Source of the DNA: a virus
Taxonomy: Duplodnaviria; Caudoviricetes
DNA: 55,437 bases
IMG/VR virus record: IMGVR_UViG_3300037755_001185
Span: 1 to 55,437 of that record
Direction: 5' to 3' (one strand)
Part shown: one piece after another, positions 1-55,437 of the stretch
Numbering within the stretch: position 1 is the stretch's first letter
How the letters are laid out: every line of letters starts with the position of its first letter
Position numbers and translations under genes: made by a program
The notes under the pieces: model-generated
What the model was told of the DNA's origin: nothing
Database searches by the model: none
What the model saw: the letters and a program-made list of their open reading frames with translations, nothing else

Positions 1-253
1 ACCGGCCTGGCGAGTCCACGCACGTCCACAGGTTCGGGCGATAAACAGACCATGAATTGTTCGCGCCCATCGTGACGATGCCGCGTGTGTTCAGTTGCGT
101 AAGGTCGTGTTCTGCCAGGGATGGTCCCGAGAGCACGAGGAACGCGCTGCGCCCGCAATAGAAGTTCGAGAGCGAGACGCTGTCGAAGTCGGTCGTGTAG
201 AGCCGCACCCCACTCTTTGCGGGTCGTTTCAAATGTAAGCCAGCCTGCAATGC
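1..253 (-). repeat. Inverted near-identical copy of 54647-54899 (part of the Maf/CstII-like gene)
   Basis: Reverse complement of 1-253 aligns without gaps to 54647-54899; 4 mismatches counted by eye. Confidence 0.95.
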
Positions 254-1270
254 CCGTCCGGGTCCGTCTGGTCCAGGAACATCGTCTCGGCCTGCGTCAG
301 CGCGTCGATGCCGAGCGCGGTCCCCGCGCCGTCGGCGTAGTTGTTGTTCCCGGCCACGAAGAACGCCGCGTTGCTCAGGAACTCGGCCCAGAAGACGTCG
401 TTGAGCTTCAGAGCGCCGCCACGACCAAGCCGGCGCGGGACGGCGGTGAGCGCATCGAGGTCGTCATTGATCAGATCCCGGCGGTCGATGCCGAACATCC
501 GGCCGTACGTCTTTGCCTGGTTCGTGTACGCCGTCTCGCCGACCGTTGCGTGCTTCAGCTCGCCGCCGGGCGCGATCTCCTCGTAGACGAAGCCGCCCGT
601 GAGCGAATAGCTGGAGACCTGCTTGAAGTCGCGGACCGAGCGGATGGCCGCGATGTCACGCCACGAGGATTCGACGGCTTCGAAGCCCGCGCGCAGGAAC
701 TTGTTTGCCACGTTCGAGAGGATGCCCGGCAGGCTCATCGTGCTGAAACCGCCCCCGCCCCCGCCCCCGGCTGCCTGCACATCGGTGAACGCGAACTGAA
801 GGAGGCTCTTGAGATCGCTCCGTCCGAAGCCGCGGTAGCCGTTGGCCTGCGCGAAGATCAGCAGCGTCTCGCAGAGACCCAGGCCGTGCCGGTACTCGCG
901 GCTGGCGGCGTCGAGCGTGCGCTCGTTGAACTGGGCTTCGAGCGACTGGGTCTCCAGTCCGCCGGCGATGCACAGCGCGGCCTCGATGATCGAGCCCTCG
1001 ATGCGCTCGCTCTGCGGGCGCGGTCCGCCAACACCCTCGTAGGAGCGGCCGATTCGCAGGAACTCAAGTTGGAGCTTCTCGGGCTTCCATCCGGCTTCAA
1101 GCGCGGCGTGCGCGAGCCGGCCGAGATCGTCAGCCAATTCCGGGCGCTGCGCGAGCACCTCGGCGGTCATCGCCTGGATGCGCTGTCGGCGATCGGACTC
1201 CGCCCGGGCGCGAGCAGTGATCTGGTCGATCTCGGCAGCGGGATCGCTCGCGGCGATGTTGCTGTTGCGA
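254..1270 (-). pseudogene. Internal fragment of a paralogous major capsid gene
   Basis: Translation (NIAASDPAAEIDQIT...ETMFLDQTDPDGH) closely matches the capsid at about 44590-45590; both ends missing; extra poly-Gly. Confidence 0.9.
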
Positions 1271-1289
1271 TCGCGCCTCCCGAGGCGCG

Positions 1290-1432
1290 CTCCGACTCGG
1301 CCGACAACGCCGTCCCTGCAGGAATGAAGGACGAGGACGATGACACAGAAGACTGATGTCCCCGACATCCCCGGAATCCTCGCGATCGACTGCGAAGTCG
1401 CGATCGAAGCTGCGGCGTCATCCACCGACGTG
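1290..1432 (+). pseudogene. Fragment of a portal 3' end / capsid 5' start junction, inverted relative to the adjacent capsid fragment
   Basis: AVPAGMKDEDDDTED* / MTQKTDVPDIPGILAIDCEVAIEAAASST matches APVPAGTKDEHDDDDTRGN* / MTTTPEATELPDILAMDCEVAIEAAAPST at about 43870-44005. Confidence 0.85.
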
Positions 1433-1882
1433 GGCGACGGCGCTGAGCGATCGGTACACGACGCCGTCGAACTCAAAGCCGTCCGGCAGGATGGTCACGT
1501 GGTACTCGTGTCCCTTGAACACCCGCGTCAGCACGGTGCCGGGCGGCGGGATGCGTTCGTCGTGCCGGACCGCCATGGTGCCGGTGACGACGATGCCGTT
1601 TTGATCCCGCGCGATGGGAGCGAGAGGCGGCCGGAGCCGGAGGTCGGCGTCGCGGGCGAGTTCGTGCGCTCGCTCGCGGGAACGCTCGATCGCCCGCGTG
1701 GCCAGGTCGCCTTCGGCGATCGCTTGGATGCGCCAGGCGACGCGCCGCAGTAGCCACTGGCGATTGCCGGACCGCGCTGGTTCGTCGAACACCTCGGCGT
1801 AGCGCCGTTGGAGTTGCCCGACCGACATGCGGTCGAGCACGGCGATCTGCTGTTTCACGTTCTCCGTCGTGATCTCCGTCAT
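1418..1882 (-). pseudogene. DUF2924 family protein, C-terminally truncated
   Basis: QLQRRYAEVF..RRVAWRIQAIAEGDL..PPPGTVLTRVFKG..GFEFDGVVYRSLSAVA; the usual ITG..WNG..FF tail is replaced at the junction near 1430. Confidence 0.8.
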
Positions 1883-2160
1883 GCTTGCTCTCCGACCTTG
1901 GGCTCGTTCCGATCGGGCGGGACCCGGGGGTCGCCCGTGTGGACACTGAGCCTCGAGGTCGCAGAGAGTGCAAGTCCATCAACGGCAGAATCTTCGGAGT
2001 CGGCCGATTCGGCGGGAGGTTCCGCGCGAAGTGCGATCGACCGGGCGATTCCGGTGGCGATCAGCCCGGCAAGTTCCCGGTGCCGTTCGGTTGCCGACAT
2101 GCGGTCGGCGCGCAATGATGCCGTGCGCGGCGTCGCCGCGGTGCGTGTGCGTCCCTGCAT
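1879..2160 (-). CDS. Small hypothetical protein of the type usually found upstream of DUF2924
   Basis: ERHRELAGLIATGIAR..LALSATSRLSV; ATGA overlap with DUF2924. Confidence 0.6.
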   Translation of the reverse strand: MQGRTRTAATPRTASLRADRMSATERHRELAGLIATGIARSIALRAEPPAESADSEDSAVDGLALSATSRLSVHTGDPRVPPDRNEPKVGEQA

Positions 2161-2438
2161 TGATGTGCCCTCGTGTCCGCTGCTGTAAACGGGTGGGTTG
2201 CTACCCGCCTATATCTGCAGCCGGGCGGAGGTTGTCGCATGGATGCTCAGAACAAGCCGCCTTGATCATGAACGAAGAGGGCGGCGGCGCGGTCACTCGC
2301 ATTGCGGCACCGGCATCATCGCAGGCGCCGGGGCGCCGATCGCCATGCCCGTCGCCGTCGCCGCCCTGGCTTGCTCTCCAAGGGATCTACGACACCATTT
2401 GATGTGAGCTGGTCCTTCTGCTGCATTTGCTGCACCCG

Positions 2439-4196
2439 TCATGGGGCCACTTCGAAACCCCAATCCACCCAAGTCTGCGAGTGCTTATCGAAGTGTCCCG
2501 GTGGCAATGCGATTACGAGTAGATGCCGTGCGCGGGTCATTGCCACATACGCCAGACGTCGATCCTCCGAGTTGTCTTCTCCTTGCACCGCCTCCATCAC
2601 AGAATTCCAGAATCGCGTACTGCCGATGACAAGCACCGCGTCAATGCTCTCGCCCTTCACTTGGTGAATCGTGTCCTGGCGCACGGACGGAAACTCATCG
2701 ACCGACTCGAAGAGGGGCAGCGCCTTCTGTCCGGCGGAGAGCCCCGTTGCTTTGATCTGTTGCCCGAGCTTTACATCGCACTGCAAGCCCATCTCGTCGA
2801 TCAAGCTCGCCAAATGCGTTCGCATGGAGGCGATCCATGCATCGCCAAGGTGGGATACCGGGGTGAGTCGGTCCGGGTCTTTGACAAACTTCCAGATTGC
2901 CAATGCCACAGCCATGCGCTCGGGCGCATTTGTGTCGGCATTGATGCGCTCCCACACTGGATCGTCACCCGTAAGTTCTCGCACGATACGTTCGACGCTC
3001 TGGAAGGCCCCGCGGTAGTCGCGCTGGGAATCACGAAGAAACGCAGCTGTCGCCAACTCCTTCGTCTTGCCTTTGAGGTTGGTGTAGTTCACCTTCCCAC
3101 GCAGAGATTCAAGCTGTCCGTGCGCTCGGCAGACGACAGCAGCAGAGTCGATGCTCACTTCGGCTTGATCTGTGAGACGTTGGAGAGCCGCTACGCCATC
3201 GGAGAATGTCTTCGATGTCTCTTTGATCACAAATGCCCGGCGCCATTCGTTTGCTCCATCACCAGACCCGGTGAAACATGCGTTCCCGCCCACGTTACGG
3301 ACGGCAGCAGCGATCTGGTTATTGCAACGAAACGACTGACTCAGAGGCTTCTCTGGAATGGACCACTTCTCCTTGAGGTTTGGCAACGAAGTAGCGTCCG
3401 CCATGCTGAATTCGTAGATGCACTGATCCGGGTCACCGATGAGCGTAATCCGAGTGCCCTTGTCTCTTAGGAAGTTCAAGAGGACAAGCAACCACGCATT
3501 CGAGTCCTGCGCTTCATCAACGATAATCTCGGGGAAGCGCCTGGCGAGCAGCCCTGCGATGTGAGGCCTCTTGAACAGAAGCGTGCATGCCCAGAACACG
3601 CGCTGGGCGTGCGTATAGAAGCCAAGAGATAGAAGCTCCTGGACAGGATCGTTGGCACCGGCAATGGGCTGGTTCCCAAAAGTGTGTGAGGTCTTGAAGC
3701 GGCACTTGGTGCCTTCCGGATAGGGGATGATCTCCCATGCCGGAACGGGGATCTTCCGATTGCCCTTGCCGTCCCTCCACGCATGCAGTGCCTTGTTCTT
3801 CCAGTCACCTGGGCGCGGACCCGGGAACAGCTTGGGCCGCCTATTCGCTCCAGTGATAAGATGGCCGAACGGTGCGAGAATGTAGCGTTCGACGAACGAG
3901 TCGAACGTGCCGACGTAGTTGGGGTCGGAGAGGAGGTCCCTACGCCCCACTTCGATAGTGGCGGCCTTGAACTCGCGGATGGCGGCATTTGTGAACGACA
4001 GGAGGGCGAGTCCGCCGACAGGGTGAGGCCAGTTGGCTGCCCTCCAGATGAAGCGGCGACATGAGGTCCACGTCTTACCACTTCCGGGGGATGCACGCAG
4101 AAGGAACTCCAACTCCTCCGCGAAGATCGCGTCGCGCTGTTGGTCCGTCGGATTCTGGGCGCGTATCGCATCCCGTAGTTCTTCAGTCGATCGCAT
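2439..4196 (-). CDS. gajB: UvrD/Rep-like helicase, Gabija GajB-like
   Basis: ASPGSGKT Walker A, IIVDEAQD, GDPDQCIYEF, TIHQVKGES, YVAMTRAR; ATG at 4196 with GAGGAGG RBS, overlapping the gajA end. Confidence 0.8.
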   Translation of the reverse strand: MRSTEELRDAIRAQNPTDQQRDAIFAEELEFLLRASPGSGKTWTSCRRFIWRAANWPHPVGGLALLSFTNAAIREFKAATIEVGRRDLLSDPNYVGTFDSFVERYILAPFGHLITGANRRPKLFPGPRPGDWKNKALHAWRDGKGNRKIPVPAWEIIPYPEGTKCRFKTSHTFGNQPIAGANDPVQELLSLGFYTHAQRVFWACTLLFKRPHIAGLLARRFPEIIVDEAQDSNAWLLVLLNFLRDKGTRITLIGDPDQCIYEFSMADATSLPNLKEKWSIPEKPLSQSFRCNNQIAAAVRNVGGNACFTGSGDGANEWRRAFVIKETSKTFSDGVAALQRLTDQAEVSIDSAAVVCRAHGQLESLRGKVNYTNLKGKTKELATAAFLRDSQRDYRGAFQSVERIVRELTGDDPVWERINADTNAPERMAVALAIWKFVKDPDRLTPVSHLGDAWIASMRTHLASLIDEMGLQCDVKLGQQIKATGLSAGQKALPLFESVDEFPSVRQDTIHQVKGESIDAVLVIGSTRFWNSVMEAVQGEDNSEDRRLAYVAMTRARHLLVIALPPGHFDKHSQTWVDWGFEVAP

Positions 4197-5892
4197 CGTC
4201 CGCCTCCTCAGCGAGTACCCCCAGGTACTTGAGGGCGTCGCGGATGTACTTGGGTACAGCGTTCGGCGCGAGTCCAGTGTCCTCCAAGATCGCTGCAAAC
4301 TCCTGCGCAAACCGACCCTTCGATACTTTTGTGGCCAGGAACAGCTCTAGGAACTTGCTCGCTTTGTCGTCTGGCGCATCAACTGCTTCTAGCGCGGCCT
4401 CGAGCTCGACTCCCTTCCTTGGATGAAGCACCTTGAACGCCGCAGTCATGTGCGGCAGCATGGCGGCGGAGCGAGCGAGTTCATGCTCGAAGGTAATCGT
4501 TGACATCTCGACTCGCAGGTTGCGCACATTTGCTTCCTGGTCCTTCAATCCTTTTGCTGTGTCCGATGGCTTCTCTCCGACCTCGGCCGCGTCACCGTCT
4601 GTGAGAATGACGACCGGCACACGAAGCCGGTCCTCTCCAAACAAGGGAATGAACGCGTTGAAGTTGATCCCGTCTGCGTTCAACACGGTCACGGCCGACT
4701 TTTTCAGATTGCCACCGGCTATTCTGGTCAACACAGGAAGCAGCAGCGCCTCTGCAATCCCCTCGACCATCAGAATGCGCCTTGCGAAGAACAACTCGCC
4801 GCGCGTCGCGTCGAGATACCGCTGCAGCTTCTTCTTGATCTTGTCCTCAATGCCAATCATGCAGACCGACACGGCGGACACCTTGTTGTAAGCCTCGTGC
4901 ACCGACACGACAGAATCGATCGGGGCTTGGCTCGCCAGGATGGGAGAGTGGCTGCTGGCGATGACCTGCACCTCGTTGCCTTCTTGATTGCTGGCGACCT
5001 CCGCCAAATGCCTGAGAAGGAGCATCTGCAATTGTGGATGCAGGTGCGCTTCGGGCTCCTCAACGAGGATTGATCGGAATGAGAACTGGGCGCTCCGGCG
5101 GAGTGTGCCCAGAGTCGCCGATGTGAAGATCAGGTTGTTGTAGCCGAGCCCATTGAGCGCGAACGGGAGCCCATCAATCTGAGGCTGCAATCCCGCGATG
5201 ATGCGCCGGAAGGTCGGGTCAGTGAAGATCAACTCGGTCTTTTGAGCGAGCTCGCCACCGGCGATAGCAGTCATCTGCGCATTGATATCGCCTCTGGCAT
5301 CTTCGACCGGCTTCAGTTTACGGATCTCCTCGTTTGCTCTCTTGGCGATCACTTCGAAATCCGCGTGTTGTTCCTCCTTAGTGAGGCATTCGATGAGCCG
5401 GGACACCTGCGAGTGTTGACCGGGTCGCAGGCCTCGTTCTGGGTCACGGAGCGGCTGCAAATAGATCGTCGCAACTCGGTCGTAGTGATTCGATGGAAGT
5501 GAACCGCCTTCCGTTTCGCCTCCCCACATTTTCACATTGCAGCGGTTCGTCGTCTTATTGAACTCGACACGGGCATTGACCTGCACTTCGAACTTGCCAT
5601 CACCAATATCGACGAGGCACTCTTGGAAGTGGACTTCGTCATCGTCCTCGAGTCCAGTGAACCTACAGGAGATTTCGATTGGTGCGTGCTCGGTTCCGGC
5701 CCGGAAGTCATCCTCGGTCAGCCGGAGAGACTCGAAGTCCCGGCTTGAGAACAACATGAGGCGGAGTGCATCGATGATCGTCGTCTTGCCAGAGTTGTTC
5801 TCCCCGACCAGCACTGTCAGCCCGCGCGGGAAGCTCACGGTTAGCTCGTCGATCTTCCGGAAGTTGTGTATCTGCAGTTCACGTAGCCACAT
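4183..5892 (-). CDS. gajA: OLD-family ABC-ATPase/TOPRIM nuclease, Gabija GajA-like
   Basis: GENNSGKTT, VEEPEAHLHPQLQ, FFARRILMVEGIAE, LTDGD; directly upstream of the UvrD gene. Confidence 0.85.
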   Translation of the reverse strand: MWLRELQIHNFRKIDELTVSFPRGLTVLVGENNSGKTTIIDALRLMLFSSRDFESLRLTEDDFRAGTEHAPIEISCRFTGLEDDDEVHFQECLVDIGDGKFEVQVNARVEFNKTTNRCNVKMWGGETEGGSLPSNHYDRVATIYLQPLRDPERGLRPGQHSQVSRLIECLTKEEQHADFEVIAKRANEEIRKLKPVEDARGDINAQMTAIAGGELAQKTELIFTDPTFRRIIAGLQPQIDGLPFALNGLGYNNLIFTSATLGTLRRSAQFSFRSILVEEPEAHLHPQLQMLLLRHLAEVASNQEGNEVQVIASSHSPILASQAPIDSVVSVHEAYNKVSAVSVCMIGIEDKIKKKLQRYLDATRGELFFARRILMVEGIAEALLLPVLTRIAGGNLKKSAVTVLNADGINFNAFIPLFGEDRLRVPVVILTDGDAAEVGEKPSDTAKGLKDQEANVRNLRVEMSTITFEHELARSAAMLPHMTAAFKVLHPRKGVELEAALEAVDAPDDKASKFLELFLATKVSKGRFAQEFAAILEDTGLAPNAVPKYIRDALKYLGVLAEEADDAID

Positions 5893-6691
5893 CTATGTCC
5901 TCCGTTCTACCGTCGATACTCATGCTGTCACCGCCTTTCGTTGCTTTCCGAGTAGCGGCGTCTGCGAGGACGCTGTCGACCGCTCGGGGGAACGGATACA
6001 CCGCCTGCTTGTGCGCATGGCTATTGAAGCTCAGGCTCTTCGCGCGAGCGTGCCCAAGCTGCCGCAGGCTGCTGAAGATCGCAGCCGCAGCTCCTTCTTC
6101 CGCGTTGATCGCGCGGAACTCGTGCTTGGCGCAATGCCGAGGCATACCGCGTGACGCATCCACACACTCAAGAATCGCACGTTCGAATTTGGTGAAGTGC
6201 ATCGGATCGGTTCGTCCAGCGGGGCCAACTACGAAGGACGTCACGATCCGGCCCCCGATCGTACAAACGTGTAAACGGAGAGCGTGAGAGCGCGAGAGTC
6301 CGGGCGGGTTCGGCCCGGATTCGGGGCGTTCTGATCGGGCCCCTCGGCTCTCCGTCCAAAGCCGAGAGCGCGAAACCCTCGCGGCGGGGTCGCCAAGGGG
6401 CCAATCTGCGCCGCTCGCTCTGTAAACGACACGGCCCCCGTCGCCTTTGACGGAGGCCGGGAACTCCCCAGAACGAACCCTCTTCGAACCGCTCTCGGAT
6501 CGTCCATCCGGTTTACCAGAGGTCCAGCATACGTCATCGCTGTTAAAGATGTTGGCGATCTGAGATCGCAGATGCCCACAAGGTGGGAAAATCCGCCAAA
6601 TACTGCTAATGTCTGCTCAACCCCGTCGCCTTCGAACACTGGACAGGCACGGCGGTTTGGCGAATGGAACGGGCTTGCTCAGGAGATGATC

Positions 6692-6940
6692 ATGGCGGCG
6701 CCATCCGAGGACATCATGACGATCGAGGCTCTCGCGGCGTATCTGCAGATCTCGAAGTCCACACTCTACAAGCTGGTCCAGGACGGCAGACTGCCCGGCC
6801 AGAAGGTCGGCAAGCGGTGGCGATTCCACAAGGAGGCGATCGACCAGTGGCTGAAACAGCACCCTGACGGTGTGAGGGAGACCGCATCTGAGAAGCCGAG
6901 GGACTCACCCAACTGGAAGCGGGAAGGAGCAGACGAATGA
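6692..6940 (+). CDS. Excisionase-like HTH (HTH_17) regulator heading the defence operon
   Basis: MTIEALAAYLQISKSTLYKLVQDGRLPGQKVGKRWRFHKEAIDQWL; AGGAG RBS. Confidence 0.85.
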   Translation: MAAPSEDIMTIEALAAYLQISKSTLYKLVQDGRLPGQKVGKRWRFHKEAIDQWLKQHPDGVRETASEKPRDSPNWKREGADE

Positions 6941-7095
6941 GCGATGCGAAACTCTTCCGAGTGGCCAGCCAGTATTGGGCGCATGCTTTGACCCTTCGCG
7001 GGTCCGGTGCCGACATCGCTGCGTTGTCGAGATCGATCGCCTACGCACAGGTTGAAACCCGAACACTGTTCACCATTCGCTGGAGGCTGCAATGA
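6937..7095 (+). pseudogene. 52-aa internally deleted SNF2 remnant (N-terminus fused to C-terminus), reading frame intact
   Basis: MSDAKLFRVASQYWAHALTLRGSGADIAALSRSIAYAQVETRTLFTIRWRLQ matches the SNF2 start (10478-10567) and end (13287-13316). Confidence 0.85.
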
Positions 7096-8324
7096 GCGAG
7101 ACCAACATCGTCGTGCATGATCTGCAACGCCAAGTGGGATACCTCCAGCAATGCCTATCCAGCGACAAGAAGCCCATTGGCCTCTTTCTTGGAGCGGGAT
7201 GCCCGATGGCGGTGCGGACGGGTACCGATGTGAAGCAGCCGCTTATCCCCGATATTGCCGGAATCACCAAGATAGTCTGTGACGAGTTGGCGAAGTGCAA
7301 CGAGTGCGGTCCTCTGCTCACCACCGTACAGGGGCACTTCACAAAGGACGGACGCAGCAGTTCGACCATCGAGGACATACTTACTCATATCCGTGCGCTT
7401 CGGGCCGTCGCGGGCCAAGACGACGTGCGTGGGTTGTCCGCCCAGAATCTTGACCAGTTGGACGAAGGCGTGTGCAGGCTGATCCACCAGGTCGCCGATA
7501 AGACGCTCCCTAATGCTGAGACGCCATACCACCGGATCGCCGCGTGGGTCGACGCTGTACGCCGTGAGAATCCAATCGAGGTATTCACCACTAACTATGA
7601 CCTGCTCATGGAGCAGGCCTTCGAGGATTGCTGCGTGCCCTACTTTGACGGCTTTGCTGGGGTGCGGAAGCCGTTCTTCGATCTTCGAGCGATGGAAGAG
7701 GACATGCTTCCTCCTCGATGGGCACGGCTATGGAAGCTGCATGGGTCCGTCAACTGGTATCAGGTCGCCAACAAGGGCGTGTTTCGCGGAACGACCTCAA
7801 ACGATGGCGATCTGAAGCGAGTGATCCATCCGTCGCACCTGAAGTATCAGGAAAGCAGGCGGATGCCGTATCTCGCCATGATCGACCGGCTGCGAGCATT
7901 CTTGAAACAGCCCACCGCCACGCTCATCATCTGCGGGTATTCCTTCCGGGATGAACATATCAACGAGGTCATCGTTCAGGGACTGCAATGCACGCAGACC
8001 GCCGTCGCCTTTGCGCTGATGTTCGACAAAGCCTCCATGTGCTCACAGGCGATCCCACTGGCAGCCAATCGCCCCAATCTGAACGTTCTCGCGCGGGACG
8101 GTGGAGTAATCGCAGGCAAGGAATCCATCTGGCCGGAGAACGACGCTGAGGCGGTGTCATCAGACACAGGGCGGTGGGTAACGTGGATGCCCGTAGACCC
8201 GGCGAACGACAAGGTCAAATGGCGGGCCGAGTTCGCACTTGGGGACTTCGCTGTCTTTGGGCAGTTCCTTCAGGAGGTGGTTGGCGTGGTCCGACAGGCA
8301 ATGGAGGTGCCCAGTGGCAAGTAG
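7092..8324 (+). CDS. SIR2-like (SIR2_2) NADase of a SIR2-HerA defence system
   Basis: FLGAGC, FTTNYDLLME, KLHGSVNW, CGYSFRDEHIN. Confidence 0.9.
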   Translation: MSETNIVVHDLQRQVGYLQQCLSSDKKPIGLFLGAGCPMAVRTGTDVKQPLIPDIAGITKIVCDELAKCNECGPLLTTVQGHFTKDGRSSSTIEDILTHIRALRAVAGQDDVRGLSAQNLDQLDEGVCRLIHQVADKTLPNAETPYHRIAAWVDAVRRENPIEVFTTNYDLLMEQAFEDCCVPYFDGFAGVRKPFFDLRAMEEDMLPPRWARLWKLHGSVNWYQVANKGVFRGTTSNDGDLKRVIHPSHLKYQESRRMPYLAMIDRLRAFLKQPTATLIICGYSFRDEHINEVIVQGLQCTQTAVAFALMFDKASMCSQAIPLAANRPNLNVLARDGGVIAGKESIWPENDAEAVSSDTGRWVTWMPVDPANDKVKWRAEFALGDFAVFGQFLQEVVGVVRQAMEVPSGK

Positions 8325-10182
8325 TCCAACCTATCTGGGGACCGTGCAAGACGTCCAGGGAGCGACGATCAGCATCGCCCTCGACAAGGACACAGTGTCT
8401 GGGTTGGCCTTTATCGATGGGCACGGATACCGCATTGGCCAGATTGGCAGCTTTGTTCGCATCGGGATTGGATTTGTCGACCTCTTCGGAATCGTGTCGC
8501 AAGTCGGCGCTGGAGCTGTTCCCGAAGCCTTGGCCAAGGTCGAACCGTACGGTTATCGTTGGCTGAAGGTTCAGCTCGTTGGCGAGGGTCAGCGATCAGG
8601 TGAGTTCAAGCGCGGAATTTCCCAGTATCCAACCATCGGCGATGAGGCCCACCTTGTAACTGAGCAGGACTTGACCCGTATTTATGGCAGGCCAGACGCA
8701 CCGAACTTCGTCCGGATAGGCAACCTCGCAAGTGCGGAGTCCATCCCAGCCCTGGTGGATATTGATCGGCTCATCACCCGCCACAGCGCTGTCGTCGGCA
8801 CGACTGGCGCGGGCAAATCCACCACGGTTGCCAATCTTCTTGCCGCGCTCTCTGATCCCGACCGGTTTCCATCGTCGCGCATCATCGTTCTCGACATCCA
8901 CGGCGAGTACCACGCCGCGTTGAGTGATCGGGCAACGATCTTTCGGGTCAACGCAGATGAGAAACGAGGTGAGCAGCCGCTCTTTATTCCCTACTGGGCG
9001 CTGAGTCTTGACGAGCTTCTTCGTGTTACGCCGTTCCGGGGATTGAGTGATGCCGACCGCGCTGCTCTTGTCGAGAAGATCAAGCAGTTGAAACTGGCTT
9101 CTATTGACGCACAGGCACGCAACGGCGTCACGGCCGACACGATGACCGTGGATACGCCGATTCCGTTCAGCATCCACCGTCTGTGGTATGAGCTGCACCG
9201 CTACGTCTGTTCCACCCATAATGCGCCAGGAGCCAATCAAAGCGATGCCACAGAGGCCATTGAGCCCGGAACGGATGGACAGCCGATGCTCGGCGACATC
9301 ATGAATGTGAATCCGCCGCGATACCGCCCGATTACATCGGGCGGCTCCAACCGCGTCTATCTCAGTGGTGCCCCGCTCAACATCCGCCGCCAGATTCTGG
9401 CCACGGAATCACTTCTGCGGGATACACGGTATGACTTCATGTTTCGGCCTGGCCCTTGGTGTCCCAATCCGACTCTTCAGACTCTTGATGCTCAACCCGC
9501 ACAGGACCTCGATGCGCTGATTAGATCGTGGGTAGGCGGGGACAAGCCCATAACCATTCTCGATCTGTCCGGCGTTCCGGTGTCCATTCTGATGGACCTC
9601 ATTGGCGTGCTCATCCGCCTTCTTTTCGACGCGCTCTTCTGGGCGCGCTACCTTCCCGAAGGCGGTCGAACACGGCCACTACTCTTCGTCCTGGAAGAAG
9701 CACACGCCTATCTCAATGCCGGGAACGAGGGTGCGGCTTCCGCTGCGGCCCGCAGGATTGTCAAGGAAGGCCGGAAGTATGGCCTTGGTGCAATGATCGT
9801 CAGCCAACGGCCAGCCGAAATTGATCCAACCATCCTTTCTCAATGTGGCACGATGTTCGCCATGCGGCTGGCCAACACCACTGACCGTTCCCATGTCACC
9901 GCCACGGTGAGTGACAATCTTGAGGGCCTATTCAACATGCTGCCCACCCTGCGTACCGGCGAAGCCATCATAGTTGGTGAGGCCGTCCATCTGCCCCTGC
10001 GCGCACTGATTGATGCGCCAGCCAAGAACCGTCGACCGGATAGCCACGATCCGAAGATATACGACCCAGATGCCAATGGCGGCTGGAATCGCAAGAAGCA
10101 AGCTGAGGATTACGCTCGCGTCCTTGAGAAGTGGCGAAGCGAGAATGCCCGTTGCACAAACAGTCCTGGAGGTAACCCATGA
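8314..10182 (+). CDS. herA: HerA-family ATPase
   Basis: HAS-barrel-like N-terminus, GTTGAGKS, DIHGEY, LEEAHAY, KEGRKYG, SQRPAE; GTG start with GGAGG RBS. Confidence 0.9.
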   Translation: MASSPTYLGTVQDVQGATISIALDKDTVSGLAFIDGHGYRIGQIGSFVRIGIGFVDLFGIVSQVGAGAVPEALAKVEPYGYRWLKVQLVGEGQRSGEFKRGISQYPTIGDEAHLVTEQDLTRIYGRPDAPNFVRIGNLASAESIPALVDIDRLITRHSAVVGTTGAGKSTTVANLLAALSDPDRFPSSRIIVLDIHGEYHAALSDRATIFRVNADEKRGEQPLFIPYWALSLDELLRVTPFRGLSDADRAALVEKIKQLKLASIDAQARNGVTADTMTVDTPIPFSIHRLWYELHRYVCSTHNAPGANQSDATEAIEPGTDGQPMLGDIMNVNPPRYRPITSGGSNRVYLSGAPLNIRRQILATESLLRDTRYDFMFRPGPWCPNPTLQTLDAQPAQDLDALIRSWVGGDKPITILDLSGVPVSILMDLIGVLIRLLFDALFWARYLPEGGRTRPLLFVLEEAHAYLNAGNEGAASAAARRIVKEGRKYGLGAMIVSQRPAEIDPTILSQCGTMFAMRLANTTDRSHVTATVSDNLEGLFNMLPTLRTGEAIIVGEAVHLPLRALIDAPAKNRRPDSHDPKIYDPDANGGWNRKKQAEDYARVLEKWRSENARCTNSPGGNP

Positions 10183-10388
10183 ACAGAACGCCAGTGAGTT
10201 CGTCATACGCCGCTTCGGTCGGCTACGACGCGAACACAACGACTCTTGAAGTCGAGCATCACGACGGGTCCGTATACCAATACTTCGACATTCCAGAAAC
10301 TGTGTATCGAGAGTTGATGCAGGCAAGCTCATTCGGGGCATTCATGCATACCGAAATCAGAGACCAATACCGATACACGAAGGTTTGA
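10179..10388 (+). CDS. KTSC domain protein
   Basis: RTPVSSS..SVGYD..TLEVE..G.VYQYFDIPETVYRELMQASSFGAF..IRDQY. Confidence 0.85.
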   Translation: MNRTPVSSSYAASVGYDANTTTLEVEHHDGSVYQYFDIPETVYRELMQASSFGAFMHTEIRDQYRYTKV

Positions 10389-10393
10389 AAAGA

Positions 10394-10434
10394 ATGACGA
10401 GACAGAACTCGAACTGATATGGATCGGCAACGAG
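10394..10434 (+). pseudogene. Scar of a Type III Mod gene 5' end
   Basis: ATG-ACG-AGA-CAG, then (1-nt shift) LELIWIGNE; 22/27 nt identical to Mod LELTWIGKE at 16236-16262. Confidence 0.6.
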
Positions 10435-10460
10435 ATCGAAAGGAGCTTTGAAGAGAACTG

Positions 10461-13316
10461 ATGAGCACCGAGTACCACAGCCAGTATTGGGCGCATGCCT
10501 TGACCCTTCGCGGGTCCGGTGGCGACATTGCTGCGCTGTCGAGATCGATCGCCAACGCACGAGTTGACCTGAATCCGCACCAAGTGGATGCGGCACTGTT
10601 TGCGCTGCGATCACCACTGACAAGGGGAGCGATTCTGGCAGACGAAGTGGGCCTGGGTAAGACAATCGAAGCAGGGATCGTCTTGGCACAGCGATGGGCG
10701 GAACGCCGACGGCGGATCCTCCTGATCATGCCCGCAATGCTTCGAAAGCAATGGCAACAGGAACTGTCCGAGAAGTTCTATCTGCCGTCCGTCATCCTCG
10801 ATACCAAGATGTTCAATCTGGCGCGCAAGAATGGCACCGTTAACCCCTTTGAACAACGCGACAAGGTGATCATCTGCTCGTACCACTTCGCATCAGCGAA
10901 GCATGCCGAGATCGCACGGGTTCCGTGGGATCAAGTCGTGATCGATGAGGCCCATCGCATGCGGAATGTGTACCGCTCTCAAAACCGCGTCGATCCACTC
11001 GCGAAGAAGTCGATGGCCCACAAGATCGCCGATGCGTGTGGGCACGCGCCGCAACTATTGCTCACGGCTACTCCGCTGCAGAACTCCCTCATGGAGCTCT
11101 ACGGACTGGTCAGCCTCGTTGATCCGCATGTATTCGGCGATGTGGCGTCGTTCCGTGAACAGTTTGTCAGGTCGACCGACACCGAACTCCGGGACACCGA
11201 TCTCAAGCAGAGACTTGCACCACTCTGTATCCGAAGTCTGCGAAAGCAGGTCACGGAGTACGTGCCATTCACGAACCGCGTCCCCATCACACAGGACTTC
11301 CTGCCAACGGACGAGGAACAGCAACTCTACGACAGCGTCTCGGCGTATCTTCAGCGCGATTGCCTCATTGCGCTTCCATCCAGCCAGCGTCACCTCATCT
11401 CCCTTGTCCTGCGCAAGCTGCTGGCATCTTCAACGTTCGCCATCGGACGAACACTCCGAAGACTTGTGCATCGGTTGGAACACTTGGAGGAGGAGATTAC
11501 GCTCCTGGATGAAGAGGATGTCGAGGGATTCGACGAATTGGAAGACGAGTGGAGCAGTGAGAACGGCGAAGCAGATGACAATGCCTGCGACATCGACCTC
11601 GCCGAGTTGAAAGACGAACTCGATGAACTTCGTCGCTATGCGGACATGGCCGACAAGATCGAGCACAACGCCAAGGGTGCAGCGCTGATCCCCGCGCTCA
11701 ACTCGGCGTTAACGCATGCGACGGCACTCGGTGCAGACCGCAAGGCGGTCATCTTCACGGAGTCGCGCCGGACGCAGGAGTATCTCTTCGACCTGATGTC
11801 CAAGAGCGGGTTCGAGGATCAACTCGTGATGATCAACGGGTCGAACACCGATCCGAATTCCAGGGCGGTCTATGAACGGTGGGTCGCGGCCAATGAGGGC
11901 AGTGACAAGGTCACGGGTTCGCGGCCCGTGGACATAAAGGCCGCCATCGTGGATCACTTCCGTAACGACGCCACAATCATGATCGCCACCGAAGCCGCAG
12001 CGGAAGGCGTCAATCTGCAGTTCTGTTCGCTTGTGGTCAACTACGACCTGCCCTGGAACCCGCAACGGATCGAGCAACGCATCGGACGATGCCACCGCTA
12101 CGGACAAAAGCACGATGTCGTCGTGGTCAACTTCCTCAACCGAAACAACGAGGCGGACCAACGGGTCTTCCAACTGCTCAGTGAAAAGTTCCGGCTCTTT
12201 GACGGAGTGTTTGGCGCCAGCGACGAAGTACTCGGCGCTTTGGAATCAGGCGTCGATATCGAACGCCGCATCGCCCAGGTGTACCAGACCTGTCGGACGA
12301 GTGGTGAGATCACAGCGGCCTTCGACATGCTGCAGGCGGAACTGGACGATCAGATCCAGGCCAAGATGCAATCCACCCGCCGTGTGCTGCTCGAGCACTT
12401 CGATGAGGATGTCCGGTCCCGGCTGCGGGCAAGCCAGGAGAAAACGATTGCCAGTCTTTCCCAGCGGGAGCGTTGGCTGTTCGATCTGACCCGGCACGAA
12501 CTCGATGGCGAGGCCGAGTTTGACCCGGCCACCCCCCGCTTTCGCTATCGGGGGAATCGGTCCAGTCACGGCTGGTACAACCTCGATTGGAAGGATGCGG
12601 AGAGCCGCAGCGAGCACTTCTACCGCCCGGACCATGCTCTGGCCGTTGAGATCATCGAGCAAGCCATTGATCGGGAGTTGCCTTCAGCAACACTGTCCCT
12701 CGACTACACCGGTTACGACTCCAAGATCAGCATTCTCGAAGACCTCATCGGCCAGTCCGGCTGGCTGGAGTTGTCGCGGCTCACGGTTGAAGCGCTCAAC
12801 ACGGACGAGTTTCTGATCTTCGCGGCCAGCTCCGATGCCGGGAAGGTACTCGATGAAGAGATCTGTCGGAAGCTGCTTTCTCTCCCCGCATCTCGCAATG
12901 GCCCGCCAGCGAGCACCGCTCCTGACCTGTCCGCGATTCGGCAGGCCGAGGTCGAGTTGAAGTTGGAGACGATCGACCAGAGGAATGGCGCCTTCTTCGA
13001 TGAGGAGGTTCTCAAACTGGACCGTTGGTCAGAGGATCTCAAGCAGGGACTCGAGCGGGAACTCAAGGAGCTTGACAGGCAGATTCGCGAAGCCCGAAAG
13101 GTGGCGGCGCTGGCGCAGTCGCTTCAGGACAAGCTCGATGCGCAGAAGGCCATTAAGGCACTCGAGCGTACACGAAATCAGAAACGCCGTGAGCTCTTCG
13201 ATGCGCAGGACGCCATTGATGCCCAGCGCGAAGAACTGATCACGAACATCGAGAAGCAGTTGAAGCACACCAGCAGCGTCCAGGACCTGTTCACCATCCG
13301 CTGGAGGCTCATATGA
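10461..13316 (+). CDS. SNF2-family helicase associated with Type III RM
   Basis: LADEVGLGKT, IDEAH, LTATPLQN, EGVNLQ, QRIGRCHRYGQ; C-terminal coiled coil. Confidence 0.92.
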   Translation: MSTEYHSQYWAHALTLRGSGGDIAALSRSIANARVDLNPHQVDAALFALRSPLTRGAILADEVGLGKTIEAGIVLAQRWAERRRRILLIMPAMLRKQWQQELSEKFYLPSVILDTKMFNLARKNGTVNPFEQRDKVIICSYHFASAKHAEIARVPWDQVVIDEAHRMRNVYRSQNRVDPLAKKSMAHKIADACGHAPQLLLTATPLQNSLMELYGLVSLVDPHVFGDVASFREQFVRSTDTELRDTDLKQRLAPLCIRSLRKQVTEYVPFTNRVPITQDFLPTDEEQQLYDSVSAYLQRDCLIALPSSQRHLISLVLRKLLASSTFAIGRTLRRLVHRLEHLEEEITLLDEEDVEGFDELEDEWSSENGEADDNACDIDLAELKDELDELRRYADMADKIEHNAKGAALIPALNSALTHATALGADRKAVIFTESRRTQEYLFDLMSKSGFEDQLVMINGSNTDPNSRAVYERWVAANEGSDKVTGSRPVDIKAAIVDHFRNDATIMIATEAAAEGVNLQFCSLVVNYDLPWNPQRIEQRIGRCHRYGQKHDVVVVNFLNRNNEADQRVFQLLSEKFRLFDGVFGASDEVLGALESGVDIERRIAQVYQTCRTSGEITAAFDMLQAELDDQIQAKMQSTRRVLLEHFDEDVRSRLRASQEKTIASLSQRERWLFDLTRHELDGEAEFDPATPRFRYRGNRSSHGWYNLDWKDAESRSEHFYRPDHALAVEIIEQAIDRELPSATLSLDYTGYDSKISILEDLIGQSGWLELSRLTVEALNTDEFLIFAASSDAGKVLDEEICRKLLSLPASRNGPPASTAPDLSAIRQAEVELKLETIDQRNGAFFDEEVLKLDRWSEDLKQGLERELKELDRQIREARKVAALAQSLQDKLDAQKAIKALERTRNQKRRELFDAQDAIDAQREELITNIEKQLKHTSSVQDLFTIRWRLI

Positions 13317-16222
13317 GCGGCAACAGCACACCATACAGTCCGCGCGGATCACAGTGGCATCGCTGGGATCTGCACGTGCATACTCCGTCTTCCTTTGATT
13401 ACCAAGACAAGAGCATCACAGACCAGCAAATCGTGGATTGCCTCGTGCAAGCGGGCTTGCGGGCCGTTGCTATAACCGATCACCACACCGTCGATGTTCT
13501 GCGGATCACAAAACTGCAGAAGCTGGGCGCGGACAAGTTGACAGTGTTTCCAGGCATTGAATTTCGGGGCGATCATGGCGGTGATCCGATCCACTACATC
13601 TGCATCTTTCCAGAGACCTGCAACCTCAATGATGTCTGGACGAAGCTTCAGGGGAAGTTGGGGCTGACGTCTACTGACATCGCGAGCAAGGGTGGTGATG
13701 ACAAGGTGTACGTGCCGATCGAGCAGGGAGCAAAGGAGGCACGAGCTCTCGGGGGTGTTGTATCGATCCATGCCGGTGCCAAGAGCAACTCCATCGAGGG
13801 GATCAAAAATAGGGAGCAGTTTCAGCAGCGCATCAAATACGACATTACCAATGAATGCGTTGACTTGATGGAGATTGGGCAGATCAAGGACATCGATCGG
13901 CATTACAAGACAATCTTCCCAGTTACTGGCTTGGAGAAGCCGCTCGTACTGTGTTCTGACAACCACAAGGTGACCGAGTATTCCACCAAATCGCCTCTCT
14001 GGTTCCGTGCCGATCCGACGTTTCGTGGGTTGCTTATGGTCCTGCGCGAACCGCGTGAGCGTATCTATATCGGTGATCGACCTCCCGAGTTGGTTCACGT
14101 CGAACAGAATCGTACGAAGTACATCAAATCCGTGTCGTTTCAGCGGCGAGCCACTCTCCCACATTCAGAGCAGTGGTTTGGCGACAAGGTTGAGTTTAAT
14201 TCTGGATTGGTGGCTATCGTTGGTAATAAGGGAAGCGGCAAGAGTGCTCTGTCAGACATACTTGGTTTGCTTGGCGCGACGAAGAATGGAGACGCGTTCA
14301 CTTTCCTGAACAAGGAGCGGTTCCGCCATCCGTCGAATAACCTCGCGTCGCATTTCGATGCCACGATTGAGTGGGAAGCGGGCGACACGGCGACGAAATG
14401 CCTTGCCGATGCCATCAAGCCCGAAGAAGTCGAGCGGCTGAAGTATCTCCCGCAGGATCACGTCGAGACCGTCTGCAATGAGCTGGCGGGCCTTGGCGAG
14501 GAAGGGTTCGAGCAGGAACTCAAGGCCGTAATTTTCTCGCATGTCCCGGAAGCGGAACGGCTGGGACACTCGACTCTCGACGACTTGGTTCGCTTCAAGA
14601 CTGGCGAGAAGCAAAAGAGGATCGATTCCCTACACAAACAGCTCCGCGATCTCAGTCGTTCCAGGGCACTGCTCGAAGCCCAGGCCGATCCCACGGTCCG
14701 GAAGGAACTAGCGGAGAAGATTTACCGGCGAAAACTGGAACTGGAGGCACATGATAAGGCCAAACCGGAGGCGGTCGTCGATCCCGCTGCGGATGGAAGT
14801 GCGCCAGCACCAGATGCGACCTTGCTTGGAGAACTGAAGACAGCGGAAACATCAAGGGTCACCCTCACCACTGACATCGCCAAACAGGCGGAAGCGTTGC
14901 GTGTAGCGGAACGCCGCAATGCCGTCGCGAAACGGCTCCTCGAGAAGCTCGACAACTTCGAAAAGGAATATGAGGTATTCAAGGCTTCGCTGACTGAGGA
15001 TGCTACTGAATTGGACCTTAAGCCGGACGAGTTGGTGTCCCTGACGATCACGCGCGGCAAGCCCGCCGGCATTCGGGACTCAGCCGCGACGGACTCAAAG
15101 GCGGTCAAGGACGCCCTTGACAAGGCCGAACCCCATGGGCTTCGGAAGCAGCTTGAGGGTGTCGAAGCAAAGCTCGCCGAACTTCAGACACAGCTCGACG
15201 CGCCAAATCGTGCCTATCAGAGCTACCTGAAGGCACTATCCGAATGGCAGACACAGCGGGTCGCCATTGAAGGCACTGCCACCGAGGTAGAGTCGCTGAA
15301 GGGGTTGGAACACAGCGTGACAGCCTTGGATGAACTGCCTGCCAAGATCGCGGCCGCGAGGGATCAACAGTTTTCTCTGGCACTGCAGATTCATTCTGAG
15401 AAGGACGACCAAGCAGCGGTCTATCGGAATCTATATTCGGCTGTTCAGGGGTTCATTGACTCCCATGTGCTGGCAAAAGATAAGCTAAAGCTCGAGTTCC
15501 GCACAGAGTTGACGAGCGAGGATTTCCCCGGACGGCTACTTGGTGCCCTGGCGCTGAACCGAAAAGGTAGCTTCATGGGTGTTGACGAAGGACGAGCCAA
15601 GGCAGAGTCGTTTGTTCAGGCGACCAACTGGGAGGACGCTTCTTCGTTGAAGGCATTCCTTACAGGTGTCGACGAGGCGCTCCATACGGATCAACGCGAG
15701 GGACAAGGCGGTCCCGTTCAACTGAAGGATCAACTCGCCAAAGGCCGGAAGCCCGAGGAGGTCTTCGACACTGTCTACGGGCTGGAGTACATCCGGCCGC
15801 GATACATCCTTCGGTGGGAAGGCAAGGACTTGTCGATGCTGTCGCCGGGAGAACGCGGGACGCTGCTCTTGGTGTTCTACCTGCTGATCGACAAGAGTGA
15901 TCTGCCCCTCATCATCGATCAACCCGAAGGCAACCTCGACAACCACACGGTTGCCAAGGTGCTTGTCGAGTGCATCAAGGAAGCCCGCAAGCGCCGCCAA
16001 GTGTTCATTGTAACGCACAATCCCAACTTGGCCGTCGTGTGTGACGCCGACCAGATCGTTCACGCGGAAATGGACAAGACCAACAGGAACACGATCACCT
16101 ATACGACCGGTTCGCTTGAGAATCCGAATATGAGCCAATACGTGACCGACGTGCTGGAAGGCACCCTCTGGGCCTTCCGTGTCCGAGACAAGAAGTACTC
16201 CGTGGGGGAAAGGAATGCCTAA
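13313..16222 (+). CDS. PHP phosphoesterase fused to SMC/ABC-type ATPase (TrlF/Ppl-like defence protein)
   Basis: WDLHVHTP, ITDHH, CSDNH (PHP); GNKGSGKS, coiled coil, LSPGERG, IIDQPEGNLDN, VTHNPN. Confidence 0.85.
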   Translation: MSGNSTPYSPRGSQWHRWDLHVHTPSSFDYQDKSITDQQIVDCLVQAGLRAVAITDHHTVDVLRITKLQKLGADKLTVFPGIEFRGDHGGDPIHYICIFPETCNLNDVWTKLQGKLGLTSTDIASKGGDDKVYVPIEQGAKEARALGGVVSIHAGAKSNSIEGIKNREQFQQRIKYDITNECVDLMEIGQIKDIDRHYKTIFPVTGLEKPLVLCSDNHKVTEYSTKSPLWFRADPTFRGLLMVLREPRERIYIGDRPPELVHVEQNRTKYIKSVSFQRRATLPHSEQWFGDKVEFNSGLVAIVGNKGSGKSALSDILGLLGATKNGDAFTFLNKERFRHPSNNLASHFDATIEWEAGDTATKCLADAIKPEEVERLKYLPQDHVETVCNELAGLGEEGFEQELKAVIFSHVPEAERLGHSTLDDLVRFKTGEKQKRIDSLHKQLRDLSRSRALLEAQADPTVRKELAEKIYRRKLELEAHDKAKPEAVVDPAADGSAPAPDATLLGELKTAETSRVTLTTDIAKQAEALRVAERRNAVAKRLLEKLDNFEKEYEVFKASLTEDATELDLKPDELVSLTITRGKPAGIRDSAATDSKAVKDALDKAEPHGLRKQLEGVEAKLAELQTQLDAPNRAYQSYLKALSEWQTQRVAIEGTATEVESLKGLEHSVTALDELPAKIAAARDQQFSLALQIHSEKDDQAAVYRNLYSAVQGFIDSHVLAKDKLKLEFRTELTSEDFPGRLLGALALNRKGSFMGVDEGRAKAESFVQATNWEDASSLKAFLTGVDEALHTDQREGQGGPVQLKDQLAKGRKPEEVFDTVYGLEYIRPRYILRWEGKDLSMLSPGERGTLLLVFYLLIDKSDLPLIIDQPEGNLDNHTVAKVLVECIKEARKRRQVFIVTHNPNLAVVCDADQIVHAEMDKTNRNTITYTTGSLENPNMSQYVTDVLEGTLWAFRVRDKKYSVGERNA

Positions 16223-17921
16223 CCACAAGATCAAGCTGGAACTCACCTGGATCGGCAAGGAGAACCGGCCGAATCTGGAGCCGCGGATTCTGATTGAAGC
16301 TCCAGAGAAGTCGTACCACGCCGCACACCGGGTCAGCGAGAGCGACCTCTTCGACAACCGGCTAATCTTTGGCGACAACCTCCTGGCCCTCAAGGCGCTG
16401 GAACAGGAGTTCACCGGCAAGATCAAGTGCATCTACGTCGACCCGCCGTTCAATACAGGACAAGCGTTCGACCACTACGAAGATGGGATTGAACACTCGC
16501 TCTGGTTGTCGCTCATGCGAGATCGAATTGCGTTGCTTTGGAAACTTCTCAGCCCCGATGGCACGCTGTGGGTACACCTTGATGACAACGAAGTGCACTA
16601 TCTGAAGGTGCTGATGGACGAGATATTCGGTCGTCAGTGCTTTGTGGCGTCGGTCGCATGGCGAGCCGCCGACTCGTCAAACAATGATGCGAAGCAGTTC
16701 TCTATCGACCACAACACGATTCTGGTCTACTCACGTGAGCCGGGGTGGTTGTCCCGCGCGTTGCCTCGCACAGATGAGGCCAACGCACATTACAAGAACC
16801 CAGATAATGATCCGCGCGGTCCATGGTTTATGGGCAACGTGTCGTCGCCGCATCCACGCGAAAAGCTTCAATATGACATGACAACGCCGTCGGGGACGAG
16901 TATCCCACACCCTCACAACGGCTGGCGTTGGAGTCGTGAGCTGGCGATGAAGAAAATCGAAGCTGGCCAGATCATCTTTGTCGATGACGATACTCGGATT
17001 GTTCATAAGACGTACCTTGCTGACCAGAAGGGATTGGCTCCCTCATCCATGTGGCATGATATCAAGCAGACCGGGCACAACAGACAGGCCAAGTACGAGC
17101 TCAAGAAGCTGTTCCCTGGCACTCCAACGACTGAGCTGTTTAGCACACCCAAACCAGAGCGACTGATTGAACGGGTGCTGCGGATAGCCACAGATGAAGG
17201 CGACTGGGTTCTCGATTCGTTTGCAGGCTCAGGCACTACGGGGGCGGTGGCGCACAAGTTGGGTCGTCGATGGGTGATGGTAGAACTTGGGGAGCACTGC
17301 CACGAGGTAATCGTCCCGCGTCTGCACAAGGTGATTGATGGCAGAGACAAGGGGGGTATCACGGATGCTGTCGAATGGAAAGGCGGTGGTGGATTCCGCT
17401 ACTACAAGCTCGGTCCGACGCTGATCGTCGAAGACGAATGGGGCAACCCCGTCATCAACAAGGCGTTCAACCCCGGCATGCTCGCCGAGGCGATGTGCAA
17501 GCTGGAGGGCTTCGAGTACGCACCGAGCGAAGACACCTATTGGATGCACGGTCACAGTTCCGAACAGGACTTCATCTATGTGACCACGCAGACGCTCACC
17601 CGCAGCCAGCTCCAACGACTGAGTGACGAGGTTGGCGAGAAGCGGAGTCTTCTGGTGATGTGCGCTGCCTTTCGAGTTCGCAAGGTCGAGGACCTCCCGA
17701 ACTTGACCGTGAAGAAGATTCCCAAGGCCGTCCTCAAGAAGTGCGAGTGGGGCCACGACGACTACTCGCTGGAGATCGCCAACCTTCCCGAAGCGCCGGC
17801 CATGTCCGAATCCGAGGAGGAGCCCAAGCCGGTCAAGGGCAAGCGGAAGTTCGGCAAGGGTAGGGCATCCGAGGCCAGTCTGTTCGCGGGCGCGGCCACC
17901 GATGATGCGGGAGGTGCATGA
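16215..17921 (+). CDS. mod: Type III restriction-modification methyltransferase Mod
   Basis: KLELTWIGKE start, GDNLLALK, YVDPPFN, TPKPERL, DSFAGSGTT. Confidence 0.9.
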   Translation: MPNHKIKLELTWIGKENRPNLEPRILIEAPEKSYHAAHRVSESDLFDNRLIFGDNLLALKALEQEFTGKIKCIYVDPPFNTGQAFDHYEDGIEHSLWLSLMRDRIALLWKLLSPDGTLWVHLDDNEVHYLKVLMDEIFGRQCFVASVAWRAADSSNNDAKQFSIDHNTILVYSREPGWLSRALPRTDEANAHYKNPDNDPRGPWFMGNVSSPHPREKLQYDMTTPSGTSIPHPHNGWRWSRELAMKKIEAGQIIFVDDDTRIVHKTYLADQKGLAPSSMWHDIKQTGHNRQAKYELKKLFPGTPTTELFSTPKPERLIERVLRIATDEGDWVLDSFAGSGTTGAVAHKLGRRWVMVELGEHCHEVIVPRLHKVIDGRDKGGITDAVEWKGGGGFRYYKLGPTLIVEDEWGNPVINKAFNPGMLAEAMCKLEGFEYAPSEDTYWMHGHSSEQDFIYVTTQTLTRSQLQRLSDEVGEKRSLLVMCAAFRVRKVEDLPNLTVKKIPKAVLKKCEWGHDDYSLEIANLPEAPAMSESEEEPKPVKGKRKFGKGRASEASLFAGAATDDAGGA

Positions 17922-17922
17922 A

Positions 17923-18948
17923 ATGGCCGATCCCACACCCCAGGGGCCACATGGCGAGTTCCTGCTCTACCAGACTGCCGACGGCCAGACCCGCGTCCAA
18001 TGCCTGTTTCAAGACGAGACGATCTGGCTGACCCAGCAACAGATGGCGGATTTGTTCGGCGTGGACAACTCCGGCGTCAGCAGGCACTTGCGGAATATCT
18101 TCGAGGCCGGCGAGCTGTCGCCGGGGGCAACCGTTGCAAAAATTGCAACGGTTCAGGTCGAGGGCGATCGGCGGGTCGAACGGGACATCGAACACTACAA
18201 CCTCGATGCGATCATCTCGGTGGGCTACCGGGTCAACAGCGTCCGAGGCACGCAGTTTCGCATCTGGGCGACGCAGCGGCTCAAGGAGTTCATGGTCAAG
18301 GGGTTCGTGCTCGACGATGAACGGCTCAAGCAGGGCAAGGCACTCTTCGGCAAGGATTACTTCGAGGAACTGCTCGAACGCATCCGTGAGATTCGAGCCA
18401 GCGAACGGCGGTTCTACCAGAAGATCACTGACATCTACGCCCTGTCGATCGACTATGACCGCAGCGCCCCGATCACCCGGGAGTTCTTTGCGACGGTTCA
18501 GAACAAGCTGCACTGGGCCATCACCGGCAAGACGGCGGCCGAGACTGTTCGGGATTCGGCCGATGCTGCGCTGCCTCACATGGGATTGACGACCTGGAAG
18601 AATGCCCCAGACGGTAAGGTGCTCAAGAGCGATGTTTCGGTGGCCAAGAACTACCTGAACGAAGCCCATATCAAAGAGCTCAACCGCATCATCTCGGCGT
18701 ATCTCGACCTCGCGGAGAATCGGGCCGAGCGCGGGCAGCTGATGAAGATGCAGGATTGGGCGAGATTCCTCAACAGCTTTCTGGAATTGGCGGACTACCC
18801 GATCCTCGAAGACGCGGGCAAAGTCAGCGCCCTCGAAGCCAAACTCAAGGCGGAAGGCGAATACGAAGTGTTTCGCAAGCAACAGGACCGCGATTACATT
18901 TCAGACTTTGACCGCGAGATCAAGCGGCTGGAAGGCGAGCAATCATGA
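17923..18948 (+). CDS. rhuM: RhuM-family (virulence RhuM) protein
   Basis: ETIWLTQQQMADLF, YNLDAIISVGYRVNS.RGTQFRIWAT, IREIRASERRFYQK. Confidence 0.9.
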   Translation: MADPTPQGPHGEFLLYQTADGQTRVQCLFQDETIWLTQQQMADLFGVDNSGVSRHLRNIFEAGELSPGATVAKIATVQVEGDRRVERDIEHYNLDAIISVGYRVNSVRGTQFRIWATQRLKEFMVKGFVLDDERLKQGKALFGKDYFEELLERIREIRASERRFYQKITDIYALSIDYDRSAPITREFFATVQNKLHWAITGKTAAETVRDSADAALPHMGLTTWKNAPDGKVLKSDVSVAKNYLNEAHIKELNRIISAYLDLAENRAERGQLMKMQDWARFLNSFLELADYPILEDAGKVSALEAKLKAEGEYEVFRKQQDRDYISDFDREIKRLEGEQS

Positions 18949-21656
18949 GCATTCAACAGGTCAACGCTATCAGCAACCGCCTGAGCCTTCGGCCGCCCCA
19001 GCGTGATTCGCTCGAAATCCTCGCACGGCTCTGTGAGATCATCACGCTCGAAAAGGACGGCGACACCGCCAAGGCTCTCGAAATCATCCGTTCGGAATTC
19101 CCACAGGTCGAAGACTTCGAGCGGGACTTTCCGTCGCTGTGCTTTGCGCTCGCAACTGGCGTGGGCAAGACGCGGCTGATGGGTGCGTTCATCGCGTATC
19201 TGTACCAGAGCCAGAACATCCGGCACTTCTTCGTGCTCGCCCCGAACCTGACCATCTACAACAAACTGATTGCCGATTTCACGCCGAACACCGCGAAGTA
19301 TGTCTTCAAGGGGATCGGGGAGTTCGCCCAATCACCACCGCTGATCGTGACAGGCGACAATTACCAGAGCGGTCGTGGCATTCGCAGGGAAGGCTATCTA
19401 CCTGGAGTGGATAGCTGGGAAGAAGATGTGCACATCAACATCTTCAATATCTCCAAGATCAACAGCGAAGTCCGTGGCGGCAAGTCCCCTCGAATCAAGC
19501 GGCTGAGCGAGTACATCGGCGAGAGTTACTTCGATTATCTGGCCGGGCTTGATGACCTCGTCATTCTCATGGATGAATCGCATCGCTACCGGGCCAGCGC
19601 CGGTGTGCGGGCGATCAACGAACTCAAACCGATTCTCGGTCTGGAACTGACTGCCACGCCACAGGTCGAACGTGGACAGCAAGCCGATCCGTTCAAGAAC
19701 GTGATCTACAGTTATCCGCTCTCCGCCGCGATGGATGACGGGTTCGTCAAGGAACCCGCAGTGGCAACGCGCGAGAACTTCGATCCCGCCGCATACACGG
19801 CCGACGGGCTGGAGAAGGTCAAGCTCGAAGACGGCGTGCGGATTCACGAAAACACCAAGGTTGAGTTGGAGGTGTACGCACGCAACAGCGACCAGACGAT
19901 TGTGAAGCCGTTCATGCTTGTGGTCGCACAGGATACAAACCACGCCAACGCCCTTCAGGACGTCATTGAGTCTGACCGCTTTTTCGAGGGGCGGTATCAG
20001 GGAAAGGTGATCACGGTCCACTCGAACATTCGGGGAGAGGAGAAGGATGAGGTGGTAGACCAGTTGCTGACGGTGGAGCACGCCGACAACCCGGTCGAGA
20101 TCGTCATCCACGTCAACATGCTCAAAGAGGGCTGGGACGTGACGAACCTCTACACGATCGTGCCGCTCCGAGCGGCGAATTCTCGCACGCTCGTGGAGCA
20201 GTCAATTGGCCGAGGCCTGCGCCTGCCGTACGGTCAACGGGTTGGTGTGCCGGCGGTGGATCGACTGACGATCGTCTCCCACGACAAGTTCCAGGACATC
20301 ATCGACCACGCAAACGACCCAAACTCAATCATTCGTACAGGCGTGGTGATTGGCCGTGATATCCCGAGCGACGGCAAGAAGGCGGTTGTTGTCGAGTCGC
20401 AGTTTGAGAAGATCATCTCGGGTGCAGCGCAGGCTGAGGGAACGACGGCCGTCGGCAATGGTCCGGCACTGTTCGACACGCCGGAAGAGCAGGAAGTGGC
20501 GAAGGCGACATTCCAGGTCATCAAGCAGTACGAACGGCTCAAAGGAAGCGATCAACTTCAGAACGCGGACGTGCAGAATGACATCGTGCGAAAGGTTCAG
20601 GAGATTGTTCGGCCGACTCAAGGGGTACTTGCGGGAATCGCCGAGCCGGTGGATGTTGCGGTGGTCGTCCAGAAGACGACAGCTTTGTATCGCGATCGCT
20701 CCATCGACGTACCGCGGATCGTGGTTGTGCCACTGGGCGATGTCGTTTCGGGCTACGGGGATTTCGATCTCGATACGAGCAACATCAATCTCCAGCCCGT
20801 CGATCAAGACATCCTGATCCAACATCTGCACGATCACCAGCGCTACAAACTGCGCGACGGCTCTGGCATCGTCGAGGAGAATCGACCGGAGAACTACCTT
20901 GTACGAGGCCTCATCGACTACGACGACATCAGCTATGACGACCACGCGAGTCTGCTCTACAAGTTGGCCGGACAGGTTGTCGAGCATCTGCGTTCATACC
21001 TGGCCGACGATGATCAGGTTGTCAATGTGCTGCAATACCACCAGCAGGGACTTGTGAAACTGATCCACTCGCAAATGCAGGGGCATTTCGTGGAGGAGGC
21101 CGCGGGCTATGAGGCTCATGTGACCAAGGGCTTCCGCACCCTTCGAGCAAATAACTACACGGCAGGCGCTTCCGAGACGGTGCGTAACTTCAGGACGTCT
21201 ATTCCCGATGGCGACAAAAGCCGGATCCGGACAATGCTGTTCGGTGGCTTTTCCACGTGCCTGTACCCCGAACAGAAGTTCGACACGGATTCAGAACGGC
21301 GCTTCGCTGTCATTCTTGAAAACGAGGACGAAGTACTCAAATGGTTCAAACCCGCAACGGGAGACTTCCAGATTCACTACAGCCAGGAGTCGTCCTATGA
21401 GCCGGACTTCGTCGTCGAGACGAAGACTGAGAAGTTGCTCTGCGAACCCAAGCGTGCCAGCGAGATGACGGACGATGTTGTTCTCGCCAAGGCGGAGGCG
21501 GCCGCAGTCTGGTGTGAGCACGCGAGCCAGCACGCGAAGGACGGTGACGGCAAGCCCTGGAAGTACCTGCTGATTCCACACGATGCGATCACGGACCAGA
21601 TGACCCTCAGCGGGCTGGCCGCTCGATACGAGGTTCACACGAAGTCCACGAAATGA
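18945..21656 (+). CDS. res: Type III restriction endonuclease Res subunit
   Basis: LATGVGKT, MDESH, LTATP, LKEGWDV, QSIGRGLR, C-terminal YEPDFVVE..LCEPK nuclease motif. Confidence 0.9.
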   Translation: MSIQQVNAISNRLSLRPPQRDSLEILARLCEIITLEKDGDTAKALEIIRSEFPQVEDFERDFPSLCFALATGVGKTRLMGAFIAYLYQSQNIRHFFVLAPNLTIYNKLIADFTPNTAKYVFKGIGEFAQSPPLIVTGDNYQSGRGIRREGYLPGVDSWEEDVHINIFNISKINSEVRGGKSPRIKRLSEYIGESYFDYLAGLDDLVILMDESHRYRASAGVRAINELKPILGLELTATPQVERGQQADPFKNVIYSYPLSAAMDDGFVKEPAVATRENFDPAAYTADGLEKVKLEDGVRIHENTKVELEVYARNSDQTIVKPFMLVVAQDTNHANALQDVIESDRFFEGRYQGKVITVHSNIRGEEKDEVVDQLLTVEHADNPVEIVIHVNMLKEGWDVTNLYTIVPLRAANSRTLVEQSIGRGLRLPYGQRVGVPAVDRLTIVSHDKFQDIIDHANDPNSIIRTGVVIGRDIPSDGKKAVVVESQFEKIISGAAQAEGTTAVGNGPALFDTPEEQEVAKATFQVIKQYERLKGSDQLQNADVQNDIVRKVQEIVRPTQGVLAGIAEPVDVAVVVQKTTALYRDRSIDVPRIVVVPLGDVVSGYGDFDLDTSNINLQPVDQDILIQHLHDHQRYKLRDGSGIVEENRPENYLVRGLIDYDDISYDDHASLLYKLAGQVVEHLRSYLADDDQVVNVLQYHQQGLVKLIHSQMQGHFVEEAAGYEAHVTKGFRTLRANNYTAGASETVRNFRTSIPDGDKSRIRTMLFGGFSTCLYPEQKFDTDSERRFAVILENEDEVLKWFKPATGDFQIHYSQESSYEPDFVVETKTEKLLCEPKRASEMTDDVVLAKAEAAAVWCEHASQHAKDGDGKPWKYLLIPHDAITDQMTLSGLAARYEVHTKSTK

Positions 21657-21757
21657 CAAACGTGCCATGGGCCACATCCGACCTGTACGACTTTCGCGAA
21701 CACGTAGATGGCGAGATGTGGTCAAGCTGACAGCCATGGAATTAGAAGGGGCAGTCG

Positions 21758-24172
21758 ATGCCATCTGGATACGAACCAAAGGATCACATTCAGCGACTGG
21801 AGGTAGCGCCTCGTGCCGAGGGCATCCTGGACCAGCGTGAGATCACGATCCAGTCGTACCAGACGACGGTGCCGTTCGACCGCGATGCATTGGATGCTGC
21901 GTTGGAAAGCGCATGGCTCGCGCCGCAGATTCGCTTTGGCGTATTCTCTCGCGTTCCTCATGTGTCAAGGGGCGCTCAAAGCCGACCACTGATAGGCGCT
22001 TTGGGTGTACCACCTCGATCGGGGGCCAACGCCATCGCTACTTCACCGCCAACCCCTCGCAGTCCAGAGGATGAAGGGCTTCACGGTGAAGAAACAAAGG
22101 CTCCCCGGGTGGTACTCCCAAAGCGCCATTTCGTGGCCGGTATTGAAGCGCCCGGTGACATTCCTGATGGGACGGAAGCCCTGAATGTCGTGCTTGGTCT
22201 CCAGGACGACTTGTCTGTGCGAGCCTATGACTATGACGCGCGCCGGCCGTTGTGGTACTCGTGGCAGAATGCCATCGTCGACACGGTGAACATACATTAC
22301 ACCAGTGATGACGAGGGATATCTACGTTTCACGGCGGTGGGCGGCGGACGACGCATTACAGACGACAGGCTGTACGAGTTTAACTCCACATTCCTTGGAA
22401 TACCAAAGGACGCTGTAAGCAAGCTACATTTCGATCTCGCGAAGCTCCGCGAACTCTGCTTCAGCCGATTCATCGATCGACTCTACATGATTCGGTTCTC
22501 GCACCCCTCTGGCGAGGAGTACCGGAGCATTGACCATGCGCTGTTCCAAAGCCGGCAGTACATTGATCCCGAGACGCAGCGCCTCCAAGAGGTGCGTGCC
22601 GATGAGACTGGCACCATCGAGTCATTCGATTCCGATGTTGAAGTCCGGTCGGACGATCTCGCCTCACCGATTCAAGTTCGCTTCTTCATCCGTGGCCTCA
22701 GCGGCTCACTGCGACTCCGCTTTCCCAAGACTCAATTCAAGACTCAAATCAAAACACCGGAGGATCAAGCCCGCGTCTTCTACCGCATTGTCGGTATCGC
22801 GGAAAAGCTGATTTTGGACGCCGACTACTACACGAAGCAACGGTACTCGCTGGAAGACCTCAAAACAGACCTTGTATTGATCCCCGACTTGGTGGACCTC
22901 ACGCCATTTCGGAAGGTGATGACGAGCGAAGCGGCTCGGAAAGAGTTCCTGTCCGGCATCAATTTGGCAGCGCCATGGCAAGAGTGGCGGCCGCACCTTC
23001 GAGCTCTCGACGAGTTGCTGCCACTGGAGCACATCGCGGACCATGTGGCCAAACTCACCGGTGAGTTGGTGAGGCGTGATCCCCTCATGACCTCACGGCT
23101 GCTGGCGGAATGTCAGGCCGACTCAAAGATCAACCGAATGGACACGGTCGTTGCCAATGTGGTGGCGAATGAAATCCATGCGATCCCCGCAGAAGTGAGA
23201 GCGCAGCTGGAAGAAGCACTTCTGTCGTGGGCGATTGAGCGGGAGCAGGAATCGTGGGATGTCGATCCAGACTCTGGCGAGATCATGGTCCTCAATCTCC
23301 GATGGCCGAAGGCGGACCTGTCGCTTGATGTGCTCACAGCCGTGCTCGGGAAGCTGGTCGGCGTGCTGCATGCACGCCTCGTTGATTCCACTGGCGACAC
23401 GGGCGCATTGTTGAGGCGGTTCAATTGGTGCATGATTGCCGCGAGAGATTTGCCGCCAAACCACTCCAAACTGTCGCCTGCGTTTCGGCTTGTAGCAGAG
23501 AGCCGTGTGCCCTCTTCCCTTGCGGAAGGTGCGAAGGTGATCAGGGGACGAGTCACCGACTTACACGCCCTTGATGACGCCATCATGGACCAATTCGGCC
23601 TCCCTCTCTGGCCTTGCCTGACGGCGTCACGCGAGAACGGGCAGGTGACGTTGCGGAACACCGGCATCGGAATGGCGAGAGCCATGCTGGCAACGCCATC
23701 GGGAACTCTGTTCAGCGACAAAGAAGCCACAGCCGAGATCGATCTGTGTCCCGAGCAGTCCGTTCAGTTGGCCGTATCCGGTGCTCCTGCATCGTTGGAT
23801 GTCCGGTTCACGAAATATGGCGAGGAGCGTCGAATCCAGGTGCCGATCACGAACGCGAAACGGGCCACATCCTCGGCGCTACCTGGCTCACAAATGCAGC
23901 CAGAGACTGTGTCTTTCGACTGGGCGAAGCAAGTGGAGCTTTGTCGTGCCGTCGAACGAGTTCTGGGCGAGGGGGAGTCTCCTGACAGGGGGACGATTTC
24001 CAAGGCCGTGCGCGCTGGTCAGTTGGAATCCAATGGACAGTCGGGGCGCGCATGCCGTGTGAAGGTCGATAGCTTTAAGGCATGGATCACCAAGGCCAAA
24101 GAACTCGCGAACGATGAGGTACTCCAGATCATGGATGCCGTCATGAACGAAATCCGCAGCCGAAAACGATAG
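21758..24172 (+). CDS. Large hypothetical protein with C-terminal HTH-like domain
   Basis: 804-aa ORF; last ~85 aa similar to the C-terminus of the next ORF. Confidence 0.7.
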   Translation: MPSGYEPKDHIQRLEVAPRAEGILDQREITIQSYQTTVPFDRDALDAALESAWLAPQIRFGVFSRVPHVSRGAQSRPLIGALGVPPRSGANAIATSPPTPRSPEDEGLHGEETKAPRVVLPKRHFVAGIEAPGDIPDGTEALNVVLGLQDDLSVRAYDYDARRPLWYSWQNAIVDTVNIHYTSDDEGYLRFTAVGGGRRITDDRLYEFNSTFLGIPKDAVSKLHFDLAKLRELCFSRFIDRLYMIRFSHPSGEEYRSIDHALFQSRQYIDPETQRLQEVRADETGTIESFDSDVEVRSDDLASPIQVRFFIRGLSGSLRLRFPKTQFKTQIKTPEDQARVFYRIVGIAEKLILDADYYTKQRYSLEDLKTDLVLIPDLVDLTPFRKVMTSEAARKEFLSGINLAAPWQEWRPHLRALDELLPLEHIADHVAKLTGELVRRDPLMTSRLLAECQADSKINRMDTVVANVVANEIHAIPAEVRAQLEEALLSWAIEREQESWDVDPDSGEIMVLNLRWPKADLSLDVLTAVLGKLVGVLHARLVDSTGDTGALLRRFNWCMIAARDLPPNHSKLSPAFRLVAESRVPSSLAEGAKVIRGRVTDLHALDDAIMDQFGLPLWPCLTASRENGQVTLRNTGIGMARAMLATPSGTLFSDKEATAEIDLCPEQSVQLAVSGAPASLDVRFTKYGEERRIQVPITNAKRATSSALPGSQMQPETVSFDWAKQVELCRAVERVLGEGESPDRGTISKAVRAGQLESNGQSGRACRVKVDSFKAWITKAKELANDEVLQIMDAVMNEIRSRKR

Positions 24173-24205
24173 CGGAACTTTTCCGTTTACTGAACGGACA
24201 CTGTT

Positions 24206-26425
24206 TTGGGTTCATACATGATAGAGAATGTGAACTGTGGGTCGGGTAGCTACCTGTTTGCTTGCTTTGGCGGCGATTTGATTTGTTCGCCGGCAACAGT
24301 ATTTGGTCGCATCAACGACGATTCTCTAATCCCATCTCTCATTGCCCTTCTAGAGAAAGAATACGGCGGTGAGGGCAATCCGAGCTTCCATGCCCAACCC
24401 GTGACCGACACCGAAGAGGCGGACCAGATTCTGCTCGATGAGGCCATCGACGAGCTGGCCATATACGACGATCCTGATCCCGGCATCTACGATCCGCCAC
24501 CATCGCGGCAGACAATGCTGAGGGCCTTCTACGCGCAACGGACGGAAAAGTGGACCGAGATGCTGCTGTCCAGGAAGTCCAAGACATCCACTTCGCCGAA
24601 CACCAACGGCAGCCCATTGTCCGATGACGTGCTCCTGCAGATTTGCCGCACTCCGACCGATGACGAGCGAGTTACCGCAGAGTGGATGGCAGATCTGCGG
24701 CTCATGGCTTCACTCGTCGATGCCAGCCGCAACTCGAATCGGATTGGCCTGGAACACGCCGTGACCTTGCTGGCTGGATGCATCGGCCAGCTTCCGCAGT
24801 ACAACCCCACCCACCTGCCGTTCGGATACAGTGGCCCAACAATCAAATCGCATCATTGGATGGACCACGACGCTCTGGAGCAGATCGCGAAGCAGATAGT
24901 CGGCTTGATCTGGCACGACGTGGACCCTGATGTTGTGGCGTCTGATGTCACACGATGCGTTTCTGAGGCGATCCGTCTTGGCTTCATCGAGCAACAAGAG
25001 TACGACGCCTGGAGGCCGGGAATGCGGAGCGGATCGGGTTGGCGCACCGCAGTGACTGCTACCCCTTACGGCATGACGAAGGCGCGAACCTTTTTCGAGG
25101 TGGCCACGCCACCCGAGGACAAGGAGTCGGACCAGACTCCGGTCCGGCAGCTTGCAGCGGCTCTCAAAGAGCTGCGACTGGCCACCGGCGAACTGCTCAT
25201 TTGTTCTGAAAAGGAGGACATCTATCCGGATATGGAGATCATGACGTATCACCAGGCTCTGCGCGATGCCGAGTCCCGTGTTGATGGTATTGGCGCTCAC
25301 CTTGCATACGGTCGCGAGAAACCAGGGCAGATCGAAACAGACCTCCGCGAGACGCTCCACAACTTGTCGTCGGCAGTCGGGTATGTCGCCTCTGACTACA
25401 ACGACCAGCCTGGAGCGTATCCACTGCCGAAGGAGATCACTGCGCCGGGATGGGAAGCACTGAAGGGCCTCAGGCCCCTCGAAATGGTATTGGCCATGAC
25501 GACGATGAAGCCCGGCGATTTGGAGATGCCGGTGGAAGACCGGCGCGTGTCAGGCCTCATTCTCCTCATGCTCCTGGCGCAGGCCTACTACAAAATGCTG
25601 GAGTGCGTCATCTCGATGGCCAGCTGGTGCTCGGCACTCGACGTGGAGTTGAACCAATCCTATTTGTGGGTCACCAGCAGCCTGACAAATCTGCTGAAGA
25701 ACCACGAGGATCTCAAAGACTTCCCGGTCGAATTCAAATCGATCTTCGATGATCTGTATCCGTCGACGGTCCGCGACCTCGAGTGGGAAGACATGGTGGC
25801 TCCCGAAGTCGAGCGGTTCCTCAGCACCGTCCAGAGGTACGTTCACGAGAATGGTGTCTACGAGCCCGAAGAGGGTTCAACGGCATGGACGTTTGTCCAA
25901 CTGTTCCGCCCCTCGGTCGACACAGCAATCTCTCGCGCCCTGGACTATCACAAGCGCATGCGCCAGTACGCCCAGAAGGCGTTTGCGGGAATATCCGCAG
26001 GCGGGAGCATTCAGGCGGGCGGCGCAATCAATGCCGCCGGTGAGATCAATGCCGGTGGAGAGTTTGCAGCTGGAGGGGATGTCCGGGCGGGTTCGCCATC
26101 TCCCGCAACCCCTTTGACGAAGCCATCCGGAACAACAGTGGCAGCAAACCCTATCGCCTCGAAAGACAGCACGTACGAATGGGCCAGACAGACTGAGCTG
26201 GTGCGAGCCACCGATCAGGTTCTTGGCCAAGGCACGCTCAGCCCGGGCGTGCTCTCCCGGGCATGTGGCCACCAGATCGAGACGAATGGCAAGCGCGGCC
26301 AAGGCTCCCGTGTGAAGGTGAGAAGTTTCCTTCCCTGGGTCACGCGCAAGTTCAACCTCGCCAAGGGCGAACAGACTCAGATTCGCAACGCCATCATTGG
26401 CGAGATCAACGAGCGCAACTCGTAG
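24206..26425 (+). CDS. Large hypothetical protein with Gly-rich hexapeptide repeats and C-terminal HTH-like domain (start uncertain)
   Basis: 739-aa ORF; AGGxIx repeats; shared WARQ.EL.RA...VLG.G..NG..G...RVKV.SF..W domain. Confidence 0.7.
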   Translation: MGSYMIENVNCGSGSYLFACFGGDLICSPATVFGRINDDSLIPSLIALLEKEYGGEGNPSFHAQPVTDTEEADQILLDEAIDELAIYDDPDPGIYDPPPSRQTMLRAFYAQRTEKWTEMLLSRKSKTSTSPNTNGSPLSDDVLLQICRTPTDDERVTAEWMADLRLMASLVDASRNSNRIGLEHAVTLLAGCIGQLPQYNPTHLPFGYSGPTIKSHHWMDHDALEQIAKQIVGLIWHDVDPDVVASDVTRCVSEAIRLGFIEQQEYDAWRPGMRSGSGWRTAVTATPYGMTKARTFFEVATPPEDKESDQTPVRQLAAALKELRLATGELLICSEKEDIYPDMEIMTYHQALRDAESRVDGIGAHLAYGREKPGQIETDLRETLHNLSSAVGYVASDYNDQPGAYPLPKEITAPGWEALKGLRPLEMVLAMTTMKPGDLEMPVEDRRVSGLILLMLLAQAYYKMLECVISMASWCSALDVELNQSYLWVTSSLTNLLKNHEDLKDFPVEFKSIFDDLYPSTVRDLEWEDMVAPEVERFLSTVQRYVHENGVYEPEEGSTAWTFVQLFRPSVDTAISRALDYHKRMRQYAQKAFAGISAGGSIQAGGAINAAGEINAGGEFAAGGDVRAGSPSPATPLTKPSGTTVAANPIASKDSTYEWARQTELVRATDQVLGQGTLSPGVLSRACGHQIETNGKRGQGSRVKVRSFLPWVTRKFNLAKGEQTQIRNAIIGEINERNS

Positions 26426-26451
26426 CGCAACTTGCCCGTTTGAAGTTGCGC
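26425..26451. promoter_or_regulatory. Operator-like inverted repeat GCGCAACTT-N9-AAGTTGCGC
   Basis: Perfect 9-bp arms upstream of the phage early operon; further TTGCGC half-sites near 26530-26546. Confidence 0.5.
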
Positions 26452-26634
26452 ACAGAGTACTTCTGAACTTTTCTTCGCCTGTCAGCATTGCCCAAACGGC
26501 AGGAACTGAGGCTCTGGGCCGCTTTCTTGTTGCGCTTTCGTTGCGCTGAAAAAGCATCTGATTAACTGGCCTCATCGCAGTTGCTCAGGCCTGCATAGTG
26601 CTTGCCTCAGACAACCTGCAGAAAGGTCTGTTCA

Positions 26635-26964
26635 ATGGTCGCAAACGTAGCGAAGACCAGTCTGACCCCCTCCCAGCTGAGGCTCCTCACCGAGATGCAG
26701 CGGATCAACTACGGCCGCATCCTCGATCTGCCGGTGCGCCGTGGCGAGCCGGTGTTGGACCCGCCGTCGCGCGTCATGCGCGAGATCAAGTTCGGCGGAG
26801 ACAACGGACCGCGCCCCGAAGCCGTCAAGGCCGACTTTGCGCTCAAGGCCCAGGTCCGCGATCTCTTCGCCTGCCTGGAGTCGATGGGTGATGGCGTGAT
26901 CTCGTGCATCGAGATTCAGCGCGGTCTGCCGTTTCGGATGACCGTCGAGGAGGTGAGCGCCTGA
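26635..26964 (+). CDS. Conserved phage hypothetical protein (first early gene)
   Basis: MQRINYGRILDLPVRRGEP..REIKFGG..DFALKAQV..IEIQRGLPFRM; AAAGG RBS. Confidence 0.7.
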   Translation: MVANVAKTSLTPSQLRLLTEMQRINYGRILDLPVRRGEPVLDPPSRVMREIKFGGDNGPRPEAVKADFALKAQVRDLFACLESMGDGVISCIEIQRGLPFRMTVEEVSA

Positions 26965-27034
26965 GCAAAGGGGCTGGACTCCCCATATGTGATTCAAACA
27001 AACTGATTACCTGACAACAAACCGGCCACGAAGT

Positions 27035-27141
27035 GGAGGCGTTGTGGGTGCCGCAGATGCGGCAATCCTGCAACGCCTCCTCTGCGTGCGCGATCGCTGC
27101 ATCGACTGGTTCCCACATGACGCCTCCCGGCCGACGGGAGG
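27035..27141 (+). promoter_or_regulatory. Candidate cis-regulatory RNA switch controlling the sigma-factor RBS
   Basis: GGAGGCGTTGTGGG can pair with 27071-27080 or with 27112-27127; CCTCCCG/CGGGAGG hairpin covers the RBS. Confidence 0.55.
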
Positions 27142-27146
27142 TCCAA

Positions 27147-27743
27147 TTGGACACCAATCGAAAGCACGAAGAACTCACCGAGTACGCACTTGAAGTCGTT
27201 CACCACAAAGCCCGGCAGCTGGTCGGCAAGGCCGGCTACACGAATGACGATGTCGCGGACATCGAACAGGATCTGATCACAGACCTGCTCGAGCGTCTGC
27301 CGAAGTTCGATCCAAGCAAGGCGACCCACAACACGTTCGTCGCCCGCCTGGTCGAACGGAAGATCAGCAATCTGCTTCGTGATCGTCTGGCAGCGATGCG
27401 TGACTGTCGCCGTGAGGACTGCTCACTCAACGACGAGATCGACACCGGCGATGAAGAGCCGCCCACGCAACGCGTCGCCACCATCAGTCAGGACGAGCAC
27501 GACCTGCGGACTGGCAAGTACGCCCGGCCCGCCGAGGAGCGCGCCGATCTGCGCTGCGACATCGAAGCGGTGCTGGCCGTGTTGCCGCCGGAGTTGCGTG
27601 AGGACGCAGACATGTTGGCCGTCATGCCCATCACAGAAGTCGCCCGCACACTCGGCGTGCCGCGCGCCACGTTCTACGACAACTACCTCGCCAAGATCCG
27701 CGCGGTGTTCGAGGACAAGGGGCTCAACGGCTACCTGACGTGA
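27147..27743 (+). CDS. Phage-encoded sigma-70 (ECF-like) factor
   Basis: Region 2-like DDVADIEQDL..KFDPSKA..TFVARLVERKISNLLR and region 4 HTH ITEVARTLGVPRATFY; TTG start after GGGAGG. Confidence 0.75.
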   Translation: MDTNRKHEELTEYALEVVHHKARQLVGKAGYTNDDVADIEQDLITDLLERLPKFDPSKATHNTFVARLVERKISNLLRDRLAAMRDCRREDCSLNDEIDTGDEEPPTQRVATISQDEHDLRTGKYARPAEERADLRCDIEAVLAVLPPELREDADMLAVMPITEVARTLGVPRATFYDNYLAKIRAVFEDKGLNGYLT

Positions 27744-27751
27744 TCCTCTCT

Positions 27752-27786
27752 CCGACAGTCTGTCCCAGCGCCGGGTAAGTAACCAG
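27752..27786 (+). promoter_or_regulatory. Bipartite motif CCGACA-N13-CCGGGTAAGTAACCAG (copy 1), putative phage sigma promoter
   Basis: Same boxes and spacing as 41541-41575; lies just upstream of the recombination operon. Confidence 0.65.
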
Positions 27787-27834
27787 AGACGGCCTGGGCA
27801 GGCTGCTTCGGTGACTTGAAAGCGAGTGAACGCA

Positions 27835-28644
27835 ATGGACCTGACGATCGACCTGAACATCCTCGAAATTGAACCCGCTGAGGAGTACCACGCCAAGGCG
27901 AGTCGATTCCTGTCGAGCCATCAACTCCTGGACTTCATCAAATGCCCGTGGCTTCATCGCAAGAAGTCACTTGGCCTCATCGCGGACAGTGAATCACCGG
28001 CGTATCTCGTCGGCCGGGCGGCTCATGTGCGCATCCTCGAAGGCCGTGATGTGTACGAAGCGGCCTTCGCGATGGGCGGGCCGGTTAACCCCAAGACGGA
28101 CAAGCCGTTCGGGACAAACACGAAGGCGTTTGCCGAGTGGGCTGAAGCCCAGGGCAAGCCGGTGCTCTCACACGATCAGGTTCAGCTCATTGAGCAGATG
28201 GCATCGGGCGTGGCCGTGAACACTGAGGCCGTTGACCTTCTGCTGCATGGCCGGGCTGAAGGCGTTGTGCGCAATGAATATTGCGGGACGCCATGTCAGA
28301 TTCGCATCGACTGGGTGCATCCTCACCGTGGGATCGTGGACTTCAAGACCTGTGATGATCTGACCTGGTTTGAGTCGGACGCGCGCCGGTACGGCTACCA
28401 CCGGCAAATGGCGTTCTACCGAGCCATCCTGGCGCGGGCTTGCGGTAACCAGCCGGTCCCCGTCCACCTCGTCGCAGTCGAAAAGCGTGAGCCATTCCGT
28501 TGCGGCGTGTGGCGTATCAGCGACGACACGTTGGCTATCGCCGAGCGCGAGAACGCCGCTGCGATTCGTCGATGGCTGGATTGCCACCAGCGCGATCATT
28601 GGCCCACTGGATACGAGGAAGTTCGTGTCCTCGATGTGGCCTGA
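27835..28644 (+). CDS. PD-(D/E)XK exonuclease-like protein (RecE/DUF3799-like)
   Basis: EEYHA..LSSHQL, GRAAHVRILEG, CQIRIDW, IVDFKT, YGYHRQMAFY. Confidence 0.8.
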   Translation: MDLTIDLNILEIEPAEEYHAKASRFLSSHQLLDFIKCPWLHRKKSLGLIADSESPAYLVGRAAHVRILEGRDVYEAAFAMGGPVNPKTDKPFGTNTKAFAEWAEAQGKPVLSHDQVQLIEQMASGVAVNTEAVDLLLHGRAEGVVRNEYCGTPCQIRIDWVHPHRGIVDFKTCDDLTWFESDARRYGYHRQMAFYRAILARACGNQPVPVHLVAVEKREPFRCGVWRISDDTLAIAERENAAAIRRWLDCHQRDHWPTGYEEVRVLDVA

Positions 28645-28705
28645 CACTTCGCGCCCGGTCGGCTTGTGGTGAGTCCTCGCGACGACCACCCGACCGGCGC
28701 ACTTC

Positions 28706-28769
28706 GGCAGGGCCGGGCGACTGGGGCCTCATGAGCTCTGGCTGGTGGGTTCGACTCCCACACCTGCCA
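28706..28769 (+). ncRNA. tRNA-like element lacking a D-arm, CAU anticodon loop
   Basis: GGCAGG/CCTGCC acceptor stem, GGGGC-CTCATGA-GCTCT anticodon arm, GTGGG-TTCGACT-CCCAC T-arm, only 10 nt in place of the D-arm. Confidence 0.6.
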
Positions 28770-28825
28770 TTTGGACGCCGGTCCCGCGAAACAACCATGG
28801 GCCCCCAAGGCACAAAGGAACAACG

Positions 28826-29638
28826 ATGTCGTTACTGAAACAGATTCGCAGTGGCCGTCGCCACACACCGCCGAGACTGTTGATCTACGGAACCGAGGGG
28901 ATCGGCAAGTCCACGATCGCCTCCCAGGCACCGAGCCCGATCTTCATTCAGACCGAAGATGGCCTGGACCAGATCGACTGTGCGTCGTTCCCACTGGCGG
29001 CGAACTTCAGCGAAATCGTCGACGCACTTTCGTCGCTCTACTCGGAGGAGCACGATTTCCAGACGGTGGTCATCGATTCCCTCGATTGGCTCGAACGACT
29101 CGTCTGGGATGACGTGTGCCGCGAGTACGGCGTGAAGTCCATCGAGAAGGCCGACGGCGGATACGCCAAGGGATACACGCACGCCCTGACCCAGTGGCGT
29201 GAAGTGCTCGATGGACTGGACGCGCTGCGCAACGACCGTGGCATGGCCGTCGTTCTCCTGGCGCATGCCAAGGTCGAGAAGTTCGATGACCCGGAGTCGG
29301 TCGCCTATGACCGCTACTCGCCCCGCCTGCACAAACACGCCTCGGCACTGATCACCGAATGGTGCGATGCGGTTCTGTTTGCCACGCGGAAGTTCCGAAC
29401 CGAGAGCGAAAGCGCGGGCTTCAACCGCACACGCTCGATTGCCGTCGCGCTTGGTCAGGATGGCGGCGAACGCATTCTGCGCTGCGTCGGATGTCCTTCA
29501 TGTACCGCGAAAAACCGCTACGGCCTTCCGGCCGAGTTGCCTCTCACATGGCCCTCCCTCATGGCCGCAATGACTGACACCCCCCCAATCTTCCCCACAC
29601 CCAGCACCACGAATAATGGAGATACCACGGATGGCTGA
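28826..29638 (+). CDS. AAA_24 / Sak4-like ATPase
   Basis: YGTEGIGKST, VIDSLDWLE, LLAHA, TAKNRYGLP. Confidence 0.85.
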   Translation: MSLLKQIRSGRRHTPPRLLIYGTEGIGKSTIASQAPSPIFIQTEDGLDQIDCASFPLAANFSEIVDALSSLYSEEHDFQTVVIDSLDWLERLVWDDVCREYGVKSIEKADGGYAKGYTHALTQWREVLDGLDALRNDRGMAVVLLAHAKVEKFDDPESVAYDRYSPRLHKHASALITEWCDAVLFATRKFRTESESAGFNRTRSIAVALGQDGGERILRCVGCPSCTAKNRYGLPAELPLTWPSLMAAMTDTPPIFPTPSTTNNGDTTDG

Positions 29639-30083
29639 TCTGAATGGCTTTGACGCACGGACTGTTGACCCCTCGACGACCTTCGACGCGATCCCCGCGG
29701 GCAAGTACATCGCCGCGATCACGGAGTCGGAGACGAAGCCGACCAAGAACGGCAACGGCAGCTACCTGCAGCTGGCGTTCACGATCATCGAGGGCGAGTA
29801 CAAGAACCGAATTCTCTGGGCGCGGCTCAATCTGCAGAACCCGAATCAGACGGCGGTGCAGATTGCCCGCTCCGAACTGTCGGCGATCTGTCACGCGGTG
29901 AGCGTGATGGCTCCGAACGACAGCGTGGAACTGCACAACCTTCCGCTCCAGATCGCGGTCAAGGTGAAGAAGCGCGAGGACACGGGCGACCTGGCCAACG
30001 AGATCAAGGGGTACGCGAAAAAGGAGGCATCACAGGGTCAGCCGCAGCAGGCACAGAACAGCACGCCGCCGTGGAGGCGGTGA
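29631..30083 (+). CDS. DUF669 protein (putative phage SSB)
   Basis: IPAGKYIAAITESE..G.YLQLAFTII.GEYKNRILW..NEIKGY..PPWRR. Confidence 0.8.
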   Translation: MADLNGFDARTVDPSTTFDAIPAGKYIAAITESETKPTKNGNGSYLQLAFTIIEGEYKNRILWARLNLQNPNQTAVQIARSELSAICHAVSVMAPNDSVELHNLPLQIAVKVKKREDTGDLANEIKGYAKKEASQGQPQQAQNSTPPWRR

Positions 30084-30084
30084 C

Positions 30085-30459
30085 ATGCGGCTGCAGCTGG
30101 AACTCCCGTGGCCACCGAGCGTGAATCACTACTGGCGGTCGATCCCAATGAGAGGGCGCGGGCACGGATGCCGGGTTGTGATCAGCCGCGAAGGCAGGGC
30201 GTATCGCAGGGATGTGTGCGCCCTCCTTCGTGATCACAGCTCCAATCCGCTGGATGGTCGGCTGCATGTCCGCGTTGTCCTCCAGCCACCCACGCGCCGT
30301 GGCCTCGACATCGACAACCGCATGAAAGCATTGCTCGACTCGTTGGAGCACGCGCGCATCTACCACGATGACGGCCAGATCGATCGGCTCGGAATTGAGC
30401 GCGGTGAGGTCTTCAAGGGAGGAAAGGCCATCGTGGAGATCATGGAGTTGCCCTCCTGA
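30085..30459 (+). CDS. rusA: RusA-family Holliday junction resolvase
   Basis: LPWPPSVNHYWR, DIDNRMKALLDSL, DDGQID. Confidence 0.9.
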   Translation: MRLQLELPWPPSVNHYWRSIPMRGRGHGCRVVISREGRAYRRDVCALLRDHSSNPLDGRLHVRVVLQPPTRRGLDIDNRMKALLDSLEHARIYHDDGQIDRLGIERGEVFKGGKAIVEIMELPS

Positions 30460-32147
30460 TGGCGATGCAACTCCGTCCATACCAGTCCGAAGCGGTGGAA
30501 TCGGTCTACCGGCATCTCCGGGATCACGATGACAACCCGTGCATTGTCATCCCGACCGCTGGTGGCAAGACACCGGTCATGGCCACGATCTGCCGAGATG
30601 CAGTCAATGCGTGGATTGGTCGCGTGCTCATCCTGGCACACGTCAAGGAGTTGCTCGAGCAGGCCGTCGACAAACTTCAGGCGATCGCCCCCGATTTGGA
30701 TGTCGGCGTGTATTCGGCGGGGTTGAAGCGACGCGACACCGGTCACCCGGTGATCGTCGCTGGCATTCAGTCGCTGTACCGCCGTGCCTGCGAGTTCGAG
30801 CCGTTCGATCTCATCATCGTTGACGAGGCGCACCTCATCCCGCCGGAGGGTGATGGGATGTATCGGAAGTTCCTGGCTGATGCGGCTGTGGTGAATCCGC
30901 GCGTGCGCGTCATCGGTCTGACCGCAACGCCATTCCGAATGGCCACCGGGGTCATTTGCCGCGAGGAGCACTTCCTCAACCGAGTCTGCTACGAGATCGG
31001 CGTCAAGGAACTCATCGTTCAGGGCTTTCTCTCTCCGCTGCGAACCAAGGCAGGGCAAAGCCGGGTGGACACTTCGAACCTGCATGTCCGGGGTGGCGAG
31101 TACATCGCGGGTGAAGTCGAAGACCTGATGGACGACGATGCACTCGTCGATGCCGCATGCGCCGAGATCGTCGAACAGACGCACGACCGACATGCGGTGC
31201 TGATCTTCGCCTCCGGTGTCAATCACGGTCGGCACATCGTGCGGGTACTCGAGGAAAGGCACGGGAGCTATTGCGGATTCGTCTGCGGCGAGACACCCGG
31301 CGCGGAGCGCAACGAACTTATTGCCCGCTTCAAACGCGGTGGCCTGAAATACCTCTGCAATGTCAATGTGCTCACGACCGGGTTCGATGCGCCCAACATC
31401 GATTGCGTGGCCATGCTCCGGCCCACGCTCTCCCCTGGCCTCTACTACCAGATGGTCGGTCGCGGATTCCGGCTCCATCCCGGCAAAACCGACTGCCTCG
31501 TGCTCGACTTCGGCGGCAATGTTCTGCGCCACGGCCCGGTCGATGATCTGCAAGTCAAGGAACCGGGACAGGGCGAAGGAGAAGCTCCTGCCAAGGAATG
31601 TCCGGAATGCCAGGCGGTCATTCATGCGGCCTACGCCAGGTGTCCGGAGTGCGGCTACGAGTTCCCGCCGCCGCAGCGTGAGCAACACGATGATCGTGCA
31701 AGCACGGCGGGTGTGCTTTCCGGCCAGATCGAAGACACGGTCCACCGCGTCAGCGATGTCTATTACAGCACCCACACCAAGCGCGGCGCGGACCCGGACC
31801 ACCCGCGTTCCATGCGTATTGAGTACCGCATCGGACTGAGCGAGTACGTCTCAGAGTGGGTCTGCTTCGAGCACACGGGTTATGCACGAACCAAGGCAGA
31901 GCAGTGGTGGCGCAAGCGGAGCCGCGAGCCGGTGCCTGTCAACACCGACGAGGCCGTAGACATCTGCGAGCGATGTGGCATCTGCGAGACGTCCTCGATC
32001 ACGGTGCGCCGCACCGCTGGCGAGAGATACGACCGCATCGTGAACTGGGAACTCGGATCGATCCCGCCGCGACTGGATGGCTCAGATGAGCGGGACGGCG
32101 ATGACCTACCCGAGTACGTCTTCGCCGATGATGAGGTGCCGTTTTGA
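30459..32147 (+). CDS. Superfamily 2 DEAH helicase with Zn ribbon
   Basis: LRPYQ, PTAGGKT, VDEAH, GLTATP, TTGFDAP, QMVGRGFR, CPEC..CPEC. Confidence 0.9.
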   Translation: MAMQLRPYQSEAVESVYRHLRDHDDNPCIVIPTAGGKTPVMATICRDAVNAWIGRVLILAHVKELLEQAVDKLQAIAPDLDVGVYSAGLKRRDTGHPVIVAGIQSLYRRACEFEPFDLIIVDEAHLIPPEGDGMYRKFLADAAVVNPRVRVIGLTATPFRMATGVICREEHFLNRVCYEIGVKELIVQGFLSPLRTKAGQSRVDTSNLHVRGGEYIAGEVEDLMDDDALVDAACAEIVEQTHDRHAVLIFASGVNHGRHIVRVLEERHGSYCGFVCGETPGAERNELIARFKRGGLKYLCNVNVLTTGFDAPNIDCVAMLRPTLSPGLYYQMVGRGFRLHPGKTDCLVLDFGGNVLRHGPVDDLQVKEPGQGEGEAPAKECPECQAVIHAAYARCPECGYEFPPPQREQHDDRASTAGVLSGQIEDTVHRVSDVYYSTHTKRGADPDHPRSMRIEYRIGLSEYVSEWVCFEHTGYARTKAEQWWRKRSREPVPVNTDEAVDICERCGICETSSITVRRTAGERYDRIVNWELGSIPPRLDGSDERDGDDLPEYVFADDEVPF

Positions 32148-34459
32148 TTGGTTGCCACAGCACCCTTCATTGCGCTGCTGCGGACTACCTCGCCGCCGGT
32201 CTCTGCGTACTGCCAGCGCGCCGGACCGAGAAGCGTCCCGCCATGGGTCGTTGGAAGCGGTATCAGAAGCAACTGCCTACGGAGGCCGAACTGTCCGCAT
32301 GGTTCGCCAACGGTCACGACGCTGTCTGCATCCTCTGCGGCCGAGCATCGAACAACCTGGAGATCATCGACTTCGATGTTGGTGGCGAGCAGTTCGCGCC
32401 ATGGTGGGATTGCATTCCTGCAGAACTGCGGGAACGGCTGGTGATCGCATCCACCCAGTCCGGTGGTCGGCATGCGATCTACCGATGTGAGTCGTCGGTA
32501 TCTGGCAACCTGAAGCTGGCTCAGCGCCGCGATGGCACGAAGATCATCACCCTCATCGAGACACGCGGCGAAGGAGGCCTGTTCCTTTGCGCGCCGACGG
32601 TTGGATACGAGATGGTTCAGGGTCACCTGTGCGATCCACCCGTGTTGACCGAAGCAGAGCGGGATGCGCTCCTGCAGTCGGCGTGGGAATTGAACGCACA
32701 TGTGCCGCAGGTGGTCGATGGTCCGTCTGACAATGGCGTTCACCGCCAGAGAAGCACGTTGTCCGTCGAACAATGCGCATCTCCGCCAGACAAATCCGAC
32801 AGGCCCGGCGATGACTTCAACCGTCGCGGAGATGTGAGGGACTTGCTCGAACAACACGGGTGGGTTCGCACCAAGGCGGGAGAAAACGAATACTGGCGTC
32901 GTCCGGGCAAGAGCGCGGGCATGTCCGCCACGCTCAAGGACCGGGTCTTCTACGTCTTCTCGTCCAATGCCGCGCCGTTCGAGCCGAATCAGGCATACTC
33001 ACCGTTCTCGGTATACACACAGCTCATCTGCGGCGGAGACTTCGAGCAGGCGGCGCGTTCTCTGAGAGAACTCGGCTTTGGCGGCGACTCCCCCGGTTCT
33101 CTGACCGACCACGCCACGGGCGTGGACATCTCGGCCATTGTGCGAATGTCTGCCGCACCAGGCGCAAGTTCACCAGACAATGGCCACTCCGGCGAATGTC
33201 CGACCGACACCGCCGACCCGGGCCCGCTGCCCGCCGAGATGCTGCGCATTCCCGGCTTTGTTGGCCAGGTCATGGACTTCTGTCTGGCGACCGCGCCGTA
33301 CCCAAACCCGGTCATGGCATTCTGTGGCGCGATCTCACTACTGGCATTCCTCGCCGGTCGCAAGGTGCGCGACTCCGGCGACAACCGCACCAACTTCTAC
33401 CTGCTCGGTCTGGCCCACTCCTCGGCGGGCAAGGACTGGCCACGCAAGATCAACACACGCATCGTCCACGAGGTCGGCCTGGCCGATTGCCTTGGTGAAC
33501 GGTTCGCCTCGGGCGAAGGCATCCAGGATGCTCTCTTTCAGACGCCGAGCATGCTTTTCCAGACCGACGAGATCGACGGCATGCTCCAGTCGATCAACAA
33601 GGCCAAAGACGCCCGGCACGAAGCGATCATGTCCACGCTGCTGACGATGTATTCATCGGCCAACAGCGTCTTCCCCATGCGCCGCAAAGCGGGCAAGGAA
33701 TCGCCCGGCGTGATCGACCAGCCGAACCTGGTCATCTTCGGAACCGCCATCCCCAACCACTATTACGAAGCGCTGAGCGAGCGCATGCTCACCAACGGCT
33801 TCTTCGCCCGCATGATCATCCTCGAAGCAGGTCAGCGCGCCTCGGGGCAGGAGCCGAGCATTCGTGATCTTCCCACGCGCGTGCTTGAGACCGCCCGCTG
33901 GTGGTCGGACTACCGGCCGGGACGGGGCAATCTGGATGACTGGCACCCGGTGCCGACGGTGATCAGGCACACGGATGAGGCCAGACGTCTGATCGTCGAG
34001 ACGCGCGAGGAAGCCGAGAGCGAGTACGCCATGGCTGAGGCGAGCAGCGATCCAGTGGGAACGACGGTCTGGGGGCGAGTCAGCGAGCAAGTGCGCAAGC
34101 TGGCGCTGCTTTACGCGATCAGCGAGAACCACGAAACACCACGGATCGGCGTCGATGCAGTGCGCTGGGCTTCGGCCTTCGTCATGCACCAGACGAAACG
34201 CATGCTCTTCATGGCGGCGAGTCATGCCGCGGACGGGGAGTTCGACGGGCTCATCAAACGGGCCGTTGCCATTCTGAGGGACTGGCACGAGAAGCACAGT
34301 CACGACAGCCTGGTACCGGCGTGGTATCTCCGACGCCGGCTGAAGCAGCGGCCCGGTGACTTCAAGGACATTGTGGTCGAACTGGCGGAGCGGCGCATTG
34401 CCGAGTACGCCACGGAACCCGGAACCACCAAACCCAAGTCAGGATACCGACTCTTATGA
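32144..34459 (+). CDS. Bifunctional primase/polymerase with C-terminal DUF3987-like ATPase
   Basis: IIDFD, STQSGGRHAIY, IETRGEGG, YWRRPGK, SSAGKD, TDEID. Confidence 0.8.
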   Translation: MIGCHSTLHCAAADYLAAGLCVLPARRTEKRPAMGRWKRYQKQLPTEAELSAWFANGHDAVCILCGRASNNLEIIDFDVGGEQFAPWWDCIPAELRERLVIASTQSGGRHAIYRCESSVSGNLKLAQRRDGTKIITLIETRGEGGLFLCAPTVGYEMVQGHLCDPPVLTEAERDALLQSAWELNAHVPQVVDGPSDNGVHRQRSTLSVEQCASPPDKSDRPGDDFNRRGDVRDLLEQHGWVRTKAGENEYWRRPGKSAGMSATLKDRVFYVFSSNAAPFEPNQAYSPFSVYTQLICGGDFEQAARSLRELGFGGDSPGSLTDHATGVDISAIVRMSAAPGASSPDNGHSGECPTDTADPGPLPAEMLRIPGFVGQVMDFCLATAPYPNPVMAFCGAISLLAFLAGRKVRDSGDNRTNFYLLGLAHSSAGKDWPRKINTRIVHEVGLADCLGERFASGEGIQDALFQTPSMLFQTDEIDGMLQSINKAKDARHEAIMSTLLTMYSSANSVFPMRRKAGKESPGVIDQPNLVIFGTAIPNHYYEALSERMLTNGFFARMIILEAGQRASGQEPSIRDLPTRVLETARWWSDYRPGRGNLDDWHPVPTVIRHTDEARRLIVETREEAESEYAMAEASSDPVGTTVWGRVSEQVRKLALLYAISENHETPRIGVDAVRWASAFVMHQTKRMLFMAASHAADGEFDGLIKRAVAILRDWHEKHSHDSLVPAWYLRRRLKQRPGDFKDIVVELAERRIAEYATEPGTTKPKSGYRLL

Positions 34460-34477
34460 ACGCCAGAGAAAGCCACC

Positions 34478-34725
34478 GAGAAAACTGCGCAGAAAACTGC
34501 GCGCTGCCGGGCCGAGACAGATTCGGGCCGGAGAAAACTGAGAAAACCGTCAGATTCCTGCGCGCCTCCATGCGGTTTTCTCGGAACCGGAAGGTACGGG
34601 AAAACAAGGGATTAAAGAGAGAAGAGAGAGATTTCTGTCATAGCTGCGCATACCCCTGTGCGCGTGTGTATTCGACGCCTCCGCGCGTACGCGTGGGGGT
34701 GGTCGGTTTTCTGCGCAGTTTTCTC
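34478..34725. repeat. Iteron-like AGAAAAC(TGCGC) repeats and 20-bp inverted repeat; candidate origin
   Basis: GAGAAAACTGCGCAGAAAAC at 34478-34497 and its exact reverse complement at 34706-34725; more copies at 34531-34548. Confidence 0.6.
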
Positions 34726-34792
34726 TCGGGCGTCCAATCGCCGCGTGGACTCGTTCCCGGGCGACCTCACATCACCTCATCGGAGCCCTCAC

Positions 34793-35041
34793 ATGAACCA
34801 CTTGCTCTGCCGGGATTGTCGCTTCTACGCCCCCGACGAAGAGCCGTACCCGAACCGGGAAATGGACCATCGCAACGGATATGGCCAGGGCACCTGTCGT
34901 CGCCACGCGCCGGTTGCACAGCCGCCCGACGAAGACGACCACGTCGTCAACTACGGCTATTGGCCAGTCGTGATGTCCGGCGATTTCTGCGGCGAATTCC
35001 AGGAATCAACGACGAGCTCGACATCTCGCCCGCCGCCATGA
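34793..35041 (+). CDS. Small Cys-rich phage protein
   Basis: CRDCRFY..GTCRRHAP..WPVV...DFCGEF; GGAG RBS. Confidence 0.65.
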   Translation: MNHLLCRDCRFYAPDEEPYPNREMDHRNGYGQGTCRRHAPVAQPPDEDDHVVNYGYWPVVMSGDFCGEFQESTTSSTSRPPP

Positions 35042-35426
35042 GGCAAATGCGAAGTGGCTGGCAGGATCATGGTTCCTTCCCGGCGGATGTGCGCAGGAGA
35101 CGCCAGCGGGAACAGCAGCCAAGGGAGACAGACTTTCTTTCGGTTGGCCGGTCCGCTTTCTCGGCTCGCCGGGGCCATACCACATCGCTGTCCGGTGGCG
35201 GTCCGGCCAGCGTCCGAATCCTGTCCGATTTCGCCAACGGCCCACGGGCCGCGACGTTGGCCCAAGTCGCGGCCGGCCCCGGATTGGCCACCGCTCCCAC
35301 CGCCCGAAACCTCGGCCACACTGCCCAACGTCGCCCAAATCCGGGGGCGTGGGCGAAGCGGGCCCAGATCACCCACCCCGAGGCCGGGATTGGCCTCGAA
35401 TCCACCCGCAAGGAGGCGCACCGCCC

Positions 35427-36809
35427 ATGAAAGTCGTCCAACGACCCATCGATGACATCACCCCATACGAGAAGAACCCGCGACAGAACGATGCCGCCGT
35501 CGAGGCCGTCGCGGCGTCGATCCGGGAGTTCGGATTCCGCCAGCCCATCGTGGTCGACGAGGCCGGCGTCATCATCTGCGGCCACACCCGGTTCAAGGCC
35601 GCGCAGCATCTCGGGCTCGCGAAGGTGCCGGTCCACGTCGCCACTGACCTGACCCCGGAGCAGATTCGGGCGTACCGCATCGCCGACAACAAGACTGGCG
35701 AGCTGGCGACGTGGGACATGGAACTGCTGCCGATCGAGATCGCCGAGTTGCAGAGCGCCGGCATCGACTGGTCGCTGCTCGGATTCGACGAAGACGAACT
35801 GGCGAAGCTGATGGCCGGCGACGTCGGCGTCACGGAGGGCTTGACCGATCCGGACGCGGTGCCGGAACCGCCGGATGATCCCGTCACCCAGCCCGGTGAC
35901 CTTTGGCTTCTCGGAGATCATCGTCTGTTGTGTGGCGATTCATCGAGCGAAGCGGATCTGGATCGGCTACTCGATGGCGCGTCGATCGACATGGTCAACA
36001 CCGATCCGCCGTACAACGTGAAGGTCGAGCCACGCAGCAACAACGCGATCGCAGCGGGCAACTCGTCGTTCCCCGAGCAAACGAAGAAGGCGGGGAAGCG
36101 GACGCATCACCAGTCGTTCGATGTCGCGCGGCAGGGCGAGAAGAAGGCGACGACGAAGAAGATGCGGGCCAAGGACCGGCCGCTTGAGAACGACTTCGTC
36201 ACCGATGAAGCGTTCGACGAGATGCTGCTGGCGTGGTTCGGCAACATCGCCCGCGTGCTCAAACCAGGTGGATCGTTCTACATCTGGGGCGGCTACGCGA
36301 ACATCGGGAACTACCCCGCGCCGCTGAAGGCGAGCGGGCTGTACTTCAGTCAGGGCGTCGTGTGGGACAAGCAACACCCAGTGCTCACGCGCAAAGACTT
36401 CATGGGCGCGTTCGAGATCTGCTTCTACGGCTGGCGCGAGGGCGCCGGGCATCACTTCTTCGGGCCGAACAACGCGACTGACCTCTGGCACGTGAAGAAG
36501 GTCAACCCGCAGTCGATGGTGCATCTCACCGAGAAGCCCGTCGAGCTGGCCGTCCGTTCGATCCAATACTCGTCACGGCCGAAGGAGAACGTGCTCGACC
36601 TGTTTGGCGGATCGGGCTCGACGCTCATCGCCGCCGAACAAACCGACCGGCAGGGGTTCCTGATGGAGATTGACCCGGCGTACTGCGACGTGATCGTGCA
36701 GCGCTGGGAGGAGTTCACTGGCAAGAAGGCCGAGCGCGTCCCCGCCGTGAACGCTGATGCCGAAGAAACAGCCCCGACCGCAGTCGAGGCTGGGGAGGCG
36801 TCGGAATGA
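35427..36809 (+). CDS. ParB-like domain fused to N6/N4 DNA methyltransferase
   Basis: PYEKNPR..FGFRQPIVVD..GHTR..IADNK (ParB); TDPPYN, HLTEKP, DLFGGSGST. Confidence 0.9.
   Translation: MKVVQRPIDDITPYEKNPRQNDAAVEAVAASIREFGFRQPIVVDEAGVIICGHTRFKAAQHLGLAKVPVHVATDLTPEQIRAYRIADNKTGELATWDMELLPIEIAELQSAGIDWSLLGFDEDELAKLMAGDVGVTEGLTDPDAVPEPPDDPVTQPGDLWLLGDHRLLCGDSSSEADLDRLLDGASIDMVNTDPPYNVKVEPRSNNAIAAGNSSFPEQTKKAGKRTHHQSFDVARQGEKKATTKKMRAKDRPLENDFVTDEAFDEMLLAWFGNIARVLKPGGSFYIWGGYANIGNYPAPLKASGLYFSQGVVWDKQHPVLTRKDFMGAFEICFYGWREGAGHHFFGPNNATDLWHVKKVNPQSMVHLTEKPVELAVRSIQYSSRPKENVLDLFGGSGSTLIAAEQTDRQGFLMEIDPAYCDVIVQRWEEFTGKKAERVPAVNADAEETAPTAVEAGEASE
36762..36792 (-). terminator. Putative intrinsic terminator for the minus-strand cluster
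   Basis: Minus strand CAGCCTCGAC-TGCG-GTCGGGGCTG followed by TTTCTTC, between convergent genes. Confidence 0.45.
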
Positions 36810-36814
36810 TCCGC

Positions 36815-37168
36815 TTACTCGGGGCCCTTCTCTCGAAGGGCGTGGAACTCGATCATCGCGTCCTCGAAGAGGCAGCGACCCGCGGCGTAGTTGCGGCGGT
36901 TGCGCTTCACCACGGACCCGCGCTCCTTCATGAATGCGAGCGCCACTGCGGCCTGCGTGCTCGGGGTGCCTGCCGCCGCGGCGAGTTCCTCGAGCGTGAA
37001 GCCCGGATCGCCCGCCTGAGTGCTGAAGAGCTCGACGGCGCGCGCGATCTCTTCGTACGAGGTGCGCGGGCAGCGATGCTCGTATGGCTCGCCACGCCCC
37101 CGTATGGGAACGACCGATCGGACCAGGTGGTCGTCGGCGACGGTGAAAGTCTCATGCCGGTCACGCAT
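36815..37168 (-). CDS. Hypothetical protein, winged-helix-like
   Basis: GFTLEELAAAAGTPSTQAAVALAFMKERG; coupled to the upstream ORF. Confidence 0.65.
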   Translation of the reverse strand: MRDRHETFTVADDHLVRSVVPIRGRGEPYEHRCPRTSYEEIARAVELFSTQAGDPGFTLEELAAAAGTPSTQAAVALAFMKERGSVVKRNRRNYAAGRCLFEDAMIEFHALREKGPE

Positions 37169-37343
37169 CGTCGCCCCCCTTGGTCCGCGCCTGCGGGTCG
37201 TACTCGGTGCCGCACGTCGCGCAGCGAACGCGATCGCCGTCGGTTCCGATCCACACCAGCCGATCGACGTCGCGCTCGCCGCAGGCCGGGCATGCGTCAT
37301 GCAGCGCGACCAGATTGTCGCTGTCGTTGGTGGCCACGGTCAC
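37161..37343 (-). CDS. Small Zn-ribbon protein
   Basis: CPACGERDVDRLVW..RVRCATCGTEY; GTG start overlaps the upstream stop. Confidence 0.65.
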   Translation of the reverse strand: MTVATNDSDNLVALHDACPACGERDVDRLVWIGTDGDRVRCATCGTEYDPQARTKGGDDA

Positions 37344-37987
37344 GCTCCCTTCCCGGCGGCGAAGAGCCCGCGGTCGGTCTTGCGGAAGCGTGCGTCCTTG
37401 CCCTTGGCGCTGATCTCGCGAATCATCGCGGCGTAGAGCGTCGCGTGCGGCGTCTTGCCATCGGTGTTCCAGCCCGCGGCGATGGCCTGCTCTGCGATCG
37501 TCTTGGCGTTGAGCGGCTCCTTCGACTCCCCGAGAACCTTCGCGGCAAGGTCGAGGCCGCTCACGCGATTGGCCTTCGGATCGGACTTCGCAGTCGGCTG
37601 CTTCGCGCGGGGCTTCGGCGGCTTCGGCGTGGCGGCCTTGGCCTTGGAGCTCGCCGTTTTGCTGATCGATCCGCGTGTGGTCTTCGCCGCCTGACTCATC
37701 GCGCGCTCGCCCCCGGAATTGGCGGTCTGACCGTCCGCGCTCGCCTTCCGCTGGTTGCGGATGCGGGCGTTCTGCTGGTCGGCGGCTGCGACCGCCTTGG
37801 CCTGGGCACCCTCCATCACCGGCGCCCGCAGGCGCTGCGCGCTCTTGATGCGGATCTTCTTCTTGGTGGCGAGGTTGGTCGCGTCCCAGCCGCCGCCGGG
37901 ATGCTCGTCGTCGATGCGAACGTCTGTGAGCTTGTCGCTCACCTTCGCGCGGTAGACGCTTCCGATCTTGATGTCTGCCTTCTTCAT
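37340..37987 (-). CDS. Protein with C-terminal HARE-HTH winged-helix domain
   Basis: SGLDLAAKVL..EPLNAKTI..GKTPHATLYAAMIREI..RFRKTDRGLF. Confidence 0.75.
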   Translation of the reverse strand: MKKADIKIGSVYRAKVSDKLTDVRIDDEHPGGGWDATNLATKKKIRIKSAQRLRAPVMEGAQAKAVAAADQQNARIRNQRKASADGQTANSGGERAMSQAAKTTRGSISKTASSKAKAATPKPPKPRAKQPTAKSDPKANRVSGLDLAAKVLGESKEPLNAKTIAEQAIAAGWNTDGKTPHATLYAAMIREISAKGKDARFRKTDRGLFAAGKGA

Positions 37988-38008
37988 GGCATGGACTCCT
38001 TCTGCGAC

Positions 38009-38356
38009 TCAGTCGCGGTTCATGTTGGTGACCAACGCCCACTCGGCGCGGATCGGTTCGTATCGATGGGGAAAGACGGTGTGCCCGCGGCGCTCAAGCG
38101 CGTCGGAGAAGCGGCTGCAGAGTTCGCCGACGTTGACGCGGTGTTCGGCCAGCGCCTGGGCGACCGTGCTCGCAGCCTGCCCACGGCGATCGGCTTCGAT
38201 GGTGCGCCGGAGCGTGTCGGCCTTCTCGACGATCGCGATCTCGAGGCGCTCGGCCTTGCGGGCGGTCTCGTTGAGGAGGTCTGCACGCTGCTGCTGCAGC
38301 GCGGCGATCTCGCGGACGGCGTCGTCGGTCGTGGTGGTGGTGGCTTTTCGGGTCAT
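38009..38356 (-). CDS. Hypothetical protein (coiled coil)
   Basis: 115-aa ORF with GGAGG RBS in the minus-strand cluster. Confidence 0.55.
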   Translation of the reverse strand: MTRKATTTTTDDAVREIAALQQQRADLLNETARKAERLEIAIVEKADTLRRTIEADRRGQAASTVAQALAEHRVNVGELCSRFSDALERRGHTVFPHRYEPIRAEWALVTNMNRD

Positions 38357-38410
38357 GTGGTTCCTCCTGGAACGACAGCCCGCCGCGAGTTCCGGGGGGT
38401 CGCGGCGGGC

Positions 38411-38647
38411 TCAGGTCGTGATCTGCTGGACGGTGACTTCCGATCCGCATCGCGGACAGGGTGCGGTGCGGGGCAACGGACCGCTCTCTCTCCCGGCGTG
38501 GTACGCGGCGAGCAGCGCTTCCCGGATCGACCAGACCGCGAGGTCGTGGAAGTCGAGGCTGTCGCTCTTCCGCGTCTCAAGCGTCGGCAGATCGAGAACG
38601 GTCCTGGCGATCTCTTCGAGGCGTTGGTTGATGTCGTCGTGTCGCAT
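38411..38647 (-). CDS. DUF6900-like protein
   Basis: LEEIARTVLDLPTLETRKSDSLDFHDLAVWSIREALLAAYHAG. Confidence 0.7.
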   Translation of the reverse strand: MRHDDINQRLEEIARTVLDLPTLETRKSDSLDFHDLAVWSIREALLAAYHAGRESGPLPRTAPCPRCGSEVTVQQITT

Positions 38648-38772
38648 GGCGATGTGGTCCTTTCACGCACACAAGGGCATGGACTGGCGAAGACATCAAG
38701 GCCACTGCGCGAGGATTCGCCGGATGTGGGCAACTTCGCTGAGAATGTGGGCAACTGTTGGCGGAAGGCGGC

Positions 38773-39006
38773 ATGATGTCGGAGTCCGCACGCAAGAGAG
38801 CTGTCAAACCAGGCCGACTGAACCCCATGGCGCTATCCGCTACCGACGCGGCGCGCTTGCTCACATCGGCGGGTGGCATCCGCATCGACGTCGAGCAAAT
38901 CGCCGCGGACATCGAATCCGGCGCTCCGACAAACGGCGACGGCACGATCAACCTCGTGCACTACGCCGCCTGGCTCGTGAAGGAGATGGCGCTCCGTGCC
39001 AACTGA
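38773..39006 (+). CDS. Small HTH protein, putative terminase small-subunit-like
   Basis: ALSATDAARLL..GAPTNGDGTINLVHYAAWL; overlaps the terminase start. Confidence 0.6.
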   Translation: MMSESARKRAVKPGRLNPMALSATDAARLLTSAGGIRIDVEQIAADIESGAPTNGDGTINLVHYAAWLVKEMALRAN

Positions 39007-41287
39007 CCCACGACAACTCCGGCCAACGGAGCTGTGCCAGCTCTTGAACTCGACGCACCTCGGTGAGGTCATCGCTGAACGTCAGTTGCGTCGTCATCGC
39101 ACCCGGGCCGGGCTGCGCATTGCGTCGGCGCAGGACGAGCGGCGCGTGGACCTGATCCGGTACGTCGCCTGGCTGGTGCTGGAGCGCCACCGCGCGTTGG
39201 CCGATGCAGAAGACAATCAGCCGGCAGGTTACGACGCGGTGCGCGAGCGGGCGCTTGCGCGAAGCAAGACACTGTCATTGTCTGGACGCGACATCGGAGA
39301 GCTGCCGGCTGTCGTGAATCCCCAGCGAAGGAAGCAGGTCGAGGGCGACTTCCGTTCATTCTGCGAGACGTACTTCCCGCAGACATTCACGATGGCATGG
39401 TCAGACGATCACTTGAAGGTGATCGCCAAGATTGAGCAGGCCGTGCTCGAAGGCGGCCTCTTCGCGATGGCGATGCCGCGCGGCAGCGGGAAGACCACGC
39501 TCTGCGAGATCGCATGCCTCTGGGCGATTCTCATCGGCGCGCGCGAGTTCGTGGCATTGATCGGCGCCGACGAAGCGCACGCGGCGAACATGCTTGACTC
39601 CATCAAGGCGGAGCTTGAGAACAACGAACTGATGCTCGCGGACTTCCCGGAGGTCGTGTATCCGATCCACTGCCTCGAAGGCATCCACCAGCGCGCTGGC
39701 GGACAGCTCTTCGACGGCAAGCAGACGCACATCGGTTGGACCGCTCGCGAGATCGTGTTGCCGACGATGCCGGGAAGCACGGCGTCCGGCGCGATCATTC
39801 GGGTGGCCGGGATCACTGGTCGCATTCGCGGCATGAAGCACAAGCGGGTGGACGGACTGTCGGTGCGCCCGTCACTCGTGCTCATCGATGACCCGCAGAC
39901 GGACGAATCCGCCCGTTCACCATCGCAGTGCGTGACGCGGGAGCGGATCCTCGCTGGCGCGATCCTCGGGCTCGCAGGTCCGGGCAAGAAGATCGCCGGT
40001 CTCATGACGATCACCGTCGTGAGACCGGAGGACATGGCCGACCGGCTTCTGGATCGCGAGAAGCATCCGCAGTGGCAGGGCGAGCGCACGCGGATGATCT
40101 ACGAGTTCCCGGTGAACGAAGCGATGTGGGCCAAGTACGCGGAGCTGCGAGCGGACGGACTCCGCAATGACGCTGGTATCACCGCTGCGACGGCGTTCTA
40201 CAAAACGCACCGCGAGGCAATGGACGATGGCGCCGTGGTGGCCTGGGCAGAGCGGTTCAATCACGATGAGTTGTCTGCCGTCCAGCACGCTATGAACCTC
40301 AAACTCCAGGACGAAGCCGCGTTCTGGGCCGAGTACCAGAACGAGCCGATGCCGGAGAACGAGCCAGACATCGACCTGATGAGCGCTGATGAGATCGCGG
40401 CGAAGGTCAACGGGATGAAACGTGGCGAGGTGCCGACCGGCTGTTCCCACCTGACCATGTTCATCGATGTACAGAGCAACGTCCTGTTCTACCTCATCGC
40501 GGCATGGTCGGACGATTTCACCGGGCACGTGATCGATTACGGTACTGAACCGGACCAGAGGCATGCCCCCGGAGCCTACTTCACGCTGCGAGACGTGAAA
40601 CGCACGCTCGGTCGGGCTGCACCGAGGGCGGGTCAGGAAGGTGCGATCTACAGCGGGCTCGAGCGACTCACCAACACGATGCTCAGTCGTGAATGGAAAC
40701 GCGACGATGGTGCGCGGGTACGAATCGACCGCTGTCTCATTGATGCGAACTGGGGAACGTCGACGGATGTCGTGTATCAGTTCTGCCGACAGAGTCAGTT
40801 CGCCAACGTGCTCCTGCCCAGCCATGGTCGGTACGTCGGCGCATCGAGTCTCCCGTTCAGCGAATACAAGCGCAAGCGCGGCGACCGAGTTGGCCATAAC
40901 TGGCGCATCCCCAACGTGGCAGGCAAACGGGCGGTGCGTCACGTGCTGTTCGACACGAACTACTGGAAGTCGTTCATCCACGCCCGCCTGGCGGTTCCCA
41001 TGGGCGATCCGGGTTGTCTTTCGCTTCACGAGGGTGACCTGAATCGACACCGCCTTCTGGCCGAGCACTTGACGGCGGAGTATCGCGTCAAGACCGAGGG
41101 ACGCGGCCGCACCGTCGATGAGTGGAAGCTGCGTGTTGGCGGTCTCGACAATCACTGGCTTGACTGCATGGTTGGTGCGTCCGTTGCGGCATCGATTCAG
41201 GGAGCGGGCCTGCTGGGTATCGGCCGGCGAGAGGCACGTCCCAAACAACGGATCAAGCTGTCGGAACTGCGGAGGAACAGGCAATAG
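38996..41287 (+). CDS. terL: Terminase large subunit, GpA-like
   Basis: MPRGSGKTT, LIDDPQ, AEYQNEP, MFIDVQ, CLIDANWG, DNHWLDC. Confidence 0.85.
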   Translation: MPTDPRQLRPTELCQLLNSTHLGEVIAERQLRRHRTRAGLRIASAQDERRVDLIRYVAWLVLERHRALADAEDNQPAGYDAVRERALARSKTLSLSGRDIGELPAVVNPQRRKQVEGDFRSFCETYFPQTFTMAWSDDHLKVIAKIEQAVLEGGLFAMAMPRGSGKTTLCEIACLWAILIGAREFVALIGADEAHAANMLDSIKAELENNELMLADFPEVVYPIHCLEGIHQRAGGQLFDGKQTHIGWTAREIVLPTMPGSTASGAIIRVAGITGRIRGMKHKRVDGLSVRPSLVLIDDPQTDESARSPSQCVTRERILAGAILGLAGPGKKIAGLMTITVVRPEDMADRLLDREKHPQWQGERTRMIYEFPVNEAMWAKYAELRADGLRNDAGITAATAFYKTHREAMDDGAVVAWAERFNHDELSAVQHAMNLKLQDEAAFWAEYQNEPMPENEPDIDLMSADEIAAKVNGMKRGEVPTGCSHLTMFIDVQSNVLFYLIAAWSDDFTGHVIDYGTEPDQRHAPGAYFTLRDVKRTLGRAAPRAGQEGAIYSGLERLTNTMLSREWKRDDGARVRIDRCLIDANWGTSTDVVYQFCRQSQFANVLLPSHGRYVGASSLPFSEYKRKRGDRVGHNWRIPNVAGKRAVRHVLFDTNYWKSFIHARLAVPMGDPGCLSLHEGDLNRHRLLAEHLTAEYRVKTEGRGRTVDEWKLRVGGLDNHWLDCMVGASVAASIQGAGLLGIGRREARPKQRIKLSELRRNRQ

Positions 41288-41479
41288 ATGACACCGGAAG
41301 CCGAGCAGAACAACTCGAAGGATCGGCGTGGATTGGAGTGCTCCTTCTGCGGTTGTAGACACTTCCGGGTGCTCTACACGCGTCGTGCTCACGGCGGCCG
41401 AGTGATGCGGCGCCGCGAATGCCGTCATTGCGGACGGCGGATGACGACCTTTGAACAGACTTCTGCGAGCAGCAGATAG
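41288..41479 (+). CDS. Zn-ribbon protein (NrdR N-terminus/Ogr-like)
   Basis: CSFCG..VLYTR..RRRECRHCGRRMTTFE. Confidence 0.7.
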   Translation: MTPEAEQNNSKDRRGLECSFCGCRHFRVLYTRRAHGGRVMRRRECRHCGRRMTTFEQTSASSR

Positions 41480-41540
41480 TCATCTTCGGTCGTCATCAGG
41501 TTCTACATGCGGAACGATCTTCGCACTTGTCGCCAAGCCC

Positions 41541-41575
41541 CCGACACTCAGCGTGTCGGCCGGGTAAGTAACCAG
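41541..41575 (+). promoter_or_regulatory. Bipartite motif CCGACA-N13-CCGGGTAAGTAACCAG (copy 2), putative late promoter
   Basis: Matches 27752-27786; upstream of the head operon. Confidence 0.65.
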
Positions 41576-41700
41576 TAGACATCTGAAACGGTTCTCAACA
41601 CCTCGCGGCTCGCGTGCGACACGTTTCGCGCCGTGCAAGTGTCCGCGTGTGACGAGAACGCTCCTCCATCCCGATTCCTCCACCTGCTCAGGAGCACTTC

Positions 41701-42174
41701 ATGCCCACCAGCGTCGCCAACTTCGACATCGCGGGAGCCGCCGATCGACTCGTCACGTTCGCCAACGAGATCATCGCCTCGCAGTCAGCTCGCCAAGCCG
41801 AGTTCAACGAGCATGATCGCGACCGCGCTTCGGCCTATCTCGATCGACTCGAGTCGTACGTCGAGGTCATCTCGAACCCCGCCAACCCGCTCGATCTTCC
41901 GAAGACGCATCCGACGGCGTATCCGATCACGGTGTTTCCTGGCGACGAGCAGATCAACGCGATCGAGAACGCCGAAGTGCGCGACCTGACGAGACGCTTC
42001 AAGGCCGCGCACGTCGAGCTGACCAACAGTCAGTCGAAGGACCGGGCGACCGGCATCTTCGATGCGGACAAGGTCCGGCTCGAAGCGCTCATCGAGAACG
42101 CCCGCGGCATGATCGAGTTCGGCAAGACTTCCGTGGATCTCCCTGAGAACCCCGCTGATATTCCGGCGGTCTGA
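41701..42174 (+). CDS. Hypothetical acidic helical protein
   Basis: 157-aa ORF, AGGAG RBS, strong codon bias. Confidence 0.7.
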   Translation: MPTSVANFDIAGAADRLVTFANEIIASQSARQAEFNEHDRDRASAYLDRLESYVEVISNPANPLDLPKTHPTAYPITVFPGDEQINAIENAEVRDLTRRFKAAHVELTNSQSKDRATGIFDADKVRLEALIENARGMIEFGKTSVDLPENPADIPAV

Positions 42175-42212
42175 CATCAATCCCGCAATCGATCGGAAGC
42201 CTGGTAGCACAC

Positions 42213-42410
42213 ATGCCCGAGCCACTCGACGACACCATCCGCGACAACGCCAAAGGCCCCAAGAAGGCCTCGGGCGACGCGGGCAGCGTAGAGCAGCACG
42301 ATCTCGCGGATCAGATTGCGGCGGATCGTTACCTGAACTCGAAGGACGCGGTCAAAAAGAAAGGGCTCGGGATCAAGATCACCCGAGCCATCCCACACGG
42401 AACGGTTTGA
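42213..42410 (+). CDS. Putative gpW-like head completion protein
   Basis: Small ORF directly before the portal; SVEQHDLADQIAADRYL. Confidence 0.55.
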   Translation: MPEPLDDTIRDNAKGPKKASGDAGSVEQHDLADQIAADRYLNSKDAVKKKGLGIKITRAIPHGTV

Positions 42411-42423
42411 GGAACGAGCACGA

Positions 42424-43944
42424 ATGCTCAAGCAACTGATCAACAAACTGACCGTCCGCACGCGGCAACCCAGCGACGCTCCCCCCGGCGTCGCGACCGC
42501 TGCTACTGCGGGCGTGTCAGTCCTCAGATTGCCGCCTCTCCGCGCCCGATACGACGCGGCGGCGACCACGGATGGGAACCGCCGCCATTGGGCGAATGCC
42601 GATGGTCTGAGTGCGGACGCTGCCACGAACCCGGAGGTCCGGCGCGTCCTGCGCAACCGGGCACGGTATGAAGTGGCCAACAACAGTTACGCCCGCGGGA
42701 TCGTCAGCACCCTCGCGAACGATGTCATCGGCACTGGACCGCGTCTCCAGATGCTGACTGGTGACCCGGACGCGGATCGTCGCATCGAGGCCGCGTTTGC
42801 TGACTGGGCACGGACCGTTGACCTCGCAGCCAAGCTGCGCACCATCCGGATGGCCCGCGCTGAGTCCGGCGAAGGATTCGTCCTGCTCGCCCGAAATCCC
42901 CGTCATGGCTCACCTGTTCAATTGGACATCCGGCTCATCGAGGCGGACCAGGTGGCCACGCCTGATCTTGCCCTGAATGTGCGCGGTGCCATCGACGGCA
43001 TTGTCTTCGATGATGTCGGCAACCCGATCGAGTACCACGTCCTCAAGCAGCACCCCGGCGACTTGCGCTGGCTCTCGAACCTCGCGTATCGACGCATCCC
43101 GGCTGCCGTGGTCATCCACTACTTCCGCGCTGACCGGCCTGGTCAGAGCCGGGGTATTCCAGACATCACACCGGCGCTTCCGCTGTTCGCACAACTGCGG
43201 CGGTTCACGCTCGCCGTGATCAGCGCCGCGGAAACGGCAGCCGACTTCGCCGGCGTCCTCTACACCGACGCGCCAGCCAACGGCGAGGCCGAGGACGTTG
43301 AGCCGATGGACGCAATCGAGATCGAGCAGCGCATGCTGCTCACGATGCCTGGCGGCTGGAAGATGGCGCAGCTCAAGGCCGAGCAACCGGCGACGACTTA
43401 CGGCGAATTCAAACGCGAGATCCTCAACGAGATCGCGCGTTGCCTGAACATGCCGTTCAACGTCGCAGCCGGAAACTCCTCTGGCTACAACTACGCCTCC
43501 GGCCGCCTCGATCACCAGACCTACTTCAAGAGTATCCGCATCGAGCAGGCGCACATTGAGCGCACTGTGCTGGATCGGATTGTCAATGCCTGGCTCGACG
43601 AGGCGGTGCTTGTCGAGGGTCTGCTCCCGCAATCGATGCGGATGCGCAATGCCTCCCGAACGCACCAATGGTTCTGGGATGGAAACGAACACGTTGACCC
43701 GGCCAAGGAAGCGAACGCACAGGCAACGCGGCTTGAGAGCCGGACGACTTCCCTTGCTCGCGAGTACGCACGCCAGGGACTCGACTGGGAATCCGAGCTG
43801 CGCCAGATCGCCAAAGAGCGCGAGCTGATGAACACCCTCGGCATCCAGCCCCCGGACACCCCGGACACCCCGGACTCAGCGGGCGCTCCCGTCCCGGCCG
43901 GCACAAAGGACGAACACGATGACGACGACACCCGAGGCAACTGA
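42424..43944 (+). CDS. Lambda-family portal protein
   Basis: RYDAA, LRNRARYEVANN, RPGQSRGIP, YNYASGRLD, HVDPAKEA. Confidence 0.9.
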   Translation: MLKQLINKLTVRTRQPSDAPPGVATAATAGVSVLRLPPLRARYDAAATTDGNRRHWANADGLSADAATNPEVRRVLRNRARYEVANNSYARGIVSTLANDVIGTGPRLQMLTGDPDADRRIEAAFADWARTVDLAAKLRTIRMARAESGEGFVLLARNPRHGSPVQLDIRLIEADQVATPDLALNVRGAIDGIVFDDVGNPIEYHVLKQHPGDLRWLSNLAYRRIPAAVVIHYFRADRPGQSRGIPDITPALPLFAQLRRFTLAVISAAETAADFAGVLYTDAPANGEAEDVEPMDAIEIEQRMLLTMPGGWKMAQLKAEQPATTYGEFKREILNEIARCLNMPFNVAAGNSSGYNYASGRLDHQTYFKSIRIEQAHIERTVLDRIVNAWLDEAVLVEGLLPQSMRMRNASRTHQWFWDGNEHVDPAKEANAQATRLESRTTSLAREYARQGLDWESELRQIAKERELMNTLGIQPPDTPDTPDSAGAPVPAGTKDEHDDDDTRGN

Positions 43945-45982
43945 GTTGCCGGACATCCTGGCAATGGATTGTGAAGTCGCGATCGAGGCCGCTGCGCCGT
44001 CGACGGAAGACGGTACTGACGGAAGCCTCCCTCGCTTCTCAATGATCGCATACACCGGTGGTCCGATCCGCACACTCGGTTTCGCGTATCCGGTGGTCGT
44101 CAATCTCGACGGCATGAACATCCCCACGCAGCGCCGACCAGTGCGATTCCAGCACTCCGCATTCGAAGGTGTCGGCCATACCGAACGCATCGCCGTCGAG
44201 AACGGCAAGCTCATCGCCGATGGCGTCGTGTCGCGTGACACGAAGGCCGCGAATGAGATCGTCGCCAGTGGGAAGAAAGGATTTCCCTGGCAGGCATCGA
44301 TCGGCGCATCCGTCGACGAACTCGAGTTCATCAAACGCAACGTGGCGGTGACCGTGAACGGCCGGAAGTTCAAAGGCCCGATCTACATCGCCCACAAGAC
44401 CACTCTCAATGAAATCAGCTTCGTCGACCTCGGCGCGGACCAGCAGACGCGGGCCCGAATTGCTGCCCAGCATCTCAAGGAGACCCAGGCCATGCCTGAC
44501 CCCCAACCACACGACACCGATGGAGCGGCCACCGAATCCGCGCCGATCAACGACCGCACGCCTCAGGCTCCGCCACAACTGCAGCGCAACGCGAACATCA
44601 CTGCGAGCGACCCAGCGGCCGAGATCGATCAGATCACGTCGCGCGCCCGGGCAGAGTCCGATCGGCGTCAGCGCATTCAGGCGATGACGGCCGAGGTACT
44701 GACGCAGCGTCCCGAACTCGCCGACGATCTCGGGCGCCTGGCTCATGCCGCCCTCGAAGCCGGATGGAAGTCCGACAAGTACCAACTCGAGGTCATGCGG
44801 CTCAGTCGAACCTACGAAGGTATCGGCGGCCCACGTTCCCAGAGTGATCGGATCGAGGGTTCAATCATCGAGGCTGCACTGTGCTTCGCTGGCGGACTCG
44901 AGTCCGAGACGCTGGAATCGCAGTTCAGCGAGCGAACGCTTGATGCCGCAAACCGGGAGTATCGCCACGGGCTTGGTCTGTGCGAAACGCTCCTCATCTT
45001 CGCCCAGGCGAATGGCTACCGTGGCTTCGGCCGCAGTGATTTGAAGGGCTTGCTGCAGTTCGCCTTCTCGGGCGACATGCAGGCATCTGGATTCAGCACG
45101 ATGTCCCTGCCCGGCATCCTCTCCAACGTGGCGAACAAGTTCCTCCGTGCCGGCTTCGAGGCGGTCGAATCCACCTGGCGTGACATTGCCGCGATCCGCA
45201 CCGTGCGCGACTTCAAGCAAGTCAGCAGCTATTCACTGTCTGGTGGATTCGTCTACGAAGAGATCCCGCCGGGTGGTGAACTCAAGCATGCATCGGTCGG
45301 TGAGACGGCATACACGAACCAGGCCAAGACCTACGGCCGGATGTTCGGCATCGACCGCCGTGATCTGATCAACGACGACCTCGATGCGCTTACGGCAGTA
45401 CCGCGCCGACTTGGACGAGGCGGTGCCCTCAAGCTCAACGACGTCTTCTGGGCGGAGTTCCTCAGCAACGCTGCGTTCTTCGTGGCTGGGAACAACAATT
45501 ATGCCGACGGGGTCACGACGGCACTGGGCATCGATGCGCTGACGCAGGCCGAGACGATGTTCCTTGACCAGACCGATCCCGATGGTCATCCCCTCGCAGT
45601 CGCGCCGGTGATCATGCTGGTGCCCAACGCACTGTATGTGCCGGCGACGCAGATCATGAACTCGACTGAGCTGCGCGATCCGTCGTCCTCAAAGAAGACG
45701 CCGGTGTCGAATCCGCACGCAGGCAAATTCCGACCAGTGCGTTCGAGTTACCTCAGCAATCCGAAGTACACCGGTGCCAGTGGTCTGGCGTGGTACATCC
45801 TCGCCGACCCGGCTGACATGCCGGTCATCGAGGTCGCATTCCTCAACGGTCAGCAGCAGCCGACCGTCGAGAGCGCCGACGCCGACTTCAACAACCTCGG
45901 CATTCAGATGCGCGGCTACCACGACTTCGGTGTCGCCAAACAAGAGCCGCGTGGCGGCGTGAAAATGAAGGGCGAGGCGTAA
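43919..45982 (+). CDS. Prohead protease - major capsid fusion
   Basis: AYTGG..FPWQASIG..EISFVDLGAD (protease); ILSNVANK..VRDFK..TYGRMFGIDRRDLINDDL..IEVAFLNG..HDFG (capsid). Confidence 0.88.
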   Translation: MTTTPEATELPDILAMDCEVAIEAAAPSTEDGTDGSLPRFSMIAYTGGPIRTLGFAYPVVVNLDGMNIPTQRRPVRFQHSAFEGVGHTERIAVENGKLIADGVVSRDTKAANEIVASGKKGFPWQASIGASVDELEFIKRNVAVTVNGRKFKGPIYIAHKTTLNEISFVDLGADQQTRARIAAQHLKETQAMPDPQPHDTDGAATESAPINDRTPQAPPQLQRNANITASDPAAEIDQITSRARAESDRRQRIQAMTAEVLTQRPELADDLGRLAHAALEAGWKSDKYQLEVMRLSRTYEGIGGPRSQSDRIEGSIIEAALCFAGGLESETLESQFSERTLDAANREYRHGLGLCETLLIFAQANGYRGFGRSDLKGLLQFAFSGDMQASGFSTMSLPGILSNVANKFLRAGFEAVESTWRDIAAIRTVRDFKQVSSYSLSGGFVYEEIPPGGELKHASVGETAYTNQAKTYGRMFGIDRRDLINDDLDALTAVPRRLGRGGALKLNDVFWAEFLSNAAFFVAGNNNYADGVTTALGIDALTQAETMFLDQTDPDGHPLAVAPVIMLVPNALYVPATQIMNSTELRDPSSSKKTPVSNPHAGKFRPVRSSYLSNPKYTGASGLAWYILADPADMPVIEVAFLNGQQQPTVESADADFNNLGIQMRGYHDFGVAKQEPRGGVKMKGEA

Positions 45983-46017
45983 GCCCCGTTCTCTCACTCT
46001 GAAGGAGAGCATTCCCA

Positions 46018-46359
46018 ATGCCAACTGCCACATACATCCAGGAAGGCGACGCCCTCAACTACACGCCGGGCTCCGACGTGAGCGCCGGCGACGTAGTCGT
46101 CCAGAATGAACTGGTCGGCGTCGCGAAGCGGGACATCCCGGCAAACACTCAGGGATCAATCAGCGTCGCCGGCGTGTTCGACTTCCCGAAGGCGACCGGC
46201 GCAAGCACTGCGATCGCCGAAGGTCTCGACGTGTACTGGGACGCCGGCGCCCTTGAGGCGACCACCGACAGCGCGACCGGCACCAACAAGTTCATCGGGC
46301 GCAGCATCGCTGCGGCCAGCGACAGTGATGCGACGGTTCGCATCCGCATGAATCAGTGA
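46018..46359 (+). CDS. DUF2190 capsid cement/decoration-like protein
   Basis: YIQEG..YTP..VSAGDVV..VGVA..GVFDFPK..VYWD. Confidence 0.8.
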   Translation: MPTATYIQEGDALNYTPGSDVSAGDVVVQNELVGVAKRDIPANTQGSISVAGVFDFPKATGASTAIAEGLDVYWDAGALEATTDSATGTNKFIGRSIAAASDSDATVRIRMNQ

Positions 46360-46751
46360 GCGATCCGATGTCTGATGTTCTCGAACAAGGTGCGCAGTTC
46401 CTCGACGACCAGCGCCATGCCCACATGACCACGACGGTCACATACCAGCGAGGAGCGTCCACGGTTGACGTCGCCGCAACGGTTGGTCGAACGACGTTCG
46501 AGCAGGCTGACGAGTTCGGTGGCATCCAAAGACTGGAGTCGCGGGACTATCTCATCCGCACGGCCGATCTTGTGCTCGATAGCAACACGGTTCTCCCGAA
46601 GGCTGGCGATCAGATCCATGAGTCGGTCGGCGCATCAGTGTTTGTGTACGAGGTCATGGCTCCCGGAGCAGAACCACCGTTTCGATACAGCGATCCGTAC
46701 CGGAAGGCGCTGCGAATCCACACCAAGCATGTCGCCACGGAGGCCGTATGA
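46356..46751 (+). CDS. Putative head-tail joining protein
   Basis: Position; RDYLI..PKAGDQI..YEV. Confidence 0.6.
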   Translation: MSDPMSDVLEQGAQFLDDQRHAHMTTTVTYQRGASTVDVAATVGRTTFEQADEFGGIQRLESRDYLIRTADLVLDSNTVLPKAGDQIHESVGASVFVYEVMAPGAEPPFRYSDPYRKALRIHTKHVATEAV

Positions 46752-46999
46752 GCGGGAGCACCGAGAGAGAATCCAGACCCAACGGGTCGCCGCGCTGGTC
46801 CGGCGTTGTAATCCCCGGAGTGATCGCCGTCCTGGCAGTCACCGTCCAGTGGGGTGTGGTCACGACGAAGCTCGACCACGTTGAGATGCGTCTCGACGAG
46901 CTGCTCATTGAGGCCCGGGCGCTGCGCACGGAGTACCAGAGCATCGAGCGCCGCGTGTCGTATCTCGAGGGCCGACTGAATGGGAGAGATACACCATGA
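46748..46999 (+). CDS. Small membrane protein with coiled coil
   Basis: One hydrophobic segment, then IERRVSYLEGR. Confidence 0.55.
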   Translation: MSGSTERESRPNGSPRWSGVVIPGVIAVLAVTVQWGVVTTKLDHVEMRLDELLIEARALRTEYQSIERRVSYLEGRLNGRDTP

Positions 47000-47418
47000 G
47001 TGTCATCACAGACATCGCCGATGCCGTGGCCGAGTCACTGAACGCCGGATTGTTCAGCGAGACGTTCACGGCCGAACGGCTGCATCAACCATCGTTTGAC
47101 TTGCCGGAGTTGCAAGCGCTCCATGTCAGCGTCGTCCCCAAGTCCGTGACGATTCAGAACGCATCGCGCCAGCACTCGTTCTTCGATTGCGCTGTCGATG
47201 TCGGCATCCAACAGAAGGTGGACGACGATGGTCGCGTCGATGAACTACTCGACCTGGCCGAGGAGATTGCTGATCACCTCCGGCTCAAACGACTGGCTGC
47301 ATATCCACAGGCGGCATGGCTGGCGATTGAACATGACCCCGTTGTTGCCTCGGAGCATCTGGATCAGAACCGGCAACTCACGAGTGTGCTCACCGTGACC
47401 TACAGGGTGAAGCGATGA
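46996..47418 (+). CDS. Putative tail terminator-like protein
   Basis: Position before the tail tube; VDVGIQQK..TSVLTVTY. Confidence 0.55.
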   Translation: MSVITDIADAVAESLNAGLFSETFTAERLHQPSFDLPELQALHVSVVPKSVTIQNASRQHSFFDCAVDVGIQQKVDDDGRVDELLDLAEEIADHLRLKRLAAYPQAAWLAIEHDPVVASEHLDQNRQLTSVLTVTYRVKR

Positions 47419-47672
47419 ACACACCGATCGTCCGAAAGATCGCATTGAACGCGCTCTTCCTGCCGCTCACCACGGAGCGTCTGGTCGGCACGTTCACGAT
47501 CCGCAACACGTCGACCGGCAACGCGGTGCTGCTCTGCGATGACGGCATTACCGAACTGCCAATGGACCGCAGCCAGCAGTTCACGCTGGAGGGTGTCGAC
47601 CTCTCGAAGATCCATGCGAAGGGCAACCTCGGCGACTTCCTCATGGTGATCGGCGCAACCCGGACGGTGTAA
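47415..47672 (+). CDS. Hypothetical protein
   Basis: ATGA-coupled 85-aa ORF. Confidence 0.5.
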   Translation: MNTPIVRKIALNALFLPLTTERLVGTFTIRNTSTGNAVLLCDDGITELPMDRSQQFTLEGVDLSKIHAKGNLGDFLMVIGATRTV

Positions 47673-47684
47673 AGGAGACTCTTG

Positions 47685-48121
47685 ATGGCCATCAAACTCG
47701 GCATGGAAGCAACACTCAACTACAAGGTCGACGGCCAGGACGCCGCCGGCTCATGGCTTGAACTTACCAACACCAAGGATGTCACCCTCTCGCTCGAAGC
47801 TGGCGAGGCAGACGTGACCACTCGCGCCAACGCCGGGTGGCGAGCCATCGTCGCGACGCTCAAGGAAGCGAGCGTCGAGTTCGAGATGGTGTGGGACACC
47901 GGTGATGCCGGGTTCGGCGTCATCAGAGACGCTTACCTCGGCAACGCCATCGTCGGATTCCAGATCCTCGACGGCGACTCCCCGGCGGCGAGGGCCTGCA
48001 GGCCGACTTCATGATCACGTCGTTCTCGCGCTCTGAGGCGCTGGAAGAAGCGATCACGGTGTCAGTCACCGCCAAGGTGACCTATTCCGTCACCCCGCCC
48101 ACCTGGATCGGAGGTATCTGA
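47685..48121 (+). pseudogene. Tail tube protein with 1-nt frameshift at about 47980
   Basis: KDVTLSLEAGEADVTTR..SVEFEMVWD..ILDGDS continues in the -1 frame as GGEGLQADFMITSFSRSEALEEAITVSVTAKVTY..PTWIGGI*. Confidence 0.75.
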
Positions 48122-48124
48122 CCC

Positions 48125-48610
48125 GTGAAAACGTTTACTGACAACGTCGGTCGATCCTGGGATGTCGCGATCAACGTCGCGGCGATCAAACGCGTGCGCG
48201 ATCTCGTCGGCGTCGATCTGATGGAGATTGTCGATGGCACCCTGATCGAGAAGCTCATTCACGATCCGATTCTCCTGTGCGACATCGTCTACGCCGTGTG
48301 CAAACCACAGGCGGCCGAGCAGGAGATTGGAGACGAGGACTTTGGTCGCGCGATGGCAGGCGATGCCATCGAACATGCGACGACCGCTCTGCTGGAGGAC
48401 CTCGTGTCTTTCTGCCCGAGCCCGAGGGACCGGAACAACCTCGGGCGCGTACTCGAAACGACGAGCCGGGTGATGGACAAGGCGCGGGATCTGATCGAGC
48501 AGAAGCTCGACAGCGGCGAACTGGAACGGATGGCCGAGGAGGCGCTCGCGACTGCTGGCGACTCATCTGGCATTGCGCCGGCATCATCGGAATCGATCCG
48601 GGCCCCTTGA
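48125..48610 (+). CDS. Putative tail assembly chaperone
   Basis: Position after the tail tube; KTFTDNVGRSW..IKRVRDL. Confidence 0.65.
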   Translation: MKTFTDNVGRSWDVAINVAAIKRVRDLVGVDLMEIVDGTLIEKLIHDPILLCDIVYAVCKPQAAEQEIGDEDFGRAMAGDAIEHATTALLEDLVSFCPSPRDRNNLGRVLETTSRVMDKARDLIEQKLDSGELERMAEEALATAGDSSGIAPASSESIRAP

Positions 48611-48629
48611 CTCTGCGTGAATTGCTGTT

Positions 48630-48846
48630 GATGGCTGATGGCCGTCAGCGTTCAGATTGGTCGCGCACCAGTGCGCAGATGGCGTTGATCGCCAACACGC
48701 AGCGTGACCCGAAGAAGACGCGGGCGTTCCGCCCGAGCGACTTCGACCCATTCGTCCGCGCCGTGCCGGTCATGAAGACCGACATCGGCGCACTCAAGAC
48801 CGTGTTCATCGACAAAGTAATGCCCAAGGAGGTACTGGAGCAATGA
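48630..48846 (+). CDS. Chaperone-T-like ORF in the -1 frame of the preceding gene (true start may lie upstream)
   Basis: IWHCAGIIGIDPGPLTLRELLLMA..W..T..ANTQRDPKK..PSDFDPF. Confidence 0.5.
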
Positions 48847-49040
48847 AATCATGGAAGACAACAGTGGCAGGGATTGCCGCAATCGTGGCCGCGATCGCAC
48901 TGGCCGTCGCGCACCAGCTCGATGCTGACCCGACAACCGTTGCAGATTGGAGCACTGTCATCACCGCGCTCATGGCTGGCGTTGGTCTCGTTCTCGCTCG
49001 CGACAACGACACGACGAGCGAACAGGCGGGGGCGAAGTGA
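48843..49040 (+). CDS. Holin-like small two-TM protein
   Basis: MKSWKTTVAGIAAIV..; two hydrophobic helices; LARD tail. Confidence 0.55.
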   Translation: MKSWKTTVAGIAAIVAAIALAVAHQLDADPTTVADWSTVITALMAGVGLVLARDNDTTSEQAGAK

Positions 49041-49041
49041 G

Positions 49042-49272
49042 GTGCGCATCGTCGCCCAGATCGTCGCCGCTCTCGCACTCTCGCTCTTCAAATGGCTCGA
49101 AGCTCGCCACGAGAAGGCGAAGACGGCTCAGGTGGCCGAGCGTCATGCTGATGCTCTTCGCCGTATTGGTGATCGGGTGCGCGCCTGGGAGAACCGTGCT
49201 CGTGACGGACGACTCCCCGCTTCGGATCGGCCCGGAGACGACGGGGCAGGTGTATCGCCTGATCGACGGTGA
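49042..49272 (+). CDS. Putative i-spanin-like protein (N-terminal TM)
   Basis: IVAQIVAALALSLFKWL followed by a charged helical tail. Confidence 0.4.
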   Translation: MRIVAQIVAALALSLFKWLEARHEKAKTAQVAERHADALRRIGDRVRAWENRARDGRLPASDRPGDDGAGVSPDRR

Positions 49273-49405
49273 GTGGGTGCTGTCCGACAACCGTATTCAG
49301 TTGCCGGTGGGGTGGTACGCCGTACCACCCCGGTTCGTGCATCCGAATGATTTTCGTTCCGGGGGAGTTTCCGGGGGCGGAGGCGGGGGCGGGGGGACGC
49401 CGTGA
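49145..49405 (+). CDS. Lipoprotein, putative o-spanin-like, starting inside the previous ORF in the +1 frame
   Basis: MLMLFAVLVIG-C lipobox-like signal; Pro-rich mature part. Confidence 0.5.
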   Translation: MLMLFAVLVIGCAPGRTVLVTDDSPLRIGPETTGQVYRLIDGEWVLSDNRIQLPVGWYAVPPRFVHPNDFRSGGVSGGGGGGGGTP

Positions 49406-49863
49406 TCGATATGCGGATCAAGGCGATGTTCTTCGATCGACCGAAGGTCACGCGGGCCGTCGATCGTGCGAAGCGCCGAGTCTTGTCGAAGGCCGGTGCT
49501 TTCATCCGGCAGCGCGCCCGCACCTCGATCCGCAAGCGGAAGAGAATCAGCCGACCGGGAGAGCCACCGTCAAGCCATGCCGGGCACCTGCGCCGGTTGC
49601 TCCTCTTCGGCTACGACCGTCAGCGCGAGTCCGTCGTGGTTGGCCCGGTCGGATTCCGGCGCTCCACTGCGCCACGCGTCCTTGAGGTCGGCGGCCGGAC
49701 GACGGTCGAGTCTGGCGGACGCTCCCGGAGAAGTGGTCGTAGGAAGAAGAATCGAACGGTTCGCATCGCCGCCCGGCCGTACATGGCTCCCGCGCTGGAG
49801 AAAGAACGGTCCAACCTTCCCAAGGTCTGGCGCAACAGCATCCGCCCCCGGAATGGAGGATGA
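49402..49863 (+). CDS. HK97 gp10-like tail completion protein
   Basis: Basic protein; SRPGEPP..G.LRR..ARPYMAPAL. Confidence 0.65.
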   Translation: MIDMRIKAMFFDRPKVTRAVDRAKRRVLSKAGAFIRQRARTSIRKRKRISRPGEPPSSHAGHLRRLLLFGYDRQRESVVVGPVGFRRSTAPRVLEVGGRTTVESGGRSRRSGRRKKNRTVRIAARPYMAPALEKERSNLPKVWRNSIRPRNGG

Positions 49864-49866
49864 CCC

Positions 49867-52215
49867 GTGGCAAACACAAGCGGCATCCGCGCCGGGCGCG
49901 CCTTCGTCGAACTTGGCGTCAACGACAGACTCACTGCAGGGCTCAAGCGAGCACAACGCCGCCTTCGTACATTCGGGGACAGCGTTCGCTCAGTCGGGAT
50001 GCGTCTGGCGGGCATCAGTGCTGGCGTCGCAGCTGGCTTTGCCATCTCGACGCGTGTGTTCGCTGGCTTCGACGATCGCATGCGCGTCGTCCGCGCCGTG
50101 ACAGGCGCAACCGAGCAGCAGTTCGAGTCACTGCGTGAGGAGGCCAAACGACTCGGGCGAACGACGTCGTTCACCGCCGGTCAAGTCGCCGAGGCCATGA
50201 CGGAACTCGGCCGCGCGGGATTCCAGCCGCAGGCGATTCTCGATAGCACGGAATCGGTGCTCGCCCTGGCCCGGGCGACGAGTACTGAATTGCCTCGCGC
50301 AACCGAGATCGCCGGCGCTGCACTGCGGGGTTTCAACATCCCGGCGACCGAGATGGGCCGCGTCTCCGACGTGCTCACCGCCACGGCGAACAAGAGTGCC
50401 CAGACACTTGAGGATCTCTTCGAGGCCTTCAAACCGGTGGCTCCACTCGCGGTCGAGGCGGGCGAGAGCATCGAGGATGTCGCGGCCGCTATTGGCATCC
50501 TCGCCAACAACGGCATCAAGGGCAGCCTCGCGGGCAACGCTCTGGCTCGAGCGTACAAGAACCTCTCGAACGAATCTCGGCAGGCCGAACTCCGCAAGGT
50601 CGGGATCGATGCCGTCGATGCGTCCGGTAACCTCCGACCCCTCGCCGATATCCTCAATGATTTGGCGAAAGCCACGCAAGGCCTCGGCTCCGCCGAGCGC
50701 CTCGCCTTCTTTGAGACGCTCTTTGGGCGCGGTCAGGCGGCCGCACTCAAGCTGGCATCCTCGGCCCAGGCGTTCGAGGTGCTTCGCGATGAGATCCGCC
50801 GCTCCGCTGGCATCGCTGTTCAGACGGCAGATCAGATGGATGCCGGGATCGGCGGCGCGTTCCGCCGTTTGCTCTCCGCCGTGGAAGGTATCGCGATCGC
50901 CATTGGTGAAGCGATCGAGCAACCGGTTCGCCGTGCCGCCGATGCACTGGCTGCTATCGCGGGATGGATCACGAAGGTCGTCAACCGCAATCGCGAGTTG
51001 ATCGCGACGATCGCCAAGGTGACCGCGATCGCACTTGCGGTCGGGATCGCACTGGTGGTTGCCGGCGCGGCGATTGTCGGACTCGGCGCTGTGTTCGGAG
51101 CGATGGCGTCAATCATCGCTGGAGTCGGCACAGCACTTGGCATCGTTGGCGCGGCCATCACCGCGTTGCTCTCGCCCATCGGTCTGATCATCGCTGCAGT
51201 CGTTGGGCTCGGCGGTGCTCTGGTCATTTCCACTGGCGTGGCGGGCGAAGCCCTCACCTGGCTGGGTGAGCAGTTCGGACGTCTCCGCGACCGGGCGACA
51301 AGTGTCGTCCAAGGCATCACCGATGCTCTGGCTGCCGGCGACGTCGCGCTCGCTGCGGAGATCCTCTGGCTGTCGCTCAAGCTCATCTGGCAGAAGGGCG
51401 TAGCCGCGCTCAACTCGGTCTGGCTCACGGCTCGGAACTTCTTCATCACGACCGCGCAGAAAATGTGGTTCGGGGCTCTTGCCGCCGGGCAGATCGTCTG
51501 GCATGCGCTCGAGGTCGGGTGGATCGAGACGACGGCTTTCCTTTCAAAGACATGGTCTCGCTTCGCGACGAGCTTTAAGAAGATCTGGGAGACCGCCACA
51601 TCCTTCGTTGCCAAACGGATGCTGGAGATCCAGGGGCTATTCGATTCGTCGCTTGATGTCGATGCCGCGAAACGGGGCATCGATGAGCAACTCGAATCAC
51701 GACTCGATGACCTTGACGCCGAGGGGCAGCGCCGGATCGATGAACGTGAGCAGCGACGCCAGCGTCAACGGGAACAATCGGCTGAACTGAACGACGCCAC
51801 GCTTGCTGCGATCGGACAGCAGTTCGAAGAGGCGCAGGAGAAGCTGCGTCAAGCCACAGGCGAGAAGATCGCAGAAACACAGCGCGAACTGGATGCAGCC
51901 CGGGCGAAACTGGATGAAGCGATCGAACGGGCGCGGCAGCGGCGTGAGGATCAGGAAGGCGAAGCAGGTGAGACACCCGGTGGCCACCGATCACCGCAGG
52001 AGCTGCTCGACGACTTCCAGGACCGCATCGCCGGACTGGGACAAGCGATCGCCCGAGGCGCGACGGTGCGCGGGACGTTCAACGCTGCTGCCGCCCAGGG
52101 ACTTCTGGGCTCCGCCGATGCGCAGGAGCGAACCGCCGCCGCCACTGCACAAACCGCTCGCAACACCAAGCGGCTCGTCGATGCCGCTCGTACTGGAGGA
52201 CTCACCTTCGCATAG
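49867..52215 (+). CDS. Tail tape measure protein (TP901-like)
   Basis: FDDRMRVVRAVTGAT..LREEAKRLG.TT.FTA..LANNGIKGSLAGNAL; long Ala/Gly hydrophobic stretches. Confidence 0.9.
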   Translation: MANTSGIRAGRAFVELGVNDRLTAGLKRAQRRLRTFGDSVRSVGMRLAGISAGVAAGFAISTRVFAGFDDRMRVVRAVTGATEQQFESLREEAKRLGRTTSFTAGQVAEAMTELGRAGFQPQAILDSTESVLALARATSTELPRATEIAGAALRGFNIPATEMGRVSDVLTATANKSAQTLEDLFEAFKPVAPLAVEAGESIEDVAAAIGILANNGIKGSLAGNALARAYKNLSNESRQAELRKVGIDAVDASGNLRPLADILNDLAKATQGLGSAERLAFFETLFGRGQAAALKLASSAQAFEVLRDEIRRSAGIAVQTADQMDAGIGGAFRRLLSAVEGIAIAIGEAIEQPVRRAADALAAIAGWITKVVNRNRELIATIAKVTAIALAVGIALVVAGAAIVGLGAVFGAMASIIAGVGTALGIVGAAITALLSPIGLIIAAVVGLGGALVISTGVAGEALTWLGEQFGRLRDRATSVVQGITDALAAGDVALAAEILWLSLKLIWQKGVAALNSVWLTARNFFITTAQKMWFGALAAGQIVWHALEVGWIETTAFLSKTWSRFATSFKKIWETATSFVAKRMLEIQGLFDSSLDVDAAKRGIDEQLESRLDDLDAEGQRRIDEREQRRQRQREQSAELNDATLAAIGQQFEEAQEKLRQATGEKIAETQRELDAARAKLDEAIERARQRREDQEGEAGETPGGHRSPQELLDDFQDRIAGLGQAIARGATVRGTFNAAAAQGLLGSADAQERTAAATAQTARNTKRLVDAARTGGLTFA

Positions 52216-52236
52216 CCCGCGAGGTACTGAAGAACC

Positions 52237-53043
52237 ATGCCCATCGTCGTGGAAGAGAAGTTCGACAGCCGCATCATCGTCGCCGGTGACAACCCGAGCG
52301 CGGAGTTGCGGTACGTCGTCTTCGGCACGGACGATGAACAGTCGGCACTCTCAAGTATTAGTACTGCTGCGCCCGCCACGTACGACCTCATGCCGCGCCG
52401 GACGATTCAGGTCGAGCCGCTCGCGAATGAACTGTGGGACGGTGTGGTCCGGTACAGCACCGAAGAGCAGACGGAGCCGCCGCAGACGGGCGAATCGGCA
52501 TTCGCCTTCGATACTGGAGGTGGATCACAGCACATCACGCAGAGCCGCTCGACGATCAACACGTTTGCACCGTCCGGCGAGACGGCACCTGACTTTCAGG
52601 GTGCAATCGGAGTCACGGACAATGGCGTCGAAGGCGTGGATGTCACCGTTCCGGTGTACCAGTTCTCCGAGACCCACTACCTCGATGACACGGTCGTGAC
52701 GGCCGCCTACAAGGGCACGCTGTTCTCGTTGACCGGCACAGTGAACAGCGGCGGCTTCAAGGGGCTGGCTGCGGGCGAGTGCCTGTTCCTCGGCGCGGCT
52801 GGCTCGAAGCGCGGGCTCGGTGATTGGGAGATCACGTTCCGATTTGCGGGCAGCCCGAACGTCACCGGCCTCGTAGTCGGCCCGATCAGTGGGATCAGCA
52901 AGAAGGGCTGGGAGTACCTCTGGGTTCGGTACGCCGAAGTCGAGGATGAGATCGCGCAGGTTCTCGTCAAACGACCGGTCGCAGCATACGTCGAGCGAAC
53001 CTACAACTCGGGAAACTTTGCAGCGTTGGGGATTGGCACATGA
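52237..53043 (+). CDS. Putative tail protein
   Basis: Directly after the tape measure; beta-rich. Confidence 0.55.
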   Translation: MPIVVEEKFDSRIIVAGDNPSAELRYVVFGTDDEQSALSSISTAAPATYDLMPRRTIQVEPLANELWDGVVRYSTEEQTEPPQTGESAFAFDTGGGSQHITQSRSTINTFAPSGETAPDFQGAIGVTDNGVEGVDVTVPVYQFSETHYLDDTVVTAAYKGTLFSLTGTVNSGGFKGLAAGECLFLGAAGSKRGLGDWEITFRFAGSPNVTGLVVGPISGISKKGWEYLWVRYAEVEDEIAQVLVKRPVAAYVERTYNSGNFAALGIGT

Positions 53044-54059
53044 CTGATCACCTGCGCAAAGTCCGAACCGGCGATCCGCTCCGCATTCCTGCGCGGGCGT
53101 ACAACGCGTTCGTGGACGCGGCCCATCTGGCGGGACGCATCGATGCCGACACCGGCGCCGGGCCAGCCATTCCGGGAGCGGGCACCCAAGAACACCTCGT
53201 TCTGGTCCGCAACGAGTCTGGCACTGATCTGCCGCGATTCGGCATCCTCGGTATCGACCGACCGATCATCGAGCCCGGTGCCCCCGGAGAGGGCAACACC
53301 GACGAGTTCAAACGCCGTACGGCATTGATTGGGGCTGGGATCACGACGACGGACGAATACGTCGGGCGCTTTGTCGTCGCACGCGAGCCGATCGCGTCCG
53401 GCAAGATCGGCTGGTCGGTGATCCGAGGTGTGACGCCCGCGAAGGTGAACGTGATCGACGAGGAGCATTCGCATGCCGACACCTACCCGGACGAGCAGAT
53501 TCTCCGCAGCGGATTCACGGGTGCCGCCCGGATCCTCTGGAAGGAACCGGGTACCGGCGAGCTACTCGCACTCATCGAGATGGGTCCTGCGGATCGCGAT
53601 CGATTCGCCGCGAAACTGGGGACGACCACACTGATCGAAGGCCGGACATTCGGCTGGCTCTACGAGTGGGAAGAGGTCCGCCTCGACGGCGACCCGCTCA
53701 GTTCATCGTTCGGTCAATACATCAGACCGAGTGGATCCTCTTCCGAAGGCTGGTTGTCTTCGGCAGGCGACTCATCCAAAGTCGCCTTCAACCGCTACGA
53801 AGCGCATCTGTCGGTGATCCACGCACAGGCTGGCGGCACCGAAGGATTCGCAGACGGCGGCGCGTGCCTGATTCCTGGAGCACTTGAGAATTGCCCACCA
53901 CGACGGGCGGCGGTCCCGATGCTCCATCCCATTCCGGAGGACGTAGTCGTCGAGCTTCGTGCCGAACGGACGTTCCAGGGTGAGACGCGATTCGTGTTCG
54001 AAGCGCTGAACCCGATCGTGCTTTGCGACATGGACGTTCCGGAGTGGTGGTATGCCTGA
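53040..54059 (+). CDS. Putative tail/tail-tip protein
   Basis: ATGA-coupled; KVRTGDPLRIPARAYNAFVDAA. Confidence 0.5.
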   Translation: MTDHLRKVRTGDPLRIPARAYNAFVDAAHLAGRIDADTGAGPAIPGAGTQEHLVLVRNESGTDLPRFGILGIDRPIIEPGAPGEGNTDEFKRRTALIGAGITTTDEYVGRFVVAREPIASGKIGWSVIRGVTPAKVNVIDEEHSHADTYPDEQILRSGFTGAARILWKEPGTGELLALIEMGPADRDRFAAKLGTTTLIEGRTFGWLYEWEEVRLDGDPLSSSFGQYIRPSGSSSEGWLSSAGDSSKVAFNRYEAHLSVIHAQAGGTEGFADGGACLIPGALENCPPRRAAVPMLHPIPEDVVVELRAERTFQGETRFVFEALNPIVLCDMDVPEWWYA

Positions 54060-54627
54060 TCACGAGACACTGACAATTCCGATCGAGGAACGTCGCGAGG
54101 CTGAACGACGTAAGTACCTGACCCTCGCGGAGCGCTCCAATGGCACCCGTGCGTATGGTGGCACGAACCATGGTCGTCATGCGTACGCAAAGGTGATCTC
54201 GTGGCAGCCGCGATTCGTAGTGGACATGGGGTGCGGCGACAACACCTTCATTCACGAACTGCGCCGTCGCGGAATCGATGGGCTTGGTATCGACTTCGCC
54301 AACGTTGAAGCGGACATCGGCGCGCCGATGCACCGCGTGCCGCTTGCATCCGGCATTGCCGACATCGTGACCTCGTTCGACGCCCTCGAGCACCTGCTGC
54401 CCGACGACGTTGACCCAGTCCTCACAGAGATGAGGCGCCTCGGGCGTCCAGGCGGTCACTTCATCTTCTCGATCTGCTCGCGCCCCAGCCGAATCACCGT
54501 GGACGGGCAGAATCTCCATCCGACTGTTCAGCCACTGGATTGGTGGATCGATCGGATCTCGCGGGTCGGCGCTGTCCTGACTGCCGGGCAGTCAGGACGT
54601 TACATCACGGGGACATGGCATGCGTGA
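54052..54627 (+). CDS. Class I SAM-dependent methyltransferase
   Basis: VVDMGCGDN, GIDFA, DIVTSFDALEHL. Confidence 0.85.
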   Translation: MPDHETLTIPIEERREAERRKYLTLAERSNGTRAYGGTNHGRHAYAKVISWQPRFVVDMGCGDNTFIHELRRRGIDGLGIDFANVEADIGAPMHRVPLASGIADIVTSFDALEHLLPDDVDPVLTEMRRLGRPGGHFIFSICSRPSRITVDGQNLHPTVQPLDWWIDRISRVGAVLTAGQSGRYITGTWHA

Positions 54628-55437
54628 TCACGACGGCGACATTGCAGCATTGCAGGCTGGCTTACATTTGAAACGACCCGCAAAGAGTGGAGTGCGGCTC
54701 TACACGACCGACTTCGACAGCGTCTCGCTCTCGAACTTCTATCGCGGGCGCAGCGCGTTCCTCGTTCTCTCGGGACCATCCCTGGCAGAACACGACCTTT
54801 CGCAACTGAACACACGCGGCATCGTCACGATGGGCGCGAACAATTCATGGTCTGTTTATCGCCCGAACCTGTGGACGTGCGTGGACTCGCCAGGCCGGTT
54901 CATTGACACCGGCTGGAAGGATCCGGGCATCCTGAAGTTCGTGCCCATGTCGAGCTGGAACGGCCGGCTCCGCATTCAGAAACCAAATGGCACGATGAAA
55001 CCGAGCGCATTCCGTGTGAAGCAGATGCCGTCGGTCTTGCTCTACCGCCGAGGCGAGCACTTTGACCACCGCAAGTTCCTCGACGAAGACACGATCTGCT
55101 GGGGCAACAACAGCGCGACCAAGGACTCGCTCGGCATCAAGGGCAAGCGCTCCGTCATGCTGGTCGCGCTGCGGCTCCTTCACTACCTGGGCTTCCGCAC
55201 CATCTACCTCGTCGGCGCCGACTTCAGAATGGATGACGACCGGAAGTACGCCTTCGAGGAGACGCGGACCAACGCCGCCATCCGGCACAACAACGTGCTC
55301 TACGAGTCGCTCAATCGGCGCTTCGAGGCGATGGCGGACTACTTCAAGAAGTCGCGATTCACCATCTTCAACTGCACGCCGGACAGCGGCCTGACCGCGT
55401 TCCCGCATCTGCCCTTTGAGGATGCCATCGCGAAGGC
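54620..55437 (+). CDS. Maf/MptE/CstII-like glycosyltransferase-fold protein, truncated by the window edge
   Basis: Own translation: RGRSAFLVLSGPSL..TMGANN..WTCVD..ALRLLHYLGFRTIYLVGADF..IFNCTPDSGL. Confidence 0.65.
   Translation, partial: MRDHDGDIAALQAGLHLKRPAKSGVRLYTTDFDSVSLSNFYRGRSAFLVLSGPSLAEHDLSQLNTRGIVTMGANNSWSVYRPNLWTCVDSPGRFIDTGWKDPGILKFVPMSSWNGRLRIQKPNGTMKPSAFRVKQMPSVLLYRRGEHFDHRKFLDEDTICWGNNSATKDSLGIKGKRSVMLVALRLLHYLGFRTIYLVGADFRMDDDRKYAFEETRTNAAIRHNNVLYESLNRRFEAMADYFKKSRFTIFNCTPDSGLTAFPHLPFEDAIAK

Follow-up and report, generated by a model that had tools for sequence, protein, structure and literature searches.

Remnants of core genes beside two stacked defence cargos in a phage-borne SNF2 and Type III restriction operon

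The window analysed here is a 55,437-nucleotide stretch of a Duplodnaviria (Caudoviricetes) virus genome. It contains an array of plus-strand genes, running from an HTH gene to a Type III Res gene, that we predict from the sequence to be one tightly packed operon with three core genes, SNF2, Mod, and Res. The array opens with a DNA-binding gene of the HTH_17/excisionase family (6572-6940; Pfam HTH_17, 63.6 bits), which scores well above the cut-off for the NCBIfam 'excise' domain (63.4 versus 28.8 bits). Homologs of this gene also occur 5' of SNF2 in two other loci (L002 and L129) with cargo intervening. A 52-codon mini-ORF follows (6937-7095), and next to it lies the first cargo, which comprises genes for SIR2 (7092-8324; PADLOC SIR2 PDLC04094, 440 bits; Pfam SIR2_2), a HerA ATPase (8314-10182; PADLOC HerA PDLC04105, 514 bits), and a KTSC-domain protein (10179-10388; Pfam KTSC, 80 bits). 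The likely start of HerA is a GTG at 8314 that overlaps the end of SIR2, as supported by alignment to the HerA of L083, and the adjacent, overlapping SIR2 and HerA genes have the arrangement that defines a SIR2-HerA system.

A decayed Mod 5' end (10394-10434) and a short leader (10435-10460) separate this cargo from the first core gene, a DrmD-like SNF2 helicase (10461-13316; PADLOC DrmD PDLC02619, 714 bits). The second cargo is a PHP-domain AAA/ABC-like ATPase (13313-16222) of the TrlF family, with an NCBIfam TrlF_fam_ATP score of 605 bits against a cut-off of 350. An assignment to Ppl was rejected, as the Ppl_antiphage score of 125 bits is far below the cut-off of 1000 (PADLOC Ppl, 106 bits), and a literature search on TrlF returned only unrelated spectroscopy papers. 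The remaining genes are the Type III Mod methyltransferase (16215-17921; PADLOC MTase_III, 688 bits; Pfam N6_N4_Mtase) and the Type III Res helicase-nuclease (18945-21656; PADLOC REase_III, 798 bits; Pfam ResIII), with a RhuM-family gene between them (17923-18948, alternative start 17902; Pfam Virulence_RhuM, 383 bits; PADLOC PDC-S05, 505 bits). By these predictions, the phage-borne restriction operon holds two anti-phage cargo systems, SIR2-HerA-KTSC and the TrlF ATPase. As a separate observation, a contig from run X1 joins position 8517 to position 15910 at 85% likeness.

By profile, the closest family of the SNF2 protein is DrmD of class 1 DISARM systems, which combine DrmD with the DrmMI methylase and DrmA, DrmB, and DrmC, and the SNF2 gene here likewise has a Mod-type N6-adenine methylase as its neighbour. 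However, the protein is not a DrmD equivalog (NCBIfam DISARM_DrmD_b, 722 bits, below the cut-off of 950), and its partner is a Type III Res. DrmA, DrmB (DUF1998), and DrmC have no main match among the larger ORF products from 2439 to 26425 that were scanned with PADLOC, and DrmA is matched solely by SNF2 itself, as a secondary hit of 125 bits. A MADS assignment was also rejected: the HTH gene stays below the MAD1 cut-off (67 versus 80 bits), and the only matches to mad3 and mad8 are weak and at the domain level. Mod and Res match Type III profiles strongly, with predicted activity, and the difference from classical Type III restriction-modification is that SNF2 is a constant third partner upstream and that the junctions hold cargo. 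A literature search found no relevant report of an SNF2 and Type III triad.

This triad of a DrmD-like SNF2 with Type III Mod and Res occurs across many phyla. The SNF2 protein has 587 relatives, and both Mod and Res lie downstream of SNF2 in 49 of the 80 loci that were kept, with seven more having Mod before the contig ends. The interval between SNF2 and Mod carries 0.5-6 kb of cargo in 49 of 56 relatives and measures 6-146 nt in the other seven, and in 15 of 49 loci more than 300 nt separate Mod from Res. The junctions between core genes are slots for further defence genes. Slot cargo amounts to 85 ORFs in 57 clusters, mostly on the plus strand, and includes LmuB-like genes with AIPR/AbiU, GmrSD/HEC-06, HEC-01A, OLD/GajA-like and Schlafen-like genes, Gabija, Thoeris ThsA, PD-Lambda-5, and SIR2-HerA. 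Near-identical flanks can enclose unlike cargo (L084 versus L085 and L087, L045 versus L090, and L019 versus L021). This tabulation of the intervening genes agrees with an earlier note, made from the sequence of this locus, which had proposed that the SNF2-Mod interval is an exchangeable defence hotspot.

The cargo that lies outside the present SNF2-Mod interval is found inside it elsewhere. SIR2-HerA occurs within the SNF2-Mod slot of L023, and five of nine metagenome loci (L083, L084, L085, L087, and L090) have the full order SNF2, further sequence, SIR2, HerA, KTSC, 9 nt, Mod, and Res, an order that the note had suggested seeking. The slot is thus neither invariant among relatives nor devoid of SIR2-HerA, the two observations that the note itself had named as speaking against its proposal. 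KTSC follows HerA in all eight loci that extend that far, and no SIR2 relative was found in viral contigs. Several cargo systems are stacked without a visible scar in L083, L084, and L023, and scar-leaving events are therefore not the only route to such arrays.

The mini-ORF between the HTH gene and SIR2 is composed of two pieces of SNF2, its N-terminus fused to its C-terminus, just as the earlier note had read it. The 5' piece (6966-7055) corresponds to SNF2 codons 7-36 and matches 10478-10567 at 92% over 90 nt (83/90), including two uninterrupted matches of 21 and 22 nt. The 3' piece (7066-7092) corresponds to the last nine SNF2 codons and matches 13287-13313 in 23 of 27 nt, which is the coding part of a 42-nt repeat with 81% identity (7066-7107 versus 13287-13328). 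BLASTP aligns mini-ORF residues 11-40 to SNF2 residues 7-36 (26/30, E = 3e-15) and residues 42-51 to residues 941-950 (8/10, E = 0.002). Profiles were made from relatives for the first 50 residues of SNF2, the last 30 residues of SNF2, and the first 50 residues of Mod; in a scan of 63,246 six-frame pieces, the N-terminal SNF2 scar is recovered with E = 2.2e-6, the C-terminal one with E = 3.5e-4, and the Mod scar discussed below with E = 0.83. Against 82 other SNF2 5' ends, the identity of the 5' piece never exceeds 72%, compared with 92% for the resident gene. Such closeness of the mini-ORF pieces to the resident gene supports the former existence of another SNF2 copy of this type, of which the mini-ORF would be an in-frame remnant.

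The mini-ORF is in frame and has an ATGA overlap at each end, as had been noted before, with its ATG overlapping the HTH stop codon and its stop codon overlapping the ATG of SIR2. Ten nucleotides at its internal junction (7056-7065) match neither side of SNF2, and the resident gene carries an in-frame GACCTG at both endpoints of the corresponding deletion (10566 and 13284). Its first ten codons differ from the SNF2 start by a 12-nt indel and substitutions when read by eye, and a further joint is possible there. An independent assembly of the likely source run yielded a contig that spans 6000-12064 with zero differences, and in a run from another study exact contigs exist for 7063-7238 and 10328-10478, the stretches with both scar junctions. 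This agreement indicates that the scars are not an assembly artefact.

The second scar follows KTSC and consists of an ATG at 10394, a 7-nt gap directly after it that puts the scar out of frame, and Mod codons about 8-17. In L084, L085, and L087, the intact junction between KTSC and Mod aligns with the segment formed here by the KTSC stop codon, 5 nt, and this ATG. A repeat of 39 nt at 74% (10397-10435 versus 16225-16263) links the scar to the resident Mod gene. The scar is weak when taken alone because of its profile E-value in the wide scan. A scan restricted to the 400 nt 5' of 84 SNF2 starts (1150 pieces) finds it with E = 0.015, and the best match in an opposite-strand control has E = 1.7. 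It matches the resident Mod 5' end at 37 of 50 positions with two indels and those of L085 and L087 at 38 of 50; every Mod 5' end that was tried scores between 35 and 38, and none is singled out as the donor. The Mod scar is more decayed than the SNF2 pieces (13/50 versus 11/117 differences, Fisher p = 0.008), which suggests that the scars may differ in age or constraint. They may stem from separate events; gene conversion that homogenised the SNF2 pieces is another possible cause.

The 26 nt directly 5' of the SNF2 ATG are the native leader of the resident SNF2 gene, with a TGATG at their end that overlaps this start codon. They agree at 21 of 26 positions with the same stretch in L092, a score that none of 300 shuffles reaches, and this homology places the left joint at about 10434/10435. 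Leader homology to L002, L001, L083, L003, L005, L004, and L009 is not significant (shuffle p = 0.27-0.99). A by-eye reading of an old Mod scar 5' of SNF2 in L002 and L092 was dropped. The Mod 5'-end scar described in the earlier note is thus present in decayed form; its frame is lost, however, and the final 26 nt ahead of SNF2 belong to the SNF2 leader and not to Mod.

Comparable scars, including the other mini-SNF2 scars that the note had proposed to look for, recur in other slots and among database proteins. Mod 5' pieces lie inside the slots of L018, L045, L028, L053, and L054, and also occur in L088. In L053, a 41-residue in-frame ORF between two cargo genes fuses 20 N-terminal residues of Mod to 18 C-terminal residues of SNF2, and the Mod scar of L053 is identical to the resident Mod of that locus at 60 of 62 positions. 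L025 has an SNF2 fragment, a Mod scar, and a full SNF2 gene in that order. Database proteins include two mini-ORFs that fuse the N- and C-termini of SNF2 (P0008 and P0009) and one that fuses the SNF2 N-terminus to the Res C-terminus (P0002), and Mod N- to C-terminal mini-ORFs account for 5 of 49 tails. Among 120 short proteins with a Mod N-terminus, a profile search finds no SNF2 or Res C-terminal tail, while Mod C-terminal tails are found in one by profile and in five by short BLAST. An HMM scan of ten Planctomycetota regions reveals no N- to C-terminal fusions, and a search of viral contigs with P0008 matches only L092, whose SNF2 is full-length. Out-of-frame remains also exist, namely an SNF2-Mod joint in L138 and orphan SNF2 N-terminal fragments of 57-297 residues with frameshifts. 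When scars are collected irrespective of frame, five of nine are in frame or coupled by overlaps (binomial p about 0.14, not significant), which is suggestive of selection on the frame.

Gene spacing in the array is consistent with translational coupling. Five junctions have 4-nt start/stop overlaps and two have longer ones, and the only sizeable gap is the 72 nt at the Mod scar. A strong Shine-Dalgarno (SD) sequence, AAGGAG, lies 7 nt 5' of the mini-ORF ATG, and the TGGAGG within the SNF2 3' piece is the predicted SD of SIR2. The GGAGG that would serve SIR2 lies within the retained SNF2 codons, and the start codons at 7092 and 13313 are each preceded, at a distance of 5 nt, by this GGAGG. A scan of 5800-24500 gives 2 promoter-like matches versus 6.0 expected and 16 terminator-like matches versus 14.5 expected. 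The single promoter and preserved coupling that the earlier note invoked remain putative and derive from gene spacing. The frame and the termini may have been kept because the downstream genes need them for translation.

The scars and their relatedness to core genes, the variable slot, the intact ancestral layout in other loci, and the recurrence of similar scars are matters of observation. From them we infer a recombination route and an order of events, in which the second cargo was probably added by recombination between two cargo alleles and the redundant SNF2 gene was then trimmed. SIR2-HerA-KTSC would first have lain between an SNF2 gene of the resident type and Mod, the layout that survives in other loci. 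A second unit, consisting of the leader, a closely related SNF2, the TrlF ATPase, Mod, RhuM, and Res, would then have been joined on, with its left end, 26 nt 5' of its SNF2 start, connected to the old Mod gene at about codon 17. The most likely route would be recombination between two cargo alleles of one locus, with one crossover in the homologous downstream sequence and the other joint illegitimate or formed at very short homology, by homology-facilitated illegitimate recombination or unequal crossing-over. The earlier copies of Mod and Res would have been lost, and the old SNF2 gene, now redundant, would have shrunk by an in-frame internal deletion that retained about the first 37 and the last nine codons. 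These codons would hold the start overlap with the HTH gene as well as the SD and the ATGA overlap that serve SIR2. An intermediate that has yet to be pruned, with two full SNF2 copies flanking SIR2-HerA, is absent from every locus examined.

The earlier note had favoured an in-place tandem duplication of SNF2, cargo, and the Mod 5' end, followed by exchange of one cargo and pruning of the upstream SNF2, which we regard as unlikely but the best of the alternatives. The specific similarity of the SNF2 pieces to the resident gene fits this model, and the nearly unchanged Mod scar of L053 looks like the product of a fresh internal duplication; L025 even has the same order of SNF2 remnant, Mod scar, and full SNF2. 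However, the replacement of a cargo is one step more than the joining of two alleles requires, and the same cargo does not appear twice in any locus among the 56 + 9 slots examined. The unequal identities of the Mod scar (37/50) and the SNF2 pieces (106/117) would also be unexpected for copies made simultaneously and left to drift. The note's exchangeable slot and its stacking with scars are upheld by the analysis, and a duplication in place would be the less likely route to them.

It is more doubtful still that SIR2-HerA-KTSC arrived last. A cassette, circular or linear, with a leader and SNF2 5' piece joined to an SNF2 3' piece, SIR2-HerA-KTSC, and a Mod 5' piece, could have entered through one crossover within the resident SNF2 gene, at its 5' end, and duplicated that end. 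On this view the mini-SNF2 and its cargo would be portable as a unit that depends on RecA. The order of SNF2 5' copy, insert, leader, and SNF2 5' copy fits such a Campbell-type integration, the exact 21- and 22-nt runs would suffice for homologous pairing, and the 3' pieces of P0008 and P0009 resemble the SNF2 of SIR2-HerA loci such as L085. The 3' piece of the mini-ORF itself, however, matches the end of the resident SNF2 (8/10 residues and 23/27 nt) and is unlike the SNF2 ends linked to SIR2-HerA in L083 and L085, and no such cassette has been seen free or in a second context.

There is little reason to think that the mini-ORF was kept for its peptide rather than as a translational adaptor, for example because the 30 N-terminal SNF2 residues bind a partner or have a regulatory role. 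No short stretch is better conserved in the sub-clade than the SNF2 N-terminus, which L083 shares almost residue for residue at 72-80% nucleotide identity; several independent short ORFs have kept it, and decay has gone less far in the SNF2 pieces than in the Mod scar. Yet four of the seven codons that differ between the mini-ORF and the resident SNF2 are non-synonymous, which gives no sign of purifying selection, the frameshifted orphan SNF2 fragments are such as decay would produce, and scars from the ends of Mod and Res behave in the same way. Chance matches or a chimeric assembly are scarcely credible overall and are refuted for the SNF2 pieces by their E-values, the 83/90 identity, and the exact junction contigs from another study; the 39-nt Mod match, no better than many regional repeats and with E = 0.83 in the wide scan, has its restricted scan, control, and aligned junction against a chance origin.

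Defence genes nested between the genes of multi-gene systems have been described as embedded defence systems and used for 'guilt-by-embedding' (Payne et al., bioRxiv 10.1101/2024.01.29.577857), and the main text of that study leaves open how embedding arises. The present locus has the same architecture, with a conserved multi-gene host, variable nested genes, and known defence cargo. Extra defence genes lie between core genes in the same orientation, and the cargo families are partly shared (HEC-01A, HEC-05, HEC-06/GmrSD, PDC-S05/RhuM, and Gabija). The main text of Payne et al. names no host composed of a DrmD-like SNF2 and Type III Mod/Res, which its supplements might list, and does not contain the words SNF2, recombination, remnant, or truncated; relative to that text, the scars of host genes at the cassette borders are new. 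A literature search found no relevant report that embedded defence systems carry scars or exchange cassettes.

The same mechanism has been proposed for arrays of T6SS effector-immunity modules and for orphan Rhs/CDI modules (Kirchberger et al. 2017, PMC5361080), in which modules are added beside a conserved anchor by homologous and illegitimate recombination, old modules are kept, and remnants are left. In the operon described here, older modules are also retained, with remnants of displaced flanking genes, beside a conserved anchor. The T6SS and Rhs arrays keep immunity genes and displace toxins (PMC5361080), whereas here whole defence systems are kept and the helicase and methylase of the host system are displaced or pruned. 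Some of the scars here are also in-frame mini-ORFs with start/stop overlaps, unlike those arrays. Temperate phages and satellites have hotspots of the P2/P4 type that carry exchangeable defence cargo between conserved flanks. This operon resembles them in lying on a phage genome and in having exchangeable cargo enclosed by conserved flanks, but its flanks are defence genes of one operon and its borders lie at the ends of coding sequences.

Embedding of defence genes is used to discover new systems, and the scars are direct sequence evidence for one route by which it occurs: cargo travels with flanking core-gene ends and is stacked by recombination, and a redundant core gene is trimmed while its ends survive. 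The triad of a DrmD-like SNF2 and Type III restriction-modification adds a widespread host that can be mined for candidate defence genes, and short ORFs composed of gene termini are usable markers of past cassette turnover. The scars also suggest a rule for operons of this kind, namely that natural deletions have to remain non-polar. We tentatively suggest, at somewhat less than even confidence, that the SNF2 3' and Mod 5' ends act as portable adaptors that combine homology arms with translation signals and are kept by selection as in-frame mini-ORFs once the rest of a core gene is lost. If so, related loci could swap or stack any defence cargo through the homology arms, and the SD and start/stop overlap in the core-gene ends would serve whatever gene adjoins them. 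Tightly coupled defence operons would thereby own a recombinase-free plug-and-stack system whose history is legible in mini-ORFs.

The 55,437 bases of the window, a complete IMG/VR virus record, carry phage replication and structural genes in the right half (helicase, primase, ParB-methyltransferase, terminase, portal, head protease and tape measure) and a defence island of lower G+C in the left 27 kb, with Gabija, SIR2-HerA, a TrlF-family ATPase, SNF2 with Type III restriction-modification, and RhuM. A tRNA-Met (28692-28769) lies at the border of the island and the replication genes. GajA and GajB of Gabija are on the minus strand, ahead of a plus-strand array that begins with an HTH gene (6572-6940) and continues with a 52-codon mini-ORF (6937-7095), SIR2, HerA and KTSC genes, a DrmD-like SNF2 helicase (10461-13316), a PHP-domain ATPase, Type III Mod, a RhuM-family gene and Type III Res. 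NCBIfam assigns the ATPase to the TrlF family (605 bits, cut-off 350); its Ppl score stays under the cut-off (125 bits vs 1000). The SNF2 protein is under the NCBIfam DrmD_b cut-off (722 bits vs 950). Two large proteins of 804 aa (21758-24172) and 739 aa (24206-26425) directly 3' of Res have no match in Pfam, PADLOC, NCBIfam or PHROG. They have a C-terminal domain of ~110 aa in common (39% identity, E 1e-17) and may be novel defence or accessory genes.

The mini-ORF consists of the N-terminus of SNF2 fused to its C-terminus, as the earlier note had read it. In BLASTP against the resident SNF2, 26 of 30 residues of the N piece are identical (E 3e-15), as are 8 of 10 in the C piece (E 0.002). 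A repeat finder returns direct repeats at 6966-7055 and 10478-10567 (83/90 nt), at 7066-7107 and 13287-13328 (81%, with 23/27 in the coding part), and at 10397-10435 and 16225-16263 (74%). Profiles for both ends of SNF2 and for the start of Mod were built from relatives and used to scan 63,246 six-frame pieces, in which the SNF2 pieces score E 2.2e-6 and 3.5e-4 and the Mod piece just E 0.83. With only the 400 nt ahead of each of 84 SNF2 genes as search space, E for the Mod piece improves to 0.015, against 1.7 for the best opposite-strand match in the same DNA. The KTSC stop, 5-nt spacer and ATG of the window can also be aligned to KTSC-Mod junctions that are intact in other loci. A 7-nt gap directly after this ATG puts the Mod scar out of frame. 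The 26 nt before the SNF2 ATG had also been a candidate for Mod origin, which was rejected because they match the SNF2 leader of L092, a homologous locus on a viral contig (21/26; 0/300 shuffles attain this score), and this match places the joint at ~10434/10435. The Mod 5' scar reported after KTSC is present, with its frame lost and its last 26 nt reassigned to the SNF2 leader. In L092 itself, the ORF just upstream of SNF2 (155-427) is a chimera whose last codons are the leader common with the window. Its first ~45 residues resemble what we take to be a Type I HsdM methylase N-terminus.

The layout of the window is not an assembly error. A separate, independent assembly of the run that is the likely source yields a contig that spans 6000-12064 with zero differences, and both scar junctions are present in exact contigs of a run from a different study. 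In one contig of the source run, 8517 is linked to 15910 across 13 other letters, at 85% likeness; this may be another organism's ATPase.

Both scars lie within a locus type whose cargo is variable. The genome collection contains 587 confirmed SNF2 relatives across many phyla, and 80 of these loci were kept for analysis. Downstream of SNF2, Mod and Res both follow in 49, and Mod and then a contig end in 7. Mod matches are weak or cut in 9, one locus has Res without Mod, and neither gene is present in 14, of which 12 have <3.5 kb of sequence downstream. Of the 56 loci with both SNF2 and Mod, 7 have a gap of 6-146 nt between the two and 49 have one of 520-6016 nt, and the Mod-Res gap exceeds 300 nt in 15/49. 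The 85 cargo ORFs (>=100 aa) fall into 57 sequence clusters, whose representatives are known or candidate defence proteins: LmuB-like ATPase with AIPR/AbiU, GmrSD (HEC-06), HEC-01A, OLD/GajA-like, Schlafen-like, DUF2130, DUF3800, Gabija, ThsA, PD-Lambda-5 and, in L023, SIR2-HerA. Cargo differs even between loci with near-identical SNF2 3' ends (L084 vs L085/L087, 96%; L045 vs L090, 89%; L019 vs L021, 81%), so the suggestion that the SNF2-Mod interval is exchangeable holds. Cargo is also present upstream of SNF2 in L002 and L129, where it follows a related HTH gene. The gene nearest the 3' end of SNF2 often encodes a DUF2130 protein (L018, L023, L040, L045 and L054 by cargo cluster or Pfam; L083 by reading of the sequence) and could be a triad accessory instead of free cargo.

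The arrangement implied by the window scars exists elsewhere. Among nine loci with the SIR2 protein from a metagenome scan, five (L083, L084, L085, L087 and L090) have a full or contig-cut SNF2 upstream of SIR2-HerA-KTSC, followed after 9 nt by Mod and then by Res where the contig extends far enough; a search for such loci, proposed in the earlier note, thus finds them. In L088, a Mod 5' scar precedes SIR2, and the SNF2/KTSC-Mod context is absent from L086, L089 and L091. A 303-aa ORF in L083 (86-997) that ends 9 nt before the SNF2 start appears tyrosine-recombinase-like.

The 90-nt SNF2 piece has 92% identity to the resident SNF2 and at most 72% to the same stretch of 82 other homologues, including L083. 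In that stretch the L083 protein is almost the same as the window's, and L083 also has the SIR2 and HerA most similar to those of the window (87% and 95%). The C piece likewise fits the resident SNF2 end and not those of L083 or L085. Barring homogenisation of the two by gene conversion, the pruned gene was therefore an allele or close copy of the resident one. The Mod scar is equally far from every Mod 5' end tried (35-38 of 50) and is more decayed than the SNF2 pieces (13/50 vs 11/117 differences, Fisher p 0.008). Of the seven codon differences in the N piece, four alter the amino acid and three are silent, which gives no clear sign of selection on the mini-ORF peptide.

We consider it fairly probable that two cargo alleles of one SNF2-Mod-Res locus, one carrying SIR2-HerA-KTSC and the other the TrlF-family ATPase, were joined. 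The old Mod would have been joined at ~codon 17 to the leader of the second SNF2, and the old SNF2 would then have been pruned in frame. An intermediate with two full SNF2 copies was not found in any locus. Duplication in place, by which the old SNF2 would be a copy of the resident gene, seems unlikely, and integration of a mini-SNF2 cassette is more doubtful still. The joining of alleles would be one route and not the sole one, since L083, L084 and L023 stack several cargoes without visible scars.

Similar scars recur elsewhere. Two short database proteins, P0008 and P0009, are SNF2 N::C fusions whose junction is unlike the window's. Mod 5' pieces lie inside the slots of L018 (156/176 nt matching its own Mod), L045 (108/122), L028 (54/65), L053 (60/62) and L054 (38/44). 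In L053, a 41-codon ORF (14860-14985) between two Schlafen-like cargo genes fuses Mod codons 1-20 in frame to the last 18 SNF2 codons, and L025 has the order of the window, with an SNF2 fragment, a Mod scar and a full SNF2. In the 69-aa protein P0002, an SNF2 start (~37 aa) runs into the final 34 residues of Res, as would result from an in-frame deletion across a whole triad. The Mod start is carried by 660 database proteins of 29-93 aa. A foreign tail (>=10 aa) follows it in 49 of the best 120, and in five of these 49 the tail is the Mod C-terminus, in frame. The SNF2 start occurs in 42 of 401 Planctomycetota genomes, with 16/50 matches in open frames <600 aa, some of which may be contig ends. 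Examples fetched from this phylum include orphan SNF2 N-fragments that head SspB/SspC (L131, 5826-6212) and, with a 4-nt overlap, an HsdR-like gene (L132, 5998-6522), one internal deletion and one out-of-frame SNF2::Mod joint.

The junctions of the array are very tight. Start and stop overlap by 4 nt at HTH/mini-ORF, mini-ORF/SIR2, HerA/KTSC, SNF2/ATPase and RhuM/Res, which bears out the ATGA overlaps described at both mini-ORF ends; the overlap is 11 nt at SIR2/HerA and 8 nt at ATPase/Mod, and the 72 nt between KTSC and SNF2 are the only sizeable gap. The retained last SNF2 codons of the mini-ORF contain GGAGG 5 nt ahead of the SIR2 ATG, and the identical signal precedes the ATPase gene at the end of the full SNF2. 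The hexamer GACCTG occurs in the same frame at both deletion endpoints of the resident SNF2 (10566 and 13284), so that loss of the sequence between them would preserve the frame; the internal junction of the mini-ORF, however, has 10 nucleotides at this point that match neither side. Five of the nine scar sites whose detection did not depend on frame are in frame or coupled: the window mini-ORF, the L018 and L045 scar ORFs (which terminate in ATGA and GTGA on the next start), the L028 scar fused to a cargo ORF and the L053 chimera. The window Mod scar, L054, L088 and L025 are decayed or uncoupled. This proportion is higher than the one third expected by chance, not significantly so (about 0.14), and the database mini-ORF examples are biased to in-frame cases.

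Kirchberger et al. 2017 (PMC5361080) propose homology-facilitated illegitimate recombination for T6SS effector-immunity arrays, in which pieces of the displaced genes remain, and refer to the same proposal for Rhs loci. None of the words SNF2, recombination, remnant or truncated occurs in the main text of Payne et al. (bioRxiv 10.1101/2024.01.29.577857), which deals with embedded defence systems. Literature searches, which took in this main text, turned up no account of comparable scars in defence operons, nor of the SNF2 and Type III triad as an embedding host. What appears to be new here is therefore a host system for embedding, together with sequence evidence that suggests how cargo gets stacked.

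Follow-up and report, generated by a model that had tools for sequence, protein, structure and literature searches.

The 137 bases that precede the sigma-factor gene of this phage (27010-27146) are a genuine cis-regulatory RNA, conserved among relatives and apparently undescribed. Comparison of related leaders, together with folding predictions, suggests with a probability of about 0.6 that this leader works as a multi-state translational switch built of competing helices only. A central segment, A, can pair with an upstream segment (Z), with a neighbouring one (B) or with a distal one (C), and C itself carries the anti-Shine-Dalgarno (anti-SD) sequence that can bury the ribosome-binding site. 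Across the aligned leaders, the pairings Z:A, A:B, A:C, H2 and anti-SD:SD are all kept through compensatory changes. The positions of the segments are given in Table 1.

The window, i.e., the whole stretch of 55,437 bp that was analysed, is an IMG/VR record corresponding to a whole virus genome (completeness judged 100%), with 61% G+C and almost all genes on the plus strand. The leader sits inside a 182-nt intergenic gap between the end of the upstream gene (26964) and the TTG start of the sigma gene (27147). The sigma protein scored 43.3 bits against TIGR02937 (cut-off 42.9; residues 8-176) and gave an E-value of 6e-12 against phrog_1740 (“RNA polymerase sigma factor”), while Pfam Sigma70_r2 alone stayed at 22 bits, under its cut-off of 24; regions 2 and 4 are recognised by family models, which places the regulated gene product among the ECF (group 4) sigma-70 factors. 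The gene directly precedes those of an exonuclease VIII-like PDDEXK protein, a Sak4-like annealase and SSB, and is the first of a recombination/replication block. This location suggests that the sigma factor serves the transcription programme of the infection. In the initial annotation, the element was assigned to prophage commitment. This proposal is unsupported, since the complete phage genome has no match to integrase PF00589 or resolvase PF00239 anywhere in its 55 kb and since the sigma gene heads a recombination/replication block.

The gene on the 5′ side of the leader encodes a protein with 16 aligned orthologues (mean column identity of 68%) and without a match in Pfam, PHROG or NCBIfam. 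Its AlphaFold2 model has a pLDDT of 82.4, and the comparison with known structures in view of RNA binding returned no PDB match at E ≤ 0.001 (best VIA Z of 3.0). This 109-aa protein is a possible partner of the leader. By reading of the sequences, the GGGG(N7)CCCC form of the small hairpin that follows its stop codon was seen again in most homologous loci. A consensus scan of 26400-27400 for promoters and terminators yielded no promoter-like site. No second copy of the leader was found in the phage genome by DNA search, and the covariance model R1, run on the window, returned one leader copy, the rest being matches with E-values of 0.58-0.95 or hits to this palindrome on the minus strand. The 12-mer CCGGCCACGAAG, present at two other places, was dropped, the contexts being unrelated coding sequence; its wider pattern gave 12 matches versus 6.9 expected, and 5 of 100 shuffles gave as many.

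Table 1. Features of the leader region and predicted State II helices (positions in the window).
Feature	Position	Strand	Partner, evidence or remark
Upstream gene, function unassigned, 109-aa core	26635..26964	+	Adjoins the leader on its 5′ side in every case
Small hairpin GGGG...CCCC	26970..26984	+	Immediately 3′ of the stop codon of the upstream gene; an A+T-rich spacer comes next
Segment Z	27013..27029	+	RNAalifold lead, P0 pair counts
Segment A, GGAGGCGTTGTGGG = GGAGGCGUUGUGGG, anti-anti-SD	27035..27048	+	Partner Z, B or C
Inner hairpin TGCCGCA/TGCGGCA	27049..27064	+	Predicted fold
Segment B, CCUGCAACGCCUCC, 14 nt	27067..27080	+	Pairs with A in State I, within the long hairpin P1
B 3′ flank	27082..27088	+	Pairs with 27027-27033, lengthening the P1 base
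H2 3′ strand, GCUGCAUC	27096..27103	+	State II and State III partner, 27056-27063
Segment C′ (UGGU.CCCACA)	27107..27117	+	Pairs with A/A′ (27043-27053) in State II
Segment C, CCCACATGACGCCTCC	27112..27127	+	Sequence read, repeat finder
C with anti-SD, ACGCCUCCCG	27120..27129	+	State I partner, SD; State II partner, A 27035-27042
SD-hairpin loop GGCCG	27129..27133	+	State II partner, Z CGGCC (27023-27027)
Shine-Dalgarno arm, CGGGAGGU	27135..27142	+	Anti-SD partner
ECF-type sigma-factor gene, 198 aa, TTG start	27147..27743	+	TIGR02937, phrog_1740
State II helix	27035-27042 : 27120-27127	+	Predicted fold
State II helix	27043-27048 : 27112-27117	+	Predicted fold
State II helix A′:C′	27050-27053 : 27107-27110	+	Predicted fold
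State II helix Z:SD-hairpin loop	27023-27027 : 27129-27133	+	Predicted fold
State II helix H2	27056-27063 : 27096-27103	+	Predicted fold

The predicted MFE fold of positions 27010-27160, hereafter State I, consists of the A:B hairpin and of the anti-SD:SD hairpin, with an energy of -75.9 kcal/mol that none of 200 dinucleotide shuffles reached (mean of -53.6 kcal/mol, z of -4.80). The long hairpin P1 spans 27020-27111 and comprises a base helix between the 3′ half of Z and the B flank, the A:B helix and the inner hairpin atop. In the P3 hairpin, the SD is buried (27122-27129:27135-27142, with CCTCCCG at 27123-27129 complementary to CGGGAGG at 27135-27141), while CCAC pairs with the start-codon region through the CCA of C′ (27113-27115) and UGG (27148-27150). 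This sequestration is illustrated by a predicted unpaired probability of the SD arm of only 0.002-0.039 at equilibrium. The arms corresponding to A, B, C and anti-SD/SD were also reported by a repeat finder. The places initially proposed for A, C, the inner hairpin, the anti-SD/SD pair and the TTG codon all hold in the sequence. Segment B, first named as the shorter CAACGCCTCC (27071-27080), is present there but is really 14 nt long and pairs with all of A, using two G-U pairs. Besides, although all the segments first named exist, that description missed the Z:A pairing, the A′:C′ extension, helix H2 and the pairing of the start codon by the bases before C.

Related loci were gathered by a search with the sigma protein and then by a search with an alignment of five proteins, no leader sequence being used. 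Similarity to the sigma protein was found in 3 genome contigs, 14 viral contigs and 24 metagenome contigs, and 32 of these loci carry a full-length leader (26 distinct sequences). With nine further leaders from genomes, the alignment A6 contains 35 leaders, of which 32 are distinct. Locus L002 is labelled Phycisphaerae bacterium, which suggests Planctomycetota; of 401 genomes sampled from its phylum, 39 hold sigma relatives. Among 20 loci taken from the 401-genome sample, model R1 matched eight; the other 12 and the distant sigma relatives L029 and L038-L043 were not matched, and no leader was found by R1 in loci whose sigma protein is 23-36% identical. A second, divergent leader copy was detected by R1 in one MAG. 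Distant sigma relatives devoid of the leader were still seen to have an anti-SD:SD hairpin. The TTG start (27147-27149) is corroborated by the relatives, in which the homologous codon is ATG, GTG or TTG (21, 9 and 2 of the 32 distinct leaders, respectively) and the protein similarity begins at residue 1. The element had been presumed undescribed, and an Rfam search had been advised. The covariance models of Rfam 15 gave nothing overlapping the leader at E ≤ 10 in the region 26000-28500 of the window, and no match at E ≤ 0.5 when seven loci of relatives were searched; among the open-access papers searched, no leader of such type was found described.

State I was the MFE fold of the leader in all 32 distinct leaders (26/26 in the earlier set), in agreement with the earlier claim that A:B leaves the ribosome-binding site blocked. 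On A2, a structure-naive MAFFT alignment of the leaders, 88.3% of its pairings are possible, versus 38-52% in slid controls, and eight pairs are changed on both sides, a number equalled by 0 of 500 shuffles; such shuffle counts, here and below, are not probabilities when the sequences are related. On A6, these values rose to 89.6% and 19 pairs. In helix 3 of State I, which is formed by B, pairing reaches 93.6% and nine pairs are changed on both sides, the helix at the base of P1 (CGGCCACG:UGUGGUCG in relatives) is 85.7% paired, and all eight pairs of the SD hairpin are changed on both sides in some leaders.

In State II, A and the bases that follow it are predicted to form a long-range helix of 20-24 bp with C and the bases that precede it. 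The inner hairpin contributes its 5′ arm, A′ (27049-27054), to this helix, while its loop and 3′ arm form H2 and Z meets the loop of the SD hairpin. The predicted energy of the A/A′:C′/C duplex ranges from -25.1 to -41.2 kcal/mol in 26/26 leaders. On A2, State II is 90.8% paired (slid controls of 37-54%), with six pairs changed on both sides (1/500 shuffles) in 13 cells (0/500). The alignment A6 was fitted to State I only and thus cannot favour State II; nevertheless, State II is 86.0% paired on it, with 10 pairs changed on both sides (3/500) in 26 cells (0/500). The informative changes fall in A′:C′ and H2, helices which are dispensable for State I. Indeed, A′:C′ is 93.1% paired on A6, where the pairs 50:127 and 51:126 are each changed on both sides in three leaders, and the pairs of H2 include both-side changes. 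In the loop:Z helix, four pairs are 85-92% paired and none is changed on both sides. An alternative helix that draws the anti-SD off the SD is thus indicated by prediction and comparison.

The match between A and C was also considered leader by leader. For leaders with a divergent A, a non-cognate C was as good as the cognate one in 0/16 cases for L003, L013 and L017 and in 1/16 for L023, whereas in L027 the cognate C is not preferred (9/16 non-cognate partners equally good). Where A is altered in L013 and L023, Z, B and C carry matching changes. In L047, GGAGG of A has become GAAGG, and CCUCC has become CCUU(C) in both B and C; the SD being still G-rich, the change in C matches A and not the SD. 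The mutually exclusive A:B and A:C pairings put forward at the outset are therefore conserved and covarying in the 32 distinct leaders, and the covariation check that had been recommended revealed both-side pair changes for A:B, A:C and anti-SD:SD, although most pairs are invariant and the compensatory changes come from few divergent lineages, so that the independent covariation events are few.

A third partner of A came from RNAalifold, whose consensus on the MAFFT alignment (-23.5 kcal/mol) was a mixed one, made of the 5′ hairpin P0 (27013-27045), A′:C′ and the SD hairpin. This consensus is devoid of P1, yet each individual sequence has P1 in its MFE fold. In P0, ACAAC (27014-27018), CC (27022-27023) and CCAC (27026-27029) of Z pair with GUUGU, GG and GUGG on the A side, and the fold of 27010-27048 has a predicted energy of -12.6 kcal/mol. 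P0 is 99.2% paired on A2 (28-64% when slid), with four pairs changed on both sides (0/500), and 96.6% paired on A6, with 13 cells changed on both sides (0/500). The changes include AU-to-GC and AU-to-UA, and P0 and P1 are incompatible. The duplex test is unsuited to Z:A, for which it picks other registers. With P0 enforced, the best fold in 27 of the 32 leaders was State III, i.e., P0, A′:C′, H2 and the SD hairpin. The competing helices explain the conserved bases of the leader; two small internal loops of P0, both conserved, might be binding sites.

Energies of States II and III were then predicted in the 32 leaders from duplex-based folding constraints. Relative to State I, State II is less stable by 10.0 kcal/mol as a median (range of 0.9-25.3; 1.7 for the leader of the window), and State III by 13.4 kcal/mol. 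The predicted cost of opening the ribosome-binding site is lower in State II than in State I in 32/32 leaders, with medians of 4.4 and 13.1 kcal/mol, respectively. The earlier claim that A:C frees this site thus stands as far as the opening cost is concerned, but 139 of 249 SD positions are predicted to be still paired in State II, in short helices, as compared with 221 of 249 in State I. Barriers were estimated with findpath in 18 of the 32 leaders, the direct-path values being upper bounds: the passage from P0 to P1 once B is made requires a median of 5.9 kcal/mol, the passage from State III to State II a median of about 9.5 kcal/mol, and those from State I to State II and back 30-59 and 22-55 kcal/mol, respectively. 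The model favours State II in 0/32 leaders, State I being always lower, and a population of State II is hypothetical.

On the comparative evidence, P0, P1, P3, A:C and H2 are all under selection, so that both families of folds must matter. In the proposed mechanism, State I would be the ground state, with A held by B in P1, the anti-SD on the SD and CCA on the start region, so that ribosomes would be unable to load. In the alternative family, the A′:C′ pairs and H2 would be formed. If A were held by Z in P0, the SD would still be buried (State III); if A were held by C, the anti-SD would leave the SD (State II), and opening of the ribosome site is predicted to become about threefold cheaper. 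Because the predicted barrier between States I and II is very high, the state is probably chosen during transcription, and the decision would be taken in the short interval between the emergence of B and that of C′. Without help, B would quickly displace Z and the mRNA would be locked off; given the low P0-to-P1 barrier, unaided folding would end in the off state and the route to the on state would need an effector. Since B wins the race unaided in the model, we infer a putative effector (protein, RNA or small ligand) that would stabilise P0 or mask B and direct the mRNA to the translatable family. This co-transcriptional and factor-dependent version of the switch is held tentatively, at somewhat less than even odds, and the antisense RNA or protein initially named as trigger is a guess. 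A bolder and rather doubtful reading is that P0 acts as sensor and that the leader represents a new riboswitch-like class, in which the binding of a phage or host factor or of a small molecule in the interval of ~30-45 nt from B to C′ would irreversibly set the fate of the mRNA.

Other explanations have to be weighed, with a possible order of likelihood going from a factor-free timer to later activation (by helicase, sRNA or RNase) and then to a static damper. In the kinetic timer, P0 would lead to the A′:C′ family without any effector, brief translation would be followed by an irreversible fall to State I, and each mRNA would give one pulse of sigma factor. The competing helices account for every conserved base of the leader, so that no obvious ligand pocket remains; the predicted barriers between States II and III are modest, State I being isolated from them; and the two conserved G-U pairs topping A:B become Watson-Crick in A:C′, which would slow invasion by B. 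Precedents also exist in MS2 and hok, as presented in passages of PMC6733600. However, the P0-to-P1 barrier of only about 6 kcal/mol would let B displace Z long before C′ is made, and II-to-I barriers of 22-55 kcal/mol imply a relaxation slower than any mRNA lifetime, which makes the timer unlikely. Activation after transcription, where an inert State I mRNA would be opened by an RNA helicase, a B-complementary sRNA or RNase III before A captures C, is less credible still. It would fit with State I being the MFE fold in 32/32 leaders and with P1, a nearly perfect duplex of ~30 bp. A duplex of ~30 bp has the size recognised by RNase III. Besides, alternative mRNA structures set the translation initiation rate in lambda cIII, according to the part of PMC6524683 that deals with it. 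On the other hand, a cut in P1 would remove A from the mRNA, C staying bound to the SD, and P0 would be left without a role. No significant complementarity to the leader was found in the 55-kb genome (best of 21/23 at 28008-28029, E of 1.4), and no trans-complementary site recurs in the flanks of the relatives, where matches are at chance level.

The third alternative is that State I alone matters, as a constitutive translational damper, the A:C complementarity being a by-product of SD-like and anti-SD-like motifs. GGAGG and CCUCC motifs do cross-pair of necessity, State I is always the MFE fold, and the anti-SD:SD hairpin exists also in distant sigma relatives lacking the leader. Nevertheless, A′:C′ and H2 lie outside the SD-like motifs and are unneeded by State I, yet both-side changes keep their pairing; the C-to-U change in C of L047 fits A rather than the SD; and P0 covaries despite its incompatibility with State I, all of which renders the damper improbable. 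A transcription attenuator, with P1 as intrinsic terminator and P0 as antiterminator controlling read-through into the sigma gene, has the classical layout, P0 and P1 competing for A, and UUUUUUU comes right after P1 in L024, with U-rich sequence at this place in L017 and L049. It is nonetheless very unlikely, as at least five U in the 9 nt after P1 occur in only 3/32 leaders, the scan of 26400-27400 gave 0 terminator-like sites, no G+C-rich hairpin followed by a U tract being found, and A:C, H2 and the SD hairpin would be left unexplained. The least probable explanation is that the conservation reflects a coding region (for a leader peptide or for extra N-terminal residues of the sigma factor) or a DNA palindrome (operator or cruciform). 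A frame of 49 codons does begin at the GTG of 27044, which GGAGG precedes; the sigma frame has no stop codon as far back as 27033, and the arms are inverted repeats in DNA as well. However, the frame starting from the GUG in A has no fixed phase with respect to the sigma gene, all three being seen, and varies from 14 to 235 codons among 26 leaders, and the B-to-C indels are not multiples of three, so that a uORF or an N-terminal extension was ruled out by frame and length. The conserved G-U pairs are hard to reconcile with an element acting as DNA: these pairs and the G-U-retaining changes are those expected of a plus-strand RNA, and there is one copy only per genome. The preference in folding energy for the plus strand over the minus strand is modest (mean of -4.35 kcal/mol, plus more stable in 22/26).

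The multi-state switch favoured here can be compared with known systems. Translational riboswitch expression platforms, such as that of Escherichia coli thiM, use anti-SD and anti-anti-SD strands. By analogy, A of the leader would be either locked in a sensor helix or paired with the anti-SD (C), which otherwise buries the SD. Unlike these platforms, the leader has no recognisable aptamer and no Rfam match, its “sensor” would combine a long, regular hairpin with a small one at the 5′ side, and A has three alternative partners (Z, B and C). The type I toxin mRNAs hok (plasmid R1) and aapA3 (Helicobacter pylori) adopt metastable structures, as passages of PMC6733600 report: a 5′ metastable hairpin guides the folding, the stable inert conformer keeps the SD under an anti-SD, and mutually exclusive helices show compensatory changes. 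P0 is likewise a covarying 5′ hairpin that is incompatible with the final fold. In contrast with what these passages describe, the gene controlled here is a phage sigma factor and not a toxin, and the inert state uses a local anti-SD and not a long-distance 5′-3′ interaction; neither a cis-encoded antisense RNA nor a 3′ processing signal was found.

The same source, in its part on MS2, describes a 5′ UTR of the maturation gene whose equilibrium fold blocks the ribosome site while a transient fold is translatable (PMC6733600). Both are phage leaders with a closed equilibrium fold and a translatable transient one, the latter being only predicted for the sigma leader; unlike the sigma leader, MS2 is an RNA phage with a control that is, in this account, effector-free. 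As the predicted kinetics favour immediate closure, a simple delay of the MS2 type fits the sigma leader less well. The mRNA of lambda cIII, another phage regulatory gene, has two alternative structures that set the translation initiation rate (Altuvia et al., 1989, as cited in PMC6524683). As treated in the relevant part of this source, the cIII structures include the start of the coding region and act as a thermosensor, whereas the sigma switch would lie wholly within the 137-nt leader, with a predicted median bias of 10 kcal/mol toward the closed state. The leader is therefore outside the thiM-type, hok/aapA3, MS2 and cIII families, and nothing in Rfam matches it.

Phage sigma factors reprogramme the host RNA polymerase, and the timing of their own synthesis is known in few model phages. 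If the switch works as proposed, it would be an RNA-level checkpoint in phage development in a poorly studied host group. If P0 were in addition a sensor, this checkpoint would time sigma-dependent transcription in phages of Planctomycetota-type hosts. The leader would, moreover, offer a clear example in nature of several mutually exclusive helices, each with compensatory support, and the pairing of A with Z, B or C and of C with the SD would amount to a natural, kinetically committed strand-displacement circuit, of potential use in studies of co-transcriptional folding and in the design of RNA switches.

RNA sequestration of the ribosome-binding site was examined in the more distant sigma-factor relatives. 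Seven of their loci (L029, L040-L043, L059 and L067) have no copy of this leader upstream of the sigma start, yet there too a strong anti-SD:SD hairpin holds the SD, in many cases together with the start codon. Hence, RBS sequestration is a trait of this sigma gene family that extends beyond the leader carriers. Among these carriers, one MAG contains two leader copies, at loci L045 and L047 (G003:C37:118-260, minus strand), one of which is highly divergent, the GGAGG of segment A being changed to GAAGG and segments B and C being altered to match.

The region preceding the leader was also described.

Features of the window upstream of the sigma-factor leader
Feature	Position	Strand	Context
GGGG(N7)CCCC hairpin	26970-26984		Directly 3' of the upstream gene's stop codon; an A+T-rich spacer comes next
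Conserved small gene, 109-aa core	26635-26964	+	In relatives, always directly upstream of the leader
Eight large ORFs, 348-969 aa	8239-26425	+	Upstream of the sigma region

The hairpin and its A+T-rich spacer are present again in most relatives, and the hairpin may represent an operon boundary or a component of the leader. The 109-aa protein had no family match; its AlphaFold2 model (pLDDT 82.4) predicts two helix-plus-beta-hairpin repeats, for which no convincing neighbour was obtained in the PDB (best VIA Z 3.0). The last of the large ORFs (24206-26425) matched neither Pfam nor PHROG.

A-like or SD-like strings were observed inside the small gene: UGGAGGCGUUG in three relatives (loci L001, L007 and L008), at positions -260 to -250 relative to the start of sigma, and GAGGAGG close to the gene's end in most relatives (26947-26953 in the window). 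These strings could provide additional pairing with B or C; they are sited in coding sequence and may be a coincidence. Downstream, plus-strand positions 28008-28029, within the exonuclease gene, could pair with the C/anti-SD/loop region (27114-27136), the two being complementary at 21 of 23 bases. With an E-value of 1.4 and no counterpart observed in relatives, this match is probably due to chance.

Finally, relatives of the phage sigma factor were found in 39 of 401 genomes sampled from the phylum of L002. Of the 20 loci retrieved from the sampled genomes (L048-L067; genome handles G002-G403), just 8 carry the leader. Some genomes carry several sigma copies, genome G067, for example, having seven matches. 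Such a distribution, with multiple copies in some genomes, suggests that the sigma relatives of this phylum belong to widespread prophages or are domesticated copies.

What the first reader, a model, noticed from the sequence alone, without database searches (positions are those of the whole stretch)
28651..28769. D-arm-less tRNA-like RNA (CAU loop) inside the recombination operon
Seen: a 64-nt fold with a 6-bp acceptor stem, a canonical T-arm (GTGGG-TTCGACT-CCCAC), a 5-bp anticodon stem with a CT-CAT-GA loop, a 5-nt variable loop, and only 10 nt where the D-arm belongs. A long hairpin (CCGGTCGG/CCGACCGG) precedes it. The arms are retained while the D-arm is cleanly absent, which looks unlike random decay. 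Inference: a tRNA mimic acting as a decoy for anticodon nucleases, an RNase P/Z processing signal for the polycistron, or a Y-RNA-like scaffold.
Basis: partly seen in the sequence, partly recalled or inferred. Interest (0 to 1): 0.78.

Follow-up and report, generated by a model that had tools for sequence, protein, structure and literature searches.

The report
D-stem-less tRNA-Met-like RNA in phage operon
A small RNA shaped like a methionine tRNA without its D stem, preceded by a strong hairpin, is conserved after the exonuclease gene of phages of Planctomycetota and probably marks a cutting site in the operon's RNA.

Summary
Window 28706-28769 (+) folds as a tRNA with a 6-bp acceptor stem, a canonical T arm, a CUCAUGA loop and no D stem. 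A 50-nt hairpin (28651-28700) lies 5 nt upstream.

It is not a chance fold or a lone pseudogene. The same D-stem-less element sits at the same place in 16 of 161 Sak4-anchored sources. Two DNA pattern scans brought the total to 45 distinct copies in 71 loci. No relative has a full tRNA there.

On 23 distinct copies 93.4% of cells pair and 7 pairs change on both sides; 0 of 500 shuffles reach this. RNAalifold finds the same fold unaided. There are 22 G.U cells against 1 C.A, which points to a + strand RNA.

In 44 of 54 distinct contexts the module directly follows the stop codon of the PD-(D/E)XK exonuclease gene, while the next gene varies. CAU is kept in 25 of 27 short copies; 13 other copies carry a long hairpin instead.

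The record has no integrase. Host tRNA-Met genes differ.

Best reading (inferred, about 0.4): a tRNA-derived RNase P/Z cutting signal whose flanking hairpins cap the mRNA ends. No expression data were available.

The parts
27826..28644 (+). PD-(D/E)XK exonuclease gene (DUF3799 / exonuclease VIII-like). Its stop codon ends 6 nt before the hairpin.
   Evidence: Pfam PF12684 E 7.4e-29; PHROG 412 E 8e-46. In 44 of 54 distinct contexts the RNA module directly follows this gene's conserved C-terminus.
28651..28700 (+). Upstream GC-rich long hairpin. It is the short 'variant A' of a conserved upstream domain.
   Evidence: Inverted repeat I1. MFE -29.7 kcal/mol, z -3.15. Consensus fold of 16 variant-A copies has 18 pairs, 4 of them with changes on both sides.
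28701..28705 (+). 5-nt pyrimidine-rich spacer. It would be the 5' leader if RNase P cuts before 28706.
   Evidence: Spacers of about 3-6 nt (longer in two loci) separate the hairpin from the tRNA-like element in relatives. Cleavage is inferred.
28706..28769 (+). D-stem-less tRNA-Met-like element.
- Acceptor: 28706-11 / 28763-68.
- G.A mismatch: 28712 / 28762.
- 8-nt connector with conserved GG: 28713-20.
- 7-bp stem: 28721-27 / 28735-41.
- Loop: 28728-34 (CAU at 28730-32).
- 3-nt joint: 28742-44.
- T arm: 28745-61.
- Discriminator A: 28769.
   Evidence: Model R1 scores it 80.4 bits. Covariation. RNAalifold finds the same structure.
28773..28784 (+). Small downstream hairpin (4 bp with a 4-nt loop), 3 nt after the discriminator.
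   Evidence: Present in the MFE of 28649-28790. Relatives nearly always have a short palindromic hairpin 2-12 nt after the discriminator.
28826..29638 (+). Sak4-like AAA_24 ssDNA-annealing ATPase gene, with a purine-rich Shine-Dalgarno-like run at 28815-28819.
   Evidence: Pfam PF13479 E 3e-50; PHROG 124 E 5.1e-45.

Best explanation
Window 28651-28784 is one copy of a conserved RNA module of phages and prophages of Planctomycetota. The module has three parts: a stable GC-rich hairpin domain, a few spacer bases, and a 64-nt RNA descended from a tRNA-Met(CAU) gene. A small hairpin follows.

The 64-nt RNA has lost its D stem. It keeps the acceptor stem, the T arm, a GG-containing connector and a paired anticodon-like arm.

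Shown:
- The fold.
- Its conservation and covariation.
- Its + strand RNA signature.
- Its fixed position right after the exonuclease gene.

Inferred mechanism:
- The module is transcribed as part of the recombination/replication operon.
- Host RNase P cuts before 28706 and RNase Z cuts after 28769, as for a CCA-less pre-tRNA.
- This severs the polycistron at the junction.
- The exonuclease mRNA is left with the big hairpin as a protective 3' end, and the downstream mRNA with a 5' hairpin.
- A roughly 64-nt tRNA-like RNA is released.

The CAU loop is conserved in the short copies. This suggests that the element is also read by a tRNA-Met-specific partner such as MetRS, but that second role is not required in the long-hairpin copies.

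My odds: about 0.85 that this is a selected, structured, tRNA-derived RNA, and about 0.4 that RNase P/Z punctuation is its main function.
For: 1. Family. The element occurs in 16 of 161 Sak4-anchored sources. Of 87 model matches in 89 sources, 67 score 60 bits or more. There are 45 distinct elements in 71 loci.

2. Structure.
- On 23 distinct copies 93.4% of cells pair, against 87.1% when shuffled.
- 7 pairs change on both sides, and 0 of 500 shuffles reach these values.
- Sliding the partners drops pairing to 35-56%.
- RNAalifold predicts the same three-way fold on its own.
- The Rfam tRNA model aligns relatives in the same register with the D arm deleted: L005 26.2 bits, L008 25.8 bits.

3. 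Acceptor stem. It is kept through changes in L006/L007 (A-U to G-C at pair 4) and L013 (G-C to A-U at pair 6, G.A to G-C at pair 7).

4. RNA strand. There are 22 G.U cells against 1 C.A cell in the stems.

5. Position. 44 of 54 distinct contexts lie directly after the exonuclease stop codon, 61-108 nt from the stop to the tRNA-like start (172 in one). The next gene varies among Sak4, a small NYRN..DPPTSALAGR protein, another P-loop protein and a KKEALTIAPPKFE protein.

6. What RNase P and Z need is what is conserved. The 7+5 coaxial acceptor/T helix, the T loop and GG in the connector are kept. The anticodon arm can be replaced by a 10-12 bp hairpin (13 of 41 distinct copies) or by a 41-nt insert (L199).

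7. Host tRNA genes in 5 related Planctomycetota genomes lack an encoded CCA, and several have U-rich trailers. The element is also CCA-less and is mostly followed by UU.

8. A second, unrelated defective tRNA-like element sits between the SSB-like gene and the next gene of the same operon in more distant relatives. It has a D arm but a 6-nt 'anticodon' loop (L043/44/48/74).
Against: - No transcript data: no RNA run holds this virus. Transcription, cleavage and stability effects are all inferred.
- RNase P/Z recognition does not explain the loop. CUCAUAA-type loops are far more conserved than the stem beneath them. U24, C25, A26 and A29 are invariant in 23 copies, and CAU is present in 25 of 27 short copies. 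Some other selection acts on the loop.
- A phage could get a cutting site far more cheaply, for example from RNase E or RNase III.
- In 9 of 54 contexts my motif test found no exonuclease C-terminus upstream, and in one more too little upstream sequence was held to tell. In some of these loci (L008/L084, L085, L239) repeat-rich non-coding DNA lies upstream.
- In some loci the upstream hairpin is followed by a short U run. There it could terminate transcription before the tRNA-like element.
- The window's own copy is a weaker member. It has three G.U pairs in the 7-bp stem, and its tRNA-like fold is 6.3 kcal/mol above the MFE.
- Sampling is biased. Two of the three routes to family members fixed part of the RNA sequence. 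As a result the acceptor stem is invariant in alignment A2, and its covariation rests on three loci with two distinct sequences.
Confidence: 0.4

Rival explanations
1. Trans-acting tRNA mimic. The released or embedded RNA binds a tRNA-Met-specific host factor: MetRS, a modification enzyme, or a tRNA-cleaving defence or toxin nuclease. It acts as a decoy, sponge or sensor. Lacking the D stem, it would be recognised without being fully usable.
For: - The loop is under stronger constraint than the stem: U24, C25, A26 and A29 are invariant while 6 of 7 stem pairs covary.
- CAU is present in 25 of 27 short copies, and the other 2 have CAC.
- The CAU anticodon alone is enough for MetRS recognition, and an mRNA tRNA-mimic can be re-aimed to MetRS by changing the anticodon-like triplet (PMC9976931, passages read).
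- Phage tRNAs that counter anticodon nucleases are in print. I saw only search listings and abstract starts: PMC10264068, PMC11464382, PMC11555353.
Against: - 13 of 41 distinct copies have no anticodon-like loop yet keep every other part intact, with covarying long stems.
- The fixed position after one gene is not needed for a trans-acting RNA.
- No candidate nuclease or partner gene was found in the record.
Confidence: 0.2
2. A working D-arm-less tRNA. After processing and CCA addition it is charged (Met, or Ile after lysidine formation at C34) and decodes on the host ribosome.
For: - It has a 7-nt loop with U33 and a purine at 37, a CAU anticodon, G1-C72, A73, a canonical T loop, and GG in the connector available for the T-loop contact.
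- It has tRNA-like dimensions apart from about 9 missing D-arm bases.
- A synthetic D-arm-less tRNA is accepted by E. coli HisRS, EF-Tu and ribosome without adaptation and is limited by PNPase (PMC11551756, abstract and passages).
- Human mitochondrial tRNA-Ser(GCU) shows the same solution: a D-replacement loop plus an extended anticodon stem (PMC9427863, passages).
Against: - The long-hairpin copies cannot decode.
- Every host already has tRNA-Met, so no codon-supply benefit is evident for AUG.
- A conserved G.A mismatch lies at the base of the acceptor stem in 23 of 23 copies.
- The 7-bp stem and 3-nt joint change the geometry.
- No phage-encoded CCA-adding enzyme is present.
Confidence: 0.12
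3. Cis-acting transcription or translation control. The big hairpin is a terminator or attenuator for the early genes. The tRNA-like fold is an anti-terminating or RNA-polymerase/ribosome-binding structure for the downstream genes.
For: - The GC-rich hairpin is followed by a pyrimidine-rich or short U spacer in several loci.
- The connector (CCGGGCG, 28713-19) is complementary to the 5' strand of the hairpin (28652-58, I8), which would allow alternative pairing.
Against: - The consensus scan calls no terminator here.
- The connector/hairpin complementarity does not covary. L013, L085 and L227 change the connector while the hairpin keeps GCCCGGGC.
- The distance to the next start codon varies from 33 to 183 nt, and the next gene varies.
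Confidence: 0.08
4. DNA-level element: an attP/att remnant of tRNA-targeted integration, or a single-strand DNA initiation signal or origin for the neighbouring helicase/primase-polymerase.
For: - Related prophages lie beside normal tRNA genes (Pro, Val, Lys).
- tRNA gene fragments at integration sites are common (PMC9897764, search listing only).
- The element lies in the replication/recombination module.
- In a few loci it lies next to iteron-like repeats.
- G.T pairs are also tolerated in single-stranded DNA.
Against: - The record has no tyrosine or serine recombinase.
- In prophages the att-side tRNA genes are about 3.6 kb away and of other identity.
- Both acceptor strands are present and covary.
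- tRNA-Met, tRNA-fMet and Ile2-like genes of 5 related host genomes do not share the acceptor or T-arm sequence.
- The strand asymmetry (22 G.U against 1 C.A) excludes a double-strand cruciform.
Confidence: 0.05
5. A tRNA pseudogene with no function, carried along by linkage.
For: The window copy alone scores below every Rfam threshold, and its fold is not its MFE.
Against: - There are 45 distinct copies with the same deletion.
- Stem changes are compensatory.
- Loops and connector GG are invariant.
- Hairpins are conserved on both sides.
- No intermediate or further-decayed forms occur at the site.
Confidence: 0.04

Closest known systems
D-armless mitochondrial tRNA-Ser(AGY/GCU) of animals
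   Same: It has a short D-replacement loop in place of the D arm. The anticodon stem is lengthened by pairs between replacement-loop and variable-loop bases: 6 bp in human (PMC9427863, passages) and 7 bp here.
   Different: - This element is in a bacterial virus, not an organelle.
- It has a Met-type CAU loop, not Ser.
- Its T loop is canonical and its connector is 8 nt with conserved GG, so a T-loop contact is possible. The human tRNA has no tertiary core.
- Function as a tRNA is unproven here.
Synthetic mini HisT (D-arm-deleted tRNA used by E. coli)
   Same: It is about 62-64 nt, the D arm is removed and the rest is canonical. It shows that bacterial synthetase, EF-Tu and ribosome can accept such a fold, and that PNPase limits it (PMC11551756, abstract and passages).
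   Different: Mini HisT is man-made, has His identity and a 4-nt linker. The element here is natural, conserved and embedded between hairpins in an operon.
tRNA-like processing signals: mascRNA at the MALAT1 3' end and the tRNA punctuation of mitochondrial transcripts (recalled, not from a call)
   Same: A tRNA-shaped element inside a long transcript is cut out by RNase P and RNase Z. In MALAT1 a stable structure just upstream becomes the protected 3' end. The layout here matches: big hairpin, 5-nt spacer, tRNA-like element. The anticodon arm is not needed.
   Different: Those are eukaryotic or organellar. Cleavage has not been shown here. The CAU loop is conserved in most copies, which mascRNA-type signals do not need.
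Viral 3' tRNA-like structures (tymovirus type) and mRNA tRNA mimics such as the thrS operator
   Same: These are tRNA mimicry inside a viral or messenger RNA that is read by host tRNA enzymes through anticodon-like bases (PMC9976931, passages).
   Different: - The only similarity found is a sub-threshold hit: Tymo_tRNA-like 23.4 bits against a gathering score of 40, in L008.
- Those use pseudoknotted acceptor arms at RNA genome ends or operator sites next to a start codon. This one has a normal acceptor stem in a dsDNA phage operon.
Bacterial Y RNA-like YrlA (tRNA-like module plus Ro-binding stem; recalled)
   Same: It is a non-coding RNA of bacteria and phages with a T-arm/acceptor mimic.
   Different: No Y RNA family match at E up to 10. 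No TROVE/Ro gene in the record. Here an anticodon-like arm is present and the D arm is absent.
Phage tRNA genes and tRNA gene fragments at att sites
   Same: The element clearly descends from a tRNA-Met(CAU) gene. Full tRNA-Met genes with a near-identical acceptor and T arm occur in tRNA arrays of unrelated phages.
   Different: It is not a full tRNA and not a 3' fragment. It is a precise internal loss of the D stem, shared by all copies, at a fixed mid-operon site with no integrase.

Membership tests
Canonical bacterial/phage tRNA (Rfam RF00005) | 7-bp acceptor stem plus discriminator | tested here: inconclusive
   6 standard pairs plus a G.A mismatch at pair 7, conserved in 23 of 23 copies. 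The discriminator is A.
Canonical bacterial/phage tRNA (Rfam RF00005) | D arm (3-4 bp stem with a GG-containing loop) | tested here: not met
   Only 8 unpaired nt (28713-28720) lie between the acceptor and anticodon-like stems. Infernal deletes the D arm. RNAalifold leaves it unpaired. ARAGORN's forced D arm costs the acceptor stem 3 of its 7 pairs. GG is retained.
Canonical bacterial/phage tRNA (Rfam RF00005) | Anticodon arm with a 7-nt loop, U33 and purine 37 | tested here: met
   The window loop is CUCAUGA. The stem is 7 bp with covariation. This is not met in the 13 long-hairpin copies.
Canonical bacterial/phage tRNA (Rfam RF00005) | T arm: 5-bp stem and a UUCRANY loop | tested here: met
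   28745-28761. All cells pair in 23 copies, and one pair changes on both sides.
Canonical bacterial/phage tRNA (Rfam RF00005) | Score at or above the family gathering threshold (29 bits) | tested here: not met
   In the window the best match in the tRNA clan (the only one the scan lists) is tRNA-Sec at 18.4 bits, E 2.6. Relatives score 25.8-26.2 bits.
Canonical bacterial/phage tRNA (Rfam RF00005) | Processed, CCA-tailed, aminoacylated and used in decoding | not testable with these tools
   No RNA run is listed for this virus.
D-armless tRNA (mitochondrial tRNA-Ser type) | D arm replaced by a short loop, with an anticodon stem extended by pairs to the variable region | tested here: met
   8-nt connector. 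Pairs 16-36 and 17-35 covary (CG, UA, AU, UG). Compare PMC9427863.
D-armless tRNA (mitochondrial tRNA-Ser type) | Organellar gene with serine identity and adapted partners | tested here: not met
   The record is a phage of Planctomycetota. The loop is CAU.
tRNA-like RNase P/Z processing signal (mascRNA / punctuation type) | tRNA-shaped element inside a longer transcript at a gene junction, with a stable structure just upstream | tested here: met
   It lies between the exonuclease stop codon and the next gene in 44 of 54 contexts. The hairpin ends 5 nt before the element.
tRNA-like RNase P/Z processing signal (mascRNA / punctuation type) | Actual cleavage at the 5' and 3' ends by RNase P and RNase Z | not testable with these tools
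   This needs RNA end mapping or enzyme assays.
att site / tRNA gene fragment | Identity to the 3' part of a host tRNA gene, next to an integrase, at the prophage edge | tested here: not met
   No PF00589 or PF00239 match in the record. Host tRNA-Met, tRNA-fMet and Ile2-like genes in 5 genomes differ. The element is mid-operon. The 5' acceptor strand is present and covaries.
Y RNA / YrlA | Ro-binding stem and a Ro (TROVE) partner; match to a Y RNA model | tested here: not met
   No such Rfam match at E up to 10. No TROVE domain in the record.
tmRNA tRNA-like domain | tRNA-like domain formed by the two RNA ends, with a tag reading frame between them | tested here: not met
   ARAGORN's tmRNA search found none. 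No Rfam tmRNA match.

The most novel reading that the evidence does not exclude
[quoted passage not shown] After RNase P/Z processing and CCA addition, the 64-nt RNA is charged through its CAU anticodon (Met, or Ile after lysidine formation) and works on a bacterial ribosome. This would be the first non-organellar tRNA without the cloverleaf. Losing the D arm might let it escape host tRNA-targeting nucleases or modification checks that read the D arm or elbow.
Probability: 0.12. Interest if true: 0.9.

Novelty: new variant of a known kind. Interest (0 to 1): 0.66.

Why it matters
D-arm-less tRNA shapes are known from animal mitochondria and from one engineered E. coli system. A 2024 paper states that all known bacterial tRNAs keep the cloverleaf (PMC11551756 abstract).

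Here a phage lineage has fixed a precise D-stem loss in a tRNA-Met-derived RNA and kept it under selection at one operon junction, in dozens of variants.

- If it is a cutting signal, it is a bacterial-virus counterpart of the mascRNA/mitochondrial 'tRNA punctuation' principle. It would be a compact natural part for splitting operon RNAs.
- If it is charged or bound by MetRS or a tRNA nuclease, it becomes a natural test case for how much of the tRNA fold bacterial enzymes need. It would also be a possible counter-defence device.

Either way it gives ARAGORN-type annotation a named source of false 'tRNA-Met' calls in Planctomycetota phages.

Tried and rejected
- Full-cloverleaf reading (ARAGORN, 28692-28769): rejected. 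Its acceptor stem has 4 of 7 pairs. In L006 and L013 the acceptor changes fit only the D-armless register.
- Thermodynamics alone are uninformative. The 181-nt region has z -1.11 and the 64-nt element z -1.6. The MFE equals or contains all 18 target pairs in only 6 of 23 copies.
- Cultured phages: blastn of 27800-29700 against 50,697 phage records gave no match.
- Rfam, evalue mode, on the window region and on 12 loci: nothing reached a gathering score except tRNA in L074, which is the other tRNA-like element.
- Sequencing runs: no RNA holder listed.
- Connector/hairpin alternative pairing (I8): no covariation, dropped.
- Promoter/terminator consensus scan: 0 promoters and no + strand terminator in 26400-30600.
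- Partner genes in the record: no TROVE/Ro, CCA-adding enzyme, tyrosine integrase or serine recombinase. Pfam on 30 ORFs showed no tRNA-processing or RNA-repair enzyme.
- Second pattern scan freeing the 3' half: 33 stretches, only 1 new. The acceptor and T-arm sequence is therefore nearly fixed in what IMG/VR holds.
- Literature: I found no description of a D-arm-less tRNA-like family in phages or bacteria. A catalogue of 10,006 candidate structured RNAs from IMG/VR (PMC10690425, passages read) names tRNA-like candidates only for Tyr, Asp, Cys and Arg.
Full report
**What the window is**

The window is a whole IMG/VR virus record of 55,437 bp, 61% G+C. CheckV rates it complete and no end repeats were found.

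Genes around the finding form a recombination/replication operon on the + strand:
- sigma-factor-like gene, 27033-27743
- PD-(D/E)XK exonuclease (DUF3799), 27826-28644
- Sak4-like AAA_24 protein, 28826-29638
- DUF669 SSB-like protein, 29616-30083
- RusA, 30085-30459
- helicase, 30459-32147
- primase-polymerase, 32144-34459

Terminase, portal and capsid genes lie further on.

The closest relatives of the Sak4 gene in 185,579 species genomes are almost all Planctomycetota MAGs and isolates (Phycisphaerae, Pirellulales, Gemmatales). By title there are two exceptions among the 80 loci kept. The host phylum is thus very likely Planctomycetota.

**Checking the observation**

ARAGORN finds one tRNA in the whole window, tRNA-Met(cat) at 28692-28769. 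Its drawing pairs only 4 of 7 acceptor positions so that it can create a D arm. The upstream hairpin is real.

On its own the 64-nt fold is unremarkable. Its z-score is -1.6, and the tRNA-like fold lies 6.3 kcal/mol above the MFE. Whether it exceeds chance had to be settled with relatives.

**Relatives**

I gathered 160 loci through the neighbouring Sak4 protein, 80 viral and 80 genomic. This route is blind to the RNA sequence.
- A covariance model built later (R1) finds the element in 16 of 161 sources: the window, L002, L005-L008, L011-L015 and L084-L088.
- These are the loci whose Sak4 is about 71% or more identical to the window's.
- All 16 have the D-stem-less form. None has a full tRNA there.

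Two DNA pattern scans of IMG/VR added more copies. One fixed the T-loop and acceptor 3' strand (80 stretches, probably the cap). The other fixed the connector and loop (33 stretches, 1 of them new).

With R1, 87 matches at E up to 0.001 were found in 89 sources, and 67 of them score 60 bits or more. I took those 67 plus L085, L086, L013 and L227. That gives 71 loci, 45 distinct elements and 54 distinct contexts.

The weaker matches (32-55 bits) include ordinary full-length tRNA-Met genes, several of them in tRNA arrays of unrelated phages. These share the acceptor and T-arm sequence but have a D arm and, in several cases, an encoded CCA. The family therefore most likely descends from such a phage tRNA-Met(CAU) gene.

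**Structure and selection**

Twenty-three distinct 64-nt copies align without gaps (A2). I tested a structure of acceptor 1-7/57-63, stem 16-22/30-36 and T stem 40-44/52-56.
- 93.4% of 437 cells pair, against 87.1% when shuffled.
- 7 of 19 pairs change on both sides, in 26 cells.
- 0 of 500 shuffles reach these values.
- Sliding the partners by 1-3 columns gives 35-56% pairing.
- RNAalifold predicts exactly this fold unaided.

Six of the seven pairs of the anticodon-like stem covary, including the two outer pairs. The stem is therefore 7 bp, the D replacement 8 nt and the variable region 3 nt.

The acceptor stem is invariant in A2 because the scans fixed it. In the Sak4-anchored loci it changes in step: pair 4 in L006/L007, and pairs 6 and 7 in L013. 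That is thin but consistent, and it fits only the D-armless register.

The stems hold 22 G.U cells and a single C.A cell. The selected structure is therefore on the + strand, in the sense of the genes, as an RNA. A single-stranded + DNA is less likely but not excluded.

The connector always keeps GG (G10 and G11 invariant). This is where a D loop's G18 G19 would touch the T loop. That reading rests on general tRNA knowledge.

**Two forms of the third arm**

Of 41 distinct family sequences:
- 27 are short (63-66 nt) with a tRNA-like loop.
- 13 are long (69-74 nt). Here the loop is replaced, so that the arm is a 10-12 bp hairpin with varied small loops.
- 1 (L013) has a 6-bp stem with a 15-nt loop.

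Among the 27 short copies, 25 have CAU and 2 have CAC. U24, C25, A26 and A29 are invariant in A2.

L199 keeps the CAU loop sequence but carries a 41-nt hairpin insert.

The long forms occur with each kind of upstream domain. They keep every other part intact, and their long stems differ by compensating changes.

Two conclusions follow. The core function does not need an anticodon loop. In the short form, however, the loop is under stronger constraint than the stem beneath it.

**The surroundings of the element**

In 44 of 54 distinct contexts an ORF ending in the exonuclease's conserved C-terminus (…PTGYE…) stops 61-108 nt before the tRNA-like start (172 in one). The upstream domain therefore begins within a few bases of the stop codon.

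The next gene starts 33-183 nt downstream and differs between loci. It can be Sak4, a small NYRN..DPPTSALAGR protein, another P-loop protein, or a KKEALTIAPPKFE protein.

The upstream domain comes in several variants:
- A, 19 contexts: a roughly 50-60-nt long hairpin, as in the window. Its consensus fold has 18 pairs, 4 with changes on both sides.
- B, 24 contexts: about 85 nt and branched, with a conserved GGACUCCCU stretch.
- C, 5 contexts.
- L190: this version contains a perfect T arm, which suggests that the upstream domain is itself tRNA-derived.

A short palindromic hairpin follows the discriminator by 2-12 nt in nearly all loci. In the window it is at 28773-28784.

**Rivals tested**

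att remnant:
- The record has no tyrosine or serine recombinase.
- In related prophages the flanking host tRNA genes (Pro, Val, Lys) are about 3.6 kb away.
- In five related host genomes the model finds prophage copies (two in G002). Otherwise it finds only host tRNA-fMet, tRNA-Met and Ile2-like genes with different acceptor stems.

Y RNA: no Rfam hit and no Ro gene.

tmRNA: none.

Pseudogene: contradicted by the uniform architecture and the covariation.

Attenuator by alternative pairing of the connector with the hairpin (I8): the complementarity does not covary.

**Mechanism**

What is conserved matches what bacterial RNase P and RNase Z read. This is established tRNA-processing knowledge, not tested here. 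The conserved parts are a 12-bp acceptor/T coaxial helix, an intact T loop with a partner GG, a single-stranded 5' leader of a few bases, and a discriminator followed by a CCA-less trailer that is mostly UU.

The host tRNA genes seen here are also CCA-less, and several have U-rich trailers. The arm that those enzymes ignore is the one that is free to change.

The module is tied to the 3' end of one gene rather than to the 5' end of the next. A very stable hairpin sits 5 nt upstream of the predicted RNase P site. This is the layout by which the MALAT1/mascRNA system makes a protected 3' end (recalled).

More distant relatives carry a different defective tRNA-like element in another junction of the same operon. 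It has a D arm but a 6-nt 'anticodon' loop, and lies between the SSB-like gene and the next gene. This fits a general use of tRNA shapes as punctuation in these phages.

I therefore favour RNase P/Z punctuation with hairpin-capped products, at about 0.4.

The constraint on the CAU loop is not explained by this. CAU is by itself sufficient for MetRS recognition (PMC9976931). A D-arm-less tRNA can work in E. coli (PMC11551756). A second role, as a mimic or even as a tRNA, stays open.

**Limits**

- No RNA data exist for this virus.
- E-values of R1 are rough.
- Pattern-based sampling fixes parts of the sequence.
- The shuffle control ignores relatedness.
- Acceptor covariation rests on three loci carrying two distinct sequences.
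- Supplementary tables that might list this motif (PMC10690425) could not be read.

**Verdict**

The element is a real, conserved, tRNA-Met-derived RNA without a D stem, and part of a three-piece module. It is a new variant of known kinds (tRNA-like processing signals and D-armless tRNAs) in an unexpected place. I found no description of it in six literature searches.

Noticed in passing
L043:4287-4356, L044:3182-3251, L048:4288-4356, L074:3591-3660: A second, unrelated odd tRNA-like element occurs in more distant relatives. It has an acceptor stem, a D arm and a T arm, but a shortened anticodon region with a 6-nt loop. It sits in the roughly 110-nt gap between the SSB-like gene and the next gene of the same operon. 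The Rfam tRNA model scores it 34.3 bits in L074 and 27.7 bits in L043.
   Followed up: partly
L190 (upstream of 169-239, - strand); variant B/C upstream domains in L011, L006 and others: The hairpin domain upstream of the tRNA-like element contains a perfect T arm in L190. In variants B and C it has a conserved GGACUCCCU / CGACUCCCUGCCA stretch resembling the 3' half of the tRNA-like element. The upstream domain may therefore be an older, more degenerate copy of the same tRNA.
   Followed up: partly
L008/L084 (upstream of 264), L009 (upstream of 232), L085 (about 2300-2330 and upstream of 4001), L239: Arrays of short GGCWAGGC-like repeats (iteron-like) lie next to the RNA module or directly upstream of Sak4 in some relatives. 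They may be a replication origin. I saw them only by reading the sequence.
   Followed up: no
L163/L164/L178/L217 versus L192/L226: In some loci the exonuclease stop codon TGA reads TGG. The ORF then runs on through the hairpin and, by my reading of the frame, stops at the TAA inside the CUCAUAA loop.
   Followed up: no
L005, L092, L095, L172, L195, L204 intergenic spacers: A CCCCGGAAGTT-like motif recurs, sometimes as an inverted pair (L204), in the spacers around the module and inside the element in L172. It may be a small mobile palindrome or a protein-binding site.
   Followed up: no
window 2439-4310 (-) and 8239-21656 (+): The window holds a long run of large NTPase and DNA-modification genes: UvrD-like helicase, HerA/DUF87 ATPase, SNF2 helicase, SMC-like ATPase, N6/N4 DNA methylase, RhuM family protein and a ResIII helicase. 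It looks like a defence or anti-defence island carried by the phage.
   Followed up: partly
window 229-1476 (-) and 43919-45982 (+): Two ORFs match the same capsid family (Phage_capsid_4), one at the left end on the opposite strand. The record may hold remnants of a second element or a duplicated head gene.
   Followed up: no
window 28692-28699 and 28776-28783: A perfect 8-nt inverted repeat brackets the tRNA-like element (I6), and the MFE of the 181-nt region uses it. I did not check whether relatives keep it.
   Followed up: no
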